Assembly: GCA_963707865.1 (NCBI GenBank)
Contig: OY970175.1
Coordinates: forward strand, 630,028 to 694,027
Direction: 5' to 3'
Length of the DNA stretch: 64,000 bases
From: an uncultured bacterium
GTDB lineage: Bacteria; Patescibacteriota; Minisyncoccia; UBA6257; 2-01-FULL-56-20
The translations under genes and the position numbers were made by a program. Shown here piece after piece: positions 1 to 64,000 of this stretch. The notes beneath the pieces are model-generated. The model made no database searches. It was not told the origin of the DNA and worked only from the letters and a program-made list of their open reading frames with translations. Each line of letters begins with the position of its first letter. Positions within the stretch are counted from its first letter, which is position 1.

Positions 1-93
1 TTCGCGAGATCGGGAAGATGCTCGGCGGTTGGATGAAATTCGTACGAAACGGCCCTTACGCGAAAGCGGAATAATTTGAAAGAGCATACAGTA

Positions 94-212
94 ACAACGA
101 TCGCGGGACGCGCACCCAGCTTGTCATTCGAATTCCCGGACTCATTCCAGTTCACATTGACCTGCCGATTCCTCGGATTCCAGTTCGCGTGAACCACGCC
201 TTGCGGCACGCG
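94..212 (-). repeat. DGR template-repeat (TR)-like orphan copy of the 3' segment of the two downstream paralogs. In the coding frame it is Asn/AAY-rich (…VHANWNPRNRQVNVNWNESGNSNDKLGARPA…) and it has no gene body.
   Basis: 119-nt homology to 580..699 and 1724..1842. Column-by-column comparison with VR2 (16 mismatches) shows every mismatch at a TR coding-strand adenine; the same pattern holds against VR1. The segment ends in a GC-rich IMH-like stretch, GCTGGGTGCGCGTCCCGCG. Confidence 0.65.
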
Positions 213-570
213 CCCCGTGTTCCTTGATCTCGTCGTATCACACAGAGCCGCCCACGGGCAACCCCTGGCCGCTATTCTCACAAGGAACGTCGTTGTCGTT
301 AGGTTCGACCCGGCACGTTTAGCTTTTGAGGGCTAAGCCGTATGTACATTAGCCGGGAACGAGGCGAACCAACCCGACCCCCTGCGCTCATGCGCAGAAA
401 GCACGGTGGCTTCGGGAGCCCCGCCCTTTGGGTGCTAGAAAATTGGATAGCGCCAAAAGGGCGAAGTTGCCGATTTATTCTAAATTATTTTTTCATAGCT
501 TTGTTGTGTTAGAAAAATCGCGCGGAATTCAAAGAAAAAATAATATAAAGAAAAGATTGAATATCAAACT

Positions 571-1656
571 TCAATTTCGACAACGACCGCGGGACGCGCA
601 CCCAGCCTGCCACGCGAACCCCCGGACCCACCCCAGCGCACACTGACCCGCCGATCGCCCCGGATCCCAGACCGCGTGAACCACGCCCTGCGGCACGCGG
701 GAATCGAGGAGCCAAGTCCACTTGGATTTTTTGGCATCGTCGTCATAGGCATCGAAGCTATGGTCCTTTCTCGCTTCAAGCTCTTTCCGTTGCAACATCA
801 AATATTCTTCGAGTGTAAGACCGTTCCATTTTTTCTGCGCGAAAAGCTTGTCCAAATCTTCCGGCTTTTTCCCCATCGTCTCTTCGGGCAGTGGCCCCGA
901 CTGGTACAGCAGGAGATATGCTTTCCTTGTGGGCCGATTTCGGGACGTCGCGTTTTTCGTCACGTCGGGTTCGTACATGTAGTGCGCTTGGCTGTATTGC
1001 TCGGTATCTTGCAGACCCGGAAGCTGTTTATCGGCGAGTTCGGTAAGCAGCTTATTAACGCCGCCTTTCTGAAGGTCGGTTGAGGGCAAAAGCATCGCAC
1101 TATCGAACCCTTCGCGGAGGGCTTCGCGGAGCCGCGCTTCGGATTGCGGGGACAGTCGTACTTCTTTCGGCAATTCTCTCAAGAAATCTTTGAGGTCGTG
1201 GTTGGTATAAAATCCGACCGATTCTTTAAGTACGGCTTCGGTATCCAGTTTTATTTCCCGCTTCCCGTCTTTTGTTTTTTCCACATAAACCCGCCGCGAG
1301 CGTTCATAGCTCCTTTCAAACTCGCGCTGCGAGATGGTAATCCCTTCGCCATCTCCGGTTTCGAGAACGACGTTCCCATCCCTTGTTCTCCCCTTGAACA
1401 CCCACGGCTGCTTCGTCCGGTCGCCGCTCTTTATAAATTGGCTGTCCGGAGTAGCGTCACCCACCGCTTCTGGAAGGTATACGACCTCCTTGCCGTCGGC
1501 ATCAAAAATCCTTGCTTCCACGGGCTTCGGTACTTCGCGAAGCATTTCGGCCCGCCTCGGCACACGCGGACTCAATGCCCCGATCTCGGATGGGGTGAGA
1601 ATAGGGCTTTCGTTTTGCTCAGCCTGCCCCTCGAAGTTTTCTGGTGATTTTTTCAT
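571..1656 (-). CDS. Putative DGR target protein, paralog 1 (hypothetical). VR1 at the C-terminus carries a 1-nt insertion that shifts the terminal frame, so this may be a pseudogene or an error.
   Basis: 361-aa ORF, about 65-70% identical to the neighbouring paralog. The C-terminal 120 nt form the variable repeat. The C-terminal tail reads …GCASRGRCRN* instead of …GARPAVVVEIEV*. Confidence 0.6.
   Translation of the reverse strand: MKKSPENFEGQAEQNESPILTPSEIGALSPRVPRRAEMLREVPKPVEARIFDADGKEVVYLPEAVGDATPDSQFIKSGDRTKQPWVFKGRTRDGNVVLETGDGEGITISQREFERSYERSRRVYVEKTKDGKREIKLDTEAVLKESVGFYTNHDLKDFLRELPKEVRLSPQSEARLREALREGFDSAMLLPSTDLQKGGVNKLLTELADKQLPGLQDTEQYSQAHYMYEPDVTKNATSRNRPTRKAYLLLYQSGPLPEETMGKKPEDLDKLFAQKKWNGLTLEEYLMLQRKELEARKDHSFDAYDDDAKKSKWTWLLDSRVPQGVVHAVWDPGRSAGQCALGWVRGFAWQAGCASRGRCRN
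580..699 (-). repeat. DGR variable repeat VR1 (3' end of paralog 1).
   Basis: It differs from the TR (94..212) almost only at TR adenines, plus a 1-nt insertion (cgatCGcccc vs cgattcccc). Confidence 0.6.
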
Positions 1657-1707
1657 GATCTATAAAAATTTTCGCGGAAGAAAAAATAATGAATTAAATA
1701 CAAAAGA

Positions 1708-2793
1708 TCAAACTTCAATTTCGACAACGACCGCGGGACGCGCACCCAGCTCGCCAAGCGAATCCCCGGACTCATCCCAGTGCACATGGACCCGCCGATT
1801 CCCCGGACGCCAGTACGCGCGAACCACGCCTCGCGGCACGCGGGAATCGAGGAGCCAAGTCCACTTGGATTTTTTGGCATCGTCGGAATAGGCATCGAAG
1901 CGATGATCTTTGCTTGCCTCTGCTTCTTTTCTTTGCGTCAATAGGTATTCTTGGAGCGTGAACCCATTCCATTTCTTTTGCGCAAATAATGGATCGAGTT
2001 GATCCGGCGACTTTCCTTTTGTCTCGTCAGGAATTGGGCCGGACTGATAGAGTAGGAGGTAAGCTTTTTGCTTTGGCCTGTTCCTCGTTTCCGCAGTTTT
2101 GGTGCCGCCCTCAAAGTACGGTGCCGTGTATTGCTCGTTCGCCGATAGGTTTGGGATCTCCTTGATAGCGGTTTCAGAGGCGATGGTTTCGATATTCGCG
2201 GATTGCACCTCAGTTTTTGGAAGAAGCATCGCTTTGTCGAATCCCTCGCGAAGGGCTTCGCGCAATCTCGCTTCCGATTGCGAAGACAGCCGGATTTCTC
2301 TTGGTAATTCTTTCAGAAAATCCTTAATATCGTGCGCGGCGTAAAACCCGACGGACTCTTTGAGTACTGCTTCCGTATCAAGACTCACTTCCTTGCCCTC
2401 TTTTGTCCGTTCCGAATAGATCCTCTGGCTTCGCTCATAACTTGCTTCGAGTTCCCGTAACGCGATTGTGATGCCCTCGCCGTCCTCGGTCTCGAGGACC
2501 ACTTTCCCGTCTTTGGTCCTGCCTTTTACAACAAATGGTCTCTTGGCGCGATCTCCCTTCTTGATAACCCGACTGTCCGGGGAAAAGGCCCCTGAGGACT
2601 CGGGGAGATATGCGATCTCATTACCGTCCTCATCGAGAATTTTTGCCTCGATTGGCCTCGGCGCTTCGCGAAGCATTTCCGATCTGCGTGGTACGCGCGG
2701 ACTTAAGGCCCCGATCTCGGAAGGGGTAAGAATGGCATTCTCACTTTCCATAACATCTGACGGCCGTTCCGGATTTTCGGGCGATCTTTTCAT
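1708..2793 (-). CDS. Putative DGR target protein, paralog 2 (hypothetical; intact VR2 at the C-terminus, which ends …LGARPAVVVEIEV).
   Basis: 361-aa ORF. The N- and C-terminal regions are conserved with paralog 1, with a divergent central segment. The C-terminal 119 nt are collinear with the TR. Confidence 0.65.
   Translation of the reverse strand: MKRSPENPERPSDVMESENAILTPSEIGALSPRVPRRSEMLREAPRPIEAKILDEDGNEIAYLPESSGAFSPDSRVIKKGDRAKRPFVVKGRTKDGKVVLETEDGEGITIALRELEASYERSQRIYSERTKEGKEVSLDTEAVLKESVGFYAAHDIKDFLKELPREIRLSSQSEARLREALREGFDKAMLLPKTEVQSANIETIASETAIKEIPNLSANEQYTAPYFEGGTKTAETRNRPKQKAYLLLYQSGPIPDETKGKSPDQLDPLFAQKKWNGFTLQEYLLTQRKEAEASKDHRFDAYSDDAKKSKWTWLLDSRVPRGVVRAYWRPGNRRVHVHWDESGDSLGELGARPAVVVEIEV
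1724..1842 (-). repeat. DGR variable repeat VR2 (3' end of paralog 2).
   Basis: 16 mismatches to the TR over 119 nt, all at TR coding-strand adenines and none elsewhere. Confidence 0.65.
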
Positions 2794-2800
2794 GGTGTTA

Positions 2801-4468
2801 TCACAATTGAAATTCTTCTTGAAACTTTTTTACAAGATTGCGATCCTCTTCAGGATAGATTTTTTGGGATCCCCACGCGGTGATTTTCTCCGCGAGGAAG
2901 TTTTTGAGAGTCTCGTTGGACCTCATGGCTGATTTTCGGTATTCCTGAAGCCAAGAAATGATGAGACCCGGATCAAGCACGGCATGACGAAGATAAGAAG
3001 CATCACGCAGGGTTGTAGTGAGTGCATTCTCTTCGCCTTTGTAGCTTTTCTGGATAGCCGCGACGAATTCGGCAAACCGCCAGAGCGTTCCTCCCGCTTT
3101 GGGATCGGTGTCAATCTCGGGATGCTTGCTATTGGTTCGCGCATCCACTACTTCTTTCCATTGCGGAGGCAACTCGTCCTTCGGTACGCGAATTCGATCG
3201 TTCTGGTCCATAAGCGCCGCGAGCATCATTTCATAAAGCTCGGGATCTTCCGGGGATTGCGGCGGATAATCTACCTCAAGCGAGCCGAGTTCCCGCGCCA
3301 CCTCGACCGGAAGCTCGGAGCGATCCGGATGTTTTTCCGAAGGAAGGTTGGCTGAGCCAATAAAACCGAATTCGGGAGCAAGTTTTTCTGAACTGCCTGC
3401 CCAAGCTGCAAAGCTGATTTCCTCTCCCGCGCGGCGGCCGGAAAGTTGCTTGATTAAAGAACGCAAGCCTTCCGGAGGGTAGCCGTTCATTTCGTCCATA
3501 TAGAATATTCCGCCAGCTCCGGCTTTCGCATCCCGCGAGGTCTTTTTCCCGGTCACCGCTTGACCGAGCGGCCCGTAGGTGACGAATGTTTCTCTGTCCT
3601 TATCTATACTTCGCAAACCTAAAAGCGGTCGGATGTCAGTTTTCGCTTCTTCGCCTACTTCATAAGGCGCACGTTCGGTAAGCCGTTGCGAAGCAGCACG
3701 AGCGAGACGAGTTTTTCCGGTTCCAGTTTCTCCATAAAGGAGGAGTGGCCGATTCTGATTCACGATCACAAGGTGCTCGAGAATTTTCTGGAATAATTTT
3801 TCTCTTGATGGAGTCCAAATAAAGCCGCCCTTCTTAAGCTGCTCCCGATATGTCTTCAAGCGTTCAAAAGAAAGCCGCGCTGAGAGTTCCGGATCTTCGC
3901 GCTCCATCCGTTGCATCGAGCCATCGGTTGCTTTCACGCGAGCCGCGAGATCGGCAAGCTCGAGCAGAGTAAGTTCATCGGATTCTTTTTCCCGATGGGA
4001 AAAAATATCTGAATAGAGTTCGAGACGACGCTCGTCCGCTCCGTCCCTCTGAGCTTTTTCCCGGAGATAATTCTCGTACGAAGGGGCAAGTTTTTCCTCT
4101 TCTGCAAATTCACGTTCCAAGGTTTTCTCAAAGATTCCACGCACGTTGGTATCTTTGAAGCGAGGGCGTATGGCGGTGCGGAGCGGAGCGAGTTTTGTGT
4201 CGACTGCAACCGTCGCTCGGATACGCCGGGCACGATCCGCTGGTGATTCCTGATCGTTCTTGGGCTCGGCTCTTTTATCTCGATATTCTTTGGCAAGCTC
4301 GTCTCTCTTGCGCTGATAGTCGCGCCAAAGCGCATAGAGCTCCTCAGATCCCTGTTCGGGAGAATTCCATGTCTCGGCAAAAGAAACGACGCCTTCTTTT
4401 TGCGGAGCCTTTTCCGAAGCTTGTTCCAGCTTATTCTCTATTTCCTCGAATTTGGGGCTCTCCTTCAT
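2801..4468 (-). CDS. AAA+ ATPase (AAA_5 / MoxR-McrB-like), with a charged coiled-coil N-terminal region.
   Basis: Walker A motif [12 protein letters not shown] and Walker B-like motif [10 protein letters not shown]. 555 aa, immediately upstream of and co-oriented with the two DGR-target paralogs. Confidence 0.6.
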
Positions 4469-4645
4469 GTTGATTTGATGGCTAGATTATACATCGGAAT
4501 GACCTGCAAGTCAACAGGCGCTCCTTTGTTTTTGCTTATATTAATACTTCAAGTTTACATCATTACCAAGTCGAAAGAAATATCCTTAAATCTGGGGCGT
4601 CGGAGCACTCTGGACTTTTCCCACCGTTGCGTCATCCATTTCAAT

Positions 4646-4954
4646 ATGGACGACGATATTGAGGCGATCATAAGGGCGGCGAAAAATATCCGCGATGATA
4701 AAAATGGGGAATCATTCCTCAATCCCGCTTCTTCCCTTCCGTCTTCAAAGCGGAAATTGAAACTGGCGATCAAGGAACGGATCCGGCTGCTTTGCGCCGC
4801 GTATATTTCGCTGGCTTCTTTCGTACCAGATGAGGACGTTGAAGCATTTACCGATCTGAAGAAGCAAGGGCGAGTCCTTAAGCGCGTGCTGCAGGAAATG
4901 GAGCGAAACTGCAAGGAAATTGAGGACTTCCGGCCGCTCGACTTATCAACCTGA
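4646..4954 (+). CDS. Small hypothetical protein upstream of the recombinase (candidate excision or regulatory factor).
   Basis: Internal Met of ORF 4400..4954 ([14 protein letters not shown]…). No recognisable motifs. Confidence 0.25.
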
Positions 4955-4995
4955 GGGCTCCTGGACTCTCTGGAGGGGTTGCGTCATCCCTTGTC

Positions 4996-6339
4996 TTGAT
5001 GACAAACCTAACCAAGGGGTCGGCAGGAGCGGCGACCTCAACCAATCAGCCGCTGCCAGTAAAGGTCGCCTACTGTCTGTATGCAAGAAAGAGTACAGAA
5101 TCAGAGGAAAAACAAATTCTTTCGATTGATAGCCAAATCACGGAGATGATCAGGATTGCCGAGCGAGACGGATTGGAGATCGCGGAGATCAGGAAGGAAT
5201 CCCACTCCGCGAAAGATGTCGGCCAACGCGAAGTGTTTAACTCGCTCCTCACAGACATTCGCGCGGGTAAATTCAACGGCATCCTCACGTGGGCACCGGA
5301 TCGCTTGAGCCGCAATGCGGGCGATCTCGGATCGCTCGTCGATCTCATGGATCAGAAGCAGCTCGTCGAGATACGAACCTTCTCGCAAAAGTTCACTAAC
5401 AATCCAAGCGAGAAATTCATGCTCATGATCCTGTGCTCGACGGCGAAACTCGAGAACGACAATAAATCGGAAAACGTGAGACGGGGCCTGCGGGCGCGGG
5501 TGGAAATGGGCCTCTGGCCAGGCATCGCGCCTACGGGATATCTGAACGAAAAACGGAAGGATAAGAAATGCGAACTCCTGGTAGATCCCGTGCGAGGTCC
5601 CATCATCCGTCAAATGTTTGAGAAGGTGGCGAATGAGCAATGGTCGGGACGCAGGCTCTATCTATGGCTCAAAAACGAGGTAAAGTTCAAGACGATCACC
5701 GGAAAACCCCTCTCGTTATCGAATATCTTCATCGTCCTCCAAAAAACCTTCTACTACGGAACGTTTGAATTCCCCGAAAAGTCGGGCAAATGGTACACCG
5801 GCGTCCATACGCCCCTCGTCACAAAAGAACTATTTGATCGAGCGCGGGAGCAGATGAAGCGGAGCGAGGTCAAAAACGACAAGGAATTCGCCTTCACAAA
5901 GCTCATCACGTGCGGCCTTTGCGGATCAGGAATCACTGCATCTGAAAAATGGAAATATCAAAAGAACGGCAATACCCATCGGTATGTGTACTATGGATGC
6001 ACGAAGAAGCGTGACGTAAATTGCCAATGCGGATATATCAAAGAAGAAGAAATTATCGACCAGATTCTCGCGATGTTCGACACGCTCGATATCAACGAGC
6101 TGGGTGTCAAGCAGAAATTCAAGGACGAAATCGCGCGGTACAACAAATTCAGGAGAGTCGCCTTGGGCAAGGGCCGAGAACAGAACGCCGAACCGGAAAT
6201 CTTCGATGCCAAGGTCTATGCGGTCTACGTCTTAACCGAAGGCACGATTATCGAAAAACGCGAGCTGTTATCAAACCTGAGGAGCCGCTTGAAATTCCAG
6301 AACAAGACGCTCGCCTTAATGCCGCAGGAAACGGCATAA
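4996..6339 (+). CDS. Large serine recombinase (resolvase/integrase family).
   Basis: N-terminal resolvase motif YARKSTESEEKQ…SIDSQ with a catalytic Ser, a recombinase domain, and a Cys-rich zinc ribbon (CGLCGS…YYGCTKK…CQCGY). Its 3' end faces the tRNA-Val 3' end. Confidence 0.85.
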   Translation: MMTNLTKGSAGAATSTNQPLPVKVAYCLYARKSTESEEKQILSIDSQITEMIRIAERDGLEIAEIRKESHSAKDVGQREVFNSLLTDIRAGKFNGILTWAPDRLSRNAGDLGSLVDLMDQKQLVEIRTFSQKFTNNPSEKFMLMILCSTAKLENDNKSENVRRGLRARVEMGLWPGIAPTGYLNEKRKDKKCELLVDPVRGPIIRQMFEKVANEQWSGRRLYLWLKNEVKFKTITGKPLSLSNIFIVLQKTFYYGTFEFPEKSGKWYTGVHTPLVTKELFDRAREQMKRSEVKNDKEFAFTKLITCGLCGSGITASEKWKYQKNGNTHRYVYYGCTKKRDVNCQCGYIKEEEIIDQILAMFDTLDINELGVKQKFKDEIARYNKFRRVALGKGREQNAEPEIFDAKVYAVYVLTEGTIIEKRELLSNLRSRLKFQNKTLALMPQETA

Positions 6340-6356
6340 AAGGAATTGTTGATAAT

Positions 6357-6392
6357 ACAAAACACCGCCGCAAATTTGCGGCGGTGTTTTGT
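6357..6392. terminator. Rho-independent terminator hairpin (bidirectional) between the recombinase and tRNA-Val.
   Basis: aaaacaccgccgcaaatttgcggcggtgtttt forms a perfect 14-bp stem followed by a T-run. Confidence 0.5.
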
Positions 6393-6533
6393 ATACAGCA
6401 TGATCGTGCAACGACTCAAGGGATCTGACTCGCCCGCGAACGGTAAAGAGGTTTCAGTGTACTAGAGGGTCATCCCTCAAGGACGCGCTGGAACCTCAGG
6501 AATCACGGTCTCAAAACACCTATCACTGGACTG

Positions 6534-6605
6534 TGCGTCCTGGAGGGATCGGACCTCCGGCCTCTACAGTGTCATTGTAGCGCTCTACCACTGAGCTAAG
6601 GACGC
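6534..6605 (-). tRNA. tRNA-Val (anticodon GAC).
   Basis: Manual cloverleaf: acceptor GCGTCCT/AGGACGC, D-arm GCTC-AGTGGTA-GAGC, anticodon loop ATGACAC, T-arm GGAGG-TCCGATC-CCTCC. CCA is not encoded. Confidence 0.65.
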
Positions 6606-6633
6606 CAGGGGACTCGGTTCATTCTACGGTCTC

Positions 6634-6852
6634 TTACTGCGGTTTGACAAGACCGGGAAGGCGAAGGGCCTCCGCACCCTCCAGATTGAAACTGGTATTC
6701 GCCCCCGCCGGCACGTTCGCCTGGACCGCGCGATTCACTTCCACGATTACATCGCCGATCCCCCAACTGAAATACGCGACGATAATCGCAAGAAAAACAA
6801 TCGCGAAAATGGCGAGGGTGGTCTCTGGATAGTGTCTGAAAAATGCTTTCAT
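6634..6852 (-). CDS. Small membrane protein (hypothetical).
   Basis: 72-aa ORF with one transmembrane helix. Its start overlaps the upstream gene in an ATGA arrangement. Confidence 0.3.
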   Translation of the reverse strand: MKAFFRHYPETTLAIFAIVFLAIIVAYFSWGIGDVIVEVNRAVQANVPAGANTSFNLEGAEALRLPGLVKPQ

Positions 6853-7382
6853 GATCCTCTGGAAAATGCTCGGCCCTGCGCGGTGAGGAGGTACGCCGTT
6901 CCACTGCTCGTAAAGTCAAAGGAATCGATCGCAATGATGAATCCGGACGCTTCCGCCTCAAGATCATTGAGAAACGCGACGAGATCGCTCGGGGCTCCGG
7001 TCGCGACCAGGGAAAAATCATCGCTGCCGGGAGTGGAGGTGGTGGCCGCGGTCCCCCCTCCCTTGAACGCGAACGAAACCGAAACATTGTGCGCCTGCCC
7101 GAGAGTATTGAGCGCCTGCGGGAGCCCCACAAGCTTATCATACGTCGGCAAAATTGATTTCAAGACGGGTGTGTAAGGAGCCGCTTGTGCCGCTTCGCTT
7201 TTGAGGCTCGCCAGAATGCCGACTGCCGTATTTTCCTCCGCGATGCGGGTCCGATCGGAAACGATCTTATCCGTCTGCGCCGCAATGTCGTTGGAAAAAA
7301 AGTAAATGGCAATGGACGCTACCGCAATGGCCGCCGCGATGATTCCGATGCTTATTTGCAATTGCCGCTTGAGATTCCTCAT
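6849..7382 (-). CDS. Membrane-anchored hypothetical protein (possibly a PilO-like pilus or competence assembly component).
   Basis: N-terminal transmembrane helix followed by a coiled-coil-like region. It is adjacent to dprA. Confidence 0.3.
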   Translation of the reverse strand: MRNLKRQLQISIGIIAAAIAVASIAIYFFSNDIAAQTDKIVSDRTRIAEENTAVGILASLKSEAAQAAPYTPVLKSILPTYDKLVGLPQALNTLGQAHNVSVSFAFKGGGTAATTSTPGSDDFSLVATGAPSDLVAFLNDLEAEASGFIIAIDSFDFTSSGTAYLLTAQGRAFSRGS

Positions 7383-7459
7383 TGCACCGCTTCATTCTAC
7401 CATTAAAAAATTGTGAACGCACACTTTACTTTTGGAACGTTTTCCGCAACGCTTCTCTG

Positions 7460-8494
7460 ATGGATGAGGAAGCATACTACTATTATAATGCGGTCGCCGT
7501 GGGCACGGGCGGCGATTATCGGAAAATCGCGCAGTTAAAAAAGAAATATGGCGACTGGAAACGCGCGCACGAAGCACTCGAGCATTTCGGCATCCCTCCG
7601 CCCGATGCCGAGACGGAATGGAAAAACCTTGCGCGCGCGGGCGTCGCCCTCATACTTTTTGAACATGAAGAATATCCTGCACCGCTCCGGGAAATAAATG
7701 ATCATCCCTTCGGCATTTACCTGCGCGGCGCACTCCCGCCGCAGAACGTGCCGCTTTTCGCGATTGTGGGCACCCGGCGTGCCACGCCTGAAGGAAAAAA
7801 CATCGCCCGGTGTTTCGCGCGGGAGCTCACGCAATGCGGGTTCGGCATCGTAAGCGGCCTCGCGTTCGGTATCGATGCCGCAGCACACGAAGGATGTCTT
7901 GATGCCCGGGGTGTGACGATCGCGGTGCTTGCCGGAGGGTTGCATGCCGTGTATCCCCGAGAGCATGCGCGCCTTGCGGAAAAAATCCTTCAAAGCGGCG
8001 GCGTACTCGTCTCCGAATACCCGCTCGGCGCGCCTCCGTACGCAGACCGCTTTCTGGAACGGAACAGGATTGTGAGCGGCCTTTCGCGCGGCGTTTTGAT
8101 CGTAGAAGCGCCACAGGGATCGGGCGCACTCGTGACCGCACACCTCGCTCTTGAACAAAATCGGGACGTATTCGTCGTACCCGGTTCCATCGTCCATCCG
8201 AACTTCGCGGGCTCCCACGCACTCATCCGTCAAGGGGCAACGCTCACGACCACTCCCCACGAAATCATGGAAAGCTATGGCATCTCTCCCGCGGAGAAGA
8301 TTGCCGTGCAAGAAAAAACGGCGTCACTCGAAGAAAGACTGATTTTAAAGGCCTTGCGGGAAGCTTCCGTACCTCTTGCGGTTGACAAAATCACGGCAAT
8401 CACTAAGCTGGAACCCCAAATCGCAAACCGGACGCTTTCGTTCCTTTTGCTAAAAAATCTCATCAAAGAACGGAGTGAAGGGTATACAATATAA
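7460..8494 (+). CDS. dprA: DNA processing protein DprA (Smf).
   Basis: Rossmann-like DprA core (AIVGTRRATPEG…GIVSGLAFGIDAAAH…VVPG) and a C-terminal winged-helix domain. Confidence 0.85.
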   Translation: MDEEAYYYYNAVAVGTGGDYRKIAQLKKKYGDWKRAHEALEHFGIPPPDAETEWKNLARAGVALILFEHEEYPAPLREINDHPFGIYLRGALPPQNVPLFAIVGTRRATPEGKNIARCFARELTQCGFGIVSGLAFGIDAAAHEGCLDARGVTIAVLAGGLHAVYPREHARLAEKILQSGGVLVSEYPLGAPPYADRFLERNRIVSGLSRGVLIVEAPQGSGALVTAHLALEQNRDVFVVPGSIVHPNFAGSHALIRQGATLTTTPHEIMESYGISPAEKIAVQEKTASLEERLILKALREASVPLAVDKITAITKLEPQIANRTLSFLLLKNLIKERSEGYTI

Positions 8495-8508
8495 CAACAC
8501 AACCAACC

Positions 8509-10761
8509 ATGGACCTCATCATTGTGGAATCGCCGACGAAAGCAAAAACCATCGGAAAGTTTGTGGGCAAGAACTTTACTGTGGAATCGTCCTACGGGCA
8601 CATCCGCGACCTCCCTAAAAGCAAAATGGGAATTGATACGGAACACGATTTTGAGCCGCAGTATGTGATCCCCGTGAAGGCAAAACCCGTGGTAGCCAAT
8701 CTGAAAAAACTGGCCGCGAAAGCTACGAAGGTGATCCTCGCGACTGACGAAGACCGCGAAGGCGAAGCAATTGCGTGGCACCTGGTCGCGGCACTCGGCC
8801 TTCAAAGAAAAAAAGGCGGGGTGGAACGGATCGCATTCCACGAAATCACCGCATCCGCGATCAAAGAAGCGCTCCTCACGCCGCGCAGTCTTGATGTGAA
8901 CCTGGTAGATGCCCAGCAAGCGCGGCGCGTGCTTGACCGGCTCGTGGGCTACGGCCTTTCGCCGTTTCTATGGCGGAAGGTACGGTACGGACTCTCCGCG
9001 GGACGCGTGCAATCAGTCACCGTGCGGCTCGTTGTTGAACGCGAGCGCGAAATCCAGGCATTCAAAAAAGAAGAGTACTGGTCCATTGAGGCGATGTTCC
9101 AATCGCCCGAAGCCAAAACCACATTCCCCGCCTTCCTGCAATCCATTGCCGGAAAGGCAATCGGGAAAATGGGCATCAAAAACGAGAAGGACGCGAAGCG
9201 CATCATAAAAAATCTTGACGGCGCACATTACAGCGTCAAAGAGGTCATCACAAAAGAAGTCCGGCGATATCCCGCACCGCCGTTCGTGACCTCCACGCTC
9301 CAGCAGGAAGCGGCGCGCAAGCTGGGATTCTCGGCGAAGCAAACGATGGCCATCGCGCAGAAGCTCTACGAGAACGGGCACATTACGTACATGAGGACGG
9401 ACAGCGTGCACCTCGCGGAGGCAGCGCTCGTCGCCGCGCAGCAAGCGATCGGGAAAGAATTCGGGAAGGAATATCAGCTCGCGGAACCGCGACGATACGC
9501 CACGCGGACGAAAGGAGCGCAGGAAGCGCACGAAGCCATCCGTCCCACGAATCTCAACGCCGCCTCCGGGCACGCGCTCGGCATCAAAGAGCATAACAGT
9601 GAGCGACTCTACGACCTTGTCTGGAAACGCACCGTCGCATCACAAATGAAAGAAGCGCTCCTTGAACAAACCTCGGTGGACATTGAAGCGGATACTGCGC
9701 ACAAAGAAATCTTCCGCGCGAACGGGCAGGTTGTGAAGTTCGACGGATTTATCCGCGCCTACACCGAAGGCCGCGACGAAGGCGCGAACGGCGAGGGCGC
9801 GGCCGCGACGGAAATAGAAGGGCAGCTGCCGAAACTCACGGAAGGCATGGCACTCGCACTCCAGAAGATAACGCCCGTCCAGCATTTTACCGAACCGCCG
9901 CCCCGTTACACCGACGCCACGCTCGTGAAAGCCCTTGAAGCCGAAGGGGTGGGCCGTCCGTCCACGTACGCGCCGACCCTCACGACCATTCAGGACCGCG
10001 GCTATGTGGAAAAAATGGAGAAAAAATATCATCCGACGGAGATCGGCACCGTTGTGAACGATCTCCTCGTAGAAAATTTTCCGGAGATCGTAGACATCAA
10101 ATTCACTTCACATATAGAAGAAGAATTGGACGATATCGCCGAAGGGAAAATGAAATGGACCGAGGTCTGTCGCGAATTCTACGGCCCGTTTAAAAAAGAA
10201 TTGGATGAAAAGGAAGCGTCCGTCACAAAGCAGATGGAAATTTCGGACACTCCCTGCCCGCACTGCGGAAAACCGATGGTGATCAAGTTCGGCCGCATGG
10301 GGAAATTCCTGGCATGCCCCGATCCCACGGTGAAGGTGACGCTCCCGATGCCCGAGGAGGCGGCGAAGATCCGCGAGCTTGAGGAAAAAACGGAAGACGA
10401 ACGCTGCCCCCTCTGCGGCAAACCAATGAAAGTGCGCCGCGGACGCTTCGGCTTTTTCCTCGGCTGCACGGACTATCCGAACTGTAAAGGTATGTCAAAG
10501 ATCTGGAACAAAACCGGCTTCGCGTGTCCCGCGTGTCGCGACTCCGCCGACCGCTGGGAAAAGCCCGGCGACATCGTGGAGAAAAAATCCCGCGGCCGCG
10601 GACGGCCGTTCTACGCCTGCACGCGCTATCCCGCCTGCACGTTCATCATGAACAAAAAACCGGAGTCGGAGGCCGACCTTGAGGAAGCGCTAAGACATTG
10701 GCGAGAAAACCCGCCGAAGAAACGGGAGCCACGAGGAAAAACAAAAGAAAGGGAGGGATAA
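8509..10761 (+). CDS. topA: DNA topoisomerase I.
   Basis: Toprim N-terminus (IVESPTKAKTI…GHIRDLP), a catalytic Tyr region and C-terminal Zn-ribbon repeats (CPHCGKPM, CPLCGKPM). Confidence 0.95.
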   Translation: MDLIIVESPTKAKTIGKFVGKNFTVESSYGHIRDLPKSKMGIDTEHDFEPQYVIPVKAKPVVANLKKLAAKATKVILATDEDREGEAIAWHLVAALGLQRKKGGVERIAFHEITASAIKEALLTPRSLDVNLVDAQQARRVLDRLVGYGLSPFLWRKVRYGLSAGRVQSVTVRLVVEREREIQAFKKEEYWSIEAMFQSPEAKTTFPAFLQSIAGKAIGKMGIKNEKDAKRIIKNLDGAHYSVKEVITKEVRRYPAPPFVTSTLQQEAARKLGFSAKQTMAIAQKLYENGHITYMRTDSVHLAEAALVAAQQAIGKEFGKEYQLAEPRRYATRTKGAQEAHEAIRPTNLNAASGHALGIKEHNSERLYDLVWKRTVASQMKEALLEQTSVDIEADTAHKEIFRANGQVVKFDGFIRAYTEGRDEGANGEGAAATEIEGQLPKLTEGMALALQKITPVQHFTEPPPRYTDATLVKALEAEGVGRPSTYAPTLTTIQDRGYVEKMEKKYHPTEIGTVVNDLLVENFPEIVDIKFTSHIEEELDDIAEGKMKWTEVCREFYGPFKKELDEKEASVTKQMEISDTPCPHCGKPMVIKFGRMGKFLACPDPTVKVTLPMPEEAAKIRELEEKTEDERCPLCGKPMKVRRGRFGFFLGCTDYPNCKGMSKIWNKTGFACPACRDSADRWEKPGDIVEKKSRGRGRPFYACTRYPACTFIMNKKPESEADLEEALRHWRENPPKKREPRGKTKEREG

Positions 10762-10769
10762 GAATTTTG

Positions 10770-10802
10770 CACCCCACTCCGCGCAAGCGCAGAAGTGGGG
10801 TG
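10770..10802 (+). terminator. Putative terminator hairpin after topA.
   Basis: caccccactccgcgcaagcgcagaagtggggtg is an inverted repeat. Confidence 0.35.
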
Positions 10803-11140
10803 TCGTTCCTAATGGTGAAGGCCATCGTATGACCCATAAACGGCCTCGTGGGTTCTTACATACTTCTGCCAAGCTTGCGGGCCCGCATGCAAAATTGCAT
10901 CGCTGACCCTGTGCCTTAGCTTTGACCGACGCCGTTCAATGCGTTGCCGGTGCATCTCACCGACATCGTCCGTTCGACTATTTTTCTTCCCCTTATTCTG
11001 TCCCAAGAGATCCTCCCTCAAAGAAGACGTTAGAACAGCCGAATATTGCCTAATTAGAAAGGTAATAGATTCTAATAATCTCGTCAACCAAAAAACTGTG
11101 AAAAACTTATGAATAGACATACAATAAAAAAACAACGGTT

Positions 11141-12844
11141 ATGTCCACTTCCATAAAACAACTTATCAAGCAAAACCCACAGAGCATCCCCGCGCGGGCT
11201 TTCTCCTTCGCTGAAGCCGTACATCGCGGGCAAAAAAGGAAAAGCGGAGAACCGTATTTCGCGCACTCCCTTGCCACCGCGGAAACGCTGAATGCGTGGC
11301 ATCTGGATGAGGCGACCATCGCGGCGGGACTTCTCCATGACACCGTGGAAGATACGAATATATCGATCGAGACCATCAAAGAAAAATTTGGCGAAGAGAT
11401 GGCGTTCCTTGTGGACGGCGTGACAAAGCTCGGCCGCATCAAATACCGCGGTGCGGAGAACCGGGCGGAAAATCTTCGCAAGATGATCCTTGCGCTTTCG
11501 CAGGATCTGCGCGTCGTCTTCATCAAGCTCGCCGACCGCCTCCATAACATGCAAACGCTCGCGGCCCTCCCGCCGGCGAAGCAAAAACGGATCGCGATGG
11601 AGACGGACGAAATCTACGCGCCGCTCGCCTACCGCCTCGGCATGCACAATCTCTCCGGCGAACTGGAAGATCTCGCATTCCCCTATCTCCATCCTGCCGA
11701 CTACCGATGGCTGCTCTCTACGGCAAAAGAACAATACAAAGAACGGCTCGCGTATCTCGAAAAGATAAAGCCGCAGGTGCGCAAGCTCCTTGAGGAACAC
11801 AATATCAAGCCACTGGATATTGAAATTCGCGCCAAACGTTACGCCAGTTTGTATAAAAAACTTCTGCGCCGCGACATGAACATGGGGAAGATCTACGACC
11901 TCGTCGCGATGCGCGTGATCGTAGCCACCGTCCCCGAATGCTACGCGGCACTCGGCGTTATCCACGAAGCGTGGCCACCGGTTCCCCACCGCATCAAGGA
12001 TTACATCGCCTTGCCGAAACCGAACGGTTACCGCAGCTTACACACCACAGTGATCGGTCCAGGTGATAAAACAATTGAATTCCAGATACGGACGAGGGAA
12101 ATGCACGACGAAAACGAATATGGTATCGCCGCGCACTGGCTCTACGATCAGAAACGCCGCGGCGAAAAAGTTTCCGGGAAACAGCTTGCGGAAGACCTCT
12201 CCTGGGTGCAGCAACTCCGCACATGGCAAGAGAAGTTCTTCGGTGGAGGAGAAAAACCGGAAGAGTTTTTGGACGCGATGAAAATTGATTTCTTCCGCGG
12301 GCGCATCTTCGCCGTCACGCCGCGCGGCGACGTCATTGACCTGCCGCAAGGCGCCACGCCCGTGGATTTCGCATACCATATCCACTCCGCCGTCGGGAAC
12401 ACTGCCGCGGGCGCGCGGGTGAACGGCACGCTCGTGCCGCTTGACCACAAGCTGAAATCGGGAGACGTGGTCTACATTATCACCCAGAAAGGGAAAAAAC
12501 CGTCGGATGATTGGCTCCGCTTCGTCGCGACCGGCATCGCCCGCGATCACATTCGCGCGGCGCTCCGCGGGAAAAACAGGTTCGTGCGCATGGCGAAAGC
12601 GCCCACGCGCGCAGAATTGAAGCTCACGGTGGAACCCCGCATCGGCCTCATCAGAAATATTTCAGAGGTAATCGCACGCCAGCACCTCGCCATCGTGAAC
12701 TTTTACACCGAAAACCCGCGAGGGGGCCGCTACCAGTTCTATCGAATTGAAATCAAAACCGCTGATAAAGACAAAATTGATAAGCTGATCGTCAAGCTGA
12801 AAGCAATAAAAGAAGTGAAAGAGGAAAGTTATAAATTGAATTAG
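11141..12844 (+). CDS. rel: Bifunctional (p)ppGpp synthetase/hydrolase (RelA/SpoT family, short form).
   Basis: HD hydrolase domain (HDTVEDT), synthetase domain (RVIV…DYIA.PKPNGYRSLHTTV) and a TGS domain. Confidence 0.9.
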   Translation: MSTSIKQLIKQNPQSIPARAFSFAEAVHRGQKRKSGEPYFAHSLATAETLNAWHLDEATIAAGLLHDTVEDTNISIETIKEKFGEEMAFLVDGVTKLGRIKYRGAENRAENLRKMILALSQDLRVVFIKLADRLHNMQTLAALPPAKQKRIAMETDEIYAPLAYRLGMHNLSGELEDLAFPYLHPADYRWLLSTAKEQYKERLAYLEKIKPQVRKLLEEHNIKPLDIEIRAKRYASLYKKLLRRDMNMGKIYDLVAMRVIVATVPECYAALGVIHEAWPPVPHRIKDYIALPKPNGYRSLHTTVIGPGDKTIEFQIRTREMHDENEYGIAAHWLYDQKRRGEKVSGKQLAEDLSWVQQLRTWQEKFFGGGEKPEEFLDAMKIDFFRGRIFAVTPRGDVIDLPQGATPVDFAYHIHSAVGNTAAGARVNGTLVPLDHKLKSGDVVYIITQKGKKPSDDWLRFVATGIARDHIRAALRGKNRFVRMAKAPTRAELKLTVEPRIGLIRNISEVIARQHLAIVNFYTENPRGGRYQFYRIEIKTADKDKIDKLIVKLKAIKEVKEESYKLN

Positions 12845-12846
12845 TT

Positions 12847-13965
12847 CTAGCTCTCTTTCCCGAGCCGCCGCAGAATATTTTCCAATTCTTCTTCCGAATA
12901 AAAGGTGATGGTGATCTTCCCGGTATTCGCGCCCTTGTGAATCGTGACGGGTGCGCCGAGATCCGTAGAAAGTGACTCCTGCATCGCCTTGAGCTCCGGC
13001 GGGAGGGGCGCCTCTTCGCCTTTCGGCGGGCGGCCACGGCGCGGCCCCGTGCGTCCGCCGAGCTCACCCACGCGCTCTCTTATGTCGCGCGTTGTGAGCC
13101 CATGCTGCACGATATCCTCAAAGAGACGCTGTTGCGCGCCCGGATCTTCAATGGCTAAAAGCAGTCGCGCGCCGCTCTCGGAAATCTCCCCTTTTTCCAC
13201 CGCCATCCGGATGTATTCGGGAAGATCCAAAAGCCGCACGGCATTCGCAACCGCCTCCCGCGACTTGCCGAGCTTTGCCGCAATTTCGCGCTGGGTCATG
13301 CGAAATTCCTCCTGTAATCGCTGGAATGCGCGGGCGGTCTCTATCGGATTCAAGTCCTCACGCTGGATGTTTTCCAAAACCGCGAGCTCCAATTTCTCAC
13401 GCTCAAGGTCCACGTTCCGCACGATGGCAGGCACCGTTGCGAGCCCAAGCATCTTTGCCGCGAGGAGCCGCCGTTCGCCTGCGATCAATTGATAGCTAAT
13501 GCCCACGCCCCCGGGCATCTCTTTCTCAACGCGCGAAACGACAAGCGGCTGGAGAAATCCAAACTCGCGGATGGAATGCGCGAGGTCACGAAGTCCCGCT
13601 TCGTCAAAATTCCTGCGCGGCTGGTTCGGATTCGGCGTTATTCTATCCACTTCAATATGAAAGACCGAGTCTATTTTCTGTGGTTCCTCTTGGAACGCTT
13701 TTGCTGCAACTGCTGCCGGAGCGACCATTGGTTGCGGTTGGGGTTTAAATTGGGGTTGGGGTTGCGAAATCGGCGCGGCTGCTGCCACTATTTCAGCTGG
13801 CGGTGCCGCTTGCGGTTCTTCCCGCATCTCGCCGGCACGCGCGGGCTCCGACGTGAGCGGTTGTGAAATCGGCAACTGCGACGAGGGATCGTTCTGTCCG
13901 CCCCCGCCATTGCCATTTCCATTCCCCTTCTGCGGTATCAATGATTCAAGTCCTTTTCCAAGCAT
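12847..13965 (-). CDS. parB: Chromosome partitioning protein ParB/Spo0J, with a low-complexity N-terminal extension.
   Basis: ParB box (GERRLLAA…LATVPAIV) and an HTH region. The N-terminus is a GNGNG/PQPQ-rich extension. Confidence 0.85.
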   Translation of the reverse strand: MLGKGLESLIPQKGNGNGNGGGGQNDPSSQLPISQPLTSEPARAGEMREEPQAAPPAEIVAAAAPISQPQPQFKPQPQPMVAPAAVAAKAFQEEPQKIDSVFHIEVDRITPNPNQPRRNFDEAGLRDLAHSIREFGFLQPLVVSRVEKEMPGGVGISYQLIAGERRLLAAKMLGLATVPAIVRNVDLEREKLELAVLENIQREDLNPIETARAFQRLQEEFRMTQREIAAKLGKSREAVANAVRLLDLPEYIRMAVEKGEISESGARLLLAIEDPGAQQRLFEDIVQHGLTTRDIRERVGELGGRTGPRRGRPPKGEEAPLPPELKAMQESLSTDLGAPVTIHKGANTGKITITFYSEEELENILRRLGKES

Positions 13966-13974
13966 GGTCGCGTA

Positions 13975-14793
13975 TCAAATATTGAAATTCCCAAAATTTT
14001 CGCTCGCGACGACCTCTCGCGGCAGGTTGTAGTCCCTTTCCTGCATGATAATCTCATCCGCGAGCCGCCTATACGCCACAGCGCCCGGTGAGTCGGGCCG
14101 ATACAAAATAATCGGCTTTGAAAAACTCGGCGCCTCCGCGAGCGCGACCGCGCGCGGGATCTCCACAGCAAACACGTGATACGGAAAATGCCGCCGGAGG
14201 TTTTTTGAAACCTCACGGCTCAAATGTTCACGCTTGTCGTACATCGTGACGAGCGCGCCCGCGACGCGGAGCGGATGTTTCAAATTATTCTTGATGAGCT
14301 CCACGGTCTCCAATAGCTGTCCAATACCTTCCAAGCTGTAATATTCCGTCTGCACCGGGATCAAAATTTCGTCTGCAGCGATCAAACCGTTCACCGTGAG
14401 CAAACTCAAGCTCGGCGGGAGATCGATCAAAACGTAATCGTAATTATGGCGCAGGCGGTTCACAAACTTCCGCAAAAAATATTCTCGCTCGGAAACATCC
14501 ACGAGCTCTACGAGCGCTCCCGCAAGATGCGGCGCCGCAGGAACAAAATGATAGTTAAAAATAATGGTCGGCTTCACAATCTGCTCGTACGGCACGATTC
14601 CCAAAATGCCGTGATAGACGCTCAGCTCCTCTTTTATATTGTGGCCCAATGCCGAACTCGCGTTCGCCTGCGGGTCAAAGTCAACCAGGAGTACCCGCCG
14701 CCCCGCGGCCGCAAGATACGCGCCCAAATTAACCGCGGTCGTGGTCTTCCCCACGCCTCCCTTCTGATTGCAAATCGCGATTACGCGCGCCAT
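13975..14793 (-). CDS. parA: Chromosome partitioning ATPase ParA/Soj.
   Basis: Deviant Walker A motif KGGVGKTT; ParA family. Confidence 0.9.
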   Translation of the reverse strand: MARVIAICNQKGGVGKTTTAVNLGAYLAAAGRRVLLVDFDPQANASSALGHNIKEELSVYHGILGIVPYEQIVKPTIIFNYHFVPAAPHLAGALVELVDVSEREYFLRKFVNRLRHNYDYVLIDLPPSLSLLTVNGLIAADEILIPVQTEYYSLEGIGQLLETVELIKNNLKHPLRVAGALVTMYDKREHLSREVSKNLRRHFPYHVFAVEIPRAVALAEAPSFSKPIILYRPDSPGAVAYRRLADEIIMQERDYNLPREVVASENFGNFNI

Positions 14794-14860
14794 ATAACCT
14801 TGATTTTAGCGTGTAAAATAACTATTATCAATTGGCGCAGATCATAGCGAGCCCGGGTGG

Positions 14861-14946
14861 CGGAATGGCAGACGCAATCGCCTCAAGAGCGATCGGCCGC
14901 AAGGCCATGCGAGTTCGACTCTCGCCTCGGGCACCAAGATATTACG
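14861..14946 (+). tRNA. tRNA-Leu (anticodon CAA).
   Basis: Manual fold: anticodon loop CTCAAGA, a long variable arm, and an encoded CCA. Confidence 0.8.
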
Positions 14947-14990
14947 AACCGCAAGAACAAACTCGAGAGACAAAATCGGAAAGACTGCCA

Positions 14991-15857
14991 TTAATGGCGC
15001 TCCTCTTCCTCCGTTCCCACGGATTCCGCCTTGCTCTTTTTACCGTAAAATCCTTTCTCTTCGGGCGGCAACATCCGCGCGATATCCGCGCCGATCATAT
15101 CCGCAACCTTATGCAGTTCGTATACCGTCTCGCTAAATTTTCTTTTTTCGTCCGAGGTGACCATTTCTCCGCACTTCCTTTTCCGCATGATACTTTCTAC
15201 AAAACCCGCGTCAACGCGCGGAACTTCCAGCGGGACCCCTATCCTGACTGTTGCGGATAATTTATCCTTAAAAGCTTTCAAGATTTCTCCAGCGCCTTCC
15301 ATACTTGCTCCAGACCCTTCCAATACAATAGCGACGGGGATTACAAGCGCATTGAGTTTTTCTGCCAAATACGCAGAGCCGACATTCGCACGCGACATTT
15401 CGCGATCCTTTTTTAGATTATGCGCTGTAATCCACGGCACCTTATTTTCACTTTCGGTCACCTTTTGAATAGTTGTGAAATCGTCGGGGTTGAACATAGC
15501 GCCTTCATTGCGACGGCGGTAGGAAATCGGAGAAAATGATTCCTTGCCTACGGCAGACATCATAAAATTCCTTACATCAGTAATATCGAAATGCGTGGAC
15601 ATAGCCGCCAGTTGCAGGTTCATGCCGTCGCCGAACGTATCAATGATGAGCGGGCCATCGAGATTGGAGAAATGAGAACTGACGATTACCACGCGCCGGT
15701 CCGGCGGAATTTCGGTGAGATGTTCTCTGCCTTCTACTTTCTTTTCTTTAATAAAACTCTGAAGAAGTTTTTCGGCTGTTTTTTTAAGGCGTGCTGGCGT
15801 TTCGCCCGCATGGAGATTCAACTGCTCGACTTGGGGGGATGGTCCTTCAAGAGACAT
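14991..15857 (-). CDS. Lysophospholipid / 1-acyl-sn-glycerol-3-phosphate acyltransferase family protein.
   Basis: HX4D acyltransferase motif (SSHFSNLDG). Confidence 0.55.
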   Translation of the reverse strand: MSLEGPSPQVEQLNLHAGETPARLKKTAEKLLQSFIKEKKVEGREHLTEIPPDRRVVIVSSHFSNLDGPLIIDTFGDGMNLQLAAMSTHFDITDVRNFMMSAVGKESFSPISYRRRNEGAMFNPDDFTTIQKVTESENKVPWITAHNLKKDREMSRANVGSAYLAEKLNALVIPVAIVLEGSGASMEGAGEILKAFKDKLSATVRIGVPLEVPRVDAGFVESIMRKRKCGEMVTSDEKRKFSETVYELHKVADMIGADIARMLPPEEKGFYGKKSKAESVGTEEEERH

Positions 15858-15891
15858 TTAATCAAACTATAACAAACTTTGTGAGAAACAA

Positions 15892-16309
15892 TGTGGCTCT
15901 GTACCAGTCCGCTCGACTGTATTTTGAGAGTCTACCATAGCCGTTTTACCCCTACATTCCGAAGCTGTTTACCCCTTCAATTACCCCTTCAATTGGGTAT
16001 GCTCAATTTGAAGGGGTAGCGGGCGCGGATTGCCCCGTGTTGCTTGGTCTTTTTGACCAACCGACCCGAAAATCCAAAGTCCTACTTCACTCCGGTTTGC
16101 CTAGTCAATCACCCCGTCAATCACAGTTGACTACCCTGACGGCCATCTGGCCGTTGCAGAGCTTAGCTTTTCTTGAAAACCCCGACCCCCGACAATACCC
16201 CCGATTGGGTATGTTCAGCCCCCTCCGACACTCGCGCTACATTGGCCACAATGTTGCTCGTGTCTTCGGGGGCTTCACCTCGTCCGGTGGTGCCAAAATT
16301 TCTCCCCCA
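15892..16309. repeat. Left arm of a perfect 418-bp inverted-repeat pair (IR-A).
   Basis: Reverse complement of 19261..19678 by direct comparison. It contains internal short repeats (taccccttcaatt x2 and their inverse), and only spurious ORFs overlap it. Confidence 0.8.
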
Positions 16310-16440
16310 ACCCCTCCTTTTGGCACGCCGCCGGAGGCGGAAGGTCAGCGGTTTCTTGCCCTTGCCCCAGCCCTCCCATTGCGCGGGCAAGAGGCGACTA
16401 TAGCTCCCCAAAACTTCTTAAAAAGTTGTAGAATTATCTC

Positions 16441-17295
16441 ATGGCACGCAGACGCAGAGACGACGAAGAAGGTTCTATTTGGGGATTCATAGGTGGAGTC
16501 GTTTTGCTCTATCTCCTCTATATCGCCTTTCTCTATAACACCAACCGCGCCGCATACTGGCAACAGGTTTGGTATTTTGCGGCGTTCGTCATTGTCGTTT
16601 GCGCGGCAATCATCGCGTGGCAGATACTCATTCGTCGCTGGCGTGAAAAGCGACTGAACGACCTTCTTACGGCGGCAAAGCAGAACGGTCTAGAGGAATA
16701 CGTCAAGAACTTCATTGACCGTTTCGGTATGCAAAAGGGGAAGAAGACCGATTGGACGTTTCGCGGCCACTACTTCGACTGGCAACGACTAGAAGATTTT
16801 AGGAAGATATTGAACGAGAAAGGGATGCGTCTCTCCGCAGACAAATGGGATGCCACCCTTATCATCCTCAAACACTACATCCAAGAGAAAGAAGAACGTT
16901 TGACCCGCGAAAGCGTGAGCGTCCTGCCTCAAAAATTCTCCACGCTTTCCGGCTCCGATTTTGAGAATCTTTTGTACCGCCTGTTCACGGCCATGGGCTA
17001 CGCCGTCCAGAAAACGGGCAAGACCGGAGACCAAGGGGGTGATTTGGTTGCAAACATGAATGGGCAGAGAATTGTCATCCAAGCCAAGTGCTATTCAAAC
17101 ACAGTCGGCAACGCCGCCGTCCAAGAAGCCGTGGCCGCGCAGAAATTCTACGACTGCAACAAGGTTATGGTCGTTACAAACTCCAGCTTTACCAAGGAAG
17201 CCATCGAGTTGGCTAAGGCGAACAACGTCGAGCTTATCGGCGGTGGGAAATTAAGCGAATTGTTACTCCAAAACCTTAAAGAAAATTGGGGTTAA
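16441..17295 (+). CDS. Membrane-anchored Mrr-like (Mrr_cat) restriction endonuclease domain protein.
   Basis: N-terminal transmembrane helices. The C-terminal domain (FENLLYRLFTAMGYAV…GDQGGDLVA…IVIQAKCY…VTNSSFTKEA) matches the Mrr N-terminal catalytic (PD-(D/E)xK) fold. The gene is lower in GC than its surroundings. Confidence 0.6.
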   Translation: MARRRRDDEEGSIWGFIGGVVLLYLLYIAFLYNTNRAAYWQQVWYFAAFVIVVCAAIIAWQILIRRWREKRLNDLLTAAKQNGLEEYVKNFIDRFGMQKGKKTDWTFRGHYFDWQRLEDFRKILNEKGMRLSADKWDATLIILKHYIQEKEERLTRESVSVLPQKFSTLSGSDFENLLYRLFTAMGYAVQKTGKTGDQGGDLVANMNGQRIVIQAKCYSNTVGNAAVQEAVAAQKFYDCNKVMVVTNSSFTKEAIELAKANNVELIGGGKLSELLLQNLKENWG

Positions 17296-17299
17296 AATA

Positions 17300-19204
17300 T
17301 TGATTATGAATCAGCGCATAAAAAATTTATTGAGAGATAATATGAGATGGTTTGTGATAGCTCTCGCGGCATTATTAATCGTATGCGGGCTTTCGATTTA
17401 TTTCTTTTATTCAAACGAATCAACCAAATCGGTCGCGGCCAGAACCCCTCAAGAACTTTTAATTGAAAACGTTGGGCTTGCCGAGTTCAACCCGCAAAAC
17501 GATGCAACTGCCACTGTTGTGTCGTCCCAAGAGAAAACGATGGGTCAAGCGGTGATAACTGCCGGACAGCTTGCCGGAGATGGTACTGATAAAGCAAAAG
17601 TTCAACAAGCCATAGATGCGTTGGGCGGGATTATAAAACAATATCCTGATTTCTCGGCCGTTTATATGCAAAGGGCGATGGATTTATTACTCCTAGGAAG
17701 TACGGATTACCAGAGCATCACACAAGATGTTGATAATGCCATCAAGTTTTGTGGCAAGGGTAAATACAACATAGAGTCGATTGGCTGCGACTCGACTGCA
17801 CCAATGTATGCACTAAGAGCGAAGGTGGACGTACTTTCCGGTAACTACCAACAGGCGATAAATGATTTAGAAACAGCCGTCGATATAGACCCGAGCAATT
17901 TGGGAGATGTCTTCAACACTGGAGGAGTCAAGCCTAGCGACACCTCAAATCCGACGGCACTACAGGAGGCGGACTTCAACGCTATGGTCGCCCAATATCC
18001 AAACGATTACCGTTCTTATCTTTTCCGGGGGCTATTTTGGAATGAATTTTCTTTTTATGACAATTCATATTACGCTCCTGCCGTCAAAGACGTGAAAGAA
18101 GCTATAAGCCTAAACCCGAATTCGTGGGTGGCGAATTATATTCTTGGAAGCATCTATCAAAAAGGGGCGACGTGGATTTACTCATGGAAACTCAGCGGCG
18201 GAACTGCGGCTTACGATAGTGCTCGCGCTACGGTGAACCAATCTGCCGTGCAATATTTCAATATAGCCATACAACTGAATCCTAGCTCCACTATTGCATA
18301 CAGCGACGCGGCGGAAGCTCTTTCGGAATTAAACCAATATCCGCAAGCTATAGCCGATTATAATAAAGTTACGGAACTAGACCCCACTAATTTCGGGGCG
18401 TTCAATGATAAGGCGCTGGCGGAAGAATCCACTAGTTCAAATAGCGACTATTATAGTGCGATAGATGATTTTTCCGAAGCAATCAATTTACAATTAGCGA
18501 CTTCCTCTCATAAGTATTTGGAAGGAAGCTATCAAAGCCGCGGAGATGCCTACGTTCACCTCAACGAATACGCTAACGCCATCGCCGATTATAGTAATGC
18601 CATAGGCCTCACTATTGCCAACGATGCTATATTGATGCCAGTCTCCCAGTTTAGGGCTATATATCCGGAGTTTAGCAGTGTATCAGATGCAAACTTAGTC
18701 GAAGGGTTGCGCCAAAAATATGACCCGAATATCAGCCCTACAGACTTTGCAGCTCAGATAGCAAAAATTAGCCAACCCTTTGAGGACTCAATTTTGGCTG
18801 GCCTTTATTCTAGTCGTGGGGATGCGTATTGGAGTGAAAATAATTTCAAGAAGGCCGTGGCGGAATATACTAGGGTTGCTGGTGCCGATTCTACTTACGA
18901 CCTTAACAGATGGAAGATGTTTTCTAGCAACCTCAATACTACTAGCTACTTAGATACGCAAACGTTAGATGTCTCTACGAGTACGGTGTCCTTGTGGGTC
19001 AGGACGATTAATAACAATACCTCGAACTACAACGAGCAGAATTATCAGATTGATTGCGCTGGGAAAAGGATACAGTCCCTTACGTCCGTGAGTTACGATG
19101 CTTATGGCAATGAATTGAATACTCTTGGACAACAGGGTTGGGAGAGCGTTATTCCTCAAAGCATGGGGGAGGTTCTCTATAACGGAGTTTGCTCGTCTCA
19201 GTAA
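17300..19204 (+). CDS. Membrane-anchored tetratricopeptide (TPR) repeat protein.
   Basis: N-terminal transmembrane helix. The rest consists of repeated TPR-like motifs (AI..Y..AI.L.P.). It is AT-rich relative to the flanks. Confidence 0.55.
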   Translation: MIMNQRIKNLLRDNMRWFVIALAALLIVCGLSIYFFYSNESTKSVAARTPQELLIENVGLAEFNPQNDATATVVSSQEKTMGQAVITAGQLAGDGTDKAKVQQAIDALGGIIKQYPDFSAVYMQRAMDLLLLGSTDYQSITQDVDNAIKFCGKGKYNIESIGCDSTAPMYALRAKVDVLSGNYQQAINDLETAVDIDPSNLGDVFNTGGVKPSDTSNPTALQEADFNAMVAQYPNDYRSYLFRGLFWNEFSFYDNSYYAPAVKDVKEAISLNPNSWVANYILGSIYQKGATWIYSWKLSGGTAAYDSARATVNQSAVQYFNIAIQLNPSSTIAYSDAAEALSELNQYPQAIADYNKVTELDPTNFGAFNDKALAEESTSSNSDYYSAIDDFSEAINLQLATSSHKYLEGSYQSRGDAYVHLNEYANAIADYSNAIGLTIANDAILMPVSQFRAIYPEFSSVSDANLVEGLRQKYDPNISPTDFAAQIAKISQPFEDSILAGLYSSRGDAYWSENNFKKAVAEYTRVAGADSTYDLNRWKMFSSNLNTTSYLDTQTLDVSTSTVSLWVRTINNNTSNYNEQNYQIDCAGKRIQSLTSVSYDAYGNELNTLGQQGWESVIPQSMGEVLYNGVCSSQ

Positions 19205-19260
19205 TTATTATTTTGCACGTCGAAAAAATTCACGGCCATGCGGCCGTGAGCTATTTTTTG

Positions 19261-19678
19261 TGGGGGAGAAATTTTGGCACCACCGGACGAGGTGAAGCCC
19301 CCGAAGACACGAGCAACATTGTGGCCAATGTAGCGCGAGTGTCGGAGGGGGCTGAACATACCCAATCGGGGGTATTGTCGGGGGTCGGGGTTTTCAAGAA
19401 AAGCTAAGCTCTGCAACGGCCAGATGGCCGTCAGGGTAGTCAACTGTGATTGACGGGGTGATTGACTAGGCAAACCGGAGTGAAGTAGGACTTTGGATTT
19501 TCGGGTCGGTTGGTCAAAAAGACCAAGCAACACGGGGCAATCCGCGCCCGCTACCCCTTCAAATTGAGCATACCCAATTGAAGGGGTAATTGAAGGGGTA
19601 AACAGCTTCGGAATGTAGGGGTAAAACGGCTATGGTAGACTCTCAAAATACAGTCGAGCGGACTGGTACAGAGCCACA
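19261..19678. repeat. Right arm of the 418-bp inverted-repeat pair (IR-A').
   Basis: Perfect inverted copy of 15892..16309. It abuts IR-B with a 4-bp overlap. Confidence 0.8.
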
Positions 19679-19832
19679 AGAGTAGAGACTAAATCCTTAT
19701 TATAAAAATTCAGCCGCGCTTCGCGGAGCGAAGCGTATGGTGTGGTGGGGGTAAATTCGATACGACGATTTTTGAGAAGTATGTTCGAGCCGAAGATTTT
19801 TTGGGCGGACGATTTTTGGAGGGGTAAGGAAG
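19675..19832. repeat. Left arm of a second inverted-repeat pair (IR-B, about 158 bp).
   Basis: Reverse complement of 22520..22676. It starts with cacaag, which corresponds to the tRNA-Leu 3' junction sequence. Confidence 0.75.
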
Positions 19833-19835
19833 TCG

Positions 19836-20291
19836 TTATTTTTGAGGATGAGAAGAATCCCAGATTTTTAATATCTCTACATCGGCAGGAATATCATAGT
19901 CCGGTGCGAACTCATTGATTTTTTGAATCCGGCGCGTAGCTCTCTGCTTGCTAGCGTACTCAACATTTCTTTTACAAACATCAGGTTTTTTCTCGAAGCA
20001 CTGTATTTTTATTTCGACGCTAGGCACCGCTTTTTTGATTATGCTGATAAATTGTTCGCGTCTTTCTTTTGCACACCAAGCTATATCAGCAACAGCGCAG
20101 TTCTTCCCACTTTTTAATTTGGCGATTAGCTCGTCGTAGTGCAAACTATCTTCGACTTCGTCCGATGGAGCGTCAGCATGATAGTCGTGATAGACGCAAT
20201 CGCTGGCAATTTCACCCGATTTAATGAGTTCTTTAAGACGAAATGATTTCCCCGAGCCGGGCAAACCGATGATAACATTTAGTTTTGCCAT
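19836..20291 (-). CDS. P-loop NTPase / kinase-like protein (AAA_33 or zeta-toxin-like fold).
   Basis: Walker A motif GLPGSGKS near the N-terminus; 151 aa. It is the last gene of the XRE-hypothetical-kinase operon. Confidence 0.5.
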   Translation of the reverse strand: MAKLNVIIGLPGSGKSFRLKELIKSGEIASDCVYHDYHADAPSDEVEDSLHYDELIAKLKSGKNCAVADIAWCAKERREQFISIIKKAVPSVEIKIQCFEKKPDVCKRNVEYASKQRATRRIQKINEFAPDYDIPADVEILKIWDSSHPQK

Positions 20292-20307
20292 GTTTTTTAA
20301 TTAACTT

Positions 20308-20904
20308 TTAAGCACCATCCTCTAAAGAGCGGTCATCTAACACAAAGTTGATTTTGTCGCTCCTCTTGATAATAACCTCTAAATCTAAGTCGTCGTTACT
20401 AACTCTAATCACGGGGGTAATGCACTTGAAGCTAAAAATAATTTCATCCCCATCTTTAATAATTAATTGAATGTCTCTTATGACTTCGTAAAGACTAGCT
20501 CTGAAATTTTCCCAATCGAACTTGCCATCATATCCAATCTCTGGAAAAAAGTTAATAATATCTTCCTTTAAGCGGAGGAGTCCATAGTCGCGGAAACAAT
20601 CCCGTATTTTATTGGTCATTGCATCTAACCAATCGAGATGGCCTAATGCGTTTGGTTTGTTCGCTTCCGCCTTAATTAACGCATCGACATCTTTGAATAC
20701 TTTATAGGAAGCTCCGTGGAGGTACGAGTGGCAGACCCAATCTCTGTAAAATTTTATTTGATTGTATTTACCATCGCCGAATTGTTTATCGTATTTCCGT
20801 TCCAAAAATTTGTATGACTCTACAAAGAAATAGACCACGTCTCGTTCAGAATAAGTCTTCTGGCATATAACGTCTTTTATCTTCGTTTCTATGTCGCGTG
20901 TCAT
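20308..20904 (-). CDS. Hypothetical protein (partner of the P-loop kinase-like gene).
   Basis: 198-aa ORF, AT-rich, with no recognisable motif. It is spaced tightly from its neighbours. Confidence 0.4.
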   Translation of the reverse strand: MTRDIETKIKDVICQKTYSERDVVYFFVESYKFLERKYDKQFGDGKYNQIKFYRDWVCHSYLHGASYKVFKDVDALIKAEANKPNALGHLDWLDAMTNKIRDCFRDYGLLRLKEDIINFFPEIGYDGKFDWENFRASLYEVIRDIQLIIKDGDEIIFSFKCITPVIRVSNDDLDLEVIIKRSDKINFVLDDRSLEDGA

Positions 20905-20911
20905 GTTTTAA

Positions 20912-21118
20912 TCAGCTTAATAATCTGTTTATAGGCACAGCTAAGGCCTTTGCGATTTTCTCAATTCCTCCTATAGATATATTCCGCACGCCGCGCTCGA
21001 CACTACTTATGTAAGCAGGGTGAACGCCCAAAATCTTGGCGAGGTCGCCCTGCGACAGCTTCTTTTTGAGGCGCACCTCTTTAACTTTTTTGCCAAACCT
21101 TGCTGATATGTCGGTCAT
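20912..21118 (-). CDS. XRE-family HTH transcriptional regulator (Cro/CI-like).
   Basis: HTH motif LSQGDLAKILGVHPAYISSVERG. It is divergently oriented to the recombinase. Confidence 0.75.
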   Translation of the reverse strand: MTDISARFGKKVKEVRLKKKLSQGDLAKILGVHPAYISSVERGVRNISIGGIEKIAKALAVPINRLLS

Positions 21119-21192
21119 ATTTAGAGCTTGCGTTAATTCTACCGCCCATTATATGATTGTTCTATATAAAACAATTGTTTTATACTATCCTT

Positions 21193-22941
21193 ATGACCTC
21201 ATATTTCCTCTACGCCCGAAAATCCACCGATGTCGAAGATAAGCAGGTGCGCTCCATCGAAGACCAGCTCGCCGTCTTGCGTGCCTTGGCTAAGCAGGAG
21301 AACCTTCATATTTCCGAAGTGTTTGTGGAGAAACAATCGGCGAAGCGTCCGGGTCGTCCCGTGTTCGGCGAGATGGTTCGGCGTATCAACGAGGGAGAAG
21401 CGCAGGGCATCCTCTGTTGGAAGCTCGACAGGTTAGCCCGCAATCCGGTGGACGCGGCGCAGATAAGCTGGATGTTGCAGGAGGGCATCATCGAACACAT
21501 ACGGACGAACGACCGCGACTACCAGCCAAGCGACAACACGCTCCTTATGAATATGGAGTTCGGGATGGCGAACCAATATATTCTCGACTTGAGCGCGAAT
21601 ACGAAACGCGGCCTCCATGAGAAAGCGAAGCGGGGAGAGTATCCGAGCGTTGCCCCATTGGGCTATCAGAATGACTCGCGCACAAAGCAGATTGTCGTGG
21701 ATAGAAAAGAGTCGGTTATCGTCCGCGAAGCCTTTGAGCTGTATTCCCGCAATCAGTCCCGCCTTGAGGACATTTCAAAGTTCCTTTTCGATAAGGGCAT
21801 CCGCACCAAAGCTAACAACCGATGGATGAGCGAAGGCGGCAGGACGTGGAAACGCGACCAGATTACGGCGTTCCTATCGAACCCCTTTTATTGCGGCTTG
21901 TTCCGCTACGCCGGAGAGATTTTTGAAGGCAAATATACACCTATCATTTCCAAGCAACTGTTCGATAAAGTCCAAGCCGTCTTGAAGGAGCGGAGCAAGC
22001 CGCAGGTGAGAACCAAAGAACCGAAACCATTGTGCGGTTTGTTCCGTTGCGGCGAGTGCGGCCGGATGATTACGGCCGAAGTGCAGAAAGACCACACCTA
22101 TTATCGTTGCAGTAAGAAAGGGGTCGTCTGTTCCCAGCCCTATATCAGAGAGGAAGTTTTAGCAGTTCAACTATCCGATATACTAAAAGATTTCGCCGCG
22201 CCTTCGGATTGGGCGGTAGAACTTTCAAGAATGGCTGATGCCGACGAAGCGAACGCCATGCAATCCTCAATCGCGGCGAGCCAAGCCGTCAGAGAGGAGA
22301 TGCGGGTCATATCCCAAAAACTCCAGCGACTCCATCGGCTCTATTTGGACGAAGATATAGAGCGCGAGACCTATCTCGCGGAGAAGGAAGACCTCCTCTC
22401 CCGCCGGAAGTCGCTGGAAGGGAAACTCACCGGACTGGGCAATGGGTATCTGGCTTGGCTCGAACAGATGCGAGAGTGGATAAAAGACACATCATTACTT
22501 GGTGAAACTAGCGTTTCATCTTCCTTACCCCTCCAAAAATCGTCCGCCCAAAAAATCTTCGGCTCGAACATACTTCTCAAAAATCGTCGTATCGAATTTA
22601 CCCCCACCACACCATACGCTTCGCTCCGCGAAGCGCGGCTGAATTTTTATAATAAGGATTTAGTCTCTACTCTTGTGCCCGGGGTCGGAGTCGAACCGAC
22701 ACGTCCTTGCGGACAGCTGAGTTTAAGTCAGCTCTGTCTACCGGTTTCAGCACCCGGGCAAATCGGGTTGGAGGCCACGGCGGGAATCGCACCCGCGTAT
22801 AGCGGTTTTGCAGACCGCTGCGTTAGCTACTTCGCCACGTGGCCGTGCCTCAATCTTACTTTTTTAAGAGCGCTTTTTCAACCGCCGCAGCGTTCTCCAC
22901 GCCATGATCAAGGGATATCGATATCCGCGGCATCGGTTTGA
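21193..22941 (+). CDS. Large serine recombinase. The ORF reads through IR-B' and two tRNA genes without a stop, so the true C-terminus is uncertain.
   Basis: YARKSTDVEDKQ…SIEDQ resolvase domain, recombinase domain, Zn ribbon (CGLFRCGECGRM…YYRCSKKGVVC) and a coiled coil. The ORF starts at 21157 and ends at 22941. Confidence 0.8.
   Translation: MTSYFLYARKSTDVEDKQVRSIEDQLAVLRALAKQENLHISEVFVEKQSAKRPGRPVFGEMVRRINEGEAQGILCWKLDRLARNPVDAAQISWMLQEGIIEHIRTNDRDYQPSDNTLLMNMEFGMANQYILDLSANTKRGLHEKAKRGEYPSVAPLGYQNDSRTKQIVVDRKESVIVREAFELYSRNQSRLEDISKFLFDKGIRTKANNRWMSEGGRTWKRDQITAFLSNPFYCGLFRYAGEIFEGKYTPIISKQLFDKVQAVLKERSKPQVRTKEPKPLCGLFRCGECGRMITAEVQKDHTYYRCSKKGVVCSQPYIREEVLAVQLSDILKDFAAPSDWAVELSRMADADEANAMQSSIAASQAVREEMRVISQKLQRLHRLYLDEDIERETYLAEKEDLLSRRKSLEGKLTGLGNGYLAWLEQMREWIKDTSLLGETSVSSSLPLQKSSAQKIFGSNILLKNRRIEFTPTTPYASLREARLNFYNKDLVSTLVPGVGVEPTRPCGQLSLSQLCLPVSAPGQIGLEATAGIAPAYSGFADRCVSYFATWPCLNLTFLRALFQPPQRSPRHDQGISISAASV
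22520..22676. repeat. Right arm of IR-B. It overlaps the recombinase 3' end and terminates at the tRNA-Leu(TAA) 3' end.
   Basis: Inverted copy of 19675..19832. Confidence 0.75.
22675..22759 (-). tRNA. tRNA-Leu (anticodon TAA).
   Basis: Manual fold: acceptor GCCCGGG, anticodon loop CTTAAAC, long variable arm, T-arm GTCGG-TTCGACT-CCGAC. Confidence 0.75.
22769..22844 (-). tRNA. tRNA-Cys (anticodon GCA).
   Basis: Manual fold: acceptor GGCCACG, anticodon loop CTGCAAA, encoded CCA. Confidence 0.75.
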
Positions 22942-23182
22942 TATTGATCTTTTTCATCAAAAGATACTGAAGATAGCCCGCGCGTTTTTGGAGTTCGGCG
23001 AGTGCGGCGTCGCCCGCGGACGACGGGATCGCGCTCACGCTGACCTTTGCACGCTCCAACTTTTTATCCACCGTGACCCCGGTGATCGTGACGAACGCAT
23101 CGGGAAACTCAACCTCGCGGATTATGATCTTCGCAAGCTCCTCGCGTATCAATTTGCTCACCCGCTCCGAGCGAAAGTTCAT
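22856..23182 (-). CDS. rbfA: Ribosome-binding factor A.
   Basis: RbfA family, 108 aa (…SERVSKLIREELAKII…). It lies directly downstream of infB. Confidence 0.8.
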   Translation of the reverse strand: MNFRSERVSKLIREELAKIIIREVEFPDAFVTITGVTVDKKLERAKVSVSAIPSSAGDAALAELQKRAGYLQYLLMKKINIKPMPRISISLDHGVENAAAVEKALLKK

Positions 23183-24759
23183 TTGCGTATGACCAAGGTG
23201 TCTCCGACCTGCACGGTAACCTGCGAGCTTAAAAGAACGCCGATCTCTTTCCCTTTCTCGGCTTGCGCTATTTCCGATTTTTTCTCCCGCAAGCCAAGTA
23301 CTCTTCCTGTGCCAACTGACTTCGCGGGCTCTTCGATTGCGGCGGCTCCCTCGGCTCCTCCGACCACTGCGGTTCCCGCACGTCGCATTATCTCAAACGT
23401 GGACTTCCCGCGGAAGATACCCTTCGTCACGCGACCGCCGACAAGCTGCTTGTCTAATTTTTCCTGATTGAAAACCGCGAGCACCTCAAGTTCACCCGCC
23501 GTCGCGGGACCCAGTTTCCCCGTGAGGAAATCCTCCACGGCTTTTGCAAGATCATAGACGATGTCCGAGGTAATGATCATGACAGTCTGCGCCTCCGCAA
23601 GGTTCCTCGCTCCCTTCTCCACTTTATTTTTGAACCCGATGATCGTAGCGTTCGTCGCCTGCGCGCGGCGCACGTCGCCGTCGGTCACTTCGCCCACGGA
23701 TTCCTCAACCACATTGATCTCTTTACCTCCCTGCTTATTGACACCCTTCAAAACAACCGAAAGCGCCTCAAGCGACCCTGCGTCAGATGCTTTAAGGATC
23801 AAGTTCAGGGTGTTCGGCTTGGACTTTGCGATCTGGGTCGCGGCCGCGTCCTGTGCCTGCGGCGATTGTGCTTCCCTCAATTCTCCCACAGCGAACACTT
23901 CGCCCACCTTGGGCAATTTCTCAAAACCAATGACTACCGCCGGGGCTGACGGCTCCAAGGCAGAAACAGCTTTCCCCATAAAATCCTCAAGTATCTTCAC
24001 CTTGCCGCTTGAGGTGTGCGTCTTTATCGCGTCGCCGCGGTGGAGCGTTCCATCTTTTATGATCACGCTTGCTTCAATGCCCCGCCGCGGGTCGCGCCGC
24101 GTCTCAAGCACGTAGCCGGAGGCCGGCGCTTTTGGGTCATACGTCAAATCTTCCATATCGGAGGCGAGCAACGCAAGGTCAAGCAGCTCGTTCACTCCTT
24201 CACCTGTTTTCGCAGAAACCCCGTGATAGCTCACCTGTCCGCCGTAACCCTCCAGCATCACGCCCACATTCATCAAATCCGTTTTCGCTTTTTCAAGATT
24301 GCCGCCCTGCACCTTGTCAATCTTATTGAGCGCCACAATGAACGGCGTTTTCGTTTCGCCCAAAATTTTGATCGCCTCCTTTGTCTGCGGCTTCACACCT
24401 TCGTCCGCAGCGACCACAAGTATTGCAAGATCCGCCGCCTGCGCGCCCCGCGCGCGCATCGCCGTAAAGGCCTCATGCCCCGGCGTGTCGATAAAAGTGA
24501 TCTTGCGCAACGCGCCGCCACCCGTCGGCTGGTGCGCAATCTCATACGCACCCACAGCTTGCGTGATACCGCCCGCCTCGCGCACTGCAACGTTCGTCTT
24601 CCGAATGCAATCCAGAAGCGTCGTCTTTCCATGATCCACGTGTCCCACCACGACCACGATCGGCGGCCGCTGTTTTTGATTTTTCACCGAGATTTTGTCC
24701 ACCATAACGAATGAAATGTAGCAGAAAATCTTGATAAAAACAAGTTTCTCGTGTACCAT
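23179..24759 (-). CDS. infB: Translation initiation factor IF-2 (short form lacking the long N-terminal region).
   Basis: GTP-binding motifs ([25 protein letters not shown]). The start may be the internal MVDKI. Confidence 0.9.
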
Positions 24760-24772
24760 GACGAAGTAGTTT

Positions 24773-24859
24773 GGAGGCGTGGCTGAGCGGCTTAAAGCAG
24801 CATCCTGCTAAGATGTTAAGGGAGAAATCCCTTCGAAGGTTCGAATCCTTCCGCCTCCG
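24773..24859 (+). tRNA. tRNA-Ser (anticodon GCT).
   Basis: Manual fold: acceptor GGAGGCG, anticodon loop CTGCTAA, long variable arm, T-arm GAAGG-TTCGAAT-CCTTC. Confidence 0.75.
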
Positions 24860-25006
24860 CAGACAACATTTCTTATCGTGGAGCGCCTCGCTTAAGGCGG
24901 TAGTGCGACCGAGACATATTTTCTCTTAAAGAGGTCCAGTGTGAGTAAGTAAAGAATGATATAATTCTTGAAAGGTCGCGTACTTAATTAACCTCATTTT
25001 AAAAAC

Positions 25007-25162
25007 ATGGTAAAAGGAAACTTTCTTGGTGCGGCGATTGTTGCAATAATCTACACGATCTATATTTTATGGAATCCCCTTCCACCGACCCCACAAAAAG
25101 CATTATTAGTGATTCTTAATGCTTTAACTATCGTGTTGATGGCTTTTGCATTCAAAGGGTAA
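25007..25162 (+). CDS. Possible 51-aa small membrane peptide in an AT-rich spacer.
   Basis: ATG-to-TAA ORF encoding MVKGNFLGAAIVAIIYTIYILWNPLPP…, hydrophobic. It is below the ORF-track length cutoff. Confidence 0.2.
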   Translation: MVKGNFLGAAIVAIIYTIYILWNPLPPTPQKALLVILNALTIVLMAFAFKG

Positions 25163-25476
25163 AAGGGGGAAATAATAGCCGTGCAGTTCGAGTCCTAGCG
25201 CGGTGCGGTTTATAAAATCAAGATTTTGCAATGCTATTTCGGGATAGGACACTAGTACGACCGAACTAGTTCGAGTCGTAGTGCCCCCGCAGGGTTGCGC
25301 GCCCGTTCGAGGGACAGTCCCCCTACATTTTTCAATGCTTAGAGAGGTTCAGATTAGGCGACGAATTTAGGGGTTTGTCTGTCAGTCCAGAACTTTCCAT
25401 ATGTAGGCAGCATAGAGGTTTCTTCCGAGTCGGCACAGGCCTTCCAGAATAGGTATCCCGGTCTTGATCCTCTGTC

Positions 25477-26691
25477 CTAATGAGCAAACTTAAAGGTAGA
25501 AACAAGTTGGTCAAATAAACTTATATCTTCGCTCTTTTCGCTGTTAACATAAATATTGTAGATTTTGCCATCTTTTAGTAAAACCACCTCCGTGCCGCTT
25601 ATCGAAGAACCTTTATAGTGGGTTCGCACTGCCGGAATGCCATCAACCGCAATATTGATCTTGCTATCGTATTGCGCAGCCACACCTCCAAGGAACGAAC
25701 TTATTGACGCCTGGTTCGGGAAAACTTCCACGCCACCGAGTCCGGAAGCGCTATCCGCGCTTGGACCAAATAAAGAATTGCTATTGTTATATTGGTTAAT
25801 CGCGACTTTCCAAGCTGCCGGATAATCAAAACTGTAGCTGCCATTAGGGTTGGTGAATTGAGCTCCGTTCTGTGTCGCTACTACGCAATTCGAAAAAGTG
25901 GTCGTGCCGTTTTCTGTTATGAATGCGGTATCGCCCTTATTCCAAAAGACGAACGATTCATCTGCTTTTGCGTAGCGCGCACCCGAAGCCGAAATGGCGT
26001 GGGGCACGGACAATTTCCTTCCGTCGCTCAAAACAAGGTCGACATATTTATCGTCGGTTGGATAAAAAGTGGCGGAAATGGTCTTTGAATCATCGCAGGT
26101 AAACACGGCCGGTTTCGGCGTTGCGGCAGTGCAGTATTCTTCCCACGGCCTCACGCACGCCTGTTTCGCGCCGCACCAGGAATATCCAGCTGCCACAAGG
26201 CATCCATGTGCATCCTTTTGTCCACCAATGAGTTGCTCGTGGGTGATCGTGAACGGTGCACTTTCGGCAGTTATCGGATTGGTTACCGGCACGGAAACGT
26301 AACTAGTCACTCCAAGGATATAAGTGCCGGTCGGATACATATCCGAGATCGTCCAGTCCACACTCCCGGTATTTTCAAGATTCACAAAGACGATGGGGTC
26401 GAACTCTTGTCCTTCGGTGGGCAGGGGCGGCGGAGGGATTCTGCGCAGGGTGATGGAAATTTTATTTCCCGGGGAGATGTTTTCCGTAGTCCACGTAATG
26501 GTGTGCGTGGAGCTGGTTGTCCAAGTGTCCGTGCCGGTCGGAGAGATAATCGTGATCGATGATGCAGGCTGGGTCTGCCGATACCGCCCCCAGGCATATA
26601 ATCCGCCGCCAATGATGATCATTGCTCCTACGACTACAAGAATGATGACGAGAGGGGCAAAACCATCACGAGATTTTACATTGCGGAGCAC
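25477..26691 (-). CDS. Membrane-anchored extracytoplasmic protein with an MliC-like (C-type lysozyme inhibitor) domain.
   Basis: N-terminal transmembrane helix, Thr-rich region, and an MliC-type segment (CDDSKTISATFYP…DLVLSDGRKLSVPHAISASGARYA…FWNKGDTAFITENG…C). Confidence 0.5.
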   Translation of the reverse strand: MLRNVKSRDGFAPLVIILVVVGAMIIIGGGLYAWGRYRQTQPASSITIISPTGTDTWTTSSTHTITWTTENISPGNKISITLRRIPPPPLPTEGQEFDPIVFVNLENTGSVDWTISDMYPTGTYILGVTSYVSVPVTNPITAESAPFTITHEQLIGGQKDAHGCLVAAGYSWCGAKQACVRPWEEYCTAATPKPAVFTCDDSKTISATFYPTDDKYVDLVLSDGRKLSVPHAISASGARYAKADESFVFWNKGDTAFITENGTTTFSNCVVATQNGAQFTNPNGSYSFDYPAAWKVAINQYNNSNSLFGPSADSASGLGGVEVFPNQASISSFLGGVAAQYDSKINIAVDGIPAVRTHYKGSSISGTEVVLLKDGKIYNIYVNSEKSEDISLFDQLVSTFKFAH

Positions 26692-26923
26692 GTCAATATC
26701 TTATCACATTTTTTATTAGGCATCACGGTCGCGCTGGAACCTCGGCTTACGAGGTTGGTACGATAGTATATTATACCAAATGCCCTGTTGGTCTGCCGCT
26801 ACCCAGACCGAGACGCCTCGTATGGGTTTCTGAAACGACCCCAAAAGTGTTTGACGCAAATTGTCTCGACCGAGCTCACTCAAACCAGTTTCAAAATCCG
26901 CGCGATAGGGTTAAGATAACTTT

Positions 26924-28171
26924 ATGGAAGGGAAGAACGGTGGCGCAAAAAAGACCTCGTACCCTAAAAACAAGATCAAGGTTCTGCTTTTGGAGAACAT
27001 CCACGCGGACGCGGCAAAGACGTTCGCCGCCGAGGGATATCCGATAAAAACAGTGGACAAGGCTCTGGACGAGGCGGAACTCGCAAGAGAACTGGCCGAT
27101 GTTTTAATTCTCGGCATTCGCTCAAAGACCAAGATTACCGGCCGCGTTTTGGCCGCAGCCCCGCGACTCCTTGCCATAGGAGCGTTCTGTATCGGGACGA
27201 ACCAGATCAATCTTGCCGAATGTGACAAGAAGGGCATCGCCGTTTTCAATGCGCCGTATTCCAACAGCCGCAGCGTCGTGGAGCTCGCGCTCGGCGAAAT
27301 ACTGATGCTTTTAAGAAGGGTTTTCAACAAGAGCGAGAAGCTCCATGCGGGGGTTTGGGATAAAAGTGCAGCCGGCAGTTTTGAGGCGCGCGGCAAGCGC
27401 TTAGGCATCTTGGGATACGGCAATATTGGTTCGCAACTTTCCGTCTTGGCCGAAGCGCTCGGCATGGAAGTGTATTTCTACGATATTGAGGAAAAGCTTG
27501 CCCTTGGAAACGCGAAACGGTGCAAAACGCTCGCGGAACTCCTCCGAAAATCCGACGTCGTTTCGTTACATGTTGACGGCCGTGCCGAAAATAAAAATTT
27601 GATCGGGGAAAAAGAGCTTGCACACATGCGGCCTGGTTCGTATTTCGTGAATATCAGCCGTGGCAACGTTGTAAACCTTGATGCACTCGCGAGGCACCTG
27701 AAAGCGGGCCACATAGCCGGTGCCGCCGTGGACGTGTTCCCTGAAGAACCTAAGAGCAACACCGAATCTTTGGTAAGTCCCCTGCAGGGCCTCCCGAACG
27801 TAATCCTCACCCCGCATATCGGAGGCAGCACTGAAGAGGCGCAGAAGAACATCGCCGGTTACGTTGCGGGCCGTATCATTGACTTCGTAAACACCGGTGA
27901 TACCAGCATGTCCGTCAACCTCCCCAATGTTCGGCTGCCGCTTTTGAAGAAAGTCCACCGTATCATCCATATCCATGAAAACATCCCCGGAATGCTCGCG
28001 CGCATCAATGAAATCTTCGCCGCGCACAAGATTAATATCGCCGGGCAATATTTAAAAACCACCGAAATGATCGGCTACACGATCACAGACATTGACAGCA
28101 ACCATGGGAATGAGGTTATCGCCGCGCTCAAGGCCGTGCCACACACCATCAAGGCGAGAATTTTATATTGA
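26924..28171 (+). CDS. serA: D-3-phosphoglycerate dehydrogenase with a C-terminal ACT domain.
   Basis: 2-hydroxyacid dehydrogenase NAD-binding motif (GILGYGNIGSQ) and catalytic R/E/H residues; about 410 aa. Confidence 0.85.
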   Translation: MEGKNGGAKKTSYPKNKIKVLLLENIHADAAKTFAAEGYPIKTVDKALDEAELARELADVLILGIRSKTKITGRVLAAAPRLLAIGAFCIGTNQINLAECDKKGIAVFNAPYSNSRSVVELALGEILMLLRRVFNKSEKLHAGVWDKSAAGSFEARGKRLGILGYGNIGSQLSVLAEALGMEVYFYDIEEKLALGNAKRCKTLAELLRKSDVVSLHVDGRAENKNLIGEKELAHMRPGSYFVNISRGNVVNLDALARHLKAGHIAGAAVDVFPEEPKSNTESLVSPLQGLPNVILTPHIGGSTEEAQKNIAGYVAGRIIDFVNTGDTSMSVNLPNVRLPLLKKVHRIIHIHENIPGMLARINEIFAAHKINIAGQYLKTTEMIGYTITDIDSNHGNEVIAALKAVPHTIKARILY

Positions 28172-28202
28172 ACGCTGACCACCACTCCCCGCGACCATAA
28201 TC

Positions 28203-29321
28203 ATGAACCCCGCCCAAAAGCCCGTTTATTTCACTGTCGGCCCAAGCGAACTGCATCCGAAGTTTGAGGTCTTCATCGGCAGGGCGAATCAAGAAGCAAT
28301 TGGCTCCATTTCACATCGCAGTGAACGATTTTGCAAACTCCACGCCGATCTCACGCAAAATCTGAAAAAACTTTTTGTAGTGCCCGAGGATTACGCGGTA
28401 TTCTACGCCGGCTCGGCGACGGAGTTCATGGAGCGCGCCGTGCAAAATTGCGCCCAAAAGAATACGCTGCATTTCGTGAACGGAGTATTCTCAAAAAAGT
28501 TCTTTGAGATCGGGCAGGCGAACGGCAAGGCGGCGGTCGCCGTCGCGCCGAACGACGACCAGTCTTTTTCTCTTGACCGCGTGCCTTCGGGCGCACAGCC
28601 GGAACTGATCTGTCTCACGCACAACGAAACGAGCAACGGCACGACGCTCCCCCGCGACCTTTGGGAAGGAGTGCGGAGCATGTTTCCCGAGTCGCTCCTT
28701 GCCATTGATATCGTCTCCTCCGCGCCGACAAGTGAAATTGACTGCGCCAAATTTGACTGCATTTTCTTTTCCGTGCAAAAAGGCTTCGGATTGCCTGCGG
28801 GCCTCGCCGCGATGTTCGTGAGTCCGAGAGCGATCCGGAAGGCGGAGCAGATTGAAGGGCAACGCACCAGCTCGGGCGGCGGACAGTACACCGGCTCGTT
28901 CCATTCGTTTGTAAATCTCTTGAAACACGCGGAAAAGCATCAAACGCCCGAGACGCCCAATGTCCTCGGTATGTATCTTTTAAATGAGACATGCCTTGAT
29001 TTTCTCGCGCGCGGCACCGCAACGCTGCGGGCCGAAACCAAAGAAAAAGCCGCGTTGATCTACGCCGCGCTTGAGGAACATCCCGCCCTCACGCCGCTCA
29101 TAAGCAATAAACAAATCCAGTCGCAAACGGTCGCGGTTGCCGAGGCAAAGCACGGCTCAAGAGAGATCATAGATGCGCTCGCACAAAAAGGATTCGTGAT
29201 CGCTACCGGCTACGGCGCCCAAAAAGAATCCCAAATAAGAATCGGAAATTTCCCGAGCCATACCAAAGAGCAAGTGGCAAAGCTCTGCGAGGCATTTCGC
29301 GACTTCCACTCTCAATCATAA
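28203..29321 (+). CDS. serC: Phosphoserine aminotransferase.
   Basis: Class V aminotransferase with a conserved FFSVQKGFG (Lys) region. It lies immediately downstream of serA. Confidence 0.8.
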   Translation: MNPAQKPVYFTVGPSELHPKFEVFIGRANQEAIGSISHRSERFCKLHADLTQNLKKLFVVPEDYAVFYAGSATEFMERAVQNCAQKNTLHFVNGVFSKKFFEIGQANGKAAVAVAPNDDQSFSLDRVPSGAQPELICLTHNETSNGTTLPRDLWEGVRSMFPESLLAIDIVSSAPTSEIDCAKFDCIFFSVQKGFGLPAGLAAMFVSPRAIRKAEQIEGQRTSSGGGQYTGSFHSFVNLLKHAEKHQTPETPNVLGMYLLNETCLDFLARGTATLRAETKEKAALIYAALEEHPALTPLISNKQIQSQTVAVAEAKHGSREIIDALAQKGFVIATGYGAQKESQIRIGNFPSHTKEQVAKLCEAFRDFHSQS

Positions 29322-29337
29322 GGAACATACTGAAAAA

Positions 29338-30321
29338 ATGCGCATCACTAAGAAAACCGGACCCTATCTTGTGTTCTTTGCCGCAGTGCTCTGGGCAACG
29401 GACGCACCGTTCCGCCTTTATCTCACGAAAGGGTTAAGCAGCAACTTTATCGTTCTTGCGGAACACTCGGTGGATCTGCTTTGCCTTCTCCCGATTTTAA
29501 TCGCGGGCTTCGCGGGCATTAAGAAACTTTCATGGAAGGGGTGGCTCGCGGCGCTCGCGATCGGCATAGGCGGGAGCGCACTCGCGTCGGTTGCCTATAC
29601 GCAGGCCTTCCACTATCTGAATCCCTCGGTCGCGATCCTGCTCCAAAAATTGCAACCGCTGATCGCGATCTCGCTCGCAGCCGCGCTTCTCAAAGAGCAG
29701 CTTGGCAAAAAGTTTTGGCTTTGGACGGTTATTGCGATCTTCGGCGCTTATCTTATTTCGTTCCCCGATTTAAATCCTCAAATCTCCTTCGGCGGGGGGC
29801 TAAACCCCAATCTGCTCGGCGTGGGGCTCGCACTTTTCGCCGCGCTTTTGTGGGGCACCTCAACGGTGCTTGGGAAATATGTCCTTCGCGAAATTGATTT
29901 TAGACTCATGACCGGCCTACGCTTCGCGCTCGGGTTTTTATTCCTGTTGCTTTTAAACTTCTGGCAGCAAACGTTTCCCGCTCCCGGCCAGTTCTCCCCG
30001 CGGGACGCGCTTTATATCCTTATCATCGCCGTCGCCTCCGGCGTTGTTTCGCTCTTGATCTACTACAAAGGCCTTGAGCATACGAAGGCATCTGTGGCGA
30101 CGATCGCCGAGCTTGGGTTCCCTATGGCGGCCGTGGTCGTGAACTGGATCTTCTTAAGCGCCTCGCTTGTACCGATGCAAATCGCGGGCATCGCAGTCCT
30201 TCTCTATGCCGTCTTCAAACTCACGGGCGGCAACGCGAAAACGGATATAGATGGGGCCGCGGGCAACACCGATGCCGAGCTAATCCCCATCGCCGCGGGC
30301 AGCGTGGAGGTCACGAGCTAG
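29338..30321 (+). CDS. EamA/DMT-family transporter.
   Basis: Ten predicted transmembrane helices in two EamA-like halves. Confidence 0.6.
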   Translation: MRITKKTGPYLVFFAAVLWATDAPFRLYLTKGLSSNFIVLAEHSVDLLCLLPILIAGFAGIKKLSWKGWLAALAIGIGGSALASVAYTQAFHYLNPSVAILLQKLQPLIAISLAAALLKEQLGKKFWLWTVIAIFGAYLISFPDLNPQISFGGGLNPNLLGVGLALFAALLWGTSTVLGKYVLREIDFRLMTGLRFALGFLFLLLLNFWQQTFPAPGQFSPRDALYILIIAVASGVVSLLIYYKGLEHTKASVATIAELGFPMAAVVVNWIFLSASLVPMQIAGIAVLLYAVFKLTGGNAKTDIDGAAGNTDAELIPIAAGSVEVTS

Positions 30322-30678
30322 GAACCACCACCGCTTGATCTTTTTGACATCGCGAGCAATAGCTGCGATGAGACCTTTTTTGCTTTCGAATTTTTTCACC
30401 TCCCGCATTTTTTCATACGCAACGACGATGAGCTGCTCACCGTACAAGGCACCGGAAAAATCAATGAGGTGCGCCTCAACCACATTTCGTCCATCCTCTT
30501 TGTAAATCGCCGCGGGATACGCGATTCCCTTCCGCGTTGCCTCTCCCGCAAAAATGCCGCTCGGCACAGATTGTTTCACACGGAGATTTGCGGTTGGAAA
30601 TCCGAGTTCGCTCCCTTTCCTGCCTCCCCGCTGCACGATACCCTTCACTCTGAAAAGAAAGTTACGGCTTGAGCACAT
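30280..30678 (-). CDS. Riboflavin kinase (monofunctional).
   Basis: GFPTANL motif plus flavokinase-fold residues. Confidence 0.6.
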   Translation of the reverse strand: MCSSRNFLFRVKGIVQRGGRKGSELGFPTANLRVKQSVPSGIFAGEATRKGIAYPAAIYKEDGRNVVEAHLIDFSGALYGEQLIVVAYEKMREVKKFESKKGLIAAIARDVKKIKRWWFLARDLHAARGDGD

Positions 30679-31087
30679 AGGTATTCGTCTCTTTCTCCTT
30701 GAAGCCGAGTTTCAGATAAAGCTTGTGGGCCGCAATCCGCTCCGCGCGGCTTGAAAGTTCTATTATGCGCGCCTTCCTTTTCTTCGCAATGGCGATGAGG
30801 TGCCGCACCAAGCGCCTCCCTAAACCCCTGCGGCGGTATGCCGCATCCACGATCACATCTTCTATCCGCGCGCGGATCCCAAGGACAGTCGGCATAAGAA
30901 CAAGCGTCCCCGTCCCAACGACTTTCCCGCCATCTTTCAAAACAATAAGGTGAACATTCCTATCGCGCGTGATCGCACGGAGCGCGGTGTACGACAAAGT
31001 TTTCCGTGAGGAAGAAAGCTGATGGACAAGGCGGCCTATCATGCGGGCTGCACTGCGCGACGGCCGGATAAGCCGTGAGAGTGTCAT
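30662..31087 (-). CDS. GNAT-family N-acetyltransferase.
   Basis: Acetyl-CoA binding motif (RRRGLGRRLVRHLIAIAKKRKA). Confidence 0.7.
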   Translation of the reverse strand: MTLSRLIRPSRSAARMIGRLVHQLSSSRKTLSYTALRAITRDRNVHLIVLKDGGKVVGTGTLVLMPTVLGIRARIEDVIVDAAYRRRGLGRRLVRHLIAIAKKRKARIIELSSRAERIAAHKLYLKLGFKEKETNTYVLKP

Positions 31088-31160
31088 ACTTCAATTTTAC
31101 CACAACACCGCTCGCGTTTTTGAATTCGCACGCGAAGCGCGGAGGGGGTATAATGGAACC

Positions 31161-31607
31161 ATGAAAATCACGGTTGTTCTTTTTATCCTCATCTCGGCGG
31201 GACTGATTTTCTCCAGCTACTTGAGCGCCGTGAAACTTTTCTCCGGTGCCTGTGCATTCAATGAAACGTGCCCGTACTTTCTTGGCTATCCCGCCTGTTG
31301 GTACGGATTCTCCATGTATCTGTTTATGTTCATTGTGACGGGCATAGGACTCACGCGGAAGTTGCCCCTCGTCGCACTATGTAAGGCGGATGCGACAGTA
31401 TCGCTCCTCGGTATCATATTCGCGGGCAGCTTTGTCGTCCAGGAAATCGCGGCGGCACAGGTTACTGGAACGCGCGGGTTCTCCACCTGTGCGTATGGCC
31501 TTATTTTTTACATTGCCATTTTTGCAACCGCACTCGTCGGCCTTCGAAAATCCCGCACAGCCATGTCCCCCGCCACAGAACGCCCCGTCACAGAACACCA
31601 TGTATGA
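31161..31607 (+). CDS. Polytopic membrane protein (possibly a VKOR-like or DUF-family protein).
   Basis: Four or five transmembrane helices with periplasmic Cys pairs (CAFNETC…C). Start taken at the internal MKIT. Confidence 0.35.
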   Translation: MKITVVLFILISAGLIFSSYLSAVKLFSGACAFNETCPYFLGYPACWYGFSMYLFMFIVTGIGLTRKLPLVALCKADATVSLLGIIFAGSFVVQEIAAAQVTGTRGFSTCAYGLIFYIAIFATALVGLRKSRTAMSPATERPVTEHHV

Positions 31608-32694
31608 GCGCATCCTGAAGCCGATCCTTTTCCGTTTTGATCCGGAAAGGGTGCACGATTTTTTCGTATGGTTCGGTGAGACGCTCGGAAAATTTGCATT
31701 CACGCGCCGCATCGTAGGCGCTTTTTGCGAATACGATCACCCCGCGCTCCATACGCGGGTGCTCGGCATTGACTTCAAAAATCCCGTCGGGCTTGCGGCG
31801 GGTTTTGACAAAGACATGCGCCTTACGGAGATCATGCCGTCGGTCGGATTCGGTTTCATGGAAGTTGGCGCGGTGACGCACCATCCCTATGAGGGGAACA
31901 AAGGCCTCCGGCTCGCCCGCCTTCCGGCCGACCAGTCGCTCATTGTCTATTACGGCCTCAAGAACATCGGAGCGGAAGCCATTCAGAAAAAATTGCAGCG
32001 CCTGCATTTCGCGATACCCGTGGGCGTAAACATCGCAAAAACGAATCGCGCGGACATCGAAGGAGAAAAATCGGTTGAAGATTACGCGGCGACCTATCGG
32101 ATGCTCGGCAAATATTTCTCGTACATGACGCTCAACGTTTCCTGCCCAAACGCCCAGGACGGCTGCATGTTCCAAGATCCAAAATTACTGGACGAGCTGC
32201 TCGCGGCGATCGCAAAAGAGAAAAAACCGTGCCCGGTACTCCTCAAGATCTCCAATCACCTCACCGAAAAGGAAGTGGACGAAATCCTCGCGGTCGTAAA
32301 GAAATATTCTTTCGTGGACGGGTTCGTTGTCGGCAATCTTTCCAAGCGGCGCGACATCCTCGCGCTCAAGTCGCCGAGGGAACGGCTTAATCTCATCCCC
32401 GCGGGCGGCATTTCAGGAAAACCGATCCGCGAGCTTGCGACAGGGCTCATCCGCCATATCTATCGCGCGACTGGGGGGAAATACGTCATCATCGGACTCG
32501 GCGGAATTTTCACCGCGGAAGATGCCTATGAAAAGATCAAAGCTGGCGCCTCGCTCGTACAGATCATCACCGGACTCATCTATGGCGGACCGCAAGCGGT
32601 GAAAAAAATAAATAAAGGGCTTGTCGCCATCCTTGAACGGGATGGCTATACACACATAAACGAAGCGGTTGGGAAAGAAACCGGGCGGCCTTAA
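31600..32694 (+). CDS. pyrD: Dihydroorotate dehydrogenase (quinone), class 2.
   Basis: FMN-binding barrel motifs (NPVGLAAGFDK…, SCPN, GGISG…GASLVQIITGLIYGGP). Start at MYERILK. Confidence 0.85.
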   Translation: MYERILKPILFRFDPERVHDFFVWFGETLGKFAFTRRIVGAFCEYDHPALHTRVLGIDFKNPVGLAAGFDKDMRLTEIMPSVGFGFMEVGAVTHHPYEGNKGLRLARLPADQSLIVYYGLKNIGAEAIQKKLQRLHFAIPVGVNIAKTNRADIEGEKSVEDYAATYRMLGKYFSYMTLNVSCPNAQDGCMFQDPKLLDELLAAIAKEKKPCPVLLKISNHLTEKEVDEILAVVKKYSFVDGFVVGNLSKRRDILALKSPRERLNLIPAGGISGKPIRELATGLIRHIYRATGGKYVIIGLGGIFTAEDAYEKIKAGASLVQIITGLIYGGPQAVKKINKGLVAILERDGYTHINEAVGKETGRP

Positions 32695-33248
32695 GTAACA
32701 GTCGCAGGCTCGCGCGCCTCGTATAACGCCTCCCTGCTTTTTCTAAGCAACCAGCGCACAAACCATGCCGAGGCAAAGCCAACGAGCGCACCCCCTAAAA
32801 TATCAAGCGGCCAATGGACACCGACGTAGATGCGCGCAATGCCCATGAGCGCGGAAAGCCCGAAGAACCACCATCCCCATTTCCGGTTCGCGTACCACGC
32901 GACGAGCGAGAGCGCGAAAAACCACGCCATGTGCCCCGAGGGAAAAGACCAACCGGATTCCGCGACGAGCGGCGCGAAGTTATAAAACGAGAATGGACGC
33001 TCGTGATGGTAAAAAAGACGGATGATCTCGGTGAGCAATCCGCGCGAGAGCATGACGGCAATCGCGCCCTCGGCAAACAGGTAGAGTTTTTTCCGTGAGC
33101 CGCTTTCGTACCACACAAGCACCAAAAAAGCCGCGACGAGGAGGTATGGCAGATACTCCGCAAGAAAGATGCCGAGATCGTCAAGGAAAAAATTTCGACC
33201 GGCGAACTGATGAACAAGTTGAAAAAACGCTTGATTGAATGCGGCCAT
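32691..33248 (-). CDS. PAP2-family phosphatase (undecaprenyl-diphosphatase-like).
   Basis: PAP2 motifs (PSGHMAW and GVHWPLD). Confidence 0.65.
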   Translation of the reverse strand: MAAFNQAFFQLVHQFAGRNFFLDDLGIFLAEYLPYLLVAAFLVLVWYESGSRKKLYLFAEGAIAVMLSRGLLTEIIRLFYHHERPFSFYNFAPLVAESGWSFPSGHMAWFFALSLVAWYANRKWGWWFFGLSALMGIARIYVGVHWPLDILGGALVGFASAWFVRWLLRKSREALYEAREPATVT

Positions 33249-33280
33249 ATCACTTAATTAAAGCACATCCGCCGAGCGGG

Positions 33281-33484
33281 CTATTTAGTAACGTAGGCCA
33301 AAAGGCCCATATACCGTGCGCGCTTGATCGCCTGCGCAAGCTTTCGCTGGTGCTTTGCGCAAACGCCCGTGTGGCGCGGATCAATGATTTTCGCCTGACT
33401 TGAAACAAAACGCCGCAGGAGATCTATCTCCTTATAATCAACGTTCTTCAAGTTCTGCGAACAGAAAAAACATTGTTGGGGCAT
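33281..33484 (-). CDS. rpsR: 30S ribosomal protein S18.
   Basis: CFFC…DYKE…LRRFVS…GVCAKHQR signature. Confidence 0.85.
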   Translation of the reverse strand: MPQQCFFCSQNLKNVDYKEIDLLRRFVSSQAKIIDPRHTGVCAKHQRKLAQAIKRARYMGLLAYVTK

Positions 33485-33516
33485 CGTATTTTTAGAAATT
33501 AGTAATTAGAAATTTT

Positions 33517-34089
33517 TTACACCTTCTTCACCTGCAATGAATCCAGTTCCACTGCGGTATCGCGTCCAAAGATCGGCACGAGCACCTTTACGCTTCCCTT
33601 TTCTTCATTCACCTCCGCAATCTTGCCGTCGTAGTCCTTGAACGGCCCGTCGGTTATTTTTACCAAATCGCCCACCTTGAGGTCAAGAACCATCTTGCTT
33701 TCAGTCGCACCCGTGCGCGCGAGTAATTGGTCCACCTCTTCCTTGGAAAGCGGCGTTGGCGTTGTGTTGTCAGGACCGACGAATCCTGTCACGCGCGGCG
33801 TATTCCGCACCACATACCACGAATCCTCGGAGAGGATCATCTCCACAAGCACATAGCCCGGGTAGATCTTCTCCTCTATGGTCTGACGCTTGCCGCCCTT
33901 CACTTTGACTATCTTTTCCTTCGGAACCAAAATGTTGAATATTTTGTCGCCCATCTCCAATGACTCCACGCGCTGTTTCAAATAACGCGTAACCGCTTCC
34001 TCATAGCCGGAATAGGTCTGTACCGCATACCATTGCCGCAATTTCGTCTTCTCGCTGTGCATACCGGGACGCGAAGGATATAACGCCAT
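33517..34089 (-). CDS. nusG: Transcription termination/antitermination protein NusG.
   Basis: NGN domain (WYAVQT.SGYE) and KOW motif (GDLVKITDGPFKDYDGKI). Confidence 0.9.
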   Translation of the reverse strand: MALYPSRPGMHSEKTKLRQWYAVQTYSGYEEAVTRYLKQRVESLEMGDKIFNILVPKEKIVKVKGGKRQTIEEKIYPGYVLVEMILSEDSWYVVRNTPRVTGFVGPDNTTPTPLSKEEVDQLLARTGATESKMVLDLKVGDLVKITDGPFKDYDGKIAEVNEEKGSVKVLVPIFGRDTAVELDSLQVKKV

Positions 34090-34090
34090 G

Positions 34091-34288
34091 TTAGTGAGTA
34101 ATCAATATTTTTATGACGTTGGTAAAAAGATAATCACACAAGCCGAGGAACGCAGCGATTCCGAGAGAAATGCCGATCACGATCGTCGTGAGCCGCACTG
34201 CTTCCTCGCGTGTCGGCCAGTTCACATGCCGCAGCTCCTGCCGCGACTCCGTAAAAAAATGTTTGATGCGTGCAAACATAGTAATCAC
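34091..34288 (-). CDS. secE: Preprotein translocase subunit SecE.
   Basis: 65 aa with a single transmembrane helix, immediately upstream of nusG (…ELRHVNWPTREE…). Confidence 0.75.
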   Translation of the reverse strand: MITMFARIKHFFTESRQELRHVNWPTREEAVRLTTIVIGISLGIAAFLGLCDYLFTNVIKILITH

Positions 34289-34373
34289 TATACCTCCCTA
34301 AATAAAATACCGCTATATCTGCGGCATTCGGGGGCATTGAGAGGAGTATAGCACCATACCCGCTGCCCGTCAA

Positions 34374-36467
34374 TTATGCTTGGAGGTCCAAGTTCTGCAC
34401 CGTCGCCGCGTGCGCTTGGATAAAATTCTTGCGCGGTTCCACGGCATCGCCCATCAGTATGTCAAAAAGTTTGTCCGCCTTTTCCGCATCGTCCACCATC
34501 ACCTGCTTCATTGTGCGGTTCTCCGGATTCATGGTCGTTTCCCAAAGCTGTCCTGCGTTCATCTCCCCCAAGCCCTTGTACCGCTGGATGTTCGGGAGGC
34601 GCGTATTGCCGCCCACACTTCCACTCTCTGGCATCACCTCTCCCTCTATTACAGTCCCCTCTGTAGCGGCCGCGGAAGAAGCATCGTTGGTGGCTGGCGC
34701 TTCTTTTTTCTTCGCGGACTTTTTCTCCGCCGGTTTTTCTTTCTGCATCTCCGCGATCACCTTATCTTTCTCTGTATCCGAGAACGCATACCGCACGGCC
34801 TTGCCAAGCTGTATGCGATACAGCGGCGGCTGCGCAATATAAAGGTAACCGCCTTCCACTACTTCCTTAAAGTAACGGTAGAAGAGCGTGAGGAGCAGCG
34901 TCCGGATGTGCGCGCCGTCAACGTCCGCGTCCGTCATGATGATGACCTTGTGGTACCGAAGCTTCCCTATGTCAAACTCTTCGCCAATCGCCGTCCCGAT
35001 CGCGACCACAAGTGCACGCACTTCGGCATTCGCGAGCATCTTGTCCAAGTGCGCTCTTTCCACGTTTAAAATCTTCCCGCGCAAAGGAAGAATCGCCTGT
35101 GTGTGACGATTTCTCCCCTGCTTTGCCGTACCTCCCGCCGAATCGCCTTCCACAATAAAGAGTTCCGACTCCGCGGCATCTTTTGAAATGCAGTCGGCAA
35201 GCTTGCCTGGCAACGTAAGCCCCTCAAAGGCACCTTTGCGCAAAACAGTTTCCCGCGCTGCGCGTGCGGCAAGCCGCGCCTTCGCGGTAAGCAACACCTT
35301 CGCGACGATGGACTTCGCTTCCTGCGGGTGCTTCTCCAAAAAATCCTTCAGCGCCTCGTTCACCACGCTCTCCACCGCCGTCCGTGCCTCTGGATTGCCG
35401 AGCTTCGCTTTGGTCTGCCCTTCAAACTGCGGCTCGCGGAGCTTCACGGAAATCACGGCCATCAACCCCTCGCGCACATCGTCGCTCGTCAGGTTCTCGT
35501 CCTTTTCTTTCAGGTATCCTTCTGCACGCGCATAGGCATTCAAAGAACGCGTGAGTGCCGAACGGAAACCGGTGAGATGCATCCCACCGTCCGGCGTGTA
35601 AATGTTGTTCGCAAAGCTCATCTCCTGCACCTTCGTGTCGTCCACGTACTGGAACGCCGCTTCCACGTCTATCTTTTCCTGTTCTTTATCAACGTAAAAA
35701 ATATCTTCCTGCAGCTTGTTCTTCTTTTCGGCAAGGAATCGCACGAACGAAAGCAATCCGCCCTCGAAATAAAATCCATAGAATATCGGTACTTTCAGAC
35801 GGTGGTCAAACACATTGAGCCGCACGCCTTTTGTGAGGTACGCCTGCTGGCGTAAATGGTCCAATATGGTCTTGTCGTTGAATTCCATCTCGGAAAAAAC
35901 CTGCGGATCGGGGGAAAAAGTGACTTTGGTGCCATGCCATTTGGAAGCGCCTGCTTTCTTCACTTTGTATTTCGGTTTCCCGCGTTCGTATTCCTGCACG
36001 TAGAGCCCCCCGTCGCGCCCCACTTCCACTTTGAGCCATTCCGAAAGCGCGTTCACGACAGATACACCTACCCCGTGCAGCCCACCAGAAACTTTGTACG
36101 ATTCGCCGCCGAATTTGCCTCCGGCGTGGAGCGTCGTCATCACGGTCTCAAGTGCCGACTTCTTCGTCTGCGCATGTCTTTCCACCGGAATGCCCCGGCC
36201 GTCGTCCGTCACCGCCACTTTATTTCCGGGCAAGAGCTCAACCACGATATTCTTCGCGTATCCCGCCATCGCCTCATCAATAGAGTTGTCCACCACCTCC
36301 CAGATCAAGTGGTGCAATCCGATGGACCCCGTGGAGCCGATGTACATTCCGGGCCGCTTGCGCACCGGCTCAAGCCCTTCAAGAACGTAAATGTCCTTCG
36401 CGCTGTAGGATGCGCTGCCTTTGTTGGTATCCTTTTTGACCTCCTTTTTCGCTTGTTTTTTGGGCAT
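34374..36467 (-). CDS. gyrB: DNA gyrase subunit B (type IIA topoisomerase ATPase subunit).
   Basis: GHKL ATPase motifs (LHHLIWEVVDNSIDEA, GLHGVG), Toprim domain (EGDSAGG) and a C-terminal tail. Confidence 0.9.
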   Translation of the reverse strand: MPKKQAKKEVKKDTNKGSASYSAKDIYVLEGLEPVRKRPGMYIGSTGSIGLHHLIWEVVDNSIDEAMAGYAKNIVVELLPGNKVAVTDDGRGIPVERHAQTKKSALETVMTTLHAGGKFGGESYKVSGGLHGVGVSVVNALSEWLKVEVGRDGGLYVQEYERGKPKYKVKKAGASKWHGTKVTFSPDPQVFSEMEFNDKTILDHLRQQAYLTKGVRLNVFDHRLKVPIFYGFYFEGGLLSFVRFLAEKKNKLQEDIFYVDKEQEKIDVEAAFQYVDDTKVQEMSFANNIYTPDGGMHLTGFRSALTRSLNAYARAEGYLKEKDENLTSDDVREGLMAVISVKLREPQFEGQTKAKLGNPEARTAVESVVNEALKDFLEKHPQEAKSIVAKVLLTAKARLAARAARETVLRKGAFEGLTLPGKLADCISKDAAESELFIVEGDSAGGTAKQGRNRHTQAILPLRGKILNVERAHLDKMLANAEVRALVVAIGTAIGEEFDIGKLRYHKVIIMTDADVDGAHIRTLLLTLFYRYFKEVVEGGYLYIAQPPLYRIQLGKAVRYAFSDTEKDKVIAEMQKEKPAEKKSAKKKEAPATNDASSAAATEGTVIEGEVMPESGSVGGNTRLPNIQRYKGLGEMNAGQLWETTMNPENRTMKQVMVDDAEKADKLFDILMGDAVEPRKNFIQAHAATVQNLDLQA

Positions 36468-36542
36468 TTTCGGGCCTCTTCAAAAAATAATCCCGCCGGA
36501 ACGGATGTCTTATTCTAGCACATTTTGGCCCCGCTTTTCAAG

Positions 36543-37691
36543 CTAAAATTGTGCGGTTTGCGGGACGCCGAGGCCGGTCACGTAGTCGTAGCGGGCGCGT
36601 GCGTTGCAATAATATTTGCAGGTGCCATTCGCGCCGCTCGTGATGTCGCGAAAATATTTGAGTGTATTGCCGGATGCCTTGTCCGAATACAGTTTGGAAA
36701 GCGAGACAGAAAGATTGAGCGCATGAATTGCCGCCCATTGCGGCGCCCCTGCGGAGGTGCCGCCGATCGTATACCAACCATTCTTTGAGGAACCAGTAGT
36801 CCTGTAAACCACATAACCGGATTTTGGATCGGCGTTATAGGCCACGTCGGGGACCGCGCGATGGCCGCTCGCTTTCGGAATGTTGTACGCCCTTTGATAG
36901 TCCGGCTCCGGCTCATACGCACTCACGCCGCCGCCGCTTCCCGACCATGCGGCCTCCGAAATGAACGCGCCGCTTTTAAAAAGCTCCAGCGAGGTGCCGC
37001 CGACGCCAACCACGTTCGGCGATGCAGCGGGCCACTCCACACCCGCGCCGTCGTCACCCGACGCCGCAAAAAATACCGCGCCCGATCTACTCACGAGATG
37101 CGAATCAAGCGAAAGCTCTTCGGGAAACTCATCGCCGCCCCAGCTCATAGAGACCGCGGCCACATCTTTTCGCGCAGCAGCATAATCAATCGCCGCGAGC
37201 AGGTTCGCGCCACTCGCCGTCTTTGCCTCCACGAGCAGGATCTTCGCCTGCGGCGCTATCGCGTGCGCCCATTCAACGTCAAGTGATTCCTCCAATGCCC
37301 ATCCGCCGTTCGTCGCCGTTGAGCTCGCCATTTTATGTTTTTCGAAGCAACCGTTTTTTGTGGTGCACGCGGGCAATCCGTAGATTTTATTGAATACTGC
37401 GAGATCATTCTCAATGTTCGGGGCGTCATATGCATCAATGATGGCGATCGTCCCCTGCCCGCCCGTGGACGGCAAGTTATAAATCCTTTTAATCTCCGCC
37501 GGCGTGACGCCCGCGGGCGCCTTCTGCGCCGACCGGAAAATGCGAATCGGCGGCCTGCCTAAAAAGCCGGAAAAATGATAAGCGGCCTCCGCCGTCCGCA
37601 ACGGCGGCAAAGCCGACGACCAAACCGGCATCCACGCCCAACCGCCCGCAACCGCAACGCATAAAAAACACGACAAAATTTTGTTTTTCAT
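36543..37691 (-). CDS. Secreted S8/S53 (sedolisin-like) serine peptidase.
   Basis: Signal peptide, Asp in IAIIDAYD, SGDDG, and the Ser motif GGTSAGAPQWAA. Confidence 0.6.
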   Translation of the reverse strand: MKNKILSCFLCVAVAGGWAWMPVWSSALPPLRTAEAAYHFSGFLGRPPIRIFRSAQKAPAGVTPAEIKRIYNLPSTGGQGTIAIIDAYDAPNIENDLAVFNKIYGLPACTTKNGCFEKHKMASSTATNGGWALEESLDVEWAHAIAPQAKILLVEAKTASGANLLAAIDYAAARKDVAAVSMSWGGDEFPEELSLDSHLVSRSGAVFFAASGDDGAGVEWPAASPNVVGVGGTSLELFKSGAFISEAAWSGSGGGVSAYEPEPDYQRAYNIPKASGHRAVPDVAYNADPKSGYVVYRTTGSSKNGWYTIGGTSAGAPQWAAIHALNLSVSLSKLYSDKASGNTLKYFRDITSGANGTCKYYCNARARYDYVTGLGVPQTAQF

Positions 37692-37953
37692 GCCGCAATC
37701 CTAGCACAAAGGGCATTAAAACTATCTTAAAGGAAACAAGGAAACATGGAGTCAGGCATAACCTTCTGTAAGGGACGGCGTCGTTTCCTCCGACAGGGAA
37801 ACGCGTCCCTCTCACCACGGCAGGCGACCTAAGGGTCGCCTCAAGCCGCCGTGGCTCCAAGACACCCTTACAAAAGGTTATGCTTGGTTTTGCTGTCCAC
37901 TACACTGAATCGTTTTTGGAGCTGTTTCTCCACATTCCGTCTGTGGTGTCAGT

Positions 37954-38739
37954 CTAGCGCTTCGGCCAACCTATGATGACCGACGTGGTATTGGGCGAAG
38001 AAAAAGTGCCCTGCGGATTCAACGCCGAGAGAACTTCCCGAGCTCTTTTATCAAAAGCATCCACCTTATTTCCAAATAACGCTTTGGATGCAAAAGAGCT
38101 GGAGTATAACATGCCGAGGATCGTATCAATATCAATTTCCCCCTGCTCATTAAACTTAAACGTTTCGGTGGAAAAGTTCGCGTCTTCTAGCATCTCTTTA
38201 TAAGGTTTTCCCGGCGGAGCGAAGGTGCCCGATCCCGCACGGCGTTCTTCTCCGAGAAATTCTTTTACCGCGCCGATCACCTCCTTCTGCCACTCCTGCT
38301 TTCCATTCCACCAACTTTCACCATTCACAAGCACGAGCCCTCCCCCGGAGGTAAGCGAATGATGGACATGCGGAAGAATGGCCCTCTGGTCCATCCAGTG
38401 AAATGCACTTCCGATGCCGACCAATCGAAACGTGTCGTCGGTCGGGAAGAACTCCTCCGCGGTCTTCAAAACCCATTGGATATTCCTATCTCCCCGCTTT
38501 TCTGCTATTGTGCTCCCCATCGCAAGCATTTCTGCATCAGGGTCAACTGCAATAACTCTTGCGAAATCATGAGTAAGTGGAAAGGTTAATCGTCCCGTGC
38601 CACACCCGAGGTCAAGGAATACGCCTTTGCCGTCCAGATGAAACGTGGAACGGATGAACGCAAAAACTTTACCCGGATATTGGAGACGATATCGTTCATA
38701 ATATGAAGCAGTTCCTCGAAAGAGATTTGGATCGTTCAT
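37954..38739 (-). CDS. Class I SAM-dependent methyltransferase.
   Basis: Motif I (VFLDLGCGTGRL). Confidence 0.65.
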   Translation of the reverse strand: MNDPNLFRGTASYYERYRLQYPGKVFAFIRSTFHLDGKGVFLDLGCGTGRLTFPLTHDFARVIAVDPDAEMLAMGSTIAEKRGDRNIQWVLKTAEEFFPTDDTFRLVGIGSAFHWMDQRAILPHVHHSLTSGGGLVLVNGESWWNGKQEWQKEVIGAVKEFLGEERRAGSGTFAPPGKPYKEMLEDANFSTETFKFNEQGEIDIDTILGMLYSSSFASKALFGNKVDAFDKRAREVLSALNPQGTFSSPNTTSVIIGWPKR

Positions 38740-38765
38740 TAGGCTAGATTATAACAAAGAGAGAA

Positions 38766-40187
38766 CTACCCCTTCGTGCTGCGGTCGTTCACGCTCACAA
38801 AGCGGAACCCTTCCGAGCGCATGGCGGGGAGGATATAGGGCGTGTCATCATTCTCCATAGAAAGCGTGGGGTGCGAAGGCGAGAGGTGTGTGACGCGGCT
38901 CAGGGCCTGGGGCAAACTTTCGTCAAAGCGGAGGTGCTCAGTGGGACCGACAACCTCGCCATCCTTCACGAGGAAAACGCCGTGGAGCGTGGTGCCGGTG
39001 GCGCTCCCGTCCTGCTGGTGCGTCGCGCGGATATAATGGAGCGTCGTGATCCAGAGCGCGGGCTTTTTTGACGCGCGGATCATTTCTTCCACGTTTGAAG
39101 CGCCGCCTTCAATCGCAAGGTGAAGCGGCAGGGCGCCGAAACTCCTCATGGACGCCGGTAGAGCGTGGCCAGTGGAAACCGTACCGTATTTTTTCGCGAG
39201 CGCGTTGTCGTACGCCACACCCTTCGCAATGCCTTTTTCCACAAGCACAAGCTTCTGCTTCGGAAATCCTTCGTAATCAAACGCTTGTGGAATGCCCTGC
39301 GGATTTAAAGGGTCGTCCACGATCGTGATGTTCTCCCCCATCACGCGCGTGCCGAGCTTTCCGGAAAAAAAGCTCGTGCCTTCCTGGTACGCTTTCCCAT
39401 TCCACGCTTCCGCCTGCCCCGAAAAAATCGCGAGGAGCCCCGCCCAACATGACGGCTCCATGATCACGTCCAATCGCTGCGGCCCCGGTTTCCCGCCAAA
39501 GGGATCAATGCGCTTCCCACCGTGCGCCGTAAGATATTTTTTTTGGATCGCGAGTTTCTTTCTCACATCCTCCGCGACCACGGCGACACCGAATTCCTTG
39601 AGCGATTTCCCCGCCACCGTGCGGTATGCGGAAATAGAACGGTCATTCGGATCAAAACCGAAGATGGAAAGTTCCGCGCTCGTGGCCTTCGCATTCTGGA
39701 GAGTACCTGCAGAATTCGCGAATGTGAGCTCGCTCACGCCCTGCGCAATCGCGCCGTCAAATACGAATCCCGCCGGTTCAATGATTCCGTTCACTTCCTG
39801 TATGGTGCGCACGAGCTTTCCGTCATCCATTTGCGCGGTTTCCGCGTCGTAGAGCAGCGCCTCCGGAACGGATGCTTTGGGGAACGGTTTCGCGGGAATG
39901 AAAAGTTCCTCCCTTTCGCGCGGCAGGAGGCGCGCCTTCAAAAATAAATTTTCAATTTCGCCCGGGAGCGCGCCCAATGAATCGCACGATGCGTTCACCC
40001 GCTTGCCGTCAATGATGCAGCTCACCATGATGGAAATCCCCTCGCCCGCCGTCGGCTGGTAACTCTCGCCGTCCGTGATGCGCTTGAATGAGTGTGTGCC
40101 TTGCGAAACCATCGCTTCCGTAAACGCTGCGCCTCGTTTTTTTGTATCCTCAAGAACTTTTGCGATAATCTCCTGTGCGTTTTTCAT
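38766..40187 (-). CDS. pmbA: TldD/PmbA-family metalloprotease (PmbA-like partner).
   Basis: PmbA_TldD fold, paired with the upstream tldD-like gene. Confidence 0.7.
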   Translation of the reverse strand: MKNAQEIIAKVLEDTKKRGAAFTEAMVSQGTHSFKRITDGESYQPTAGEGISIMVSCIIDGKRVNASCDSLGALPGEIENLFLKARLLPREREELFIPAKPFPKASVPEALLYDAETAQMDDGKLVRTIQEVNGIIEPAGFVFDGAIAQGVSELTFANSAGTLQNAKATSAELSIFGFDPNDRSISAYRTVAGKSLKEFGVAVVAEDVRKKLAIQKKYLTAHGGKRIDPFGGKPGPQRLDVIMEPSCWAGLLAIFSGQAEAWNGKAYQEGTSFFSGKLGTRVMGENITIVDDPLNPQGIPQAFDYEGFPKQKLVLVEKGIAKGVAYDNALAKKYGTVSTGHALPASMRSFGALPLHLAIEGGASNVEEMIRASKKPALWITTLHYIRATHQQDGSATGTTLHGVFLVKDGEVVGPTEHLRFDESLPQALSRVTHLSPSHPTLSMENDDTPYILPAMRSEGFRFVSVNDRSTKG

Positions 40188-40228
40188 GTTGGGGAAAATT
40201 TTTGAAAATATTCGGCGAGGTGTACGTG

Positions 40229-41782
40229 CTATTTTTTCACGGCGGTCGCCGAACGCGATGAATCAACATTGATATCTTTGTACCAGGTGGGCGGCGTACA
40301 ATGCCCGGTGGCCATACTTTGCACCGGCCGTCCTTTCCCGCAATTGCCGACGCCGAGCAAGAGCGCACTCTTTGCATCTGCGGGCGTCACGCAGTTCCTG
40401 AAAAACTGCTTCAAATTGTCACCACGATAAATAGGATTGCGCCGCGGCTCCCATACCGCCCTCCCGTTCCGCAAAACTTTCTCCCATCCGGTCTCCGTGC
40501 CGAACTGGAAATCGCGGCGGTAGGGATCAATGGACCAGCTCTTGTTGTTGCCGAAGCGGATCGTTCCCGCGGGCACGCGGTCCAGCATCTCCTCATACGA
40601 AATTTCGCCGGGGAGGAGAGAAATATTGTTCATGCGAATAAGTGGAAACGCGGCATAGCTCGCCGCGCGCATGGCGCCGCTCGCTTCCGTGAAATAATTT
40701 TTGCCGAGTTTGCGATTGAGCGACGGCACGCTCTCGCGGGAAACAAGAAGTCCCTTCCAGATGCCGCGATCCACGAGCACCGTCTTTTTCGCAGGAACCC
40801 CTTCGTCGTCGCAGGCGAACGTCCCCACGCCGCCCTCCGTCAAGCTGTCGGCAACGATGCTCACTGCGTCAGAACCAAACCGAAACGAGCCGATCTCGGG
40901 GAGCACAAGCGAGAACAAGCTGCCGCCAGAGAGCGACCATTCTTTGTCGTCCACGCGATCACCTTCCGCGCCGTGTACCGTTTCGTGCGTCGCATGCAGG
41001 TTATTCTGTTCCGGCATCAAAATGATGTCGCGCACGCCAGTCGGGGTTTCCGACGCATCCAAAAACCGATCCGCCTCTTCCGCAATCCGCCCCGCGTTTC
41101 CCGCAAGATCAAAATCAAGCACCGCTTCCCACCCTTTTTGCATGACCGACGGGAAGTGCGACGGGTGGGAACAGGTCTGCTTGTCCGGATCGGCATGGTC
41201 GCGTTCTGCGGTCGCCGTGACGCTTGCGCCGACGCGCGTGAACATTTGGTCGGCGAACACCTCGTCGCTCGTGAGCAAAATCTTTCTGAAGCGATAGGAG
41301 TTTATGCTCCCCTTTCTCAAAAACACGCGCTTGCTCGCATCGGCCATCGCCCGATCCGCGCGCAAAAGCAATTCCACTTTTTTATCAACCGCAATGGAAA
41401 ATGGATCGGTCTCATATTTGGAAGCGTAATGATAATCCTTTCCGCGTTCGTCCTCGCAAAGCGGCAGGAGCGCGACAGGATGCTTGCGCGTCGCCGCATT
41501 CGCACGCGCGTTCGCGAGCGCGCGGTCCACTACCTTCCCAATCTCCGCCCGCTCCAATGTATCGGTCGCATAAAATCCCCAGGCGCCCTCGCAAAGCACA
41601 CGCACGCCGAATCCCGCATGCGTGCCCGTACTCACACTCGTGACTTCGCCGTTCTCCGTTTCCACTTCTTCAAAACGATCCTCGGGGTAAACTCGTATAT
41701 CTGCATAGGAAGCGCCCCCGCGCCTTGCGCGCTGAATCGCTTCCTCGGTGAACGAACGCCAATCCTCCATAATGCTTTCCAT
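40229..41782 (-). CDS. tldD: TldD-family metalloprotease.
   Basis: TldD-like sequence with a conserved His-rich segment (HATHETVHGAEGD). Start chosen at the internal MESIMEDW; the ORF extends to 41866. Confidence 0.7.
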   Translation of the reverse strand: MESIMEDWRSFTEEAIQRARRGGASYADIRVYPEDRFEEVETENGEVTSVSTGTHAGFGVRVLCEGAWGFYATDTLERAEIGKVVDRALANARANAATRKHPVALLPLCEDERGKDYHYASKYETDPFSIAVDKKVELLLRADRAMADASKRVFLRKGSINSYRFRKILLTSDEVFADQMFTRVGASVTATAERDHADPDKQTCSHPSHFPSVMQKGWEAVLDFDLAGNAGRIAEEADRFLDASETPTGVRDIILMPEQNNLHATHETVHGAEGDRVDDKEWSLSGGSLFSLVLPEIGSFRFGSDAVSIVADSLTEGGVGTFACDDEGVPAKKTVLVDRGIWKGLLVSRESVPSLNRKLGKNYFTEASGAMRAASYAAFPLIRMNNISLLPGEISYEEMLDRVPAGTIRFGNNKSWSIDPYRRDFQFGTETGWEKVLRNGRAVWEPRRNPIYRGDNLKQFFRNCVTPADAKSALLLGVGNCGKGRPVQSMATGHCTPPTWYKDINVDSSRSATAVKK

Positions 41783-41865
41783 TGTAAGAAAATTCGGGCC
41801 TAAACGCCAGAGCCCACCTGCGGGCCCTGGCACCAATTCCCTCACGCTTTTCGTATAATTATCCA

Positions 41866-42444
41866 ATGAAAAAATATTTCCTGTCTTTTTTCCTCGTCAT
41901 CGCTTTCGCGTTTTACGTTATGCTCAACAACCAAAGTTCGGTGGATATCGGTCCTTCCGCCGGCGCGCCGATAACGGCGAACACCGGTGCCAATGCGAAC
42001 AACGCAGCGGGCTTGCCCGCCGAGCCGACGCAAAGGAGTACGGGCAGCGGCACGACGGGCCAGACGGAGGACAACGGCAGCTCGGGGAACGGAGGAACCG
42101 CAACGCCGTCGCCTGCGCCGACACAAACGCCAACCCCGACGCCGGCACAAACTGCGGGCGCATATAAAGACGGCTCTTACACTGGAAGTGTGGCCAACGC
42201 GTACTATGGCAATGTCCAGGTGAAAGCAATTGTCCAGGGCGGGCAACTAAGCGACGTACAAGTTCTCCAATACCCGAGCGACCGCGGCACTTCGCGCGAG
42301 ATCAACGGCGCCGCAATGCCGCAGCTTGTGCAAGAGGCGATCCAGGCGCAGAGCGCGAACGTAAACGTCGTTTCGGGTGCTACGCAATCAAGCGGAGCGT
42401 TTCAACAATCGCTCGCCTCGGCGCTCGCGCAGGCAAAAGCATAG
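41866..42444 (+). CDS. Secreted FMN-binding domain protein (NqrC/RnfG-like FMN_bind).
   Basis: Signal-anchor, Thr/Pro-rich linker and FMN_bind motifs (YKDGSYTGSV…VQVKAIVQGGQLSDVQVL…VSGATQSSGAF). Confidence 0.65.
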   Translation: MKKYFLSFFLVIAFAFYVMLNNQSSVDIGPSAGAPITANTGANANNAAGLPAEPTQRSTGSGTTGQTEDNGSSGNGGTATPSPAPTQTPTPTPAQTAGAYKDGSYTGSVANAYYGNVQVKAIVQGGQLSDVQVLQYPSDRGTSREINGAAMPQLVQEAIQAQSANVNVVSGATQSSGAFQQSLASALAQAKA

Positions 42445-42457
42445 ACCGCACCGCACG

Positions 42458-43210
42458 ATGAAAGAAACGAGGATCCTGATGGACATGCCGATCACGGTGG
42501 AGATCGCGGATGCGGCGGACGCAAAAGCCGCCGAAGAAGCCGTGCGCGCGGCGTTCAATTATTTCAAATACGTGGACGAAAAATTCAGTACCTACAAAGA
42601 TACAAGCGAGATCACGGCGATCAATAAGGGAAACCTCCCATCCGAAAAGCGAAGCAAAGAAATGAAAAATATTTTCAAACTTTCGGAAGAAACCAAAAAA
42701 CTTACGGATGGTTATTTTGATATTAAACGCCCCGACGGCATGTACGACCCGTCAGGCATAGTGAAAGGATGGGCAATTTGGCAAACCGCAAAAATGGTTG
42801 AAGAGCGGGGCTTCAAAAATTTCTACGTGGACGCGGGCGGCGACATCCAAACGCACGGCGCGAACGCGGACGGCGGGAAGTGGGCGGTTGGGATAAAAAA
42901 TCCGTGGGACGAAAAAGAAAATGTGAAAATAGTATATGTAAGCGGCGAGGGTGTTGCAACCTCGGGCACTTACATCCGCGGGACACACATATATGATCCC
43001 ACGACCGGCAGGGCGGCGGACGAAATTGCGAGCATCACGGTCGTTGGCCCGAACATCTACGAAGCGGACCGCTTCGCGACCGCCGCATTCGCCATGGGCC
43101 GCGCGGGCATTCGTTTTATAGAAAAACTGGATGGCCTTGAGGGATACATGATAGATAAAAACAAAACTGCCACCATGACGAAGGGCTTTCCGAACTACAC
43201 GCATGCTTAA
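42458..43210 (+). CDS. apbE: FAD:protein FMN transferase ApbE.
   Basis: ApbE family (…TKKLTDGYFDI…GIVKGWAI…DAGGDI…ATSGTYIRG). Start at the internal MKETRIL. Confidence 0.75.
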   Translation: MKETRILMDMPITVEIADAADAKAAEEAVRAAFNYFKYVDEKFSTYKDTSEITAINKGNLPSEKRSKEMKNIFKLSEETKKLTDGYFDIKRPDGMYDPSGIVKGWAIWQTAKMVEERGFKNFYVDAGGDIQTHGANADGGKWAVGIKNPWDEKENVKIVYVSGEGVATSGTYIRGTHIYDPTTGRAADEIASITVVGPNIYEADRFATAAFAMGRAGIRFIEKLDGLEGYMIDKNKTATMTKGFPNYTHA

Positions 43211-44735
43211 GAAAATAGACAATCTTCTCAACCAGATCACGATGTACCGGCTCACGCTCTACGTTTTGATCGCGTTCCTCGTGATCGCCGCCGCGTTCGG
43301 CGCCCTGGGCATTCTTCCCTATTCGCCCGTCGTAATCGCGTTTTCAACCGCGGTGCTCCTTGTTGTTGCATGGATCACGAACCAGCTCTTCGCAAAAACC
43401 TTCGGCGCGCAGCCGAACGTAGAATCGGTCTACATCACGGCGCTCATTCTGGCGCTCATCATCGCGCCCGTCATGCCCTCCGGCACCCCGGCAAGCATGG
43501 CCGGTGTTTCGTTCCTTATCTGGGCGGCAATCTGGGCAATGGCGTGCAAATACATGCTCGGGAACAAGAAAAAACACTTCTTCAACCCGGCAGCCTTTGC
43601 GGTCGTGCTCACCGCCCTCACCATCAATCAATCTGCGAATTGGTGGATTGGCGGGAACCTGCCCATGCTTGCCTTCGTTGTAATCGGCGGGTTTCTCATC
43701 GTGCGGAAGATACGGCGGTTTGACCTTGTGACAAGCTTTCTTGCCGTTGGCCTCGCGACGATCTTCCTCACTAACACCGGCGAGAATCCGCTGACCGTGC
43801 TCCAACAGGTGTTCCTCCACACGCCGATCTTTTTCCTCGCATCAGTGATGCTCACGGAACCCTTGACGACACCCCCCACACGACCGGGAAGGATCGCTTA
43901 CGGCGCGCTCGTCGGATTCCTCTTTGCGCCCGCGATCCACATCGGTTCCATTTATTCCACTCCGGAGCTCGCGCTCCTCGTTGGCAACGTTTTTTCCTAT
44001 CTCGTAAGTCCGAAGGAAAAATACGTGTTCTCGCTCAAAAAGAAGGAACGGGTCGGTACCGACATTTACGACTTTGCGCTCGCAACAGAAGGACCGATCT
44101 CTTTCCGCCCCGGCCAATATATGGAGTGGACTCTGGGCCATACGAAGAGCGACAGCCGCGGCAACCGCCGTTACTTCACCGTCGCATCATCGCCCACCGA
44201 ATCCACCCTGCACCTCGGCGTGAAATTCTACGAACCCTCAAGCAGTTTCAAAAAACGCATGCTTTCCCTGCAACCGGGCGACCTGATCGTGGGCGGACAA
44301 CTCGCGGGAGATTTCGTGCTGCCAAAGAGCAAACATAAAAAACTTGTCTTTCTCGCCGGCGGCATTGGTATCACGCCCTTCCGCAGCATGGTCAAATACC
44401 TCGTGGACCGCGAAGAGAAGCGGGATGTCGTGCTTCTCTATTCCAACCGCACCGCGGACGAGGTGTCATACCGCGAAATTTTTGACGAGGCGGCGCGCAC
44501 GATCGGGCTCAAAACGATCTATGCCGTAACGGGCGCCGACGGACCGCTCCCGCCGAACAGCTACCGGGGGCGCATTGACGCCGATCTCATTGCAAAAGCC
44601 GTCCCCGACTACCGCGAACGGACTTTCTATATTTCAGGGACGAATGCGATGGTAAATTCGCTCCGCGACACGCTCCACGCAATGCACATCCCCGACCGCC
44701 GCGTGAAAACCGACTTCTTCCCGGGATTCGCGTAG
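43203..44735 (+). CDS. Fusion protein: an RnfD/NqrB-like membrane domain plus a ferredoxin-NAD(P)+ reductase-like (NqrF-like) FAD/NAD(P)H domain.
   Basis: The N-terminal polytopic region carries the RnfD/NqrB signature MLTEPLTTPP…GRIAYGALVGFL. The C-terminal half has RYFTVASSP (RxYS) and GGIGITP motifs typical of FNR-type modules. Confidence 0.55.
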   Translation: MLKKIDNLLNQITMYRLTLYVLIAFLVIAAAFGALGILPYSPVVIAFSTAVLLVVAWITNQLFAKTFGAQPNVESVYITALILALIIAPVMPSGTPASMAGVSFLIWAAIWAMACKYMLGNKKKHFFNPAAFAVVLTALTINQSANWWIGGNLPMLAFVVIGGFLIVRKIRRFDLVTSFLAVGLATIFLTNTGENPLTVLQQVFLHTPIFFLASVMLTEPLTTPPTRPGRIAYGALVGFLFAPAIHIGSIYSTPELALLVGNVFSYLVSPKEKYVFSLKKKERVGTDIYDFALATEGPISFRPGQYMEWTLGHTKSDSRGNRRYFTVASSPTESTLHLGVKFYEPSSSFKKRMLSLQPGDLIVGGQLAGDFVLPKSKHKKLVFLAGGIGITPFRSMVKYLVDREEKRDVVLLYSNRTADEVSYREIFDEAARTIGLKTIYAVTGADGPLPPNSYRGRIDADLIAKAVPDYRERTFYISGTNAMVNSLRDTLHAMHIPDRRVKTDFFPGFA

Positions 44736-44841
44736 ATTGGCAGAATAAATAGTGCTTTTTATGCGGTGGCCAACTGCGCCATTCTCAGACCCAGCCGGAT
44801 TTACAGCCGCCGCGGAAACTGTAAGAATATCATCATAGCGC

Positions 44842-46008
44842 ATGGCACACTGCGAACATTGCTTTCCGTTCCCACCACGCCACTTTGAGAACTGGTTCAA
44901 CGACCTTCTGGAGCTTTTGTTCTATCCTCCTTTTGAACGCATAACGCCGTCTCTTTTCAATTCTCAGTTTTTTGAAAAGGCGATCACGAACTGCTTTGTT
45001 TTTGTCGGCATCGTGCGGAAAGAGAAAGAATTCCCGCTTAATGAGATAAATCCCATTGCGGCGCTCTTTATACAACACGGGAGGGCGAGAGGCATAGAAT
45101 TTGAAGCCCTGCGGGGACCCTTCGGCTATCTCACGTTTTTCCGGATGCGCATTGGAGGGCAGTCGTACGAATTTGACCGCCTCCCCGGCGCCTCAGCGAA
45201 CTCCCTTGCCGCAGACGACAAATGGCACACGAAAAAAGCGCTCCGCAAGCTGGGCTACCCCGTTGCAGAAGGAATGCCGTTCTGGTGGTTCCAAAAACGC
45301 AAGGCGGCGCACTACGCGGAAATGCTCAGATACCCCGTCGTCGTAAAACCGCGCAAGGGATCTTTGAGCCAGCACCTCTTTGTCGTAAAATGCGCCTCCG
45401 AGCTCCTGCCGGCGCTCCACGGCGTCGCGCAATACTCGCCGGTATGCATGGTAGAAAAATTCGTTCCCAGCGCCACTTTGTACCGCATAACGATCGTGGA
45501 CGGCGAGAAAATGTTCGTCGTGAAGCGCCTCCCCGCAGAGGTCACGGGCGACGGAAAAAGCACGCTCCGAGCACTCATCCACAAAATAAAATTCGATCAA
45601 AAAAATCTTGACAAGGTCATTCTCAAAGAACAAGGGGTCGGCCTTGATTTGCTCATCGCAAAGGGAAAAAAAATATTTCTCCAGCGCAAGGCCATCCTCG
45701 CGCTCGGATCAAAAATAGAAGAGGTTCCTCTCTCCGAGGTACATCGCGATATCGTCGCCGCGAGCCAAGCTATTGCGAAGCACTTCCGCCTGCCGCTCGT
45801 CGGCATTGATATCCTTCTTCGCGACCACACGCGACCGCTCAAGGATCAAACCGCCGCGATCCTGGAACTCAACACTCTCCCAAACATCCTCATGCACACG
45901 TCCGAGAAAAACGGTGAAACAGAGAATAAAGTCGCCGACGCGCTCGTGGATTTCGCGCTCACGCACTTCGGCGGGCAGATAAATGACGGGCAAATAAATC
46001 AGCGTTAG
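44842..46008 (+). CDS. ATP-grasp family protein (cyanophycin-synthetase N-terminal- or RimK-like ligase).
   Basis: ATP-grasp core (YPVVVKPRKGSLSQHLFVV…MVEKFVP…ELNTLPNI). Confidence 0.45.
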   Translation: MAHCEHCFPFPPRHFENWFNDLLELLFYPPFERITPSLFNSQFFEKAITNCFVFVGIVRKEKEFPLNEINPIAALFIQHGRARGIEFEALRGPFGYLTFFRMRIGGQSYEFDRLPGASANSLAADDKWHTKKALRKLGYPVAEGMPFWWFQKRKAAHYAEMLRYPVVVKPRKGSLSQHLFVVKCASELLPALHGVAQYSPVCMVEKFVPSATLYRITIVDGEKMFVVKRLPAEVTGDGKSTLRALIHKIKFDQKNLDKVILKEQGVGLDLLIAKGKKIFLQRKAILALGSKIEEVPLSEVHRDIVAASQAIAKHFRLPLVGIDILLRDHTRPLKDQTAAILELNTLPNILMHTSEKNGETENKVADALVDFALTHFGGQINDGQINQR

Positions 46009-46364
46009 CGCTCGTCCGGAAATTCAAACATTGGTGCGTCGTGATCTATGATAACGCGGCCGGTAATCTTTTCCTCGGAATCCCACAGAATTGCCCAATG
46101 GTGCTGTGTATTCTTATTGCAGCGGCACTCGGTTATCGGTTTCCCGGAAGCATCCTCTTTATGCCCATACCGAATGGGCTGTCTTCCCTCGCAACCGGGG
46201 TGCGGACAAAGAAATAATCTTGCAAGCGTTCCTTCTTTTCTTGTATCAAATGTTTCTCCGGGCTGAAACGGCTTCGGATTGGGCGTCAATGGTCCCTCCT
46301 GCCGCAGCTCGCGTTCCCAATCGTCGGGGGGAAGCGACGGCGGCCCTTCTTCGGACCGCTCCAT
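46005..46364 (-). CDS. Small hypothetical protein with a Cys/His cluster (zinc-ribbon-like).
   Basis: C-terminal 119 aa of ORF 46005..46607, from the internal Met MERSEEG…; CPHPGCEG…CRCN. Confidence 0.3.
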   Translation of the reverse strand: MERSEEGPPSLPPDDWERELRQEGPLTPNPKPFQPGETFDTRKEGTLARLFLCPHPGCEGRQPIRYGHKEDASGKPITECRCNKNTQHHWAILWDSEEKITGRVIIDHDAPMFEFPDER

Positions 46365-46399
46365 CCGTGGTGAATGTGCAGTTTGTCTTTGATATTTGA

Positions 46400-47386
46400 A
46401 CGGCGGCGGACCGGCGGGACATCGAGATACTTCGCAGTAAGGGCCGCTCGCTCCAGGAGATCGCGGATACGTTTCATCGGCCAAAGAGCGGCATTTGGTA
46501 CGAACTCCAGAAGAGGCGGAAAGGGAGATCGTATGACGCTGAATATGCAAAGCACCTGCACTATGTGCGGATGCGACAAAAGCGGAAAATCGGCAAGAAG
46601 ATAGCATTTCATGACGACCTCAAACGATTCGTTGATGCCGCCCTCCTGGATGACCAGGCGCCGGAGGAGATCGCAAAACGACTGAGGCGCATTGAACGGC
46701 GCCTGCCCTATGTTTCCGCTTCGGCCATCCGGCGCTACCTCAAAAGCGTCTACGGGCGGAGAATCGAATACCATCGGAGCAAAGTCTTCAAAAAGAAACG
46801 GCGCAAAGTTGCGGTGCGGAAACAGATCCTGCACAAGAGGATGATCTCCAAGAGGCCAAGCAAAATCAACAAACGGTGGGGTCTTGGCCATATGGAAGGC
46901 GACTTCATCGTATCGGGGAAAAGCGGACGAGGCATGGTCTTCGCCCTCCGCGACCGGAAGGTACGGAAGAATCTTTTGGAGAAAATACTGCCGGTGTCGC
47001 TCCGCACGGTCGATCAGGCGCTGGGCAGGATGAAGCAGCGCTACCCGGAGATGCAGACGATCACTTTCGACAACGATATCCTGTTTCTTGAGCATCAAAC
47101 CTTGGAAAAGAAATATGGCATCAAGATATATTTCTGCTTCCCGCACTCCCCGTGGCAGAAGCCGAGTATCGAGCAACTGAACAAAGTACTGCGGCGCTAC
47201 ATCCCCAAAAGCTCCGACATATCAAAATATTCCCGCAGGTTCATCGCGAATCTTGAAAAGAAGATGAATCGCAAATTCATGGATGTCCTCCGTTCCCTCA
47301 CGCCCGATGAGGCGTATGAGAAAGAGAAGAAACAAAAACAGCGCCGGAGGGCGCGTCGGAAAGAAAAAACTCAGCGTTCAAATTGA
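46400..47386 (+). mobile_element. IS30-family transposase, N-terminally truncated with no start codon before the HTH region. Probably a degenerate or inactive copy.
   Basis: Open frame from the TGA at 46397-46399. The HTH region (LRSKGRSLQEIADTFHRPKSGIWYELQKRRKG) has no upstream start. The DDE domain motifs are GHMEGDFIV, TITFDND and FCFPHSPWQKPSIEQLNKVLRRYIPK. Confidence 0.65.
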
Positions 47387-47467
47387 GGGGTTTGGGTGCC
47401 ATGCCTTGGCATACCCACATTATACGAAACGACGAATGTCCCGGCAATATCAATTCTTCCATAAAGT

Positions 47468-48361
47468 TTATTTGGTCGCCATTCTCTTTACTGCAACAGG
47501 CTTATAGAAACGATTGAATTGTTCCAATGACCAGTAACAGCTGCCTCCCTCAATTGAGGTCGCATGCCAAATTTCCCGGCTTGGTTCATTGGTATAGATA
47601 GCCGTGTGAAGCGAAGTAATATATTCGTCCGTGTTGGGGAATGTTTTCTCACTTTTATGAACCGGTTCTCCAGCTTTGTTGCGAATTCCCTCGGCATAAA
47701 TAACATCCCCCGCTTGGAGAGCGACAAATTTAATTTCCTGCCCTTTCTTGAATACGAACTCGCCCGTTTTATAGTACGCATCCGGGCAAAGCACTTCTTC
47801 CGGCGCCAGAAATAATCCCCTAGATACTAAAAAATAGAGCTGTAACGCTCTGCGGCAATTGCCGGTCTGCCAATCCCCTAATAATTCTTCCTTTGTAGAA
47901 AACGGACCCGCATCGTGCTCATAAGAAAATTGCTTTAGGGTCTTTTTCAAGATGGACTGGACGAGCTCCGGCGCGAGATCGGCGAGCGGCCGCAGCACGA
48001 AATCCCGTTCCGCGATGCGCGGATGGGGAATTTCAAGCGCTTCGTCATGGTACGTGAGGTCGTCGTAGAACAAGATATCAATATCAATTTCCCGCGGGCC
48101 CCATCGGTAACGCTCTACGCGGCCAACTTCCCTTTCCACGCGCTTCACAAAATCCAAAAGCTCGAGGGGAGAAAGCACTGTAGTGCCCGATAGCGCGGTA
48201 TTCAAAAAATCGGGCTGGTCCGTAACTCCCACCGGTTTCGTTTTATAGAGTGGCGCCACTTTGATATCCGATATCTTTTCGCCAAGCAATGCAATCGCCC
48301 GTTCAATGTTCGCGCGCCGGTCGCCCACATTCGCTCCAAGCGCAAGGTAGATCTTCGGCAC
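47468..48361 (-). CDS. folK: Hydroxymethyldihydropterin pyrophosphokinase (FolK) with an extra C-terminal domain of roughly 140 aa of unknown function.
   Basis: HPPK motifs in the N-terminal region (IYLALGANVGDR, REIDIDILFY, HPRIAERDFVLRPL). The C-terminal half has no recognised match. Confidence 0.7.
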   Translation of the reverse strand: MPKIYLALGANVGDRRANIERAIALLGEKISDIKVAPLYKTKPVGVTDQPDFLNTALSGTTVLSPLELLDFVKRVEREVGRVERYRWGPREIDIDILFYDDLTYHDEALEIPHPRIAERDFVLRPLADLAPELVQSILKKTLKQFSYEHDAGPFSTKEELLGDWQTGNCRRALQLYFLVSRGLFLAPEEVLCPDAYYKTGEFVFKKGQEIKFVALQAGDVIYAEGIRNKAGEPVHKSEKTFPNTDEYITSLHTAIYTNEPSREIWHATSIEGGSCYWSLEQFNRFYKPVAVKRMATK

Positions 48362-48363
48362 GG

Positions 48364-49203
48364 CTAGAGTAATTTTTCAAAAACGGCCAGGAATTTTTTG
48401 GTCGGAAGGACGTCGTGCGTACGGACAATCCGGACGCCTTGCATTACGGCAACGGCTATTTCCGCAAGCCCCGCTTCAACCCTATCCACGGGGGGCGGCG
48501 GAGCGGGGAGGCGAAGCTCGTCCCGTAAAATCATACCAAGATGGCTCTTACGCGACACGCCGATCATAACCGGCACGCCGAATCTCGTGAATGCGCCACA
48601 ATTCTTTACAATCTGAAGATTGTGCTCCACGGTTTTCCCGAACCCAATGCCGGGATCAAGGATAAACCGTTCCTTTCTAATCCCATGCCTAGCGCCGAAT
48701 TTCATCTGCTCTCTGAAAAAATCGCCGATATCTTTCACAACGTTCCTATACACAATCCTTCCCTTCTGCATCGTTTTCGGTTCGCCCTTCACATGGTAGA
48801 TCGCGACGCGGCACCCGGCGTCTGCAACGACATTGGCCAGTGCGGGATCAAATATAAATCCGCCCAAGCTGTTCACAATACCCGCTCCCTCGCGCAGCGC
48901 TTCCCGTGCGACCGATGCCAGATTGGTATCAACCGAAATCACCACCTTCCTGCCAAGCTTTTTCCGAATCCCACGAATCACGGGCAGGACTCGTACGAGC
49001 TGCTCGCGCGGAGAAACCGGTTCCGAACCCGGCCGCGTGGACTCGCCTCCCACGTCAATGATATCCGCACCATCCGTCGCCATCCGCGCCGCATACGCGA
49101 CCGCCCTCGGGACATTCTTGTAATACAACCCGCCGTCCGAGAACGAATCGGGGGTGACGTTCAGAACGCCCACAATAAGAGTCCGCCCACTACCACGTAT
49201 CAT
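48364..49203 (-). CDS. folP: Dihydropteroate synthase.
   Basis: Pterin-binding DHPS motifs (ILNVTPDSFSDGG, DIIDVGGESTRPG). Confidence 0.85.
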   Translation of the reverse strand: MIRGSGRTLIVGVLNVTPDSFSDGGLYYKNVPRAVAYAARMATDGADIIDVGGESTRPGSEPVSPREQLVRVLPVIRGIRKKLGRKVVISVDTNLASVAREALREGAGIVNSLGGFIFDPALANVVADAGCRVAIYHVKGEPKTMQKGRIVYRNVVKDIGDFFREQMKFGARHGIRKERFILDPGIGFGKTVEHNLQIVKNCGAFTRFGVPVMIGVSRKSHLGMILRDELRLPAPPPPVDRVEAGLAEIAVAVMQGVRIVRTHDVLPTKKFLAVFEKLL

Positions 49204-49223
49204 GACGTAATGTTAACAGATTG

Positions 49224-49310
49224 CGGAAGGGGCGAGATTCGAACTCGCGGTACCATTTCTGGCACACGATCTTTCCAGGATCGCCAGTTAAACCACTCCT
49301 GCACCCTTCC
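49224..49310 (-). tRNA. tRNA-Ser (anticodon GGA).
   Basis: Manual fold: acceptor GGAAGGG, anticodon loop CTGGAAA, long variable arm, T-arm GCGAG-TTCGAAT-CTCGC. Confidence 0.7.
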
Positions 49311-49445
49311 ATTCTTTATATAAATTGTTAATCCTAGGGTTCGCAGAACCGAAGGTACGGAGATACTTTACCACAGAATTCTCGCTGTATAAACATCGCT
49401 TTCAATCCGCGATTGCCGCCCCGAGGTGGTGCCTGTCAGAGATTT

Positions 49446-50138
49446 TTATCCAATAATAGTGCCCTGAAAATCCTTTCCGTTCAAGAGGTTGCGGAAATTC
49501 GTAAGATTGCGGCCATCCACGATAATCGCCGTGAGGTCCTCCCGCGCGGCGAGCGCGGCGCCTACGGGATCCACCGGCGCGTGGAGGCCCGGCTTCCATT
49601 TCCGGGGAATGAGCCGCTGATATTCCTTCCATGTGAGCTTGTGGAATGGTTTTGCGCCGGCAAACTTCATATGGTCCTTGTCGTACACGTGATCCGGTTT
49701 GCCTGCGACAATTACCTCTCCCACACCGAGATCCGCCGCAATTTGGATGGCGACGTAGTCCGTTGACCACCCTGGCCGCCATCCTGCCGCGAGGGTCACA
49801 GGATATTTCGGCCGCTTCACTTTCTCACGTGCGTCAATGATCACCGGGTCCGCAATCTCGCGGAAAACCGTGCGGAGGAAATGCGCGTTCAGGCGCGTCG
49901 CGTGGATACCGATCCAGTCCTTGTCCTCGTCGTTCACTCTTGTCACCTTCGCCGCCGCTTCCTGAAAACGGCGGGCCAATTTGCCACCGCCGATCACGAG
50001 CACGAACTTTGTCCCGCGCCGGAGATATGGCGCAATGAATTTTTTGAACTTTTTAACGAACGCAGTATCAATTTCATCCGGATAAACGATAGAACCGCCG
50101 AGGGCCATTACCACTGTTTTTCCGAACGAATATTTCAT
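49446..50138 (-). CDS. pyrH: UMP kinase (archaeal-type uridylate kinase).
   Basis: Amino-acid-kinase fold (VMALGGSIV, VLVIGGGKLAR), about 230 aa, resembling archaeal PyrH. Confidence 0.65.
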   Translation of the reverse strand: MKYSFGKTVVMALGGSIVYPDEIDTAFVKKFKKFIAPYLRRGTKFVLVIGGGKLARRFQEAAAKVTRVNDEDKDWIGIHATRLNAHFLRTVFREIADPVIIDAREKVKRPKYPVTLAAGWRPGWSTDYVAIQIAADLGVGEVIVAGKPDHVYDKDHMKFAGAKPFHKLTWKEYQRLIPRKWKPGLHAPVDPVGAALAAREDLTAIIVDGRNLTNFRNLLNGKDFQGTIIG

Positions 50139-50143
50139 GGGCG

Positions 50144-51049
50144 TTAGACGGAAAGTGCTTTGAGCGCCGCAATACGCTCTTCAATCGGCGGGTGGGTCAT
50201 AAAAAGCTTGTGCCACCAGGAGGTCTGGCCCCCCTTGAACGGATTATCCAGCCACATGTGTGCAGTGGAATCCTTCGCGGAACGCATAGGCGTGGAATCC
50301 TCTCCGATCTTTTCCAATGCCGAGATCAGCCCTTCGGGATAGCGCGTGAGGAGTACGCCCGAGGCGTCCGCGAGCGCCTCGCGGCGACGTGAGATCGCAA
50401 GCTGGATAAGCATCGTGCCGATCGGCGCCAAAATGGAAAGGACGATCGCGAAAATAAAGAACATTTCGCCAGCTTCGCTATTGTTGCCCCTCCGCCCGCC
50501 GCCCATGCCTCCAAAAAAGAGTGATCGCAGAAAGATATCCGCGACGAGAGAGATGATGCCCGCGAGGATCGCAGCGACGGTGGACACGAGGATGTCGCGG
50601 TTGCCCACATGCGAAAGTTCATGCGCAAGTACGCCTTCCAGCTCGGTCTTGCTGAGACGCGCGAGCGCGCCCTGTGTGACCGCGACCGCGGCATGCTGCG
50701 GATCGCGCCCGGTCGCAAAGGCGTTGATCTGCATCTCGGGCGTTATGTAGAGTTTCGGCATCGGTAAGCCGGAGGCAATGCAAAGATTTTCCACAACATT
50801 GTAGAGCATTGGATTGTCGCTTTTCTCAACCGGCTGCGCGCGCGCCAAAGAAAGCGCGATCGCCGCGGAAGAATAATAACTGATGAGTGAATAGACGACG
50901 CTGAAGATCAGCGCGAACACAATAAAACTCGGATCACCGTACGCCTGCGAGAAAACATACCCGATACCAACGACCACGACGAAAAATACCACGAACAAAA
51001 CCCATGTTCTGCGGATGTTCGCAGATTGATATGTATACAGATTAGCCAT
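50144..51049 (-). CDS. htpX: Zinc metalloprotease HtpX (M48 family).
   Basis: HELSH motif (LAHELSHVGNRD) and N-terminal transmembrane helices. Confidence 0.85.
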   Translation of the reverse strand: MANLYTYQSANIRRTWVLFVVFFVVVVGIGYVFSQAYGDPSFIVFALIFSVVYSLISYYSSAAIALSLARAQPVEKSDNPMLYNVVENLCIASGLPMPKLYITPEMQINAFATGRDPQHAAVAVTQGALARLSKTELEGVLAHELSHVGNRDILVSTVAAILAGIISLVADIFLRSLFFGGMGGGRRGNNSEAGEMFFIFAIVLSILAPIGTMLIQLAISRRREALADASGVLLTRYPEGLISALEKIGEDSTPMRSAKDSTAHMWLDNPFKGGQTSWWHKLFMTHPPIEERIAALKALSV

Positions 51050-51052
51050 GAC

Positions 51053-51604
51053 CTAAAATTTCACCTGCACCGGCTGCTTCTCGGCTTCCGTAAGGTCGCC
51101 GAAGAAATCCATCTTTGTGAAACCGAATGCGTTCGCAAACATGTTTGTCGGGAAAACCTGGATCTTCGTGTTCAAGTCGCGCACCATGCCGTTGTAGAAG
51201 CGGCGCGCGGCCTGGATCTTATCTTCGGTGTCGGTCAACTGGCTCTGCAAATCCAAAAAATTCTCGTTCGCCTTCAACTGCGGATAATTCTCCGCCACCG
51301 CGAACAATGATTTCAAGGCGCCGGAGAGCTGGTTTTCCGCGCCGGCCTTCGCCGCGCCCGTCGCCTGCATTGCCTGCGAACGCGCCTGCGTCACTTTTTC
51401 AAAAACGCCCGCTTCGTGTGCCATATAACCCTTCACACTCTCCACCAAATTGGGAATAAGGTCATACCGGCGCTTCAACTGCACGTCAATGTCGGACCAC
51501 GCTTCCTGCGCGCGATTCCGCGTCTGCACAAGGCCGTTGTACGCAAGAACAAGCCACAGCAAGATGATGACGATGAGAACCAAGATGATCCAAAGTGCAA
51601 TCAT
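51053..51604 (-). CDS. lemA: LemA-family membrane protein.
   Basis: N-terminal transmembrane helix plus the LemA signature (YNGLV…AW.DIDVQLKRRYDLIPNLVE). Confidence 0.8.
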   Translation of the reverse strand: MIALWIILVLIVIILLWLVLAYNGLVQTRNRAQEAWSDIDVQLKRRYDLIPNLVESVKGYMAHEAGVFEKVTQARSQAMQATGAAKAGAENQLSGALKSLFAVAENYPQLKANENFLDLQSQLTDTEDKIQAARRFYNGMVRDLNTKIQVFPTNMFANAFGFTKMDFFGDLTEAEKQPVQVKF

Positions 51605-51649
51605 GTTAGATGTTTTTAGTATACCACGCGACGTGAAGCGGGCAAGGAA

Positions 51650-53338
<1,689 letters not shown>

Positions 53339-53345
53339 TTAGAAA

Positions 53346-53642
53346 TTAGTCATTAGAAATTATCGCAAGGATGTCGTCCTCGTCGCCAACCAGATATTTC
53401 TTCTCGTCAATCTCAATCTCGTCCGGCCCATATTTTTTGAAAAGAACAATGTCGCCGACCTTGACCGACATTGGTTGCAATTCGCCTTTGTCGTTGCGCT
53501 TCCCGGGACCCACCGCGAGCACTTTCCCTTTTATCGGCTTTTCTTTCTCCGCCGTTTCCGGAAGAACGATGCCACCCTTCGTCTTTTTCTCTTCCTCCAC
53601 TGGCTCAAGGAACAAATGATTTGATAACGGTTTGAAATTCAT
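53346..53642 (-). CDS. groS: Co-chaperonin GroES.
   Basis: MNFKPL…IVLPE…GKVLAVGPG signature. Start taken at the internal Met. Confidence 0.9.
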   Translation of the reverse strand: MNFKPLSNHLFLEPVEEEKKTKGGIVLPETAEKEKPIKGKVLAVGPGKRNDKGELQPMSVKVGDIVLFKKYGPDEIEIDEKKYLVGDEDDILAIISND

Positions 53643-53736
53643 TGTTGTTTTTAAATGTTTTGGCACTCACGACCCTTGAGTGCCAATAGGTATTCTATGC
53701 CGAACGGCGACGTTGTCAAGCACAAGTCAATAGTTG

Positions 53737-53961
53737 CTATATTACGCTCCGGAAATTCTCTTCGGTAATCTCGGCGAGTTCCAAAACGCTGAGTAAAGTT
53801 CCGCGTGCCAGTTCCTTGTGTAGTGGGACAATTGAGGTAATGGTCCTCCCTGCGCTTTTCTTGCGCAATTTCACATGGCTTCCTTTTTGAGAAACAGGCG
53901 AAAAGCCAAATGCCCGCTCCAACACCCAAATAACCTTTTTGCCGGAGAATGTTTTTGCCAC
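53737..53961 (-). CDS. hicA: HicA-family toxin (mRNA interferase).
   Basis: YcfA/HicA fold (…SQKGSHVKLRK…); 74 aa. Confidence 0.65.
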   Translation of the reverse strand: MAKTFSGKKVIWVLERAFGFSPVSQKGSHVKLRKKSAGRTITSIVPLHKELARGTLLSVLELAEITEENFRSVI

Positions 53962-53970
53962 GGCCCGGTT

Positions 53971-54231
53971 CTATAATTCTACAGACGTAATAAAAGGAGC
54001 TTCCTTTGAAAGAATCCTCTTCGCCCGGGGATCATCTTCTAGATAAAGTTCAATGGCCTCATGCACATTACGGCGGGCTTCATCAATGGTTCTTCCCTGG
54101 CTCGCCACACCTAACTCCAACGAACGGGCGACAAACCACTTGCCCTCCTTTTGAATAATAACGATTGACTTATACGCCATGGTACCGTCATTGTATGCCC
54201 GCACCGTACCACCGTCAAATAAAAATCTCAT
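53971..54231 (-). CDS. hicB: HicB-family antitoxin.
   Basis: UPF0150/HicB-like, 86 aa, immediately upstream of hicA. Confidence 0.6.
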   Translation of the reverse strand: MRFLFDGGTVRAYNDGTMAYKSIVIIQKEGKWFVARSLELGVASQGRTIDEARRNVHEAIELYLEDDPRAKRILSKEAPFITSVEL

Positions 54232-54274
54232 ACGGCGATTGTACCACGCCGACCATTAAATTTTTGTTAAACGC

Positions 54275-55213
54275 CTATGCGCGCTTCAACTGGTCGTAGA
54301 TATTGAGGACGGCCTTCACGGCGTCGCCCACGGAGATATTGTTCTGCCGGTATGGGACATCCGTCACGTCCCCCACCGCCCAGATGCCCGGGCACGAGGT
54401 GCCCTGCGTACGCGCATCGATAACGACATGGCCAAAGTCGTCAAGCTTCACAAGGTCTTTCACAAAATCGGAGTTGGGAAGCAAGCCGACCTCCACAAAC
54501 ACACCGTCAAGCGCGAGATCTTTCTCTTCTCCTGTCTTCACGTCCTTCACGCGGATGCCGGTCACCGTATCTTTCCCCTTTACTTCCAAAACCACCGTGT
54601 TCCAAAGGATGGTCACCTTGGGATTTCCTTTCACTTTGTCCTGCGAGATGGGGTCGCCTTTCAAAATCTCCGAACGGACAATCAAATAAATCTTGGATGC
54701 ATAGGGAAAGAGATCCATGACCGACTCAAGCGCGGAATTCCCACCGCCAACCACGGCGGTCACTTTATCCTTGAAAATGGGCGCGTCGCACGTGGAGCAA
54801 TACACCACACCTTTCCCGTCAAATTCCTTCTCGCCGGGAACGCCGAGCTTTTTCCTGCGGCTGCCGGAAGCCAACAAGAAATATTTCGTTTCATATGTTT
54901 TTCCGTTCCGCGTCACAAGCGAAAAGCCCTGCCCGGCACCGGACAGGGCAGCATCCCTTTTTTGGATAGCAGCCACAAGATCATCATCCACAATATCAAT
55001 ATCGGTCTGCGCACGAAGATGTTCTTCCAACGACTTCGCAAGATCGTAGCCGGAAATGGACTTCGTGCCGATCCAGTTCTGCACGTCGGCCGAAACCACC
55101 GACTGGCCGCCGAAGCTGTCAGTGATAAGCAGTGTTTTTATTTTCTTCCTGGCGGCATACACGCCCGCAGCTACTCCACCGGGGCCACCGCCAATAATAA
55201 CCAAATCGTACAT
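54275..55213 (-). CDS. trxB: Thioredoxin reductase.
   Basis: FAD motif (IIGGGPGG), redox-active CSTCD motif, NADPH-binding motif (GGGNSA). Confidence 0.9.
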   Translation of the reverse strand: MYDLVIIGGGPGGVAAGVYAARKKIKTLLITDSFGGQSVVSADVQNWIGTKSISGYDLAKSLEEHLRAQTDIDIVDDDLVAAIQKRDAALSGAGQGFSLVTRNGKTYETKYFLLASGSRRKKLGVPGEKEFDGKGVVYCSTCDAPIFKDKVTAVVGGGNSALESVMDLFPYASKIYLIVRSEILKGDPISQDKVKGNPKVTILWNTVVLEVKGKDTVTGIRVKDVKTGEEKDLALDGVFVEVGLLPNSDFVKDLVKLDDFGHVVIDARTQGTSCPGIWAVGDVTDVPYRQNNISVGDAVKAVLNIYDQLKRA

Positions 55214-55227
55214 TAAGAGAATATTAT

Positions 55228-55470
55228 CTACTTCTTCGCGGGCAGGAGGAGACCTTCCAACGTCTTCTTATCAAAACCGACGATGATCTCGCCGCCCACG
55301 TCAATCACGGGAACACCCATCTGTTGGGATTTTGCGAACATTTCCTCCCGGGCCTTTTGATCAATGGCCACGTTGTGTTCCTCATACGCAATCCCGTTCT
55401 TTTGGAAAAAATCCTTTGCCATCCTACAATATACGCAGGTCGGCGTGCTGTAAATAATAACTTTTTTCAT
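55228..55470 (-). CDS. Glutaredoxin-like protein (NrdH/Grx family).
   Basis: CVYC active site in a thioredoxin fold; 80 aa. Confidence 0.75.
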   Translation of the reverse strand: MKKVIIYSTPTCVYCRMAKDFFQKNGIAYEEHNVAIDQKAREEMFAKSQQMGVPVIDVGGEIIVGFDKKTLEGLLLPAKK

Positions 55471-55658
55471 GGATTTGCCTGTGACGGACCTTTATTGCTT
55501 CGTTTCTCTCCGAAGAGCAACCAACTGTTCACAAGGATAAGAATAAGGCCGCAGAGGATGCTGCTCCACTTCGCGATTGAGATATTCGCAAATCCCAAAA
55601 GCCACGGCGAAAGCAAAATCCAAAGTCCGACGATTCCTTCTGTCCAATATGCCACCAC
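55467..55658 (-). CDS. Small membrane protein (SPW-repeat-like).
   Basis: 63 aa with two transmembrane helices and an SPW motif. Confidence 0.35.
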   Translation of the reverse strand: MVAYWTEGIVGLWILLSPWLLGFANISIAKWSSILCGLILILVNSWLLFGEKRSNKGPSQANP

Positions 55659-55713
55659 AACTCTATTTTAGGAGTCGGCCACGCCCGAGTCAAATGTCGC
55701 CTTGCCTGTCCCA

Positions 55714-56592
55714 CTATCCTTTGATCGCCGCATTAATGGCTGCGAGGATCGCGCTTCCGTTCGCGCCGACGCTCTGACCAAGCGCATCCGTCACTTCTTT
55801 CCCGTTCACGAACGTCATGGGCGTTGAATTGACTCCGGCGTTCATGGCAGCGGCGTAATCCGCAGTGACCGTCGCAGTATATTTCCCGCTGTCAATACAA
55901 TTTGCAAAAGCGACGGCATTCATGCCAAGCTGGCCCGCGATCTTCAAGAACAGCGCACGGTTGAAAAATCCATTATCCTCTCCGCCACCCTTTGCCTCGT
56001 CAGCTGCCTTCGCGGCATAGAGCGCATCGTGATACGGCCAGAATTGGTTCTCATCTTTGGCGCACTCCGCCGCTGCCCCGGCCGCGTGCGACTCCCCCAC
56101 ACTGGACGAGGTGATTTCCGCACTGTCAAGGAATGGGAAATCCCTGAATACGAGCTTTGCCTTTCCCGCATTCACATAGTTCTGAATGATGAGCGGCTGA
56201 ACCTGTTCGTAGAACCGCGTGCAAAAGGGGCACTGGTAATCGCCGTATTCAACGACCGTCACGGGCGCGCTCGCATTGCCCAAGATCACGTCTCGGGGCC
56301 CGAGGGCGAGCGCCGCGGCTGCAGCGGCAGAAGGAGCTTGAGCTGTCCCGCCGTTCGCGGTTGGGGCACCGGCGTTTCCCGCGCCGACGCCCGGCGTGCT
56401 CGCGCTCGGCCGGTACAAGGTTGCAAAAAGAACCGACCCGCCGATAAGCACTGCCGCGATGATGATGCTTATGGGGAGAAGACGATCTTTACGTCCCCGC
56501 GGAAGCTTTTCTTCAACGGATATTTCATACCCGTCGCCCCGCTTCGCTTTCTCAATAGTTTCTTTGAATGAGATTTTTTCTTCGTCTTCCAT
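55714..56592 (-). CDS. Membrane-anchored DsbA-like thiol:disulfide oxidoreductase.
   Basis: Transmembrane anchor, Ala/Gly-rich linker, and a CPFC active site in a DsbA/thioredoxin fold. Confidence 0.75.
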   Translation of the reverse strand: MEDEEKISFKETIEKAKRGDGYEISVEEKLPRGRKDRLLPISIIIAAVLIGGSVLFATLYRPSASTPGVGAGNAGAPTANGGTAQAPSAAAAAALALGPRDVILGNASAPVTVVEYGDYQCPFCTRFYEQVQPLIIQNYVNAGKAKLVFRDFPFLDSAEITSSSVGESHAAGAAAECAKDENQFWPYHDALYAAKAADEAKGGGEDNGFFNRALFLKIAGQLGMNAVAFANCIDSGKYTATVTADYAAAMNAGVNSTPMTFVNGKEVTDALGQSVGANGSAILAAINAAIKG

Positions 56593-56604
56593 AACAAAAG
56601 TATA

Positions 56605-57300
56605 TCAGCCCCCCTCTTTCTGCGTCAACAAGGAATGGCCGCGAGCCCTGTGGGCAAGTAGCGCGTAATCATTCGGGAAAAACTTCGCAGTGATCGCGAA
56701 CACGCCGTACATGATGAAAGGCGCCGCAAACACATCAATGGAATAATGCACGTGTGAGAAAAGCACAGCGGCGCCGAAGACGACAGTGGCGGCGATGAAA
56801 AAGCGGCGCCAGAACTTTTCATTCCAAAAAATGAGGGCCATAAGATACGGAAACGCGGTGTGGCCCGAGAAGAAAAGATTCCCCTGGAACGTGAGGAGGT
56901 GATAGAATCCGAAGCCGGCGTTTGCAGGACTCGGCACGACGCCGCCGGGATAAATCCCTTCGCGGGTCAGAATCATGAAGAACGCGCGGAAGATGACGAA
57001 CAGCGCGATTGCTTTTGTCCCAAACAACAAGTAGTGCGGGCGGGTAATAAGAAAAAAACAGGAAAAAATCCAAAAAAGAATGGTGACGCCCACGATGACG
57101 AATCCAAGATTGACAATGGGAAGGTTGTCCAGGAAAAGATCGCTTTCGGGAGGCGCCAAAAGCGCGTGGCGCGCGGAATAGTGCCCGGCGCTTACCTGGA
57201 CGAAAATCGCGATCGCCACGAGGAAAAGTCCGAGGTACAGCGACCGCTTGCGCGCCACGGTCCAGAAACCGCCCCTATGTTCACGGAAAATATCGGGCAC
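56605..57300 (-). CDS. PAP2-superfamily membrane protein.
   Basis: PAP2 motifs (FFSGHTA and SHVHYSIDV) in a polytopic protein. Confidence 0.55.
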   Translation of the reverse strand: MPDIFREHRGGFWTVARKRSLYLGLFLVAIAIFVQVSAGHYSARHALLAPPESDLFLDNLPIVNLGFVIVGVTILFWIFSCFFLITRPHYLLFGTKAIALFVIFRAFFMILTREGIYPGGVVPSPANAGFGFYHLLTFQGNLFFSGHTAFPYLMALIFWNEKFWRRFFIAATVVFGAAVLFSHVHYSIDVFAAPFIMYGVFAITAKFFPNDYALLAHRARGHSLLTQKEGG

Positions 57301-57356
57301 GAAAATAGTATACCATCGGGGAGAAAGCGGATGGAGTATAATAAATCGGTTATCTC

Positions 57357-57953
57357 ATGCCATTCGCATCCCCTATCGTTTCGTGGCTCTTGGCATACCG
57401 CTATCCCATCCTCTATCCGCTCGCGATCGTGGAAGGGCCAGTGGTCATGATGATCTCAGGCTTTCTCGTCCGCCTCAATTTTTTTTCGTTCTGGCCCGTA
57501 TATTTCCTGCTTATCGCCGGCGATCTTACGGGCGACATACTCTGGTACCTGCTCGGCCGTCACGGCGCGCGGTCCTTCATAGAAAAATACGGAAAATTTT
57601 TCAGCATCACAGAGGAGAACGTGGAAAAGGCAGAGCGATTTTTTAACAAGCACCAAGGGAAAATCCTCTTCATTTCAAAGATCACCATGGGATTCGGATT
57701 CGCGGTTGCGACGCTCATCGCCGCCGGCGCCGCCAAGGTGCCGTTCAAGAAATACCTGACCATCAATTTCCTCGGACAGTTCGTCTGGACGGGGGTGCTG
57801 ATGGCGGTGGGATATTTCCTCGGTAACTTGTATATCATGGTTGATAAAAGCTTGCGCTGGGCGTTCGTCATCGCCTTGCTCGTGATCGCAGCCTTCGCGG
57901 CGTACGGCTTCGGGAAGTTCATGCGGAACCGGGTACGCGGAGAGACAATATAA
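57357..57953 (+). CDS. DedA/SNARE-associated family membrane protein.
   Basis: DedA signature (…LLIAGDLTGDILWYLLGRHG…). Confidence 0.7.
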   Translation: MPFASPIVSWLLAYRYPILYPLAIVEGPVVMMISGFLVRLNFFSFWPVYFLLIAGDLTGDILWYLLGRHGARSFIEKYGKFFSITEENVEKAERFFNKHQGKILFISKITMGFGFAVATLIAAGAAKVPFKKYLTINFLGQFVWTGVLMAVGYFLGNLYIMVDKSLRWAFVIALLVIAAFAAYGFGKFMRNRVRGETI

Positions 57954-57966
57954 CACATCCTTACCC

Positions 57967-59562
57967 ATGAAAATCTCCGTCATCATACCCACGCTCAACG
58001 AAGAAGAGGCGATCGAAAAAACGCTGCGCCAGATCCACGACAACCTCACGGCGTTTGCCCACGAACTCATCGTGACCGACAGCGGCAGCACCGACCGCAC
58101 GGTTGCGATCGCAAAACGATATGCGCGGGTGGTCGTGGACGCGAGCCCGAGCCACACGATCGCGAGCAACCGGAACAACGGCGCGCGTATCGCGCACGGC
58201 GAATTCCTCGTATTCATTGACGCCGACGTCATCATCCCCGATCCGAATGCGTTCTTTAAAACTGCACTTCAAGATTTCGCGGCCGACAAGAACCTCATGG
58301 CAATCACCGCGCGGCTTATGGTGTTTCCGGAATCTGCGACGCGCATGGACAACATCGTCTTCGGCCTGGTAAGCGTTGACCACTGGCTCAACAACAACGT
58401 GATCCGCATGGGAAGCGCGTCCGGAGAGTTTCAGATGATACGGCGGAGCGCGTTTGACGCAGTCCACGGTTTCCAACCACAGCTCGCCGTCGCGGAAGAC
58501 AACGACATGTTCCGCCGTCTCGCGAAGATCGGGCGGACCAAAATGGAATGGCGACTCACGGTATACCACACCGGCCGGCGCCCTCACGAGATAGGATGGC
58601 CGCGGGTGCTCTGGGACTGGGGAATCAACTATCTCTACGTGCGCCTCCTGAACCGCTCTTACAACAAAGTATGGCGGCCGGTCCGCCTCATGAAGCTAAG
58701 CTTCGTCATCCCCGCCTACAACGAAGCGCATTATCTCCCCGACTGCCTCAACGCCATTTTGAAGCAAAAAGAGAAGCTCCCGTACGATATTGAGATTATC
58801 GTGGTGAATAACGCCTCCACCGACCGGACGCGGAAAATCGCCGAATCGTACGCGAGCAGGGGAATCGTCGTGGTCAACGAACCGGAGAAAGGTCTTGTCC
58901 GCGCGCGGCGTGCCGGCTTCCGCGCCGCAACCGGCGATCTCATCGCAAACGTTGACGCGGACACGCGTCTCACCGACGGTTGGATAAAGAAAGTCATGGA
59001 AGCGTTCGCAAAGGACGAAAAGCTTGTCGCGTTCTCGGGCCCGTTCATCTATTACGATGTGCCGCGGAAGGTCAGAGCGTTCACGAAATTGTTCTACTAT
59101 CTCGGGTACTTTTTCTATCTCATCAACCGATTCATCCTCCGCGCGGGCTCCATGCTCCAGGGCGGAAACTTCGTCGTCCGCCGGAGCGCGTTGGAAAAAG
59201 CTGGCGGCTACAACACCGACATCGATTTTTATGGCGAGGACACGGACGTGGCGCGGCGATTGAGCAAGGTGGGAAAAGTGCGCTTCGCGTTCGGTTTGCC
59301 GATGTATTCTTCCGGCAGGCGGCTTGCCAAAGAAGGAGGGCTTACGATGGCCTTGCGCTACGGACTCAATTATTTTTGGATGATCTTCTTTAAGCGCCCG
59401 TTCAGCAAGGTATCGGTGGACGTCCGCCTCACGAACAAAAATACGGCCTTCTACCGGCCGGAAAACCGCAAAAAGGAACTTTTGATTGCCGCGACCACAA
59501 TCGTCATCTTCCTTGCAATCCTCTGCTCCGTGCTCTACCTCGTCTACCGCTTCGCGCGCTAG
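57967..59562 (+). CDS. Tandem two-domain family-2 glycosyltransferase with a C-terminal transmembrane segment.
   Basis: Two GT2 modules (MKISVIIPTLNEE…DAD… and MKLSFVIPAYNEA…DAD…). Confidence 0.75.
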   Translation: MKISVIIPTLNEEEAIEKTLRQIHDNLTAFAHELIVTDSGSTDRTVAIAKRYARVVVDASPSHTIASNRNNGARIAHGEFLVFIDADVIIPDPNAFFKTALQDFAADKNLMAITARLMVFPESATRMDNIVFGLVSVDHWLNNNVIRMGSASGEFQMIRRSAFDAVHGFQPQLAVAEDNDMFRRLAKIGRTKMEWRLTVYHTGRRPHEIGWPRVLWDWGINYLYVRLLNRSYNKVWRPVRLMKLSFVIPAYNEAHYLPDCLNAILKQKEKLPYDIEIIVVNNASTDRTRKIAESYASRGIVVVNEPEKGLVRARRAGFRAATGDLIANVDADTRLTDGWIKKVMEAFAKDEKLVAFSGPFIYYDVPRKVRAFTKLFYYLGYFFYLINRFILRAGSMLQGGNFVVRRSALEKAGGYNTDIDFYGEDTDVARRLSKVGKVRFAFGLPMYSSGRRLAKEGGLTMALRYGLNYFWMIFFKRPFSKVSVDVRLTNKNTAFYRPENRKKELLIAATTIVIFLAILCSVLYLVYRFAR

Positions 59563-59664
59563 AACCATTCGCCCCGCCTATAGGCAATCTTCAGGCAATC
59601 TTCTACGCGAGAGGCGGTCTCGCGCCTATTTGTGAGACGGGTTTTAGTGTGCTAAAAGATAAGC

Positions 59665-61017
59665 ATGGCGTTACGGCGGAAAGTGGCAGTTTTCCTCTTG
59701 TTTCTCGGAGATATCCTCGCGCTCTACGTGGCGCTTTTCCTCACGCTTGCCGCGCGCTACGGAACGGGACTCTACAAAGAATTCGCGGATGTGCAGTTCG
59801 CTCCCTTCACGATCATCTTCATCCTATGGCTTTTGGTTTTTTACATCGCCGGCCTTTACGACCTGCGCCGCCTCCGCAACAACCTTGATTTCTTAAAAAC
59901 GCTTGCACTTTCGCTTGTCACCAATGCCGTGATCGCCGTCCTGTTTTTCTACCTCATACCCGCATTCGGCATTGCGCCGAAGACAAATCTGTTCATCTTC
60001 CTCGTTGTCTTCGCCGTCATAGAAATCTATTGGCGCCGTTTTTTTAACCGGATCACGGAATCCGGCGAAGCGCCGAACAGGGTCGTTCTTGTCGGCACCG
60101 GCCCTTCTGCAAAAGAAATTGCCGCAACTATCAAAGAAAACCCACAGCTCGGTTATGTGATAACGGCGGAACTCACCGGAGAGGAAGCGTCGCACACCCC
60201 GGGCGTGATTGAGCGCGCCACGCGGGCGCAGGGCGCGAACCTCGTGGCCGTTCCGCGCGAATTGAAACGCAAGGAGCCGCTTGCCATTGTTCTTTATCGG
60301 CTTTTCGGACGGGGAATCTCCGTGATAGATTTGGACAGTTTTTATGAGGTCGTCATGCGCAAGGTCCCCCTGGCTGACATTGAAGAAACCTGGTTCCTTG
60401 AAAATATAGAGAATACGGCTCGCTTCTACGACCCTTTCAAGCGGGCGGCGGAATTTTTCGTAGCCGCGATCATCGGCGTCGTCCTTCTTCCGTTTGAAAT
60501 TCTGATCGCGCTTTTGATAACCATCACATCCCGTGGCCCGATATTCATCCGCCAAGAACGGGTAGGGAAATCGGGCGCACCGTTCACTCTCTATAAATTC
60601 CGGAGCATGGTAGCGCTTGCTCCCGACGGCCAAGCTGAAACGCAGGGAGCGCAATGGACGGCGCAGAATGACCGCCGCGTAACGCCCTTCGGAAAATTCA
60701 TCCGCGCGACCCACCTGGACGAACTCCCACAGCTCTGGAACATCATAAAAGGGGACGTGTCGTTCGTCGGCCCGCGGGCAGAACGGCCGGAATTCGTAAC
60801 GAAGCTCGCCGCGCAGATACCGTTCTATGAAGTCCGCCTCCTCGTGCGGCCCGGCGTAACCGGCTGGGCACAGATTAATTACCGCGCCGACCTTACCCCG
60901 GAAGACGTAAAACAAAAATTGCAGTATGATATATATTATCTGAAAAACCGCTCTCCCGTGCTTGACCTTGCCATCATTCTAAAAACATTGAAATCAATCT
61001 TCGTAAATCCGAAATGA
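59665..61017 (+). CDS. Undecaprenyl-phosphate sugar phosphotransferase (WbaP/EpsL-like bacterial sugar transferase).
   Basis: N-terminal transmembrane helices and a C-terminal Bac_transf domain (YKFRSM…DELPQLWNIIKGDVSFVGPR). Confidence 0.8.
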   Translation: MALRRKVAVFLLFLGDILALYVALFLTLAARYGTGLYKEFADVQFAPFTIIFILWLLVFYIAGLYDLRRLRNNLDFLKTLALSLVTNAVIAVLFFYLIPAFGIAPKTNLFIFLVVFAVIEIYWRRFFNRITESGEAPNRVVLVGTGPSAKEIAATIKENPQLGYVITAELTGEEASHTPGVIERATRAQGANLVAVPRELKRKEPLAIVLYRLFGRGISVIDLDSFYEVVMRKVPLADIEETWFLENIENTARFYDPFKRAAEFFVAAIIGVVLLPFEILIALLITITSRGPIFIRQERVGKSGAPFTLYKFRSMVALAPDGQAETQGAQWTAQNDRRVTPFGKFIRATHLDELPQLWNIIKGDVSFVGPRAERPEFVTKLAAQIPFYEVRLLVRPGVTGWAQINYRADLTPEDVKQKLQYDIYYLKNRSPVLDLAIILKTLKSIFVNPK

Positions 61018-61021
61018 TTCC

Positions 61022-61939
61022 ATGAAAATTGTAGTCACCGGCGGCGCAGGGTTCATCGGCTCGCACGTCGCGGACGCCTATGTGAAGGCAGGGCACCGCG
61101 TGCTCGTCATTGACAATCTTTCCGCAGGATCGCGAAGCAACGTGCCGCCAAAGGCGAAATTTTACAACGCCGACATCCGCGACGAGGGCGCCATGAACCG
61201 GATTTTCCTCAAAGAACGCCCCGAGGCTGTAAATCACCACGCCGCTCTCATCAGCGTGACGGAATCGGTCAAAAAGCCGGAAGAGACCTTCGCGACCAAT
61301 GTTACGGGGACGCTGAACGTCCTGCTTGCCTTCGCGCGGCACGGGCGCGGGAAAAGGAAATTCCTGTTTTCCTCCACGGGCGGTGCGATCTATGGCAATC
61401 CGAAGAAGCTGCCCGCCGACGAGTCCACGCCGCCGCACCCACTCTCCCCCTACGCCCTTTCAAAGTACATAGACGAACAGACGATCGCGTACTATTGCGA
61501 CGCGTACCGCATTCCCTATCTCATCTTCCGCTACGCGAACGTCTACGGCCCGCGCCAGCGCGCACAGGGCGGGGCGGGCGTTTTCCCGACCTTCATCTGT
61601 AAGATGCGGCGTGGCGCAGTCCCCGTGATTTTCGGCGACGGGAAGAAAACCCGCGACTATGTGTACGTGGGAGATGTCGCACGGGCCAACCTTCTCGGTT
61701 TGCGGCGCGGCGCGGGAGAGATCATAAACATCGCGTCAAGCCGCGAAACATCCGACTATGACATTTTTAAATCGCTCGCACGGGCAATCGGCTTTAGGAA
61801 ACAACCGCGCTATACCCCGCAGCGAAAAGGCGAAGTGAAGCGGATCGCCATGAGTTTTGCGAAGGCGAAGCGGTTGCTCGGCTGGACGCCGAAAACCCCG
61901 CTCAAAGACGGCATTCAAGAAACTGTCCGCGCGTTTTAG
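61022..61939 (+). CDS. NAD-dependent nucleotide-sugar epimerase/dehydratase (GalE-like).
   Basis: GGAGFIGSH Rossmann motif and a YxxxK catalytic dyad. Confidence 0.8.
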   Translation: MKIVVTGGAGFIGSHVADAYVKAGHRVLVIDNLSAGSRSNVPPKAKFYNADIRDEGAMNRIFLKERPEAVNHHAALISVTESVKKPEETFATNVTGTLNVLLAFARHGRGKRKFLFSSTGGAIYGNPKKLPADESTPPHPLSPYALSKYIDEQTIAYYCDAYRIPYLIFRYANVYGPRQRAQGGAGVFPTFICKMRRGAVPVIFGDGKKTRDYVYVGDVARANLLGLRRGAGEIINIASSRETSDYDIFKSLARAIGFRKQPRYTPQRKGEVKRIAMSFAKAKRLLGWTPKTPLKDGIQETVRAF

Positions 61940-62009
61940 CGCCGGCGCCCTGCCACGCGCACGGCGTGGCGGACAGGACGCCGATGCGCCCGCGTACCGC
62001 TCACGCGCT

Positions 62010-62528
62010 TCACGTATTTCTCCAGAAGCCGCGAATTGAACCATATTTCCCCGCCTTCTTCAGTCCGGCCCCCCGGCCAGCCACCTTTTTTACATACTCG
62101 TCCAAAAGCCCAGAGCTTGACTGCACCTTCCCACCGTGCCCAACATTGAAGACCATTTTACAACCAATTTCCCTGCATACCGGCACCTCCGGAATGTTTC
62201 CGAGCTTTCGGTTGCCTCCATTCGCGAAGATATCCGGCTTCAACTCAAAGAGCTCGCGGCACACACTTATATCTTTCGGGTTTTTCTTGTGTTTCGTAAG
62301 CACCACGCGGTCCACCGGCCGAAGCGCTTCAATAATCTCTTTTCGTTCGTGCTCCGGCATGAACACATGATGCTTCTTTTTTCGCAGCCAGTTGTCATTA
62401 TTCAAAATCACCACAAGCTCGTTGCCCAGCGCCTTCGCGCGTTCGAACAACCGCACGTGGCCGATATGAATCGGATCAAAACCTCCGCTCACGGCGACTA
62501 CGATTTTTTTTCTCTTGCGCGCCTTCAT
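62010..62528 (-). CDS. Cytidylyl/adenylyltransferase-like nucleotidyltransferase (RfaE domain II / TagD-like).
   Basis: HxGH motif (GGFDPIHIGHV). Confidence 0.6.
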   Translation of the reverse strand: MKARKRKKIVVAVSGGFDPIHIGHVRLFERAKALGNELVVILNNDNWLRKKKHHVFMPEHERKEIIEALRPVDRVVLTKHKKNPKDISVCRELFELKPDIFANGGNRKLGNIPEVPVCREIGCKMVFNVGHGGKVQSSSGLLDEYVKKVAGRGAGLKKAGKYGSIRGFWRNT

Positions 62529-62723
62529 GTTTGAATTATCATATCACGAAACGGCGGTGGTATCACAATGCCCGCACTGCGGGAAACGCCGCCGGAAACA
62601 AAGTCACCTCATGAGCGCTACTGTGTAAGGGATCCGCTTTTATAGCAGTTTCTGATGCCGTTCTCAATATCAAACCATTATACAATTGGCTTACGCCCTT
62701 AACTAGATTACCATTAACGTAAT

Positions 62724-64000
62724 GTGGCAACGTGTCAAGTCATTTCTTTTTGAGAACCGGAACGTAAAACAGACGGTGGCCAAAAACACCACCTGGCTCT
62801 TCATCTCAAACGCCGGCGGCCGACTTATCAAAGCCGTCATTGTAATCTACGGCGCGCGCGTCCTCGGCGCCGCGGGCTACGGCGTCTTTTCGTACGCAGT
62901 AACGCTCGCCGGGTTCTTCACGCTCTTCGTGGACCCCGGCATCAACGCCGTGCTCATCCGCGATGGAGCGAAAGCGTCCGTCAAAGAACGCTGGTCCTTG
63001 TTCTCAACCACACTTGTCATGAAAGCGGTCGCCATGATTGTGAGCATCGTTATTGTTATAGGAATAGCCCCTTTCTTCTCCACGCTCCCCGGCGCCAAAG
63101 CACTCCTGCCACTGGTCGCCCTGATCATCATCTTTGACGGCACGCGGGAATTCCTGGCCTCCCTTTTCCGAGCCGAGGAGAAAATGCAATGGGACGCCGC
63201 CGCATTTCTTCTTGCCAATCTGGGCATTGCCATCTTCGGATTCATTTTTCTCCATATTGCGACAACCCCGAAATCATTTACGGCCAGTTATGTTGCGGGC
63301 ACCGCGGTGGGCGCGCTCGCGGCAGCTTGGTTCCTGCGGCACAATTTCAAGAAGATAATCGCGAAGGTATCGTTCGGGCGGATGGCGGGCATTATAAAAA
63401 TCGCGTGGCCCTTTGCCGTCACGGGCGCCTTGGCGATCCTGCTCACCAACACCGACATCCTCATCATCAGCTGGATGAGAACGGCCGCCGACGTTGGCGT
63501 CTACGCGGCGGCTATCCGAATCGTGCAGGTACTTTACTTCATTCCTGCCATCGTCCAGCTGTCCACCCTGCCTGCCTTCGCGCGTCTCGCAAAACACGAT
63601 AACGAAAAATTCAGGACGGCGCTGGAGCACACCCTAACGCTCATTTTCCTCGTTTCCATACCAATTTCCCTCGGGGGCGCCGTGCTCGGAACGCAGGTAA
63701 TGGGCTTTGTCTTCGGCCCGGCCTACGTCGCAGGCGGCGTTGCGTTATCCATCCTGATGCTCGGCCTCCTCTTTGACTACGCTACCGCCATTGTTTCAAA
63801 CGCCGTCTTCGCATACAACCACCAGCGGAGCTTAATCATCTGCGCCGCCATCGGCGGTTTCGGGAACGTGCTGTTTGACCTTCTCCTTATTCCGCGCTGG
63901 GGCATAGCGGGATCGGCGGTCGCCACGCTCTGCGCGCAGATTCTAAGCAACTCCTACCTTTGGCACATTATGAACAAGCTGAACCAGTTCCACGTCCTCC
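62724..64000 (+). CDS. Polysaccharide biosynthesis flippase (Wzx / MOP superfamily). The 3' end runs off the window.
   Basis: Long polytopic ORF starting MWQRVKSF with no stop before the window end. It is absent from the ORF track because it is partial. Confidence 0.6.

Follow-up and report, generated by a model that had tools for sequence, protein, structure and literature searches.

Adenine-restricted repeats, tandem lectin-fold targets and a covarying leader in a probable Patescibacteria diversity-generating retroelement

The window, a 64,000-nt stretch of DNA from a Patescibacteria genome, carries close to its first coordinate two tandem genes for 361-aa paralogues and, beside them, a 119-nt segment that recurs at the 3′ end of each gene. 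The features of this locus are as follows.

3..74, plus strand: 3′ end of avd, its last 23 codons REIGKMLGGWMKFVRNGPYAKAE with the stop at 72-74; convergent on the template repeat, remainder off-window
94..212, minus strand: template repeat (TR) of 119 nt; 26 of its bases are adenines, and it has 8 AAY codons
213..432, minus strand: conserved structured leader, ~220 nt 5′ of the TR, with covariation
217..210, minus strand: leader segment CGGGGCGC, complementary to GCGUCCCG inside the TR (111..104)
288..219, minus strand: leader stem-loop H2, covariance model R1
296..290, minus strand: leader ACAACGA, able to pair with the final 7 nt of the TR (100..94)
Between ACAACGA and H1, minus strand: leader variable region
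421..362, minus strand: leader hairpin H1, compensatory changes in 5/13 pairs
540..567, minus strand: sigma-70-like promoter match TTGATA-16-TATTAT, just past the target-1 stop; a consensus match only
571..1656, minus strand: target gene 1, 361 aa, with VR1 at 580..699
1708..2793, minus strand: target gene 2, 361 aa, intact, with VR2 at 1724..1842
2801..4468, minus strand: AAA_5 (MoxR/dynein-type) ATPase, Pfam AAA_5 E = 4e-12

The 119-nt segment is present in three direct copies (94..212, 580..699, and 1724..1842), at the same coordinates as an earlier note on this DNA had placed them. The last two form the 3′ ends of the tandem paralogues, where the VRs make up the last ~40 codons of both 361-aa ORFs. 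The orphan copy, the TR, reads RVPQGVVHANWNPRNRQVNVNWNESGNSNDKLGARPAIVV in the coding frame and is AAY-rich, as had been claimed. After alignment, all 16 mismatches between the TR and VR2 lie at TR adenines (10 A>G, 4 A>C, and 2 A>T), in agreement with the earlier count; with 26 adenines in 119 nt, the hypergeometric p for this restriction is 2e-13. The comparison with VR1 gives 20/20 substitutions at TR adenines (17 A>G, 2 A>C, and 1 A>T; p = 9e-18). The same pattern had been reported for VR1, which is correct for the substitutions and overlooked a 1-nt insertion in that copy. Mismatches away from adenines on proper alignment, which the earlier note had named as evidence against its reading, were not seen among the 36 substitutions (36/36 at TR adenines), and both VRs are free of mismatches across the 93 non-A TR positions. 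Substitutions between VR1 and VR2 are likewise confined to TR-A positions, with the non-A positions fully homogenised. The 200 nt directly 5′ of the VRs are 73.5% identical between the paralogues and the gene bodies 66% (range 66–74% near the VRs). Zero non-A mismatches despite such diverged flanking coding DNA argue for recent or ongoing homing.

The adenine asymmetry recurs in 11 related loci besides the window. Across 15 TR/VR pairs from 12 loci, the window's two pairs included, 223/229 mismatches are at a TR A. Variable columns in an alignment of the 36-protein family match the A-containing TR codons, and the window TR is 96.6% identical to that of locus L007. Among the 36 changes in the window, 27 are A>G, an excess for which selection, and not the mutagenesis itself, may be responsible.

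All three copies share the 3′ end CTGGGTGCGCGTCCCGCG-(A/G)-TCGTTGT. At the 3′ end of the TR (117..94), a GC-rich IMH*-like stretch is followed by ATCGTTGT. The putative IMH/IMH* region comprises an 18-nt GC-rich block and (A/G)TCGTTGT, common to the TR and the VRs, with A at position 101 in the TR and G in both VRs. Since G occupies this position in 6/6 VRs of the window, L002, and L007, the A>G change there is, on sequence comparison, probably an IMH/IMH* difference rather than a product of mutagenesis. The shared GC-rich IMH-like stretch is as originally described; the hairpin-prone tail attributed to it is not, as DNA folding of the sequence after the three repeats was no better than that of shuffles (z = +0.3, +1.8, and +0.8) and gave no hairpin or cruciform signal.

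Pfam and NCBIfam profiles found no family in the targets. In an AF2 model of the target (pLDDT 82.7), the C-terminal domain has a C-type-lectin/FGE-like fold and matches the known DGR variable proteins TvpA (2y3c), Mtd (1yu0), and TaqVP (5vf4), as well as FGE/SUMF2 (1y4j). Sequence identity to these four is just 9–13%, and the target, unlike FGE, has no Pfam FGE-sulfatase match. The N-terminal ~250 residues, which form a disordered head, small β-barrels, and a helical region, gave no significant structural match. The inserted base in VR1 (window 656/657), absent from the TR and VR2, puts the last 28 target-1 codons out of frame, and its removal restores a C-terminus ending in LGARPAVVVEIEV and a stop. 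As the sequence reads, target 1 at present has a frameshift within its VR and target 2 is intact; target 1 alone among the 36 family members has an aberrant C-terminus. The frameshift could be a sign of decay or an assembly error. The original reading frame is still intact past the insertion, so that the frameshift is either very recent or an assembly error.

The earlier note had reported neither an RT nor an Avd in the window. No RT homologue was found within the window (best tblastn E = 2.1), in keeping with that statement. Avd, by contrast, had been missed: the Avd of locus L002 matches the window at 3..71 (tblastn, E = 1.9e-7), and the avd fragment there is an open frame that agrees at 22/23 aa with the C-terminal end of the complete Avd of a close relative, L007. 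The L002 Avd itself matches PF22296 bAvd, and scores E = 3e-19 and 69 bits against NF033474 DivGenRetAVD, whose cut-off is 80. A minus-strand ORF from about 85-87 (MLFQIIPL...), open to the window edge and previously taken as a sign of the RT, was rejected as an RT start; it runs antisense to the final avd codons.

Seven distinct syntenic Patescibacteria loci (L002, L005, L007, L009, L010, L011, and L014) show a common gene order of AAA_5 ATPase, target(s), leader and TR, avd (opposite strand), RT, and transglutaminase/VWA protein, with L005 lacking a TR in the stretch examined. The order target(s)-TR-avd(inverted)-RT is complete in the other six; the window shows the targets, the TR, and the convergent avd end. 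Its AAA_5 ATPase gene lies 8 nt upstream of target 2 and is the first of the cassette, a position kept in 7/7 syntenic loci. Immediately past the inverted avd, each of the seven relatives has a gene for a DGR-type RT, an RVT_1 protein carrying LGNLT(S/P)Q and YNDD, located 0.36–0.42 kb past the TR in the six loci retaining one, and their downstream neighbour is a Transglut_core/VWA protein. In 38 further CPR-clade loci the TR lies about 370–500 nt upstream of the RT. One relative deserves separate mention for rearrangements. In L005/L008 the TR is apparently lost and the VR of the second target is fused directly to the TR-side flank beside avd, and in L005 the tandem paralogues share 99% identical 300-nt blocks, i.e., gene conversion occurs.

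From this conserved synteny we infer that the RT is present in the window's genome. In look-ups aimed past coordinate 1, the exact proteins of target 2 and of the recombinase gave no match, the ATPase gave only a 2.6-kb Logan contig, and the DNA pattern of the TR 3′ end had no match in genome_contigs. Because an oppositely oriented avd separates TR and RT, the RT is expected to start ~0.4 kb past coordinate 1 and not at the edge, a distance well within the 3-kb limit that the earlier note had set for finding it. By its gene order, the window cassette is of B3 architecture, with the RT part predicted for this genome.

The leader directly 5′ of the TR is distinguished by its covariation. Across the 12 distinct sequences of model R1, H2 has compensatory changes in 11/22 pairs, a value as high being reached in 0/500 shuffles; it is capped by a UGCG tetraloop in most relatives and by CGUG in the window and L007. 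The long-range leader–TR helices contribute one covarying flanking pair. For the leader segment GG-UUCG-CC, a UNCG hairpin of 2 bp comparable to the stop element of BPP-1 was considered; this reading was abandoned because RNAalifold pairs the segment with an upstream GGCU...AGCCA and compensatory changes are present. On the other side, for the 150 nt that follow the TR, compared across 11 loci, the consensus structure reached just −0.8 kcal/mol. Rfam returned only tRNAs at gathering thresholds, and a search of 1..700 at E <= 10 gave noise only. Sigma-70-like sites numbered 2 against 0.9 expected; as a weak sequence candidate, the match at 540..567 could possibly mark the start site of a leader–TR transcript.

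Region 213..432 might also be an independent small RNA or a 3′-UTR regulatory element of the target operon, outside the DGR template RNA. Its position directly after the target-1 stop codon would suit such an element, as would the folding of the single leader sequence, which was no better than that of shuffles (z = −0.5). However, model R1 finds the leader solely beside TRs of the window's RT subclade, G–U pairs assign its structure to the TR sense strand, and its segments are complementary to both the 3′ end and the GC-rich region of the TR. Moreover, a subfamily unrelated in sequence has the same layout, in which a TR-tail complement is followed by stem-loops and then by the TR, the pairing being TCGAGCAcUCC:GGAcUGCUCGA there and ACAACGA:UCGUUGU in the window. 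We therefore regard a separate RNA as improbable. Model R1 did not detect the leader in more distant loci, where the RT is <=48% identical; the generality of the leader is judged from a positional-complementarity test and the alignment of the second subfamily.

Taken together, we read the window as the target-proximal half of a chromosomal CPR/Patescibacteria DGR of B3 architecture, in which RT and Avd would carry out homing from the TR, and assign this reading a probability of about 0.93. The DGR and its A-to-N footprint, as proposed in the earlier note, are upheld by the statistics, the 11 related loci, the lectin fold, and the bAvd/RT synteny of the relatives. It is quite improbable that the element is a relic, with TR and VRs left from past activity, the RT lost, damaged, or silent, and target 1 decaying. 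The frameshifting 1-nt insertion in VR1 would fit a relic, yet the intact frame past it marks the frameshift as very recent or as an assembly error. The RT was not observed in a window that covers the targets, the TR, and the avd end, and one relative (L005/L008) has apparently lost its TR; against these stand an avd fragment that is open and 22/23 identical to a relative's, and the absence of any non-A TR/VR difference over 119 nt where adjoining paralogue coding DNA is 26–34% diverged. Ordinary paralogue divergence, with the orphan copy as a pseudogene fragment subject to gene conversion and the adenine pattern coincidental or compositional, could draw on the tandem paralogues and the converted blocks of L005, but is effectively refuted by the adenine-only mismatches (p = 2e-13 for VR2 and 9e-18 for VR1) and their repetition in 11 other loci, and has no place for the avd fragment or the conserved RT synteny.

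In the DGR that we favour, a minus-strand RNA would be transcribed that consists of the structured leader (~220 nt) followed by the 119-nt TR. The off-window RT, together with Avd, would reverse-transcribe this leader–TR RNA with misincorporation opposite template adenines, and in either tandem paralogue the cDNA would replace the 3′-terminal homologous VR. The predicted outcome is the rewriting of ~14 codons on the ligand-binding face of the C-type-lectin-fold domain. Leader ACAACGA, through its pairing with the TR 3′ end, may act like the downstream Sp primer strand of phage BPP-1. We infer that the DGR may be active at present and that the leader has a putative role in it.

Thousands of DGRs have been catalogued, and CPR genomes are enriched in them; Paul et al., writing in Nat Microbiol in 2017, are reportedly a source for CPR/Patescibacteria DGRs. 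The B3 architecture, TR-(avd)-RT, is typical of CPR DGRs (Wu et al. 2018 NAR, PMC5758913), and a CPR-restricted cellular DGR clade 2 has targets without recognisable domains (Roux et al. 2021, PMC8144416). The window DGR agrees with these CPR B3 elements (PMC5758913, PMC8144416) in gene order and strands, in being cellular and in a Patescibacteria genome, and in its avd, its AAY-rich TR, and a target with no Pfam domain and an extreme C-terminal VR. No essential difference separates it from them; the window subfamily adds two tandem targets and a setting with an AAA_5 ATPase on one side and a transglutaminase/VWA protein on the other. Given the numbers catalogued, the CPR enrichment, and a gene order that is standard for CPR DGRs, the window DGR is ordinary as such.

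The leader is another matter, as no description of a structured leader upstream of the TR was found in the DGR literature examined. To our knowledge, the mechanism of DGR RNA is known solely from a single phage, whose functional RNA follows the TR. The BPP-1 order is mtd-avd-TR-brt (Handa et al. 2018, PMC6182149; Handa et al. bioRxiv 10.1101/2023.10.23.563531), and its Sp RNA downstream of the TR holds an Avd-binding stem-loop, a primer strand, a stop duplex, and a bRT-binding stem (PMC6182149; 10.1101/2023.10.23.563531). The window DGR resembles that of BPP-1 in A-specific homing from the TR to the C-terminal VR of a CLec-fold protein, in its Avd cofactor, and in the GC-rich IMH-like 3′ end. 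Both also have an RNA stretch complementary to the 3′ end of the TR, and a stem-loop that bears a UNCG-type tetraloop in most of the window family. Unlike the phage element, it is cellular, its avd is inverted between TR and RT, and the covarying structure of its family lies upstream of the TR, whereas the downstream antisense-avd region has no consensus structure. In the msr-msd RNA of retrons, the templated region is preceded by a structured non-coding part that supplies the 2′-OH primer. The proposed upstream primer strand is similar in topology; however, there is no sequence or Rfam similarity to a retron, and the RT clade, the Avd, and homing into a gene are DGR traits. We tentatively propose, at rather less than even odds, that the cis-acting DGR RNA of B3 CPR DGRs is permuted relative to BPP-1. 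Protein-binding and priming elements would then sit in a ~200–300 nt leader 5′ of the TR, and the TR-tail complement would be a cis-primer, so that cDNA is primed from upstream RNA and not from a downstream Sp.

At this locus, two "hypothetical" paralogues can now be annotated, on the basis of the structure model, as putative hypervariable lectin-fold binding proteins, tied to a conserved AAA_5 / transglutaminase-VWA cassette. Target 1 would be switched off by the frameshift within its VR, and repair by the next homing event could follow. The covarying leader upstream of the TR is the part that deserves specialist attention. If the proposed permutation is true, the leader would be an undescribed RNA family, and these elements would offer a compact and relatively accessible model of the way DGR RNA programs reverse transcription; a clade whose RNA layout is opposite to that of BPP-1 would help to tell which RNA features are indispensable.

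A repeat search recovered one 119-nt repeat family in three copies (94-212, 580-698, and 1724-1842), and the reading frames agree with the earlier note that two of them form the 3′ ends of tandem target genes.

571..1656, minus strand: target 1 open reading frame, 361 aa, with the second repeat copy (variable repeat VR1) at its 3′ end
1708..2793, minus strand: target 2 open reading frame, 361 aa, with the third repeat copy (VR2) at its 3′ end

When the copies were aligned on the coding (minus) strand, the orphan copy, taken as the template repeat (TR), differed from VR2 by 16 substitutions and from VR1 by 20. All 36 (27 A>G, 6 A>C, and 3 A>T) fall at adenines of the orphan copy, which make up 26 of its 119 nt (hypergeometric p = 2e-13 for VR2 and 9e-18 for VR1); the adenine confinement described earlier from sequence alone is thus borne out for both VRs. 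The 93 non-A positions of TR are perfectly identical in the VRs, which is evidence of directional copying from TR because the gene bodies are far more diverged (66% identity upstream of the VRs and 73.5% over the 200 nt adjoining them). Translated in frame, TR reads RVPQGVVHANWNPRNRQVNVNWNESGNSNDKLGARPAIVV. Among 15 TR/VR pairs from 12 loci, a tally that counts the window's own two pairs, 223 of 229 mismatches lie at TR adenines, and the variable C-terminal columns of a 36-protein alignment coincide with A-containing TR codons. These data support the interpretation of the TR/VR pattern as a diversity-generating retroelement (DGR). The supposedly hairpin-prone tails after the repeats folded no better than shuffled sequence.

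At window position 101, TR carries A and all six VRs of the window and of the syntenic loci L002 and L007 carry G; the equivalent position is G in the TRs of the other loci too. This is more likely a difference between IMH and IMH*, the conserved 3′ ends of VR and TR, than a product of adenine mutagenesis.

VR1 is not the plain 119-nt-type copy it had been taken for. Alignment shows a length of 120 nt, with one base at window 656/657 that TR and VR2 lack. The insertion, within the segment 651..663, adjoins mutated adenines and throws target 1 out of frame over its final 28 codons, giving a C-terminus of ...WDPGRSAGQCALGWVRGFAWQAGCASRGRCRN and a stop; in silico deletion of the base brings back ...LGARPAVVVEIEV and a stop, the family consensus. 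The original frame is still open downstream of the insertion. The extra base could be an indel made by the reverse transcriptase (RT), a transient "off" state repairable at the next homing event, or an assembly error.

An AlphaFold2 model of the target, built from the family alignment (mean pLDDT 82.7; residues 1-45 disordered), has structural matches that include the Legionella Lcl C-terminal domain and many animal C-type lectin domains. VR therefore decorates a CLec fold, the arrangement typical of canonical DGRs; a Foldseek search returned no significant match for the rest of the protein. All 40 target homologues belong to metagenomes or Patescibacteria MAGs; a Pfam domain occurs in none of them.

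Related loci were collected from contigs carrying target relatives and by a scan of GTDB genomes. Seven distinct loci share a common order: an AAA_5 ATPase, one or two targets, TR, bAvd on the reverse strand, an RVT_1 reverse transcriptase (motifs LGNLTSQ and YNDD), and, as the last gene, a transglutaminase-core/VWA protein of ~875 aa. One of the seven, L005 (its contig is also that of L008), lacks a TR in the 17-kb stretch examined. Within L005 5877..8600, the second target's VR (8083..8201) continues directly into the TR-side flank abutting avd, the called reading frame extends to 8292, and a 300-nt block of 99% identity is common to both targets; the arrangement is suggestive of recombination between VR and TR together with gene conversion. 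L010 (CAZIHD010000001.1) belongs to a MAG labelled "uncultured Gammaproteobacteria" and has the same Patescibacteria-type cassette and leader, the latter identical to that of L026; an error in binning or taxonomy may explain the label.

The DGR always lies between the MoxR-like AAA_5 ATPase and the ~875-aa transglutaminase-core/VWA protein (L002 8323..16699, with equivalents in L005, L009, L010, L011, and L014). This flanking recalls the well-known MoxR-VWA pairing, a hint that the variable proteins work together with the AAA_5 and VWA pair. In the window, the AAA_5 gene and the two features immediately past it are as follows.

2801..4468: AAA_5 ATPase, cassette gene adjoining target 2
4996..6339, plus strand: large serine recombinase (Resolvase, Recombinase, and Zn_ribbon_recom), beside the AAA_5/DGR cassette
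6533..6605, minus strand: tRNA-Val, adjoining the serine recombinase

The end of the AAA_5 gene lies 8 nt upstream of target 2, consistent with an operon-like unit. The cassette may sit on an integrative element, and it may move, since its chromosomal neighbours differ between L002 and L005.

No RT homologue was found in the 64-kb window (best E = 2.1). The earlier note had placed the RT beyond coordinate 1, with the open minus-strand frame at the edge as its start. The direction stands; the frame (ATG near 85-87) was rejected as the antisense of the avd 3′ end. Plus-strand frame 3 at window 3..74 encodes REIGKMLGGWMKFVRNGPYAKAE and a stop, a peptide that matches bAvd C-termini (22/23 identical in L007, 65% in L002; tblastn E = 1.9e-7); the L002 protein itself matches Pfam bAvd and NCBIfam DivGenRetAVD (the latter at E = 3e-19). 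The window therefore starts within avd, which converges on TR from the opposite strand. As avd has ~125 codons in related loci and the RT start codon lies ~10-25 nt past that of avd, the RT is expected to start ~0.4 kb beyond coordinate 1.

The 358 nt from the target-1 stop codon to TR are non-coding and 90% identical to L007. An alignment of 12 distinct loci, with RT identity down to about 51%, resolves a structured leader.

213..432, minus strand: conserved covarying RNA leader, 5′ of TR
421..362, minus strand: 5′ hairpin H1, GGCU...ARCCAC pairing with UGGUUCGCC, compensatory changes in 5/13 pairs
between H1 and ACAACGA, minus strand: variable stretch in the leader alignment
296..290, minus strand: ACAACGA, invariant in the leader alignment
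288..219, minus strand: stem-loop H2, ~70 nt
217..210, minus strand: CGGGGCGC, abutting TR

The H2 apex is a C(UGCG)G tetraloop in most loci and C(CGUG)G in the window and L007. In the ACAACGA-H2 alignment, 94% of cells are paired and 11 of 22 pairs show double-sided changes; none of 500 shuffles scored as high, and slid controls drop to 38-54% paired. The corresponding covariance model matches solely beside TRs of this subclade, and the leader has no Rfam family. RNAalifold predicts two long-range helices between leader and TR. The first joins ACAACGA to the last 7 nt of TR (UCGUUGU, 100..94); its flanking pair covaries (GU 3, UA 3, GC 2, and CG 1), and in locus L013 an A-U pair is replaced by G-C. 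The second joins CGGGGCG to CGUCCCG within the GC-rich end of TR. For the 150 nt of antisense avd downstream of TR, the consensus fold scores -0.8 kcal/mol, essentially no structure at all.

Another 38 distinct loci of the Patescibacteria (CPR) RT clade place TR about 370-500 nt ahead of RT, with a spacer of roughly 270-560 nt between VR and TR. In 11 of the 38, a segment located 80-150 nt upstream of TR is complementary to the TR tail over 7 nt or more; the counts are 3, 6, and 3 for the other three upstream windows and 0 for the downstream window. These complements span about eight sequence types. One distant subfamily has the leader motif AUCGAGCACUCC opposite the TR tail GGGAcUGCUCGA, followed by its own covarying hairpin (7/13 pairs compensatory).

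The element fits architecture B3, defined as TR-(avd)-RT (Wu et al. 2018, PMC5758913). It also fits a clade of cellular DGRs that is confined to Patescibacteria and whose targets mostly have no recognisable domain (Roux et al. 2021, PMC8144416). It is a typical CPR DGR, a new member of an already known kind, and the upstream structured leader may be its one new feature. Phage BPP-1 has three such elements in Sp, downstream of TR: the primer strand, the UNCG stem-loop that binds Avd, and the stem that binds bRT (Handa et al., bioRxiv 10.1101/2023.10.23.563531). The survey of other DGRs in that study was limited to 40 nt on the upstream side and 100 nt on the downstream side of TR. The covarying structure of the window's element, in contrast, lies upstream of TR, and we infer that B3 elements would bear the primer-strand, Avd-binding, and RT-binding functions on that side.

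What the first reader, a model, noticed from the sequence alone, without database searches (positions are those of the whole stretch)
571..4468. DGR targets are novel paralogs with a second, DGR-independent variable middle segment, co-oriented with an AAA_5-type ATPase
The two targets share conserved N- and C-terminal blocks (ILTPSEIGALSPRVPRR…, KAYLLLYQSGP…FAQKKWNG…DHxFDAY.DDAKKSKWTWLLDSRVP). They have a strongly divergent internal stretch of about 45 aa that is not template-related. I do not recognise the fold of the N-terminal 300 aa.

They lie directly downstream of a 555-aa AAA+ ATPase (GETGTGKT / FYMDEMN; MoxR/McrB-like with a long acidic coiled-coil N-terminus) in an apparent operon. 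An ATPase co-transcribed with hypervariable ligand-binding proteins could indicate a receptor, adhesin or defence module whose specificity is diversified by the DGR. It is not a described architecture that I can name.
Basis: partly seen in the sequence, partly recalled or inferred. Interest (0 to 1): 0.55.

Follow-up and report, generated by a model that had tools for sequence, protein, structure and literature searches.

The report
Split ATPase–variable-protein DGR target module
In this tiny-genome (CPR) bacterium, a motor-like ATPase and two hypervariable proteins are one known type of diversity-generating-retroelement target split into separate genes. This shows they work together, probably as an intracellular recognition machine, but the basic design has already been described.

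Summary
On the minus strand lie a 555-aa AAA_5 ATPase (2801-4468) and two 361-aa paralogs (1708-2793, 571-1656). Their C-terminal VRs differ from a TR (94-212) only at TR adenines (16/16 and 20/20).

The ATPase–target link is real. In other CPR genomes the same ATPase and the whole target are one 876-940-aa protein whose C-terminus is the VR. At least 12 distinct loci share the cassette ATPase(-target) / TR / inverted Avd / RT / transglutaminase-vWA protein.

The ATPase is MoxR-class: its best structural matches are NorQ and CbbQ. All proteins lack signal peptides and TM segments.

The "second variable segment" (aa 194-242) is not hypervariable. It comes in at least three discrete types, each conserved across genomes under purifying selection.

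The architecture is not undescribed. AAA/midasin-like ATPase–VR targets are reported as the commonest CPR DGR target, and MoxR/vWA-linked DGR targets are known elsewhere. The window shows a fission-plus-duplication variant.

The C-type-lectin fold could not be confirmed. Target 1 carries a 1-nt insertion in its VR (frameshift). A conserved, covarying RNA element lies just 5' of the TR.

The parts
2801..4468 (-). MoxR-class AAA+ ATPase, 555 aa. Helical N-terminal region aa 1-235 (nt ~3764-4468). AAA+ core aa ~236-400, with Walker A GETGTGKT and Walker B FYMDEMN. Helical/lid C-terminal region aa ~401-555.
   Evidence: ORF. Pfam AAA_5 4e-12. AF2 model pLDDT 86.6. Foldseek top hits NorQ and CbbQ, E 5e-7 to 5e-6, TMt 0.61-0.78. 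Profile vs PDB: midasin 2.6e-13, NorQ 2e-4. Invariant K252, N374, R383 and near-invariant D325/E326.
1708..2793 (-). DGR target 2 (intact, 361 aa). Disordered conserved N-terminal motif aa 21-47 (nt 2653-2733). Beta-rich domain aa 48-139 (nt 2377-2652). Conserved target module aa ~135-361.
   Evidence: AF2 pLDDT 82.7, residues 1-45 below 50. Module family of 297 clusters.
1724..1842 (-). VR2, variable repeat of target 2
   Evidence: 16/16 TR-VR mismatches at TR adenines.
2068..2214 (-). Paralog-type-defining middle segment of target 2 (aa 194-242, 'T2-type')
   Evidence: 35% identity to target 1 but 63-92% to T2-type orthologs. Purifying selection among orthologs.
564..1656 (-). DGR target 1. 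The ORF as assembled is 571-1656. With the extra VR base removed, the reading frame ends at 564 with ...LGARPAVVVEIEV.
580..698 (-). VR1, variable repeat of target 1, carrying a 1-nt insertion (~657) relative to the TR
   Evidence: 20/20 substitutions at TR adenines plus one inserted base.
922..1077 (-). Middle segment of target 1 ('T1-type', with a 3-aa insertion)
   Evidence: 75-92% identity to T1-type orthologs, 35-41% to T2-type.
94..212 (-). Template repeat (TR). 26 adenines and 16 variable codons, giving ~10^14.7 possible peptide variants.
213..425 (-). Conserved non-coding element immediately 5' of the TR. Candidate structured leader of the DGR RNA.
   Evidence: Aligned across 8 loci. 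RNAalifold gives 29 pairs, 9 with compensatory changes. No Rfam family.
540..567 (-). Promoter-like site upstream of the TR leader
   Evidence: TTGATA-16-TATTAT, 10/12. Consensus match only.
4486..4514 (-). Promoter-like site upstream of the ATPase
   Evidence: TTGACT-17-TATAAT, 11/12. Consensus match only.
1..74 (+). 3' end of the avd gene (last 23 codons plus stop), convergent with the TR. The RT and the transglutaminase-vWA gene are expected beyond the window edge.
   Evidence: tblastn to L001 Avd, 65% identity. L001 Avd matches Pfam bAvd and NCBIfam DivGenRetAVD.
4996..6339 (+). Large serine recombinase, divergent from the ATPase (context; possible boundary of an integrated element)
   Evidence: Pfam Resolvase + Recombinase + Zn_ribbon_recom. 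PHROG integrase 1e-60.
6533..6605 (-). tRNA-Val(GAC) next to the recombinase (context)

Best explanation
The three genes are the fission product of a single known type of CPR DGR target: a MoxR-class AAA+ ATPase carrying a C-terminal DGR-diversified binding module. Here the gene is split exactly at the linker, and the target half has been duplicated into two paralog classes.

Shown:
- Both paralogs are diversified from one TR.
- The ATPase and the target are fused in relatives.
- The five-gene cassette (ATPase, target(s), Avd, RT, transglutaminase-vWA protein) is conserved.
- All components appear cytoplasmic.

Inferred mechanism:
- The free targets dock on the ATPase hexamer through their conserved, intrinsically disordered N-terminal motif (ILTPSEIGALSPRVPRR) and the following beta domain. 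In fused relatives these are the tether to the ATPase.
- The hypervariable C-terminal surface (16 variable codons) captures a ligand.
- The ATPase, together with its vWA/MIDAS partner fused to a transglutaminase-like Cys-His-Asp domain, transduces or acts on that binding event by remodelling, cleaving or cross-linking.
- The most likely role is anticipatory intracellular recognition in a conflict (anti-phage or symbiosis-related) setting, analogous to MoxR-vWA DGR-linked systems proposed in other phyla.
- The paralog-specific middle segment gives the two adaptor classes a fixed, non-DGR difference.
For: DGR targeting:
- A-only TR/VR mismatches.
- The same pattern holds in fused relatives, e.g. 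L004 with 24/30 at TR-A.

Fusion:
- P0071 residues 28-523 align to the ATPase at 58% identity, and residues 522-882 align to target aa 7-359 at 49%.
- 17 fused, 21 split and 12 VR-less architectures are seen among ATPase homologs.
- 8 of 10 long, remote members of the target-module family carry an N-terminal AAA_5 domain.

Synteny:
- ATPase(-target)/TR/<-Avd/RT->/TGase-vWA occurs in L001, L004, L007, L010, L011, L014, L016, L018 and in L037, L039, L042, L058.
- L020, with an ATPase only 29% identical, still has TGase-vWA and Avd nearby.
- In L056 the TGase-vWA gene directly follows a target with no Avd or RT between them.

MoxR class:
- Pfam AAA_5.
- Midasin and NorQ by sequence profile.
- NorQ (including NorQ-NorD vWA complexes) and CbbQ by fold.

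Partner protein:
- Transglut_core 5e-11 and VWA 2.5e-6, with a DKSGS MIDAS motif and Cys/His/Asp residues present.

Localisation and docking motif:
- No TM or signal-like segments in any component.
- The N-terminal motif is 89% conserved between the paralogs, is present in the consensus of fused and VR-less ATPases, and is predicted disordered.

Operon signals.

Literature precedent: PMC10907252, PMC5758913, PMC7159879.
Against: - No experiment or complex prediction shows the free targets binding the ATPase.
- The RT and the TGase-vWA gene lie beyond the window edge, and this genome's own flank could not be retrieved.
- No PADLOC or NCBIfam defence family is matched.
- Neighbouring genes in relatives are housekeeping, not defence islands.
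- The C-terminal module is not detectably a C-type lectin by Pfam, PDB profile, Foldseek or hhalign vs Mtd.
- Target 1 is frameshifted in the assembly, so only one adaptor may be functional here.
- Remote family members sit next to other ATPases (AAA_14/DUF4143 in L055).
Confidence: 0.62

Rival explanations
1. Surface receptor/adhesin module. The variable proteins are displayed on the cell to bind host or prey surfaces, as with Mtd, TvpA or LdtA, and the ATPase assists their export or assembly.
For: DGR targets in phages and several bacteria are surface ligand-binders (background in PMC5758913). CPR bacteria are thought to be episymbionts that need attachment factors.
Against: No signal peptide or hydrophobic segment in the targets, the ATPase or the TGase-vWA protein; the maximum 19-residue Kyte-Doolittle mean is 0.5-1.3. 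In relatives the variable module is covalently fused to a cytoplasmic-type AAA+ ATPase.
Confidence: 0.06
2. The ATPase is a DGR accessory factor. It would help cDNA synthesis, RNA remodelling or homing, like HRDC or MSL accessory genes, and would not be a partner of the target protein.
For: It is always in the cassette with Avd and RT. DGRs do carry accessory genes.
Against: It is fused to the target, not to RT or Avd. L056 keeps target + TGase-vWA without Avd or RT between them. VR-less ATPase forms of 704-750 aa exist. MoxR-class ATPases are protein remodellers (NorQ and CbbQ matches).
Confidence: 0.07
3. The targets are substrates, not adaptors. The conserved disordered N-terminal motif is a degron or processing site. 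The ATPase and transglutaminase-like thiol enzyme would unfold, cleave or cross-link the variable proteins themselves, for example releasing the variable domain from fused precursors.
For: The conserved SPRVPR-containing motif lies exactly at the ATPase-target junction of fused proteins and is disordered. A papain-like Cys-His-Asp domain is always encoded in the cassette.
Against: If cleavage merely separated the halves, free targets would not need to keep the motif at 89% identity. No direct evidence either way.
Confidence: 0.12
4. Cargo of an integrated mobile element. The cassette rides on an element bounded by the serine recombinase and tRNA-Val, and serves the element (exclusion or competition) rather than the cell.
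For: A serine recombinase (4996-6339) and tRNA-Val (6533-6605) abut the ATPase. The Doudnabacteria locus L007 also has a serine recombinase just upstream, plus ParB-methylase and a faint terminase hit downstream.
Against: Only 2 of more than 12 distinct loci have a recombinase. L001 and L004 are flanked by housekeeping genes. No relative was found in 2.9 million viral contigs. Compatible with, rather than opposed to, the main mechanism.
Confidence: 0.1
5. Chance adjacency: an unrelated ATPase happens to sit upstream of the DGR targets.
For: None beyond the single-window view.
Against: Fusions, conserved order in more than 12 loci down to 29-50% identity, and a 7-nt intergenic gap.
Confidence: 0.01

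Closest known systems
CPR DGR targets with an AAA/Midasin-like ATPase domain upstream of the VR (Wu et al. 2018 NAR: category g1 and 'UVR4' class; Paul et al. 2017 as cited by Doré et al. [quoted passage not shown]
   Same: Same phylum-level group. Same ATPase class: the profile hits midasin at 2.6e-13. Same C-terminal VR. Same cassette layout with inverted avd. Fused homologs from the Rifle groundwater dataset are 58% (ATPase) and 49% (target) identical to the window proteins.
   Different: Here the protein is split into an ATPase gene and free target genes, and the target half is duplicated into two paralog classes with a distinct middle segment. I could not verify whether the conserved transglutaminase-vWA partner gene and the TR-leader RNA element are reported in those papers (Paul 2017 is not held; no supplements).
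MoxR-vWA ('VMAP ternary') conflict systems linked to DGRs in cyanobacteria, gammaproteobacteria and other multicellular bacteria (Kaur et al. 2020 eLife; Doré et al. 2024 PNAS)
   Same: A MoxR-class AAA+ ATPase, a vWA protein and a DGR-diversified putative sensor encoded together. The sensor is cytoplasmic. Doré et al. describe clade 5A loci with a MoxR ATPase immediately upstream of a target gene with an unannotated N-terminal extension.
   Different: No VMAP protein. The vWA domain is fused to a transglutaminase-like domain rather than to the variable domain. The variable module attaches to the ATPase (fused or split) instead of to the vWA protein. The RTs belong to the separate CPR DGR clade.
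NorQ-NorD, CbbQ-CbbO and RavA-ViaA MoxR-vWA protein-remodelling pairs
   Same: Best structural matches of the ATPase (9qh7/9qh4 NorQ, 6l1q CbbQ). A vWA/MIDAS partner is encoded in the same cassette.
   Different: Those systems act on one fixed substrate (NO reductase, Rubisco). They have no variable domain, no 235-aa helical N-terminal extension and no transglutaminase domain.
Bordetella phage BPP-1 Mtd and Treponema TvpA (C-type-lectin-fold DGR variable proteins)
   Same: C-terminal VR of ~40 codons rich in AAC/AAT codons, ending in a G-A-R motif (LGARP vs Mtd FGARG). The b-a-a-b-b-b-b secondary-structure order of aa 245-358 is compatible with a CLec-type fold (inference).
   Different: No significant sequence, profile or Foldseek similarity. 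Cytoplasmic and ATPase-linked, not a phage fibre or lipoprotein.

Membership tests
DGR target (variable protein) | VR/TR pair whose differences fall at TR adenines | tested here: met
   VR2 16/16 and VR1 20/20 substitutions at TR adenines (alignment).
DGR target (variable protein) | DGR reverse transcriptase and Avd encoded nearby | tested here: inconclusive
   The Avd 3' end lies at window 3-71. The RT lies beyond the window edge. Avd and RT are present in all homologous cassettes.
DGR target (variable protein) | Invariant G/C-rich block at the 3' end of VR and TR followed by divergence (IMH-like) | tested here: met
   CTGGGTGCGCGTCCCGCG is identical in TR, VR1 and VR2, and the sequences diverge a few bases later. 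Function not tested.
MoxR-class AAA+ ATPase (Pfam AAA_5 clade) | AAA_5 domain above the Pfam threshold with Walker A, Walker B, sensor-1 and Arg residues | tested here: met
   AAA_5 46.8 bits vs cut-off 22. K252, N374 and R383 invariant; D325/E326 near-invariant across 50 homologs.
MoxR-class AAA+ ATPase (Pfam AAA_5 clade) | Closest structures are MoxR-family members | tested here: met
   Foldseek top 6 hits are NorQ and CbbQ (E 5e-7 to 5e-6), followed by dynein and Rea1. Profile vs PDB: midasin and NorQ.
MoxR-class AAA+ ATPase (Pfam AAA_5 clade) | vWA/MIDAS partner protein encoded alongside | tested here: met
   A Transglut_core+VWA protein is present in at least 12 homologous cassettes. In this window the expected position is off the left edge, so it was not seen directly.
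C-type-lectin / FGE-sulfatase-fold variable domain | Sequence or structural similarity to CLec-fold DGR targets or FGE-sulfatase/DUF1566 families | tested here: inconclusive
VMAP ternary conflict system (Kaur et al. 2020) | Third component: a VMAP protein with an N-terminal effector | tested here: not met
   The conserved cassette has no further gene besides ATPase, target(s), Avd, RT and TGase-vWA. Pfam found only Transglut_core and VWA in the partner.
McrBC-type restriction (McrB AAA+ GTPase) | McrB-family match and an adjacent McrC nuclease | tested here: not met
   No McrB or McrC model hit in PADLOC or NCBIfam. Only P-loop-level partial hits.
STAND/NLR-like NTPase | STAND NTPase domain (NACHT / NB-ARC / nSTAND) | tested here: not met
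   nSTAND3 and nSTAND6 hits only at the P-loop, 13-14 bits vs cut-offs of ~27.
Catalogued anti-phage defence systems (PADLOC-DB 2.0) | Full-length match of any component to a defence-system model | tested here: not met
   Targets and TGase-vWA: none. ATPase: P-loop fragments only. RT matches generic RT models.

The most novel reading that the evidence does not exclude
CPR bacteria run a cytoplasmic, DGR-programmed recognition machine. Interchangeable hypervariable adaptor proteins, in at least two fixed classes defined by the middle segment, dock by a short N-terminal motif onto one MoxR-type AAA+ hexamer. That hexamer works with a vWA-transglutaminase effector. This would be an anticipatory, antibody-like protein-targeting or immune system in ultra-small symbionts. 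The gene fission seen here would have turned a cis sensor into exchangeable trans adaptors. A dedicated structured RNA leader 5' of the TR would be part of the same system.
Probability: 0.25. Interest if true: 0.8.

Novelty: new variant of a known kind. Interest (0 to 1): 0.45.

Why it matters
No function is known for the most common class of DGR targets in the Candidate Phyla Radiation.

- The fission/fusion relationship shows directly that the variable module and the MoxR-type ATPase act together.
- The invariable transglutaminase-vWA partner completes a MoxR-vWA pair.
- The split form offers separately expressible parts (motor, two adaptors, effector) for biochemical reconstitution.

If the module proves to be a diversified intracellular sensor, it would extend the proposed DGR-MoxR-vWA "antigen sensor" idea from multicellular bacteria to minimal-genome symbionts. 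As a genome-scan finding, however, it is mainly a new arrangement of an already catalogued architecture.

Tried and rejected
- Retrieving this genome's own left flank failed. The window's RT and TGase-vWA genes were therefore not seen.
- Paul et al. 2017 is not held. Its content is cited only through Doré et al. 2024. Wu et al. 2018 has no held supplements.
- PADLOC, NCBIfam and PHROGs gave no family for the targets or the TGase-vWA protein.
- A viral-contig scan for the ATPase found nothing.
- 'Second hypervariable region' was rejected on ortholog conservation and pN/pS.
- 'McrB-like' and 'STAND' were rejected on domain evidence.
- Contexts of the VR-less ATPase P0085 and the alternative-VR form P0062 were uninformative because the contigs end.
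- phmmer of the TGase-vWA protein vs PDB gave nothing significant.

Full report
**What is in the sequence**

The minus strand of window 571-4468 carries three tightly packed ORFs:
- a 555-aa protein at 4468->2801;
- a 361-aa protein ("target 2") at 2793->1708;
- a 361-aa protein ("target 1") at 1656->571.

The gaps between them are 7 nt and 51 nt. A near-consensus sigma-70-like site (TTGACT-17-TATAAT, 4514->4486) precedes the first gene. No minus-strand terminator-like site separates the three genes. An operon is plausible, but this is an inference from consensus matches only.

A 119-nt template repeat (TR) lies at 94-212 on the same strand. Variable repeats lie at 580-698 (VR1) and 1724-1842 (VR2). 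Every substitution between TR and VR falls at a TR adenine: 20 of 20 for VR1 and 16 of 16 for VR2.

The TR has 16 adenine-containing codons, nine of them AAC or AAT. This allows about 10^14.7 peptide variants.

The last 23 codons of an avd gene run off the window's left end on the plus strand (3-71). The RT must lie beyond the edge.

VR1 carries one extra base relative to the TR (about position 657). As assembled, target 1 is therefore frameshifted for its last ~28 codons. Removing the base restores the family's C-terminus ...LGARPAVVVEIEV, ending at 564. Whether this is a true pseudogene, a DGR-induced indel or a consensus artefact in a hypervariable region cannot be decided here.

**The ATPase**

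- It matches Pfam AAA_5 above threshold (4e-12). It matches no housekeeping equivalog and no defence model beyond the P-loop.
- A 50-sequence alignment shows invariant Walker A Lys, sensor-1 Asn and Arg residues, and a near-invariant Walker B DE.
- The AlphaFold model is confident (pLDDT 86.6, pTM 0.83). It has a 235-residue all-helical N-terminal region, an AAA+ core and a helical C-terminal region.
- Its best structural matches are NorQ (including NorQ-NorD vWA complexes) and CbbQ, both MoxR-family ATPases. Dynein and Rea1/midasin follow.
- The sequence profile hits midasin (2.6e-13) and NorQ (2e-4) in the PDB.

The protein is therefore a MoxR-class AAA+ ATPase. It is not McrB-like and not a STAND NTPase.

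**The targets**

No Pfam, NCBIfam, PADLOC or PHROG family matches the targets.

The AlphaFold model of target 2 (pLDDT 82.7) shows three parts:
- a disordered N-terminus (aa 1-45);
- a beta-rich domain (aa 50-139);
- an alpha/beta region (aa 140-361) that ends in the VR.

Foldseek finds nothing significant in the PDB or BFVD. The only weak hits are SH3/Tudor-like barrels to the beta domain.

A whole-database HMM search shows that aa ~135-358 is the conserved unit of a family of 297 clusters at 50% identity. None of 58 members scanned has a Pfam domain. Profile searches against the PDB and an hhalign against Bordetella phage Mtd are negative. The latter aligns only the VR end (LGARP vs FGARG).

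The order of secondary-structure elements in aa 245-358 (b-a-a-b-b-b-b) is compatible with a C-type-lectin-like fold, but that is inference. The CLec membership test is inconclusive.

**Is the ATPase-target link real?**

Yes, and this is the main result.

Homologs of the ATPase fall into four architectures:

| Architecture | Length | Count |
|---|---|---|
| ATPase alone (split; the window's clade) | ~555-590 aa | 21 |
| ATPase fused to the whole target (target aa ~7-359 align to the C-terminal half) | 790-940 aa (most 876-940) | 17 |
| ATPase + target N-terminal motif/beta domain + helical tail, no VR | 704-750 aa | 12 |
| ATPase + a different VR-like C-terminus | — | 3 |

For example, residues 28-523 of Doudnabacteria P0071 are 58% identical to the window ATPase. 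Its residues 522-882 are 49% identical to target 2.

In those fused loci the C-terminus is a genuine VR with adenine-biased differences to a nearby TR. Even among remote members of the target-module family, 8 of 10 long proteins carry an N-terminal AAA_5 domain.

Gene order is conserved in at least 12 distinct loci from genomes and metagenomes. The order is ATPase(-target), TR, avd on the opposite strand, RT, then an ~860-aa protein with Transglut_core and VWA domains.

Three further loci bear on the link:
- A locus whose ATPase is only 29% identical still has the TGase-vWA and Avd genes nearby (L020).
- One locus has the TGase-vWA gene directly after a target, with no Avd or RT between them (L056).
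- The partner protein keeps a DxSGS MIDAS motif and Cys/His/Asp residues.

None of the proteins has a hydrophobic segment.

**The "second variable segment"**

Residues 194-242 are indeed only 35% identical between the two paralogs, against 64-89% in flanking blocks. Across genomes, however, the segment falls into discrete types:
- T2-type sequences are 63-92% identical to target 2 and 33-45% to target 1.
- T1-type sequences are 75-92% identical to target 1 and 35-41% to target 2.
- A third type exists (P0009, the first target of L017).

Between orthologs the segment has pN 0.07-0.12 with near-saturated pS (0.60-0.86), like its flanks. The VR has pN/pS of 0.65-3.6.

The segment is therefore a paralog-class signature under purifying selection, not a second hypervariable region. 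The fused proteins carry T2-like versions, so the T1 type looks derived. The flanks distinguish orthologs from paralogs poorly. This may reflect constraint or gene conversion between the tandem copies; I did not test which.

**How it most likely works**

Shown:
- one TR diversifies both paralogs;
- the ATPase and the variable module are one protein in relatives;
- the MoxR-class ATPase is always encoded with a vWA protein;
- no component has a signal peptide or TM segment, pointing to the cytoplasm.

Inferred:
- The free targets dock on the ATPase hexamer. Docking would use the conserved but disordered N-terminal motif (89% identical between paralogs and present in the consensus of fused and VR-less ATPases) and the beta domain. 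In fused proteins these form the tether.
- The variable C-terminal surface binds a ligand.
- The ATPase, with its vWA/MIDAS partner and the attached transglutaminase-like thiol domain, converts binding into remodelling, cleavage or cross-linking.

This parallels what Kaur et al. 2020 and Doré et al. 2024 propose for DGR-linked MoxR-vWA systems. Doré et al. explicitly suggest it for CPR ATPase-CLec fusions.

A defence or conflict role is the best guess (roughly 35-45% on its own). It is unsupported by PADLOC or by the genomic neighbourhood.

Rival readings are detailed in their own section, with evidence and refutation tests: surface adhesin, DGR accessory factor, the target as substrate or processing precursor, and mobile-element cargo.

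**Comparison with what is known**

- Wu et al. 2018 catalogued CPR targets with P-loop NTPase motifs (category g1). They also described a "UVR4" VR class whose proteins match the Midasin AAA ATPase domain.
- Doré et al. 2024, citing Paul et al. [quoted passage not shown]

The kind of system is therefore known. What the window adds:
- a fission of that protein at the linker;
- tandem duplication of the target half into fixed classes;
- from the comparative work, the constant TGase-vWA partner and a TR-leader RNA element.

I could not check whether the TGase-vWA partner and the RNA element were already reported. The system fails the VMAP-ternary, McrBC, STAND and PADLOC membership tests.

**Other observations**

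- A ~210-nt non-coding element immediately 5' of the TR (213-425, minus strand) is conserved across loci whose proteins are only ~50% identical. It folds into a consensus structure with 29 pairs, 9 of them with compensatory changes. No Rfam family matches it. A promoter-like site lies just upstream (567->540).
- A large serine recombinase (4996-6339) and tRNA-Val (6533-6605) flank the ATPase. A Doudnabacteria relative also has a recombinase upstream. Most loci do not, and no viral contig encodes a relative.

**Verdict**

- The functional link is strongly supported.
- The "second variable segment" and "undescribed architecture" readings are not supported.
- Novelty: a new variant of a known kind.
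- Interest: 0.45.

Noticed in passing
window 213-425 (minus strand), between the target 1 stop and the TR: A conserved non-coding element directly 5' of the TR. It aligns across 8 CPR loci and folds with 29 consensus pairs, 9 showing compensatory changes. G-U pairs favour the TR-sense strand. No Rfam family matches. Candidate structured leader of the DGR RNA.
   Followed up: partly
window ~657 (within VR1, 580-698): A 1-nt insertion relative to the TR frameshifts target 1. Removing it restores the family C-terminus, ending at 564. It could be a pseudogene, a DGR-made indel or an assembly artefact in a hypervariable region.
   Followed up: partly
window 540-567 (minus strand): A promoter-like site (TTGATA-16-TATTAT) right after the target 1 stop. 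It could drive a separate TR-leader transcript.
   Followed up: no
window 4996-6339 (+) and 6533-6605 (-): A large serine recombinase lies divergent from the ATPase and next to tRNA-Val. This is a possible boundary of an integrated element carrying the DGR cassette. Locus L007/L012 (Doudnabacteria) also has a serine recombinase just upstream of its fused ATPase-target, plus ParB-methylase and a faint terminase hit downstream.
   Followed up: partly
window 21199-22173 (+), with tRNA-Leu/tRNA-Cys at 22675-22844 (-); GC dip at 16-22 kb: A second serine recombinase (31% identical to the first) sits in the same recombinase-then-tRNA arrangement. It is beside a lower-GC stretch (0.45-0.49 vs ~0.54), which may be another integrated island.
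   Followed up: no
L001 14069-16699 and equivalents in L004, L007, L010, L011, L014, L016, L018, L037, L039, L042: An ~860-aa cytoplasmic protein with Transglut_core and VWA domains (MIDAS DKSGS present) always follows the RT. In L056 it follows a target directly, with no Avd or RT between them.
   Followed up: partly
L031 (5.4 kb), L035 (3.3 kb), L010/L041: Cassette variants. L031 reads target-ATPase-target-ATPase in tandem. L035 has three tandem targets. The single target of L010/L041 lacks aa ~35-148 (the beta domain).
   Followed up: no
P0079-P0094 (704-750 aa ATPase homologs); L015, L022: A sister group of ATPases keeps the target's N-terminal motif and beta domain but ends in a helical tail with no VR module. 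Whether they are DGR-associated is unknown because the contigs end.
   Followed up: partly
P0062, P0096, P0097: ATPase fusions with a different C-terminal VR-like module (ending ...GASLSR or ...GVAFSRSL). This suggests the ATPase scaffold has accepted more than one kind of variable domain.
   Followed up: no
L004 7322-7570; L024 9025-9309: Small GIY-YIG nuclease-domain ORFs lie next to two fused ATPase-target genes.
   Followed up: no

Follow-up and report, generated by a model that had tools for sequence, protein, structure and literature searches.

Reconstruction of its junctions showed that a segment of the window (the whole stretch analysed, 64,000 nucleotides of DNA from an uncultured Patescibacteriota bacterium) is a small integrative element, of the kind moved by a large serine recombinase and inserted at the 3' end of a tRNA-Leu(TAA) gene. 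Judged by string comparison, the stretch in the middle of the element is an internal, inverted, and complete copy of the element's own attP. The layout is common to a large family of Patescibacteria elements; we found no published description of it, and it is apparently undescribed. The GC content is 37-45% within the element versus 50-58% in the flanks. The features are listed in Table 1.

Table 1. Features of the integrated element and of the adjoining tRNA genes (positions in the window).
Feature	Position	Strand	Remarks and basis
Whole integrated element	15892-22677		6786 bp; bounded by attL and attR; 4-nt core TGTG in both junctions; junction reconstruction
IR-A left arm (A)	15892-16309	+	attP P' side at attL
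Last 14 integrase codons and stop	15896-15940		in arm A
Hairpin with T-run	15905-15919		in arm A
T-loop-like TCGACT	15913-15918		in arm A
Triple-repeat module	~15967-16019		in arm A
Cargo arc C1	16310-19260	+
Mrr-type restriction endonuclease	16441-17295		in C1; Pfam and PADLOC
TPR/Adhesin_E-like protein	17300-19204		in C1; Pfam and PADLOC
Terminator hairpin	19229-19250		in C1; terminator scan
Inner inverted attP copy	19261-19832	-	A' 19261-19678; B 19675-19832; core CACA 19675-19678
Integrase arc C2	19833-22519
AAA_33 kinase-like gene	19836-20291	-	in C2; Pfam and PADLOC
Hypothetical gene	20308-20904	-	in C2
XRE/HTH 'control protein'	20912-21118	-	in C2; Pfam and PADLOC
Integrase body	from 21193	+	in C2
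Large serine recombinase ORF as it stands	21193-22941	+	582 aa; ATG at 21193; residues 1-495 native
IR-B right arm (B')	22520-22677	+	attP P arm at attR; last 52 native integrase codons
Distal GGCTCGAAC motif	22561-22569		in arm B'
Hairpin, 8-bp stem	22617-22635		in arm B'
tRNA-Leu(TAA)	22675-22759	-	integration target; ARAGORN and Rfam
tRNA-Cys(GCA)	22769-22844	-	bystander read through by the fused ORF; ARAGORN and Rfam

A repeat search and direct string comparison recovered two pairs of inverted repeats, IR-A (418 nt) and IR-B (158 nt), both 100% complementary, and identity is lost sharply at all four outer arm boundaries. A perfect inverted repeat of 158 nt cannot have arisen by chance within 64 kb. 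The internal arms, A' and B, have the 4 nt CACA in common, and together they form a 572-nt sequence that is the exact reverse complement of 22520-22677 followed by 15896-16309, that is, of B' joined to A. Both pairs of inverted repeats therefore exist because a single inner attP copy is present. The original prediction had proposed this layout (IR-A, cargo 1, IR-A' and IR-B, cargo 2 with the recombinase, IR-B', tRNA), including the 4-nt overlap and the att-like character of the sites, and in these respects it was correct. It had ended the right arm of IR-B at 22676, precisely where the tRNA begins; the pair is indeed 158 nt long and its right arm lies at the tRNA 3' end, but the arm runs to 22677 and overlaps the tRNA gene by 3 nt. 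Nor does the contrast it drew with a simple att-flanked island hold, as the element is att-flanked, with the internal inverted attP in addition.

The core TGTG is found in attL at 15892 and in attR at 22677. Recombining attL with attR on paper gave a consistent attP and attB, and the resulting attP is present intact as the inner copy. The crossover lies at the discriminator/3' end of tRNA-Leu(TAA), and the reconstruction showed attB to be the extreme 3' end of the tRNA gene, on the strand opposite to int. In nine other loci the core is 3-6 nt long and corresponds to the antisense of the discriminator/CCA end. In the window, the antisense T-loop TCGAAC (22691-22696) is located 14 nt past the core. 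This hexamer begins at +14 in attB (the tRNA) and at +18 in the P' arm of attP in 21 of 22 loci, a comparison that is clear for the P'/B' side only. In serine integrases the zinc-ribbon motif lies about 5 bp closer to the centre in attB than in attP (PMC3783163). The P' arm mimics the tRNA T-loop 4 bp farther out than in attB, which fits this rule. A metagenome scan for an empty attB, with the 25-mer of the tRNA 3' end as query, returned unrelated tRNAs only, and an exact-protein look-up of the flanking gene, in search of a related empty site, led to the same sample only.

In Pfam searches, the integrase (Int) combines Resolvase (PF00239), Recombinase (PF07508), and Zn_ribbon_recom (PF13408) domains in one protein. 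Among solved structures, those of the SPbeta and A118 integrases are the nearest; no phage or plasmid integrase exceeds 32% identity, and none covers the C-terminal extension. The absence of a native stop at the tRNA junction, already recognized in the original prediction, was confirmed: the frame crosses the 52 codons of the right arm, is translated beyond the crossover from antisense tRNA-Leu and tRNA-Cys, and stops at 22941. In the reconstructed native form the ORF stops 14 codons past the core. Integration swaps the last 14 codons of int for antisense tRNA, and this accounts for the missing stop. The native C-terminus of 66 codons (SLPLQ...LVALYQSARLYFESLP, then a stop) is encoded by 19630-19832 on the minus strand of the inner copy, and homologues P0013, P0014, and P0023 have an intact native C-terminus as well, so that the intact recombinase end whose existence elsewhere had been raised was indeed found. 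These reconstructions showed attP to sit within the family-specific C-terminal extension of the int gene.

A search for Int homologues gave 4571 matches of about 500-520 aa. Beyond a conserved '...LV' there are two kinds of tail: among the best 120 of these 4571, 82 carry antisense-tRNA peptides (G[VIFL]EP...), and 14-15 end in the conserved tail xLYxxARTYFxxN followed by a stop, the same as in the window's inner copy. Int sequences with the intact tail are confined to contigs of at most 7.6 kb, whereas tRNA-fused ones occur on contigs of up to 900 kb; the former could reflect ambiguity of the assembly graph through the repeat. The conservation of the 14-codon tail is mostly at the DNA level, and GCT CGA ACC is conserved including its synonymous sites. 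The tRNA-fused Int may be fully active, and the tail is perhaps unimportant as protein. The differences between arms comprise 33 synonymous and 40 nonsynonymous changes, which neither show nor exclude coding constraint on the inner copy.

Close relatives have the same arrangement at other targets: at tRNA-Leu(CAA) in L002 the repeats measure 397 and 152 nt, and at tRNA-Val in L004 they measure 392 and 156 nt. A convergent tRNA is present at 51 of 80 loci from species genomes, and 21 isoacceptors are represented. IR-B has at least 90% identity in 40 loci and 82-90% in 12 more, and only four assessable loci are without it; the abutting IR-A is also present in 12 loci, the window included. The inner copy retains the conserved tail and the P' site in 37 loci, and the inner arrangement persists even where Int identity has fallen to 47%. 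Mismatches of 5-10% and indels are tolerated in the arms, and the reach of IR-A varies from 150 to 420 nt. Arm identity is 92-100% within an element versus 63-92% between elements, which indicates concerted evolution. One clade has a conserved 9-11-nt insertion at the distal GGCTCGAAC motif in the inner copy alone. Between L061 and L075, attP is 97-99% identical and the int body about 85%, a contrast that we take as a sign that the att-bearing part has evolved in mosaic fashion.

The minimal relatives contain int as their sole gene, with the inner core 180-400 nt upstream of it, and others add variable cargo. No replication gene, including the single-strand type, was seen in the element. No conserved recombination directionality factor (RDF) or accessory gene was found among the relatives, whose cargo is diverse; RDFs are themselves diverse, so this is not proof of absence. 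The host encodes DprA.

On balance we lean towards the following account as a whole: a serine-integrase island with a spare inverted attP, held in a parked state that a rare flip would re-arm. Integration at tRNA-Leu(TAA) split attP in two, keeping the P arm, with the last 52 native codons, beside int at attR (as IR-B'), and placing the P' arm, which comprises the last 14 codons with their stop and the DNA downstream, at attL (as IR-A); because of this split the int frame now runs on into antisense tRNA. Excision through attL and attR is predicted to yield a 6.8-kb circle, in which two inverted 572-bp attP-bearing repeats would part the cargo arc from the integrase arc, and intramolecular gene conversion would keep the two attP copies alike. 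The present state would be the parked one, with int fused to tRNA antisense, deprived of its own terminator, and facing convergent tRNA transcription. A rare recombination event between the 158-bp arms, either homologous or Int-mediated, could invert the integrase arc; this would rejoin int to the native end and terminator in the inner copy, and the element would be re-armed.

That the spare copy serves to undo a parked state by a rare flip is our leading guess as to its role, and a tentative one. On paper, inversion of C2 would switch the 3' end of int between its tRNA-fused and native forms. The invertible arc always holds int, and in many elements nothing else; the diverse cargo, the lack of a conserved directionality-factor gene, and the confinement of intact-tail Int to short contigs also speak for the flip, as does L210, in which the integrase arc is bounded on both sides by a full attP. 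The flip alone does not, however, explain the 150-420-nt reach of IR-A. No flipped integrated copy, with int reversed, was found in about 50 loci, among them some that probably come from long-read assemblies and one from a complete chromosome; if inversion happens at all, it is rare or transient. We advance with greater reserve the wider proposal of a widespread Patescibacteria family that targets tRNA ends and has a built-in switch, inversion rebuilding native Int and licensing excision without an RDF. If true, serine recombinases would here have a solution of their own to the 'suicidal integrase' problem.

It is doubtful, though it deserves serious consideration, that a circle with two attP copies is the whole story, the spare attP being a second usable site or a passenger with no switching role. 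Gene conversion would hold the copies identical, as in other inverted-repeat replicons, and the state with int by the tRNA would dominate because Int acts in cis on its own 3' attP or because that state is a stable sink. The geometry is exactly what excision would yield, the inner site retains the Int-binding motif at the DNA level, and both L210 and the lack of flipped integrated copies are as expected. However, with equal use of the two sites, int should be intact and distant from the tRNA in about half of the integrated copies, and this is so in none. This reading also gives no reason for the near-universal retention of the inner copy despite the divergence of Int, and neither a replication gene nor a circular contig was found.

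The inner attP is unlikely to be a cis-acting architectural or regulatory site, at which bound Int could autoregulate the neighbouring promoters, or could use its free coiled-coil motifs to unlock attL and attR in place of the missing directionality factor. The lack of a conserved RDF candidate, the int-only elements, and the position of their inner core upstream of int are compatible with such a role, as are the additional conserved arm motifs (the distal GGCTCGAAC, the clade-specific insertion in the inner copy, and the triple-repeat modules in A). Yet the idea is purely inferential, and an operator or helper needs about 50 bp, not near-identity over 300-570 bp. To our knowledge, it has no precedent among serine integrases.

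The original prediction pointed to a two-segment invertible or shufflon-like structure. As an active system, this would often flip cargo 1 and cargo 2 and would alter the neighbours of the tRNA and terminator. Two abutting perfect inverted-repeat pairs do bracket two gene sets, the recombinase in one of them, and the orientation of the cargo relative to int varies between clades. Within clades, however, it is consistent, and the integrase arc has one orientation, with int beside the tRNA, in all of the approximately 50 related integrated loci. Both flanks of C1 are the same sequence, so its inversion changes no junction; a flip of cargo 1 would bring nothing different next to the tRNA, contrary to what had been expected. 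A set of short crossover sites is lacking, as are alternative gene ends, and the enzyme is a large serine recombinase of the integrase type with attP/attB logic, not an invertase. We consider such a system very unlikely.

It is highly improbable that the element is a folded single-strand substrate, in which, after transfer as ssDNA (natural transformation being one route), the inner copy would pair with both ends to form a double-stranded attP. Complementarity of the inner copy to both termini would set these in exact register, the arms co-evolve, and DprA is available in the host. Against this, serine recombinases cut all four strands in a double-strand exchange, and a dumbbell stem recombined with attB would, on paper, linearise the chromosome, which is not the observed product; the mismatches and indels tolerated in the arms and the lack of a single-strand replication gene point the same way.

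Two unitig contigs from run ERR10755942, L001 (a Logan contig; window 16368-19290) and L168 (window 14906-15921), match the window at 100% and stop exactly 30 nt inside A' and A, respectively, as a k=31 graph is expected to do where a genuine repeat starts; between them they independently reproduce the C1-A' and L-A junctions. An assembly artefact of chimeric joins or a mis-threaded repeat graph, a possibility that the original prediction had named, is thus effectively refuted: both repeat pairs are 100% identical and a number of related short-read contigs are interrupted at them, but the architecture recurs in independent assemblies made from different samples by different pipelines, the complete chromosome OY970382 among them, and at many loci the arms are 90-99% identical, with indels that no assembler would invent.

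Among known systems, the large serine integrases (A118/LI, SPbeta SprA, phiC31, Bxb1, TnpX) have the same three-domain enzyme, short attP and attB with a small identical core, and the shift of the zinc-ribbon motif towards the centre in attB (4 bp here versus 5 bp in PMC3783163). The present family differs from them in its low identity to phage and plasmid integrases, its uncovered C-terminal extension, its generic target (tRNA 3' ends of 21 isoacceptors), an attP within the int reading frame, the lack of an evident RDF gene, and the inverted second attP. The 'suicidal' tyrosine integrases of the SSV type in archaea (PMC7253208) likewise have attP in the integrase ORF, use tRNA targets, alter the gene on integration, and bear signs of mosaic evolution of the att part, as in L061 and L075. 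In contrast, the enzyme here has serine recombinase domains only, integration swaps the last 14 codons instead of splitting the gene in two, and SSV-type elements have no counterpart to the inverted spare of the 3' end that is kept here. Islander-type islands, which use tyrosine integrases, are also small, carry cargo or defence genes, and occupy the 3' ends of tRNAs, the integrase lying at their edge; they regenerate the 3' part of the tRNA in a direct repeat tens of nt long, whereas here the crossover falls at the discriminator/CCA end with a 3-6-nt core, and the long repeats are inverted and internal.

Plasmids of the yeast 2-micron type are circles of about 6-7 kb in which two unique arcs lie between two inverted repeats of about 0.6 kb, each with the recombinase target in it. 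The excised form, a circle predicted from geometry alone, would resemble them, although no replication origin or gene was identified here. Their FLP is a tyrosine recombinase, and recombination between two attP sites is not expected of serine integrases. In shufflons and the Hin, Gin, and Pin segments, inverted repeats also bracket DNA beside a serine-recombinase gene; those systems use small serine or Rci-type enzymes and short sites, and both orientations coexist, whereas here the integrase is large, the repeats are duplicates of the att region, and a single orientation is seen. The folded sites of CTX phage (attP) and integrons (attC) arise by pairing within one strand and are resolved by single-strand exchange; the pairing geometry here would be compatible with such a site, but the enzyme class performs double-strand exchange.

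The island is a large serine recombinase (LSR) element that was integrated at the 3' end of a tRNA gene through an attP embedded in its own integrase gene (int), and it carries a spare attP in inverted orientation. A repeat search and sequence comparison in the window recovered two exact inverted-repeat pairs, IR-A and IR-B, which abut as the original prediction had claimed; CACA (4 nt) is common to the two internal arms. The inner block A'+B is the exact reverse complement of 22520-22677 followed by 15896-16309, i.e., of the right end of the island joined to its left end, which is the predicted product of excision, attP. The junctions read ...GAGAAACAA/TGTG/GCTCTGTACC at attL and ...CTCTACTCT/TGTG/CCCGGGGTC at attR, and the inner site reads, inverted, ...CTCTACTCT/TGTG/GCTCTGTACC. 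An Rfam search over 14500-23500 returned the tRNAs as its sole matches and no known RNA family inside the repeats. Two tRNA-Leu genes converge on the island region; the 38-nt, 76% "inverted repeat" that they form is merely common tRNA 3' sequence, and an acyltransferase-like gene lies between tRNA-Leu(CAA) and the island.

Features of the window and of related loci (positions in nt)
Feature	Sequence	Position	Strand	Remark
IR-A (A / A')	window	15892-16309 / 19261-19678		418 nt, exact
IR-B (B / B')	window	19675-19832 / 22520-22677		158 nt, exact
Inner site (A'+B)	window	19261-19832		contiguous
Recombinase frame	window	21193-22941		start to stop
Intact recombinase C-terminus	window	19630-19832	-	inner copy
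Fused int/rbfA overlap	window	22856-22941		rbfA 3' end, opposite strand
tRNA-Leu(TAA)	window	22675-22759	-	3' end overlapped 3 nt by IR-B right arm
tRNA-Leu(CAA)	window	14851-14936	+	955 bp from island left end
IR-A 9-mer module	window	~15967-16019 / ~19551-19603 (mirror)
IR-B distal GGCTCGAAC motif	window	22561-22569 / 19783-19791 (mirror)		encodes invariant FGSN
Second LSR gene	window	4996-6339	+	31% identical
Terminator hairpin	window	~6362-6390
tRNA-Val(GAC)	window	6533-6605	-
DprA gene	window	7382-8494	+	DNA processing protein A
Unitig contig	L001	= window 16368-19290		100% identical
Unitig contig	L168	= window 14906-15921		100% identical
Double repeat	L002			397 + 152 nt, at tRNA-Leu(CAA)
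Double repeat	L004			392 + 156 nt, at tRNA-Val(TAC)
Double repeat	L003			interrupted by contig end, at tRNA-Tyr
Apparent older copy	L025 (OY970382)	3984-4306, 7260-7800, 11351-11491		complete chromosome
Defence cluster	L011	83-7640		>8 kb
DGR cargo	L086	1133-4175
Template/variable repeats	L086	2387-2564 / 3278-3455		178 nt, 91% identity

Pfam-type domains (Resolvase, Recombinase, and Zn-ribbon) mark Int as a large serine recombinase, distantly related to the closest solved integrases, SPbeta SprA and A118. Its homologues number in the thousands, are about 500-520 aa long and, where named, come from Patescibacteria/CPR. A phage or plasmid origin was rejected, as all relatives in IMG/VR, INPHARED, and PLSDB are at most 35% identical. 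The natural stop is indeed absent at the tRNA junction, as predicted: the frame continues through the right arm of IR-B and then through tRNA-Leu(TAA) and tRNA-Cys. In the attP form the ORF ends 14 codons past the core (...DLVSTLV/ALYQSARLYFESLP, then stop), so the missing stop is a consequence of integration. The intact C-terminus that the prediction proposed to look for elsewhere is present in the inner copy. Among the 120 best homologues, 82 carry antisense-tRNA C-termini (G[VIFL]EP, RIEL, and similar) after a conserved "...LV", and 14-15 carry a conserved xLYxxARTYFxxN tail that resembles the window's inner copy. Int with an intact tail occurs only on contigs of at most 7.6 kb; fused Int occurs on contigs of up to 900 kb. 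Integrase ORFs "running through" tRNA genes in Patescibacteria genomes are real junction products, not annotation errors. The stretch where the fused ORF overlaps rbfA may be open to mis-annotation by gene callers. The assembly index held no record of the exact fused ORF or of the 198-aa gene.

In the coding comparison of the inner copy, the arms differ by 33 synonymous versus 40 nonsynonymous changes. The "ART" of the protein tail is written GCT CGA ACC with its synonymous positions conserved, so the tail is conserved largely as a DNA site, which makes the inner copy a preserved, complete attP.

The common att cores are 3-6 nt long (TGTG, GTG, GTGA, TGGTGA, GGTG, and others) and are antisense to the tRNA discriminator/CCA end. 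An antisense T-loop motif, TCGAAC, starts 14 nt after the core in the tRNA, and its equivalent in the P' arm of attP starts 18 nt after the core, at 21 of 22 scorable loci. In the work of Rutherford et al. (PMC3783163), the zinc-ribbon-domain motif of attB was shown to sit 5 bp closer to the centre than that of attP; judged by sequence, our att sites obey the serine-integrase rules. Close relatives differ in their target tRNA (Leu-TAA, Leu-CAA, Val, and Tyr). Two loci (L061 and L075) share att regions (A + B) that are 97-99% identical, with integrase bodies only ~85% identical, although their target tRNAs are not the same (Leu-TAG and Gly-CCC); this suggests that the att module is exchanged or more strongly conserved and that target choice is relaxed. 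The choice of site therefore seems to depend on generic features of tRNA ends. As for an empty attB, a single metagenome scan for the 25-mer at the tRNA 3' end gave unrelated tRNAs only, and exact-protein look-ups of the flanking genes gave matches from the same sample only.

The same double repeat recurs at loci whose Int is 88-92% identical (Table). We surveyed 80 loci from species-representative genomes, with Int 47-94% identical. A convergent tRNA was found at the int 3' end in 51 of the 80 (21 isoacceptors), and a further 15 terminate at a contig edge. Forty loci have an IR-B-type repeat at an identity of at least 90%, and a sensitive search added 12 at 82-90%; of the integrated loci with 4 kb or more upstream, just four are without it. 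An abutting IR-A of 150-420 nt is present in 12 loci, including the window, and loci without a detectable left arm can hold large cargo (e.g., L011). In every case the inner site comprises a full P+P' attP, also where the left arm is out of reach, which disfavours the successive insertion of two independent terminal-inverted-repeat modules. Arms are 92-100% identical within an element versus 63-92% between elements, a pattern that we read as concerted evolution, and by these comparisons the layout characterises the family and did not arise by accident. One apparent older copy (L025) has an IR-B that is 99% identical and a rearranged left arm without the core-proximal part of P'; ARAGORN no longer recognises its adjacent "tRNA", and the element is probably immobilised and decaying.

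An assembly artefact was rejected. The arrangement recurs in independent assemblies, and many arm pairs are 90-99% identical with indels, beyond any assembler's making. Two independently built unitig contigs of ERR10755942 match the window and break off exactly 30 nt into a repeat arm (A' and A), where a k=31 graph would stop at a genuine repeat. Many short-read contigs end at Int residue 432-460 or begin ~50 nt ahead of B, breaks that the repeats induce. One public contig (L209, ERZ4902915 NODE_8040) is contaminated at its left end by an Illumina adapter (1-70; AGATCGGAAGAGCACACGTCTGAACTCCAGTCAC...) and at its right stops inside a tRNA T-arm.

The integrase arc always contains int, the sole gene there in many elements; in the window it shares the arc with three genes, for an XRE "control protein", a hypothetical product, and an AAA_33 kinase-like protein. 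Cargo arcs differ between elements: Mrr nuclease and a TPR protein in the window; SET + GH43, an SDH protease, DUF2207 + LemA + RDD, an M23 peptidase, Shedu/Type ISP, or a diversity-generating retroelement (DGR) in relatives. The L011 defence cluster comprises a Shedu SduA-like gene, a Type ISP restriction-modification enzyme, and an SNF2 helicase, and the DGR of L086 a reverse transcriptase, bAvd, and a target protein. Elsewhere in the window, a second, distantly related LSR gene converges on tRNA-Val(GAC) and ends 194 nt short of it; it has its own stop and a terminator hairpin, and no inverted repeats lie less than 10 kb away. The gene may mark a decayed island or one from another family. 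The window also encodes DprA, consistent with a naturally transformable host, which bears on the spread of elements without transfer genes.

Further motifs occur within the arms. IR-A holds two direct 9-mers and one inverted (e.g., ACCCCTTCA..ACCCCTTCA..TGAAGGGGT), followed by a conserved AAAGTCCTACTTCACTCCG block; the module is also present in L002, L004, L013, L019, L022, L026, and L210. The 9-mer varies by element (CCCCTTCA, CCCCATCA, or CCTAGTCA) in a constant pattern, at times with tandem repetition; it had no Rfam match and may serve as an array for protein binding or as a structured element. At its distal end, IR-B has a second GGCTCGAAC motif, identical to the T-loop mimic of P' (loci L009, L011, L019, L031, L037, L038, L042, L047, L048, L053, L064, L065, L070, and L081 besides the window). 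In one clade a conserved 9-11-nt T-rich insertion (TTTGAATTTT-like) lies exactly at this motif in the inner copy alone, and in other clades the repeat boundary coincides with it.

On excision, the element would become a circle with two inverted attP-bearing repeats, which gene conversion would keep alike. The intact-tail contigs L085, L086, L087, L209, L210, and L023 showed no terminal overlap indicative of a free circle; L210 has terminal inverted repeats of 288 nt, compatible with a circular form but ambiguous. Our preferred reading, a tentative one that may well be wrong, is that integration parks the integrase and that a rare inversion re-arms it. Parked, Int would be fused to tRNA antisense, without its terminator and facing tRNA transcription; inversion at the IR-B arms would restore int to its native form. 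Against this, the tail may not matter as protein, its conservation being largely at the DNA level, the synonymous and nonsynonymous arm differences give no clear sign of coding constraint, and the length of IR-A is unaccounted for. Alternatively, the spare could simply be another attP that takes no part in switching, or a cis-acting regulatory or architectural site with predicted Int binding. A part in a folded single-strand substrate is unlikely. Because int lies beside the tRNA in every integrated copy, free flip-flop recombination is excluded. The shufflon-like or invertible structure of the original prediction is not supported: the locus does not pass as a shufflon or an invertase switch. 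Should the spare site govern excision, or re-arm Int as we prefer, this would amount to a novel mode of directionality control; among the genes of these elements, none stood out as a conserved candidate for a directionality factor.

Mobile elements of Patescibacteria are poorly known, and this family, with thousands of members and cargo including Mrr, Shedu, a Type ISP restriction system, and DGR, seems to be a main vehicle for their defence and accessory genes. For serine-integrase biology, it offers a generic tRNA 3' end as target, read via a T-loop mimic; an attP written within the coding frame of Int itself; an inverted spare attP, near-universal in the family, whose identity with the working copy is maintained; and no evident directionality factor. 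We found no literature description of tRNA-targeting serine integrases with an internal inverted attP, a large LSR survey (PMC10083194) nowhere mentions tRNA, and the family is apparently undescribed. The likeness of the predicted circle to 2-micron plasmids is confined to layout. Archaeal SSV-type "suicidal" tyrosine integrases (PMC7253208) likewise have attP inside int and tRNA targets; the element is not of the SSV type, and in working and membership it is an LSR integrative element.

Follow-up and report, generated by a model that had tools for sequence, protein, structure and literature searches.

Three closely packed genes, all transcribed rightwards at positions 41866–44735 of the 64,000-nucleotide stretch analysed here (the window), encode in order a membrane-anchored FMN-binding protein, an ApbE flavin transferase, and a fusion of an RnfD/NqrB-like membrane domain to an FNR-like oxidoreductase domain. 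The trio is of an already known kind, with an architecture catalogued in Méheust et al. 2021 (PMC8238504) and modelled in Huang et al. 2024 (PMC10979944), and we consider it probable that the module, mechanism included, belongs to the published "NQR/RNF-like" flavinylation-associated transmembrane electron-transfer system. That system is defined by a PF03116::PF00175 fusion clustered with apbE and an NqrC/RnfG-like FMN_bind gene, is present in the candidate phyla radiation, has not conserved the NqrB-type flavinylation Thr, and has been proposed to carry electrons one way; the window module shows no essential difference from it. The host is a member of the Patescibacteria (Minisyncoccia-type) with a genome of ~0.9 Mb. 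The earlier note on this DNA had recognised the three co-directional genes, and the ORFs, the Pfam domains and the synteny in most of 83 loci bear this out. Its view that such a fusion is unusual in a reduced genome does not hold, since the catalogued system is defined by this very protein, and relatives occur in at least 533 genomes at species level, most of them from Patescibacteria; the system is far commoner there than the 127 clusters first counted, with a signal-peptide filter and mainly in Actinobacteria and CPR (PMC8238504).

In the mechanism we favor, the cytoplasmic FNR-type domain would, by homology, oxidise NADH or NADPH on FAD, and the electrons would pass to a non-covalent, riboflavin-like flavin in the RnfD/NqrB-fold domain, as its conserved ligands suggest, in a pocket corresponding to the riboflavin pocket of NqrB (T79, H125, N128 and E219). 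They would then move to a covalent FMN on T173 of the anchored FMN_bind subunit, which may dock on the outer face at the site where NqrB would hold its own covalent FMN, consistent with the two-subunit AlphaFold-multimer model of Huang et al. 2024 (PMC10979944), who also described the loss of the NqrB Thr. The tethered FMN domain would finally reduce an extracytosolic acceptor, the candidate roles being disposal of electrons to regenerate NAD(P)+ and reduction of ferric iron ahead of its uptake. It follows from these four steps that the flow would be one-way, from inside to outside; neither an Fe–S cluster nor a haem would lie in the path, and ApbE would install the FMN, taken from FAD. The subunits from which the canonical pumps are built, NqrA/D/E/F or RnfA/B/C/E, are missing from the module. 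The earlier note had suggested such a flow from NAD(P)H to an extracytoplasmic flavoprotein, in agreement with the published proposal (PMC8238504).

Table 1. Features of the three-gene module; coordinates are positions in the window.
Feature	Coordinates	Strand	Details
Membrane-anchored FMN-binding (NqrC/RnfG-type) subunit gene	41866..42444	+	ORF, 192 aa
N-terminal MKK + hydrophobic signal-anchor, residues 1–21	41866..41928	+	Predicted N-in/C-out
Pro/Thr/Gly/Ala/Ser-rich low-complexity tether, residues ~22–104	41929..42177	+	Spacer between anchor and FMN_bind domain; from translation
FMN_bind domain, residues 113–187	42202..42426	+	PF04205 model positions 2–76 of 77
Flavinylation motif S170-G-A-T173 inside N-V-V-S-G-A-T	42373..42384	+	Regex [ST]GA[ST], one match, residue 170
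ApbE FAD:protein FMN transferase gene	42458..43210	+	250 aa; no signal peptide or lipobox
ApbE stop/fusion start overlap	43203..43210	+	8 nt, ATGCTTAA; read from sequence
RnfD/NqrB-like::FNR-like fusion gene	43203..44735	+	510 aa; Pfam PF03116 + PF00175
RnfD/NqrB-fold membrane domain, residues 1–270	43203..44012	+	~10 helices; N- and C-termini cytoplasmic; flavinylation loop deleted
T79, counterpart of NqrB T162 (riboflavin ligand)	43437..43439	+	Alignment; T or S in 52/53 family members
H125-F-F-N128 of KKHFFNPAA, counterpart of NqrB N200...N203-P204-A205 (riboflavin ligands)	43575..43586	+	Alignment
M216-LTEPLTTPPTR227 block; E219 counterpart of NqrB D346	43848..43883	+	Significant second stretch of NqrB/RnfD alignment
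FNR-type FAD/NAD(P)H oxidoreductase domain, residues 273–510, cytoplasmic	44019..44732	+	NAD_binding_1 E 7.7e-14; FAD_binding_6 E 0.005 (weak)
RRYFTVASSP motif (FAD)	44166–44195	+	Within FNR domain
GGIGITP motif (NAD(P)H)	44358–44378	+	Within FNR domain

The FMN_bind stop codon lies 13 nt before the ApbE ATG, and the overlap of the ApbE and fusion genes at ATGCTTAA suggests that the two are translationally coupled. The grouping is far beyond chance, the order being repeated in most of the 83 related loci; in 74 of them the gene immediately preceding ApbE or the fusion encodes an FMN_bind homologue, and no further conserved neighbour, including any terminal reductase or acceptor gene, is found across the 83. 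Database homologues of the fusion number over 7,500; among the best 120, identity is 58–100% and nearly all have the same two domains. RnfD/NqrB-type and RnfG/NqrC-type genes adjoin apbE in canonical rnf and nqr loci as well, and the trio could be read as a decayed piece of such an operon with no function of its own. This is effectively refuted by conservation: the sequence and order of the trio are kept over hundreds of species (52–85% identity for the fusion), the motifs are intact, the genes overlap and appear coupled, and the specific fusion together with its loop deletion is common to the whole family. Moreover, apart from the trio, no rnf/nqr Pfam match is present among the 44 other window ORFs scanned, and the window yielded no RnfA/E, RnfB or RnfC.

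The fusion matches NQR2_RnfD_RnfE (PF03116, E 4.2e-13) and NAD_binding_1 (PF00175, E 7.7e-14), and contains all three sequence blocks singled out previously (MLTEPLTTPP...GRIAYGALVG, RYFTVASSP and GGIGITP). The expected alignment of its N-terminal domain with RnfD/NqrB was obtained in a PDB profile search (RnfD, E 6.9e-8; NqrB, E 6.6e-6), and in a Foldseek search of the PDB with an AF2 model of the membrane domain alone (pLDDT 85.6; mean 82.4 for the whole fusion) the top 15 matches are all RnfD or NqrB chains, with 9eri_D and 8rbq_D the best (E 1.5e-6 to 5e-4; query-normalised TM-score, TMq, 0.60–0.68), and the next match is at E 0.11. NqrB residues 212–274 are shrunk to ~15 residues in the fusion, a deletion of ~48 residues, and since this removes the loop bearing Thr236, the 510-aa protein has no [ST]GA[ST] flavinylation motif. 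The motif had been expected in both the FMN_bind protein and the fusion, and is present in the former only.

The ligands of riboflavin in NqrB (PMC10643135, Extended Data Fig. 6) have counterparts in the fusion that are well conserved among 53 family members, with H125 in 50, N128 in all, and E or D at position 219 in all. For the first half of the domain, counterparts were assigned from an HMM alignment that is weak there (conditional E 3e-5 to 6e-5; independent E 5.6–11); it runs collinearly with the second, significant half and agrees with the fold match. Directly before the M216 block, F211 (53/53) and V215 (V or I in the family) correspond to F338 and F342, the gate residues on helix VIII of NqrB beside the riboflavin ligand D346 (PMC10643135). 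NqrB is the Na+-conducting subunit of NQR, and the module could accordingly be a minimal redox-driven ion translocator, in which the RnfD/NqrB-like domain keeps an ion path and flavin electron transfer is coupled to Na+ or H+. Conservation of the gate counterparts and of position 219, of the hydrophobic residues I78, L81 and L85 (counterparts of NqrB V161, I164 and L168), and of the near-invariant acidic or polar N60, E74 and E255 would fit such a device; cation export could then balance the charge of exported electrons, making this a two-protein energy-converting device. We regard it as unlikely. The conserved residues are also riboflavin-binding, so their conservation needs no ion path; NQR coupling relies on conformational switching of NqrC/D/E (PMC10643135), subunits absent from the module; the covalent FMN whose reduction supposedly opens the gate is deleted; and the electrons would travel in a direction spatially opposite to that in NqrB. 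The Na-1 site is made of backbone carbonyls and lies beyond sequence-based judgement.

The membrane flavin could alternatively exchange electrons with a quinone, as NqrB does when it hands riboflavin electrons to ubiquinone at its cytoplasmic rim (PMC10643135); on this reading the module would serve either as an NAD(P)H:quinone reductase or to oxidise quinol and pass the electrons outside. The window contains a possible client 10 kb upstream, a dihydroorotate dehydrogenase of the class-2, quinone-dependent type (NF003652, 354 bits; cutoff 267), and an enzyme of this type implies that the membrane holds an electron acceptor of some kind. However, the quinone/inhibitor-site glycines G140 and G141 of NqrB pair with non-Gly residues in the fusion, the N-terminal ~130 residues of NqrB, including the quinone-recruited helix, have no counterpart, and no obvious role would be left for the strictly co-inherited FMN_bind subunit and ApbE. 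Patescibacteria are not known as quinone makers, and we find a quinone-linked enzyme very unlikely.

The C-terminal half of the fusion, which ends in DFFPGFA, had been called NqrF-like. It is an FAD/NAD(P)H module, with motifs invariant across 33 homologues, and matches NqrF in NCBIfam (E 2e-9), but it scores higher with flavohaemoprotein (E 1e-24), Hcr and PaaE reductases and lacks the 2Fe-2S domain of NqrF; it appears to be a generic FNR module, for which "NqrF-like" is a loose name. Foldseek pairs this domain with GcoB, with flavohaemoglobin and with the FAD domain of NqrF at E ~1e-15, and target-normalised TM-scores (TMt) reach 0.87. Because the fusion has a single, non-conserved Cys, it contains no Fe–S cluster.

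The FMN_bind protein exceeds the gathering score of PF04205 (E 1.6e-6; 29.1 bits, cutoff 22). Its Kyte–Doolittle 19-residue maximum is 1.76, at residue 4, and a hydrophobic N-terminal segment is present in most of 74 homologues, with KD17 > 1.8 in 61; the protein has no Cys and hence no lipobox. The homologues range from 116 to 310 aa in total, and all 74 contain V-[DNS]-x-[VI]-[ST]-G-A-[TS], with the last T/S 17–20 residues from the C-terminus. From its sequence T173 is the predicted site of FMN attachment, and the domain is predicted to be extracytoplasmic.

The ApbE protein is a clear family member (PF02424, E 8e-41; solved ApbE structures in the PDB, E 2.5e-22) in which the catalytic blocks ATSG, the His of GTHIYDP, KGW and EAD are kept. 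The ORF as listed spans 42377–43210, and the ATG at 42458 was chosen from the conserved N-terminus (MKETRILM...) of 72 homologues. No signal peptide is present in ApbE at any of the 72 loci, the leaderless N-terminus reading M-K-x-T-R-x-x-M-G-M-P; the KD19 maximum is 0.75, and residue 21 pairs with residue 35 of the mature crystallised protein. We note that a leaderless ApbE is at odds with the predicted outside position of its substrate domain, a conserved oddity, and the accessible portions of the published flavinylation accounts make no mention of it in the NQR/RNF-like system.

As ApbE is leaderless, with no signal peptide or transmembrane segment at any of the 72 loci, the FMN_bind domain could itself face the cytoplasm, and the module would carry out cytosolic flavin chemistry and be no exporter of electrons. 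Klebsiella fumarate reductase is a precedent for a cytosolic ApbE acting on a cytosolic substrate. This arrangement is nonetheless decidedly improbable: K/R are richer before than after the anchor segment in 58 of 72 FMN_bind homologues, which by the positive-inside rule puts the N-terminus in and the domain out, a long tether rich in Pro, Thr and Ser is a typical trait of surface proteins, the anchor-out topology is shared by NqrC and RnfG, and in the published multimer model (PMC10979944) the domain is docked against the outer face. For the favored export of electrons, leaderless ApbE at every locus examined makes it most likely, though with low confidence, that the C-terminal motif receives its FMN while still in the cytoplasm, ahead of the export of that part of the protein. 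ApbE can modify 7-residue terminal tags, and a folded substrate is therefore dispensable; against this order of events, a cytosolic ApbE gave no complementation in Salmonella.

The acceptor could be fixed by a sub-case of the preferred explanation, in which the module is an assimilatory ferric reductase that reduces Fe(III) outside the cell so that it can be taken up as Fe(II), and is not a general electron sink. In Liptonbacteria locus L003 the immediate neighbours of the fusion are an Nramp transporter on one side and an Fe/Mn superoxide dismutase on the other, Nramp-like ORFs are ≤6 kb away in four more of the 83 loci, VIT1 is present in six published NQR/RNF-like clusters (PMC8238504), and analogous MsrQ-like and PepSY-like NAD-binding fusions are tied to iron uptake in the literature. 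Yet a metal-transporter neighbour occurs at only ~5% of loci, none lies within about 10 kb of the window locus, and L003, like L018, has no nearby FMN_bind or ApbE; we hold this sub-case as possible, and only tentatively.

The module is reminiscent of several larger systems. It shares with the Na+-NQR (NqrABCDEF) of Vibrio cholerae the NqrB fold and riboflavin-pocket residues, an NqrC-like subunit with an N-terminal anchor and SGAT near the C-terminus, an FNR part resembling the C-terminal half of NqrF, and flavoprotein maturation by ApbE, but it lacks NqrA, NqrD, NqrE, the 2Fe-2S domain, the intramembrane Fe–S cluster, the covalent FMN of NqrB and recognisable quinone-site features. In the module the B-type subunit and the FNR domain form one directly fused polypeptide, and electrons would leave riboflavin for the outer FMN, opposite in sense to NQR. 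The membrane domain resembles RnfD a little more than NqrB, its partner is RnfG-like, and NCBI names homologues "RnfABCDGE type electron transport complex subunit D"; unlike the RNF complex (RnfABCDGE), the module is linked to NAD(P)H by the FNR domain and not by the FMN/Fe–S module of RnfC, and its D-type domain has no covalent FMN.

Flavin-based extracellular electron transfer in Listeria monocytogenes (Ndh2, EetA/B, PplA, FmnB) follows a shared logic, from oxidation of cytosolic NADH through a surface-tethered FMN_bind protein flavinylated by ApbE (FmnB) to external acceptors. Listeria, however, crosses the membrane through a type II NADH dehydrogenase, a dedicated quinone and EetA/B, and its FmnB is a secreted lipoprotein using exported FAD supplied by an ECF transporter, whereas the ApbE here is leaderless and a single flavin-only fusion would make the crossing. 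The leaderless ApbE (72 loci), the ~48-residue deletion, the conserved riboflavin ligands and the wider frequency in Patescibacteria go beyond the accessible portions of the published text on the NQR/RNF-like system. NOX/FRE-type proteins and MsrQ-like or PepSY-like::NAD_binding fusions have the same design of a membrane conduit joined to a cytoplasmic FNR-type NAD(P)H dehydrogenase domain, and SpNOX is among the Foldseek matches through that domain; their conduits are bis-haem helical bundles, while the one described here has the RnfD/NqrB fold without the haem His pattern and is predicted to use flavin.

The three genes of the module form an ordinary member of a catalogued, biochemically uncharacterised system, the "NQR/RNF-like system" defined by Méheust et al. 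2021 (eLife; PMC8238504), who propose one-way electron transfer from NAD(P)H to the outside. The interpretation in the earlier note, a small device moving electrons from cytoplasmic NAD(P)H to an extracytoplasmic flavoprotein, is essentially the published one. The system is defined by PF03116 and PF00175 within a single protein, with ApbE and/or FMN_bind genes within five genes of it; the 510-residue fusion contains both domains (PF03116, E 4.2e-13, 49.8 bits against a cutoff of 27.7; PF00175, E 7.7e-14; the FAD_binding_6 match is weak), and the FMN_bind and ApbE genes directly precede it on the same strand. Huang et al. [quoted passage not shown] Every testable defining feature of the system is present in the module.

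The earlier note had placed all three ORFs exactly, and the sequence blocks it quoted are all found in the translations. The fusion ATG overlaps the ApbE stop codon, in ATGCTTAA, and the FMN_bind and ApbE genes use different reading frames, separated by a TAG stop and a spacer of 13 nt. The mechanical ApbE ORF begins at GTG 42377, a start that we rejected in favor of the homologue-supported ATG 42458: the upstream GTG gains merely 27 hydrophilic residues, and the conserved N-terminus of the homologues fits the ATG. A promoter and terminator scan was uninformative. The fusion is encoded on a contig of 898,885 bp.

Coordinates of the module genes and of other features in the window
Feature	Position	Strand	Evidence or remarks
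Large serine recombinases	4996-6339 and 21157-22941	+	Resolvase, Recombinase and Zn_ribbon_recom domains
ParB and ParA partition pair	12847-14793	-	Beside RelA/SpoT, TopA and DprA genes
Mrr-type restriction endonuclease	16441-17295		Reported as in low-GC stretch
TPR protein	17300-19204		Reported as in low-GC stretch
Dihydroorotate dehydrogenase, class-2, quinone-dependent type	31390-32694	+	NCBIfam NF003652, 354 bits against cutoff 267
PmbA/TldD-type metallopeptidase pair	38766-41866	-	Divergent, upstream of module
FMN_bind gene	41866-42444	+	192 aa; Pfam FMN_bind PF04205 above gathering score, E 1.6e-6
ApbE gene	42458-43210	+	250 aa; PF02424, E 8e-41
Fusion gene	43203-44735	+	510 aa; PF03116 NQR2_RnfD_RnfE and PF00175 NAD_binding_1
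Stand-alone ATP-grasp protein	44842-46008	+	Cyanophycin synthetase middle part, NCBIfam E 2e-37, residues 124-370
Basic ORF	46565-47386	+	273 aa; sub-threshold integrase-core (rve) match, E 0.024
Thioredoxin-reductase/AhpF-like flavoenzyme	54275-55213	-	Redox protein
DsbA/Thioredoxin_4 protein	55714-56592	-	Redox protein

The module differs from both of the canonical complexes it resembles. Na+-NQR has six subunits, NqrA-F, including NqrA and the NqrD/E Fe-S pair, whereas no further subunit is encoded in the window ORFs scanned; a Pfam search found no Nqr/Rnf family genes among the 44 other ORFs. In RNF, RnfD and RnfG are accompanied by RnfB, RnfC and RnfA/E, which were found neither among the window ORFs scanned nor beside the module in 83 related loci carrying relatives of the fusion, and TIGR01946 (rnfD) gives the fusion 23 bits, its cutoff being 207.

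The fusion had been described as unusual in a reduced genome, but it is typical there. Its database homologues at E <= 1e-5 number more than 7,500, and the best 120 share 58-100% identity, are nearly all two-domain proteins and, where the source is named, come from Minisyncoccia, Paceibacterota or Patescibacteria; the membrane domain alone matches 1,374 clusters at 50% identity (E <= 1e-3). Counting one genome per species, at least 533 genomes carry a relative of the fusion, mostly from Patescibacteria lineages with some Chloroflexota, and the claim of unusualness is therefore wrong. FMN_bind is detected in 74 of the 83 loci and ApbE in 72, and most of the 83 have the co-directional order FMN_bind-ApbE-fusion; in eight, FMN_bind and the fusion stay together while ApbE lies a few kb away on the opposite strand. 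No other neighbor of the module is conserved across the 83 loci. That the trio is a fragment of a decayed rnf/nqr operon is scarcely credible, being excluded by these conservation data. Méheust et al. 2021 (PMC8238504) described flavinylation as "strikingly underrepresented" in CPR, which their signal-peptide filter may explain. Our finding is chiefly corrective, replacing an unusual fusion with a standard and widespread module, and the small additions beyond the catalogued system are a leaderless ApbE and a conserved riboflavin pocket.

The N-terminal domain of the fusion aligns with RnfD and NqrB by both profile and fold, as the earlier note had supposed. A profile of 53 family members, run against the PDB, matches no chains other than those of RnfD and NqrB (8ahx_D, E 6.9e-8; NqrB, E 6.6e-6, in two collinear stretches), and an earlier 36-sequence profile gives the identical register. 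The full-length model returned FNR-domain matches only in Foldseek, and the N-terminal domain was modelled alone; the AlphaFold2 model of residues 1-272 (mean pLDDT 85.6) has about ten membrane helices, and its best 15 PDB matches are all RnfD/NqrB chains (E 1.5e-6 to 5e-4, query-normalised TM-score 0.60-0.68), the next match having an E of only 0.11. In the model, the basic loops KKKH (122-125) and RKIRR (168-172) share one side with the C-terminal domain, which is consistent with both termini of the membrane domain being cytoplasmic. The Vibrio cholerae NqrB segment 212-274, a loop that carries covalent FMN on Thr236 (in SGAT), aligns to only about 15 residues in the fusion family; the loop is deleted and not merely mutated. 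In keeping with this, the fusion has no [ST]GA[ST] motif, nor do 32 of 33 close and 147 of 150 distant homologues, and the suggestion that the fusion is itself flavinylated is wrong.

The non-covalent riboflavin site of NqrB appears to be retained. Its ligands are T162, N200, N203 and D346, with backbone contacts from G198, A205 and F342 (Hau et al. 2023, PMC10643135), and each of these four side chains has a conserved counterpart in the alignment: T79 for T162 (T or S in 52 of 53 family members), H125 for N200 (an Asn to His change; H in 50 of 53), N128 for N203 (N in all 53) and E219 for D346 (E or D in all 53). For the first half of the domain, this mapping comes from a stretch that is weak by itself (independent E 5.6-11), collinear with the significant second half and in agreement with the fold. 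Three blocks, ESVYITALILALII-P, KKH-FNPAA and MLTEPLTTPPTR, are the best conserved of the family and contain the counterparts, so that the conserved block spotted in the earlier note is the equivalent of NqrB helix VIII. We predict a flavin pocket here, and the combination of a conserved pocket with a deleted covalent-FMN loop predicts the position of the middle cofactor. An Fe-S cluster or haem was also considered as the membrane cofactor and rejected: the membrane domain has only two conserved His, one being the counterpart of a riboflavin ligand, and one non-conserved Cys, C115, which is the only Cys of the fusion and is Ser in most of the 53 aligned members.

The same part of the protein bears on whether the fusion is an ion pump, coupling electron transfer to ion movement. 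The NqrB gate residues F338 and F342 and the channel lining have conserved counterparts (F211, V/I215, I78, L81 and L85), but these residues also serve riboflavin binding, and the conformational partners of NQR, NqrC/D/E, are missing; we regard a pump as unlikely. A bolder proposal, to which we give slightly less credence still, is that the two proteins form a flavin-only, redox-driven ion translocator that keeps a gated ion path, is the principal membrane energy converter of many Patescibacteria without respiratory chains, and has its FMN subunit matured by a cytosolic ApbE before export.

The C-terminal domain is, judged by its motifs and matches, a complete FNR-type FAD/NAD(P)H module. The FAD motif R322-R-Y-F-T326 and the nucleotide motif G386-G-I-G-I-T-P392 are invariant in 33 homologues, and the Foldseek matches are GcoB, flavohaemoglobin reductase and the NqrF FAD domain (E ~1e-15, target-normalised TM-score up to 0.87 over ~240 residues). 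The earlier label "NqrF-like" holds for the FNR module and is not specific for NqrF: the NCBIfam nqrF model covers residues 351-504 only (E 2.2e-9, far under its cutoff), with better scores for flavohaemoprotein (1e-24), Hcr (5e-18) and PaaE (7e-17). In NqrF a transmembrane helix at the N-terminus and a 2Fe-2S ferredoxin domain precede the FNR module, whereas the FNR module of the fusion has no 2Fe-2S domain and directly follows the membrane domain.

The FMN_bind protein has three parts, an N-terminal MKK followed by a hydrophobic anchor, a surface-type tether of ~80 residues rich in Pro, Thr, Gly and Ser, and the C-terminal FMN_bind domain. The flavinylation motif anticipated in this protein is present as N-V-V-S170-G-A-T173, within the FMN_bind domain, and is the sole [ST]GA[ST] motif of the locus. 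A Dxx[ST]GA[ST]-type motif is kept in 74 of 74 FMN_bind homologues, most of which also have the N-terminal hydrophobic anchor; the motif Asp is Asn in the window protein, and homologues use D, N or S. The hydrophobic segment with its MKK could count as either a signal peptide or an anchor, and K and R are more numerous before it than after it in 58 of 72 cases. From these signals the protein is predicted to be anchored with its N-terminus inside and its domain outside the cell.

The ApbE protein matches PF02424 at 140.8 bits (cutoff 25.6) and keeps KGW, ATSG, the His of GTHIYDP and EAD in alignment to 4xgw/2o18, lacking a ~45-residue internal segment of the E. coli-type enzyme. No signal peptide, lipobox or transmembrane segment was found in the window protein or in the ApbE of 72 of 72 related loci. 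The conserved N-terminus of the 72 homologues, M-K-x-T-R-x-x-M-G-M-P, aligns to the assigned ATG, and all of them open directly with the mature fold; residue 21 of the window protein matches residue 35 of the mature crystallised enzyme. There is no hydrophobic segment anywhere in the protein (Kyte-Doolittle maximum 0.75, 19-residue window), and no start codon in the window provides a hydrophobic N-terminus. Export of ApbE as a read-through or frameshift product of FMN_bind is ruled out by the different frames, the TAG stop and the spacer, and also by several loci with an ApbE-frame stop 0-1 codons before the Met.

ApbE usually bears a lipoprotein or secretion signal, and the periplasmic location of the Salmonella enzyme is essential; cytosolic ApbEs are known, but solely for cytosolic substrates. 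A leaderless ApbE facing a substrate domain predicted to be outside is an unexplained, conserved oddity, which is not mentioned for the NQR/RNF-like system in the flavinylation literature searched, and it poses a concrete question as to where the exported domain is flavinylated. A cytoplasmic FMN_bind domain, with the flavin chemistry in the cytosol, would settle the puzzle but is contradicted by the topology signals, and we consider it very unlikely. Our preferred reading, held with low confidence, is that the C-terminal motif is flavinylated in the cytosol and the protein exported afterwards, because ApbE is leaderless in all loci, the substrate is exported, read-through is excluded and terminal tags of 7 residues can be modified by ApbE. 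If true, such maturation would be a route undescribed for exported flavoproteins and a reduced genome could do without an FAD exporter; extracytosolic flavinylation in Listeria reportedly involves ECF-transporter-mediated trafficking of flavin outward (PMC9973259).

The domain identities, motifs, synteny, fold and ligand conservation together point to an electron path through flavins only, which we think probable. NADH or NADPH would reduce FAD in the FNR domain of the fusion; the FAD would pass electrons to a non-covalent flavin occupying the NqrB-type pocket of the membrane domain, and this flavin, with the tethered FMN_bind subunit docked against it, to the FMN covalently held on T173, from which they would flow to an external acceptor. 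The pocket flavin is the obvious stepping stone, since Fe-S and haem ligands are lacking, the FAD is on the cytoplasmic side and the predicted position of the FMN_bind domain is outside. Patescibacteria are fermentative, host-dependent cells; very few membrane redox modules occur across the group, and this is one of them. If the path is right, two proteins and their flavins would suffice for extracellular disposal of reducing equivalents or for iron reduction.

No acceptor is encoded in the module, and there are weak hints of a link to iron. In one Candidatus Liptonbacteria locus (L003:8694-12355, JAUSEL010000084.1), the fusion lies between an Nramp transporter and an Fe/Mn superoxide dismutase, with no FMN_bind or ApbE adjoining it. 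In 4 of 83 loci, Nramp-like ORFs are no more than 6 kb from the fusion, neighbors that hint at metal (iron or manganese) handling, and VIT1 occurs in six published NQR/RNF-like clusters (Méheust et al. 2021, PMC8238504). A quinone link, in which the membrane flavin exchanges electrons with membrane quinone, draws on the quinone-type dihydroorotate dehydrogenase encoded in the window, but the fusion conserves neither the glycines of the NqrB quinone site nor the N-terminal region of NqrB, and this too is very improbable. The dehydrogenase match begins at about residue 70 of its ORF; class-2 enzymes need a membrane electron acceptor, and one is unexpected in this lineage, which is generally regarded as lacking quinones and respiratory chains.

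The genes flanking the module were considered as parts of it and set aside. Only 8 of the 83 loci have a detectable homologue of the ATP-grasp gene after the fusion, and the gene is thus probably outside the module; the upstream PmbA/TldD pair is present in just 2 of 83, the two closest relatives. The mechanical TldD start, TTG 41866, abuts the FMN_bind ATG, and the true start is probably ~28-32 codons downstream. The 273-residue basic ORF, possibly a degenerate IS transposase judging from its match, overlaps a 200-aa antisense ORF (46005-46607) without a family match, and in a close relative (L001) no 273-aa gene is annotated after the ATP-grasp gene.

Elsewhere in the window, the DsbA-like protein may act outside the cytoplasm. 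An FAD synthetase was considered for the ORF at 62010-62528, but an RfaE-type or another nucleotidyltransferase is the likelier identity. Although the window carries the parAB pair, its cumulative GC skew declines steadily throughout without a turning point, and so no replication origin is evident. The second serine recombinase ORF runs antisense across tRNA-Leu and tRNA-Cys (22675-22844) and adjoins a stretch of low GC (0.45 at 18-22 kb) that includes the Mrr and TPR genes; the recombinases and this stretch look like an integrated mobile island.
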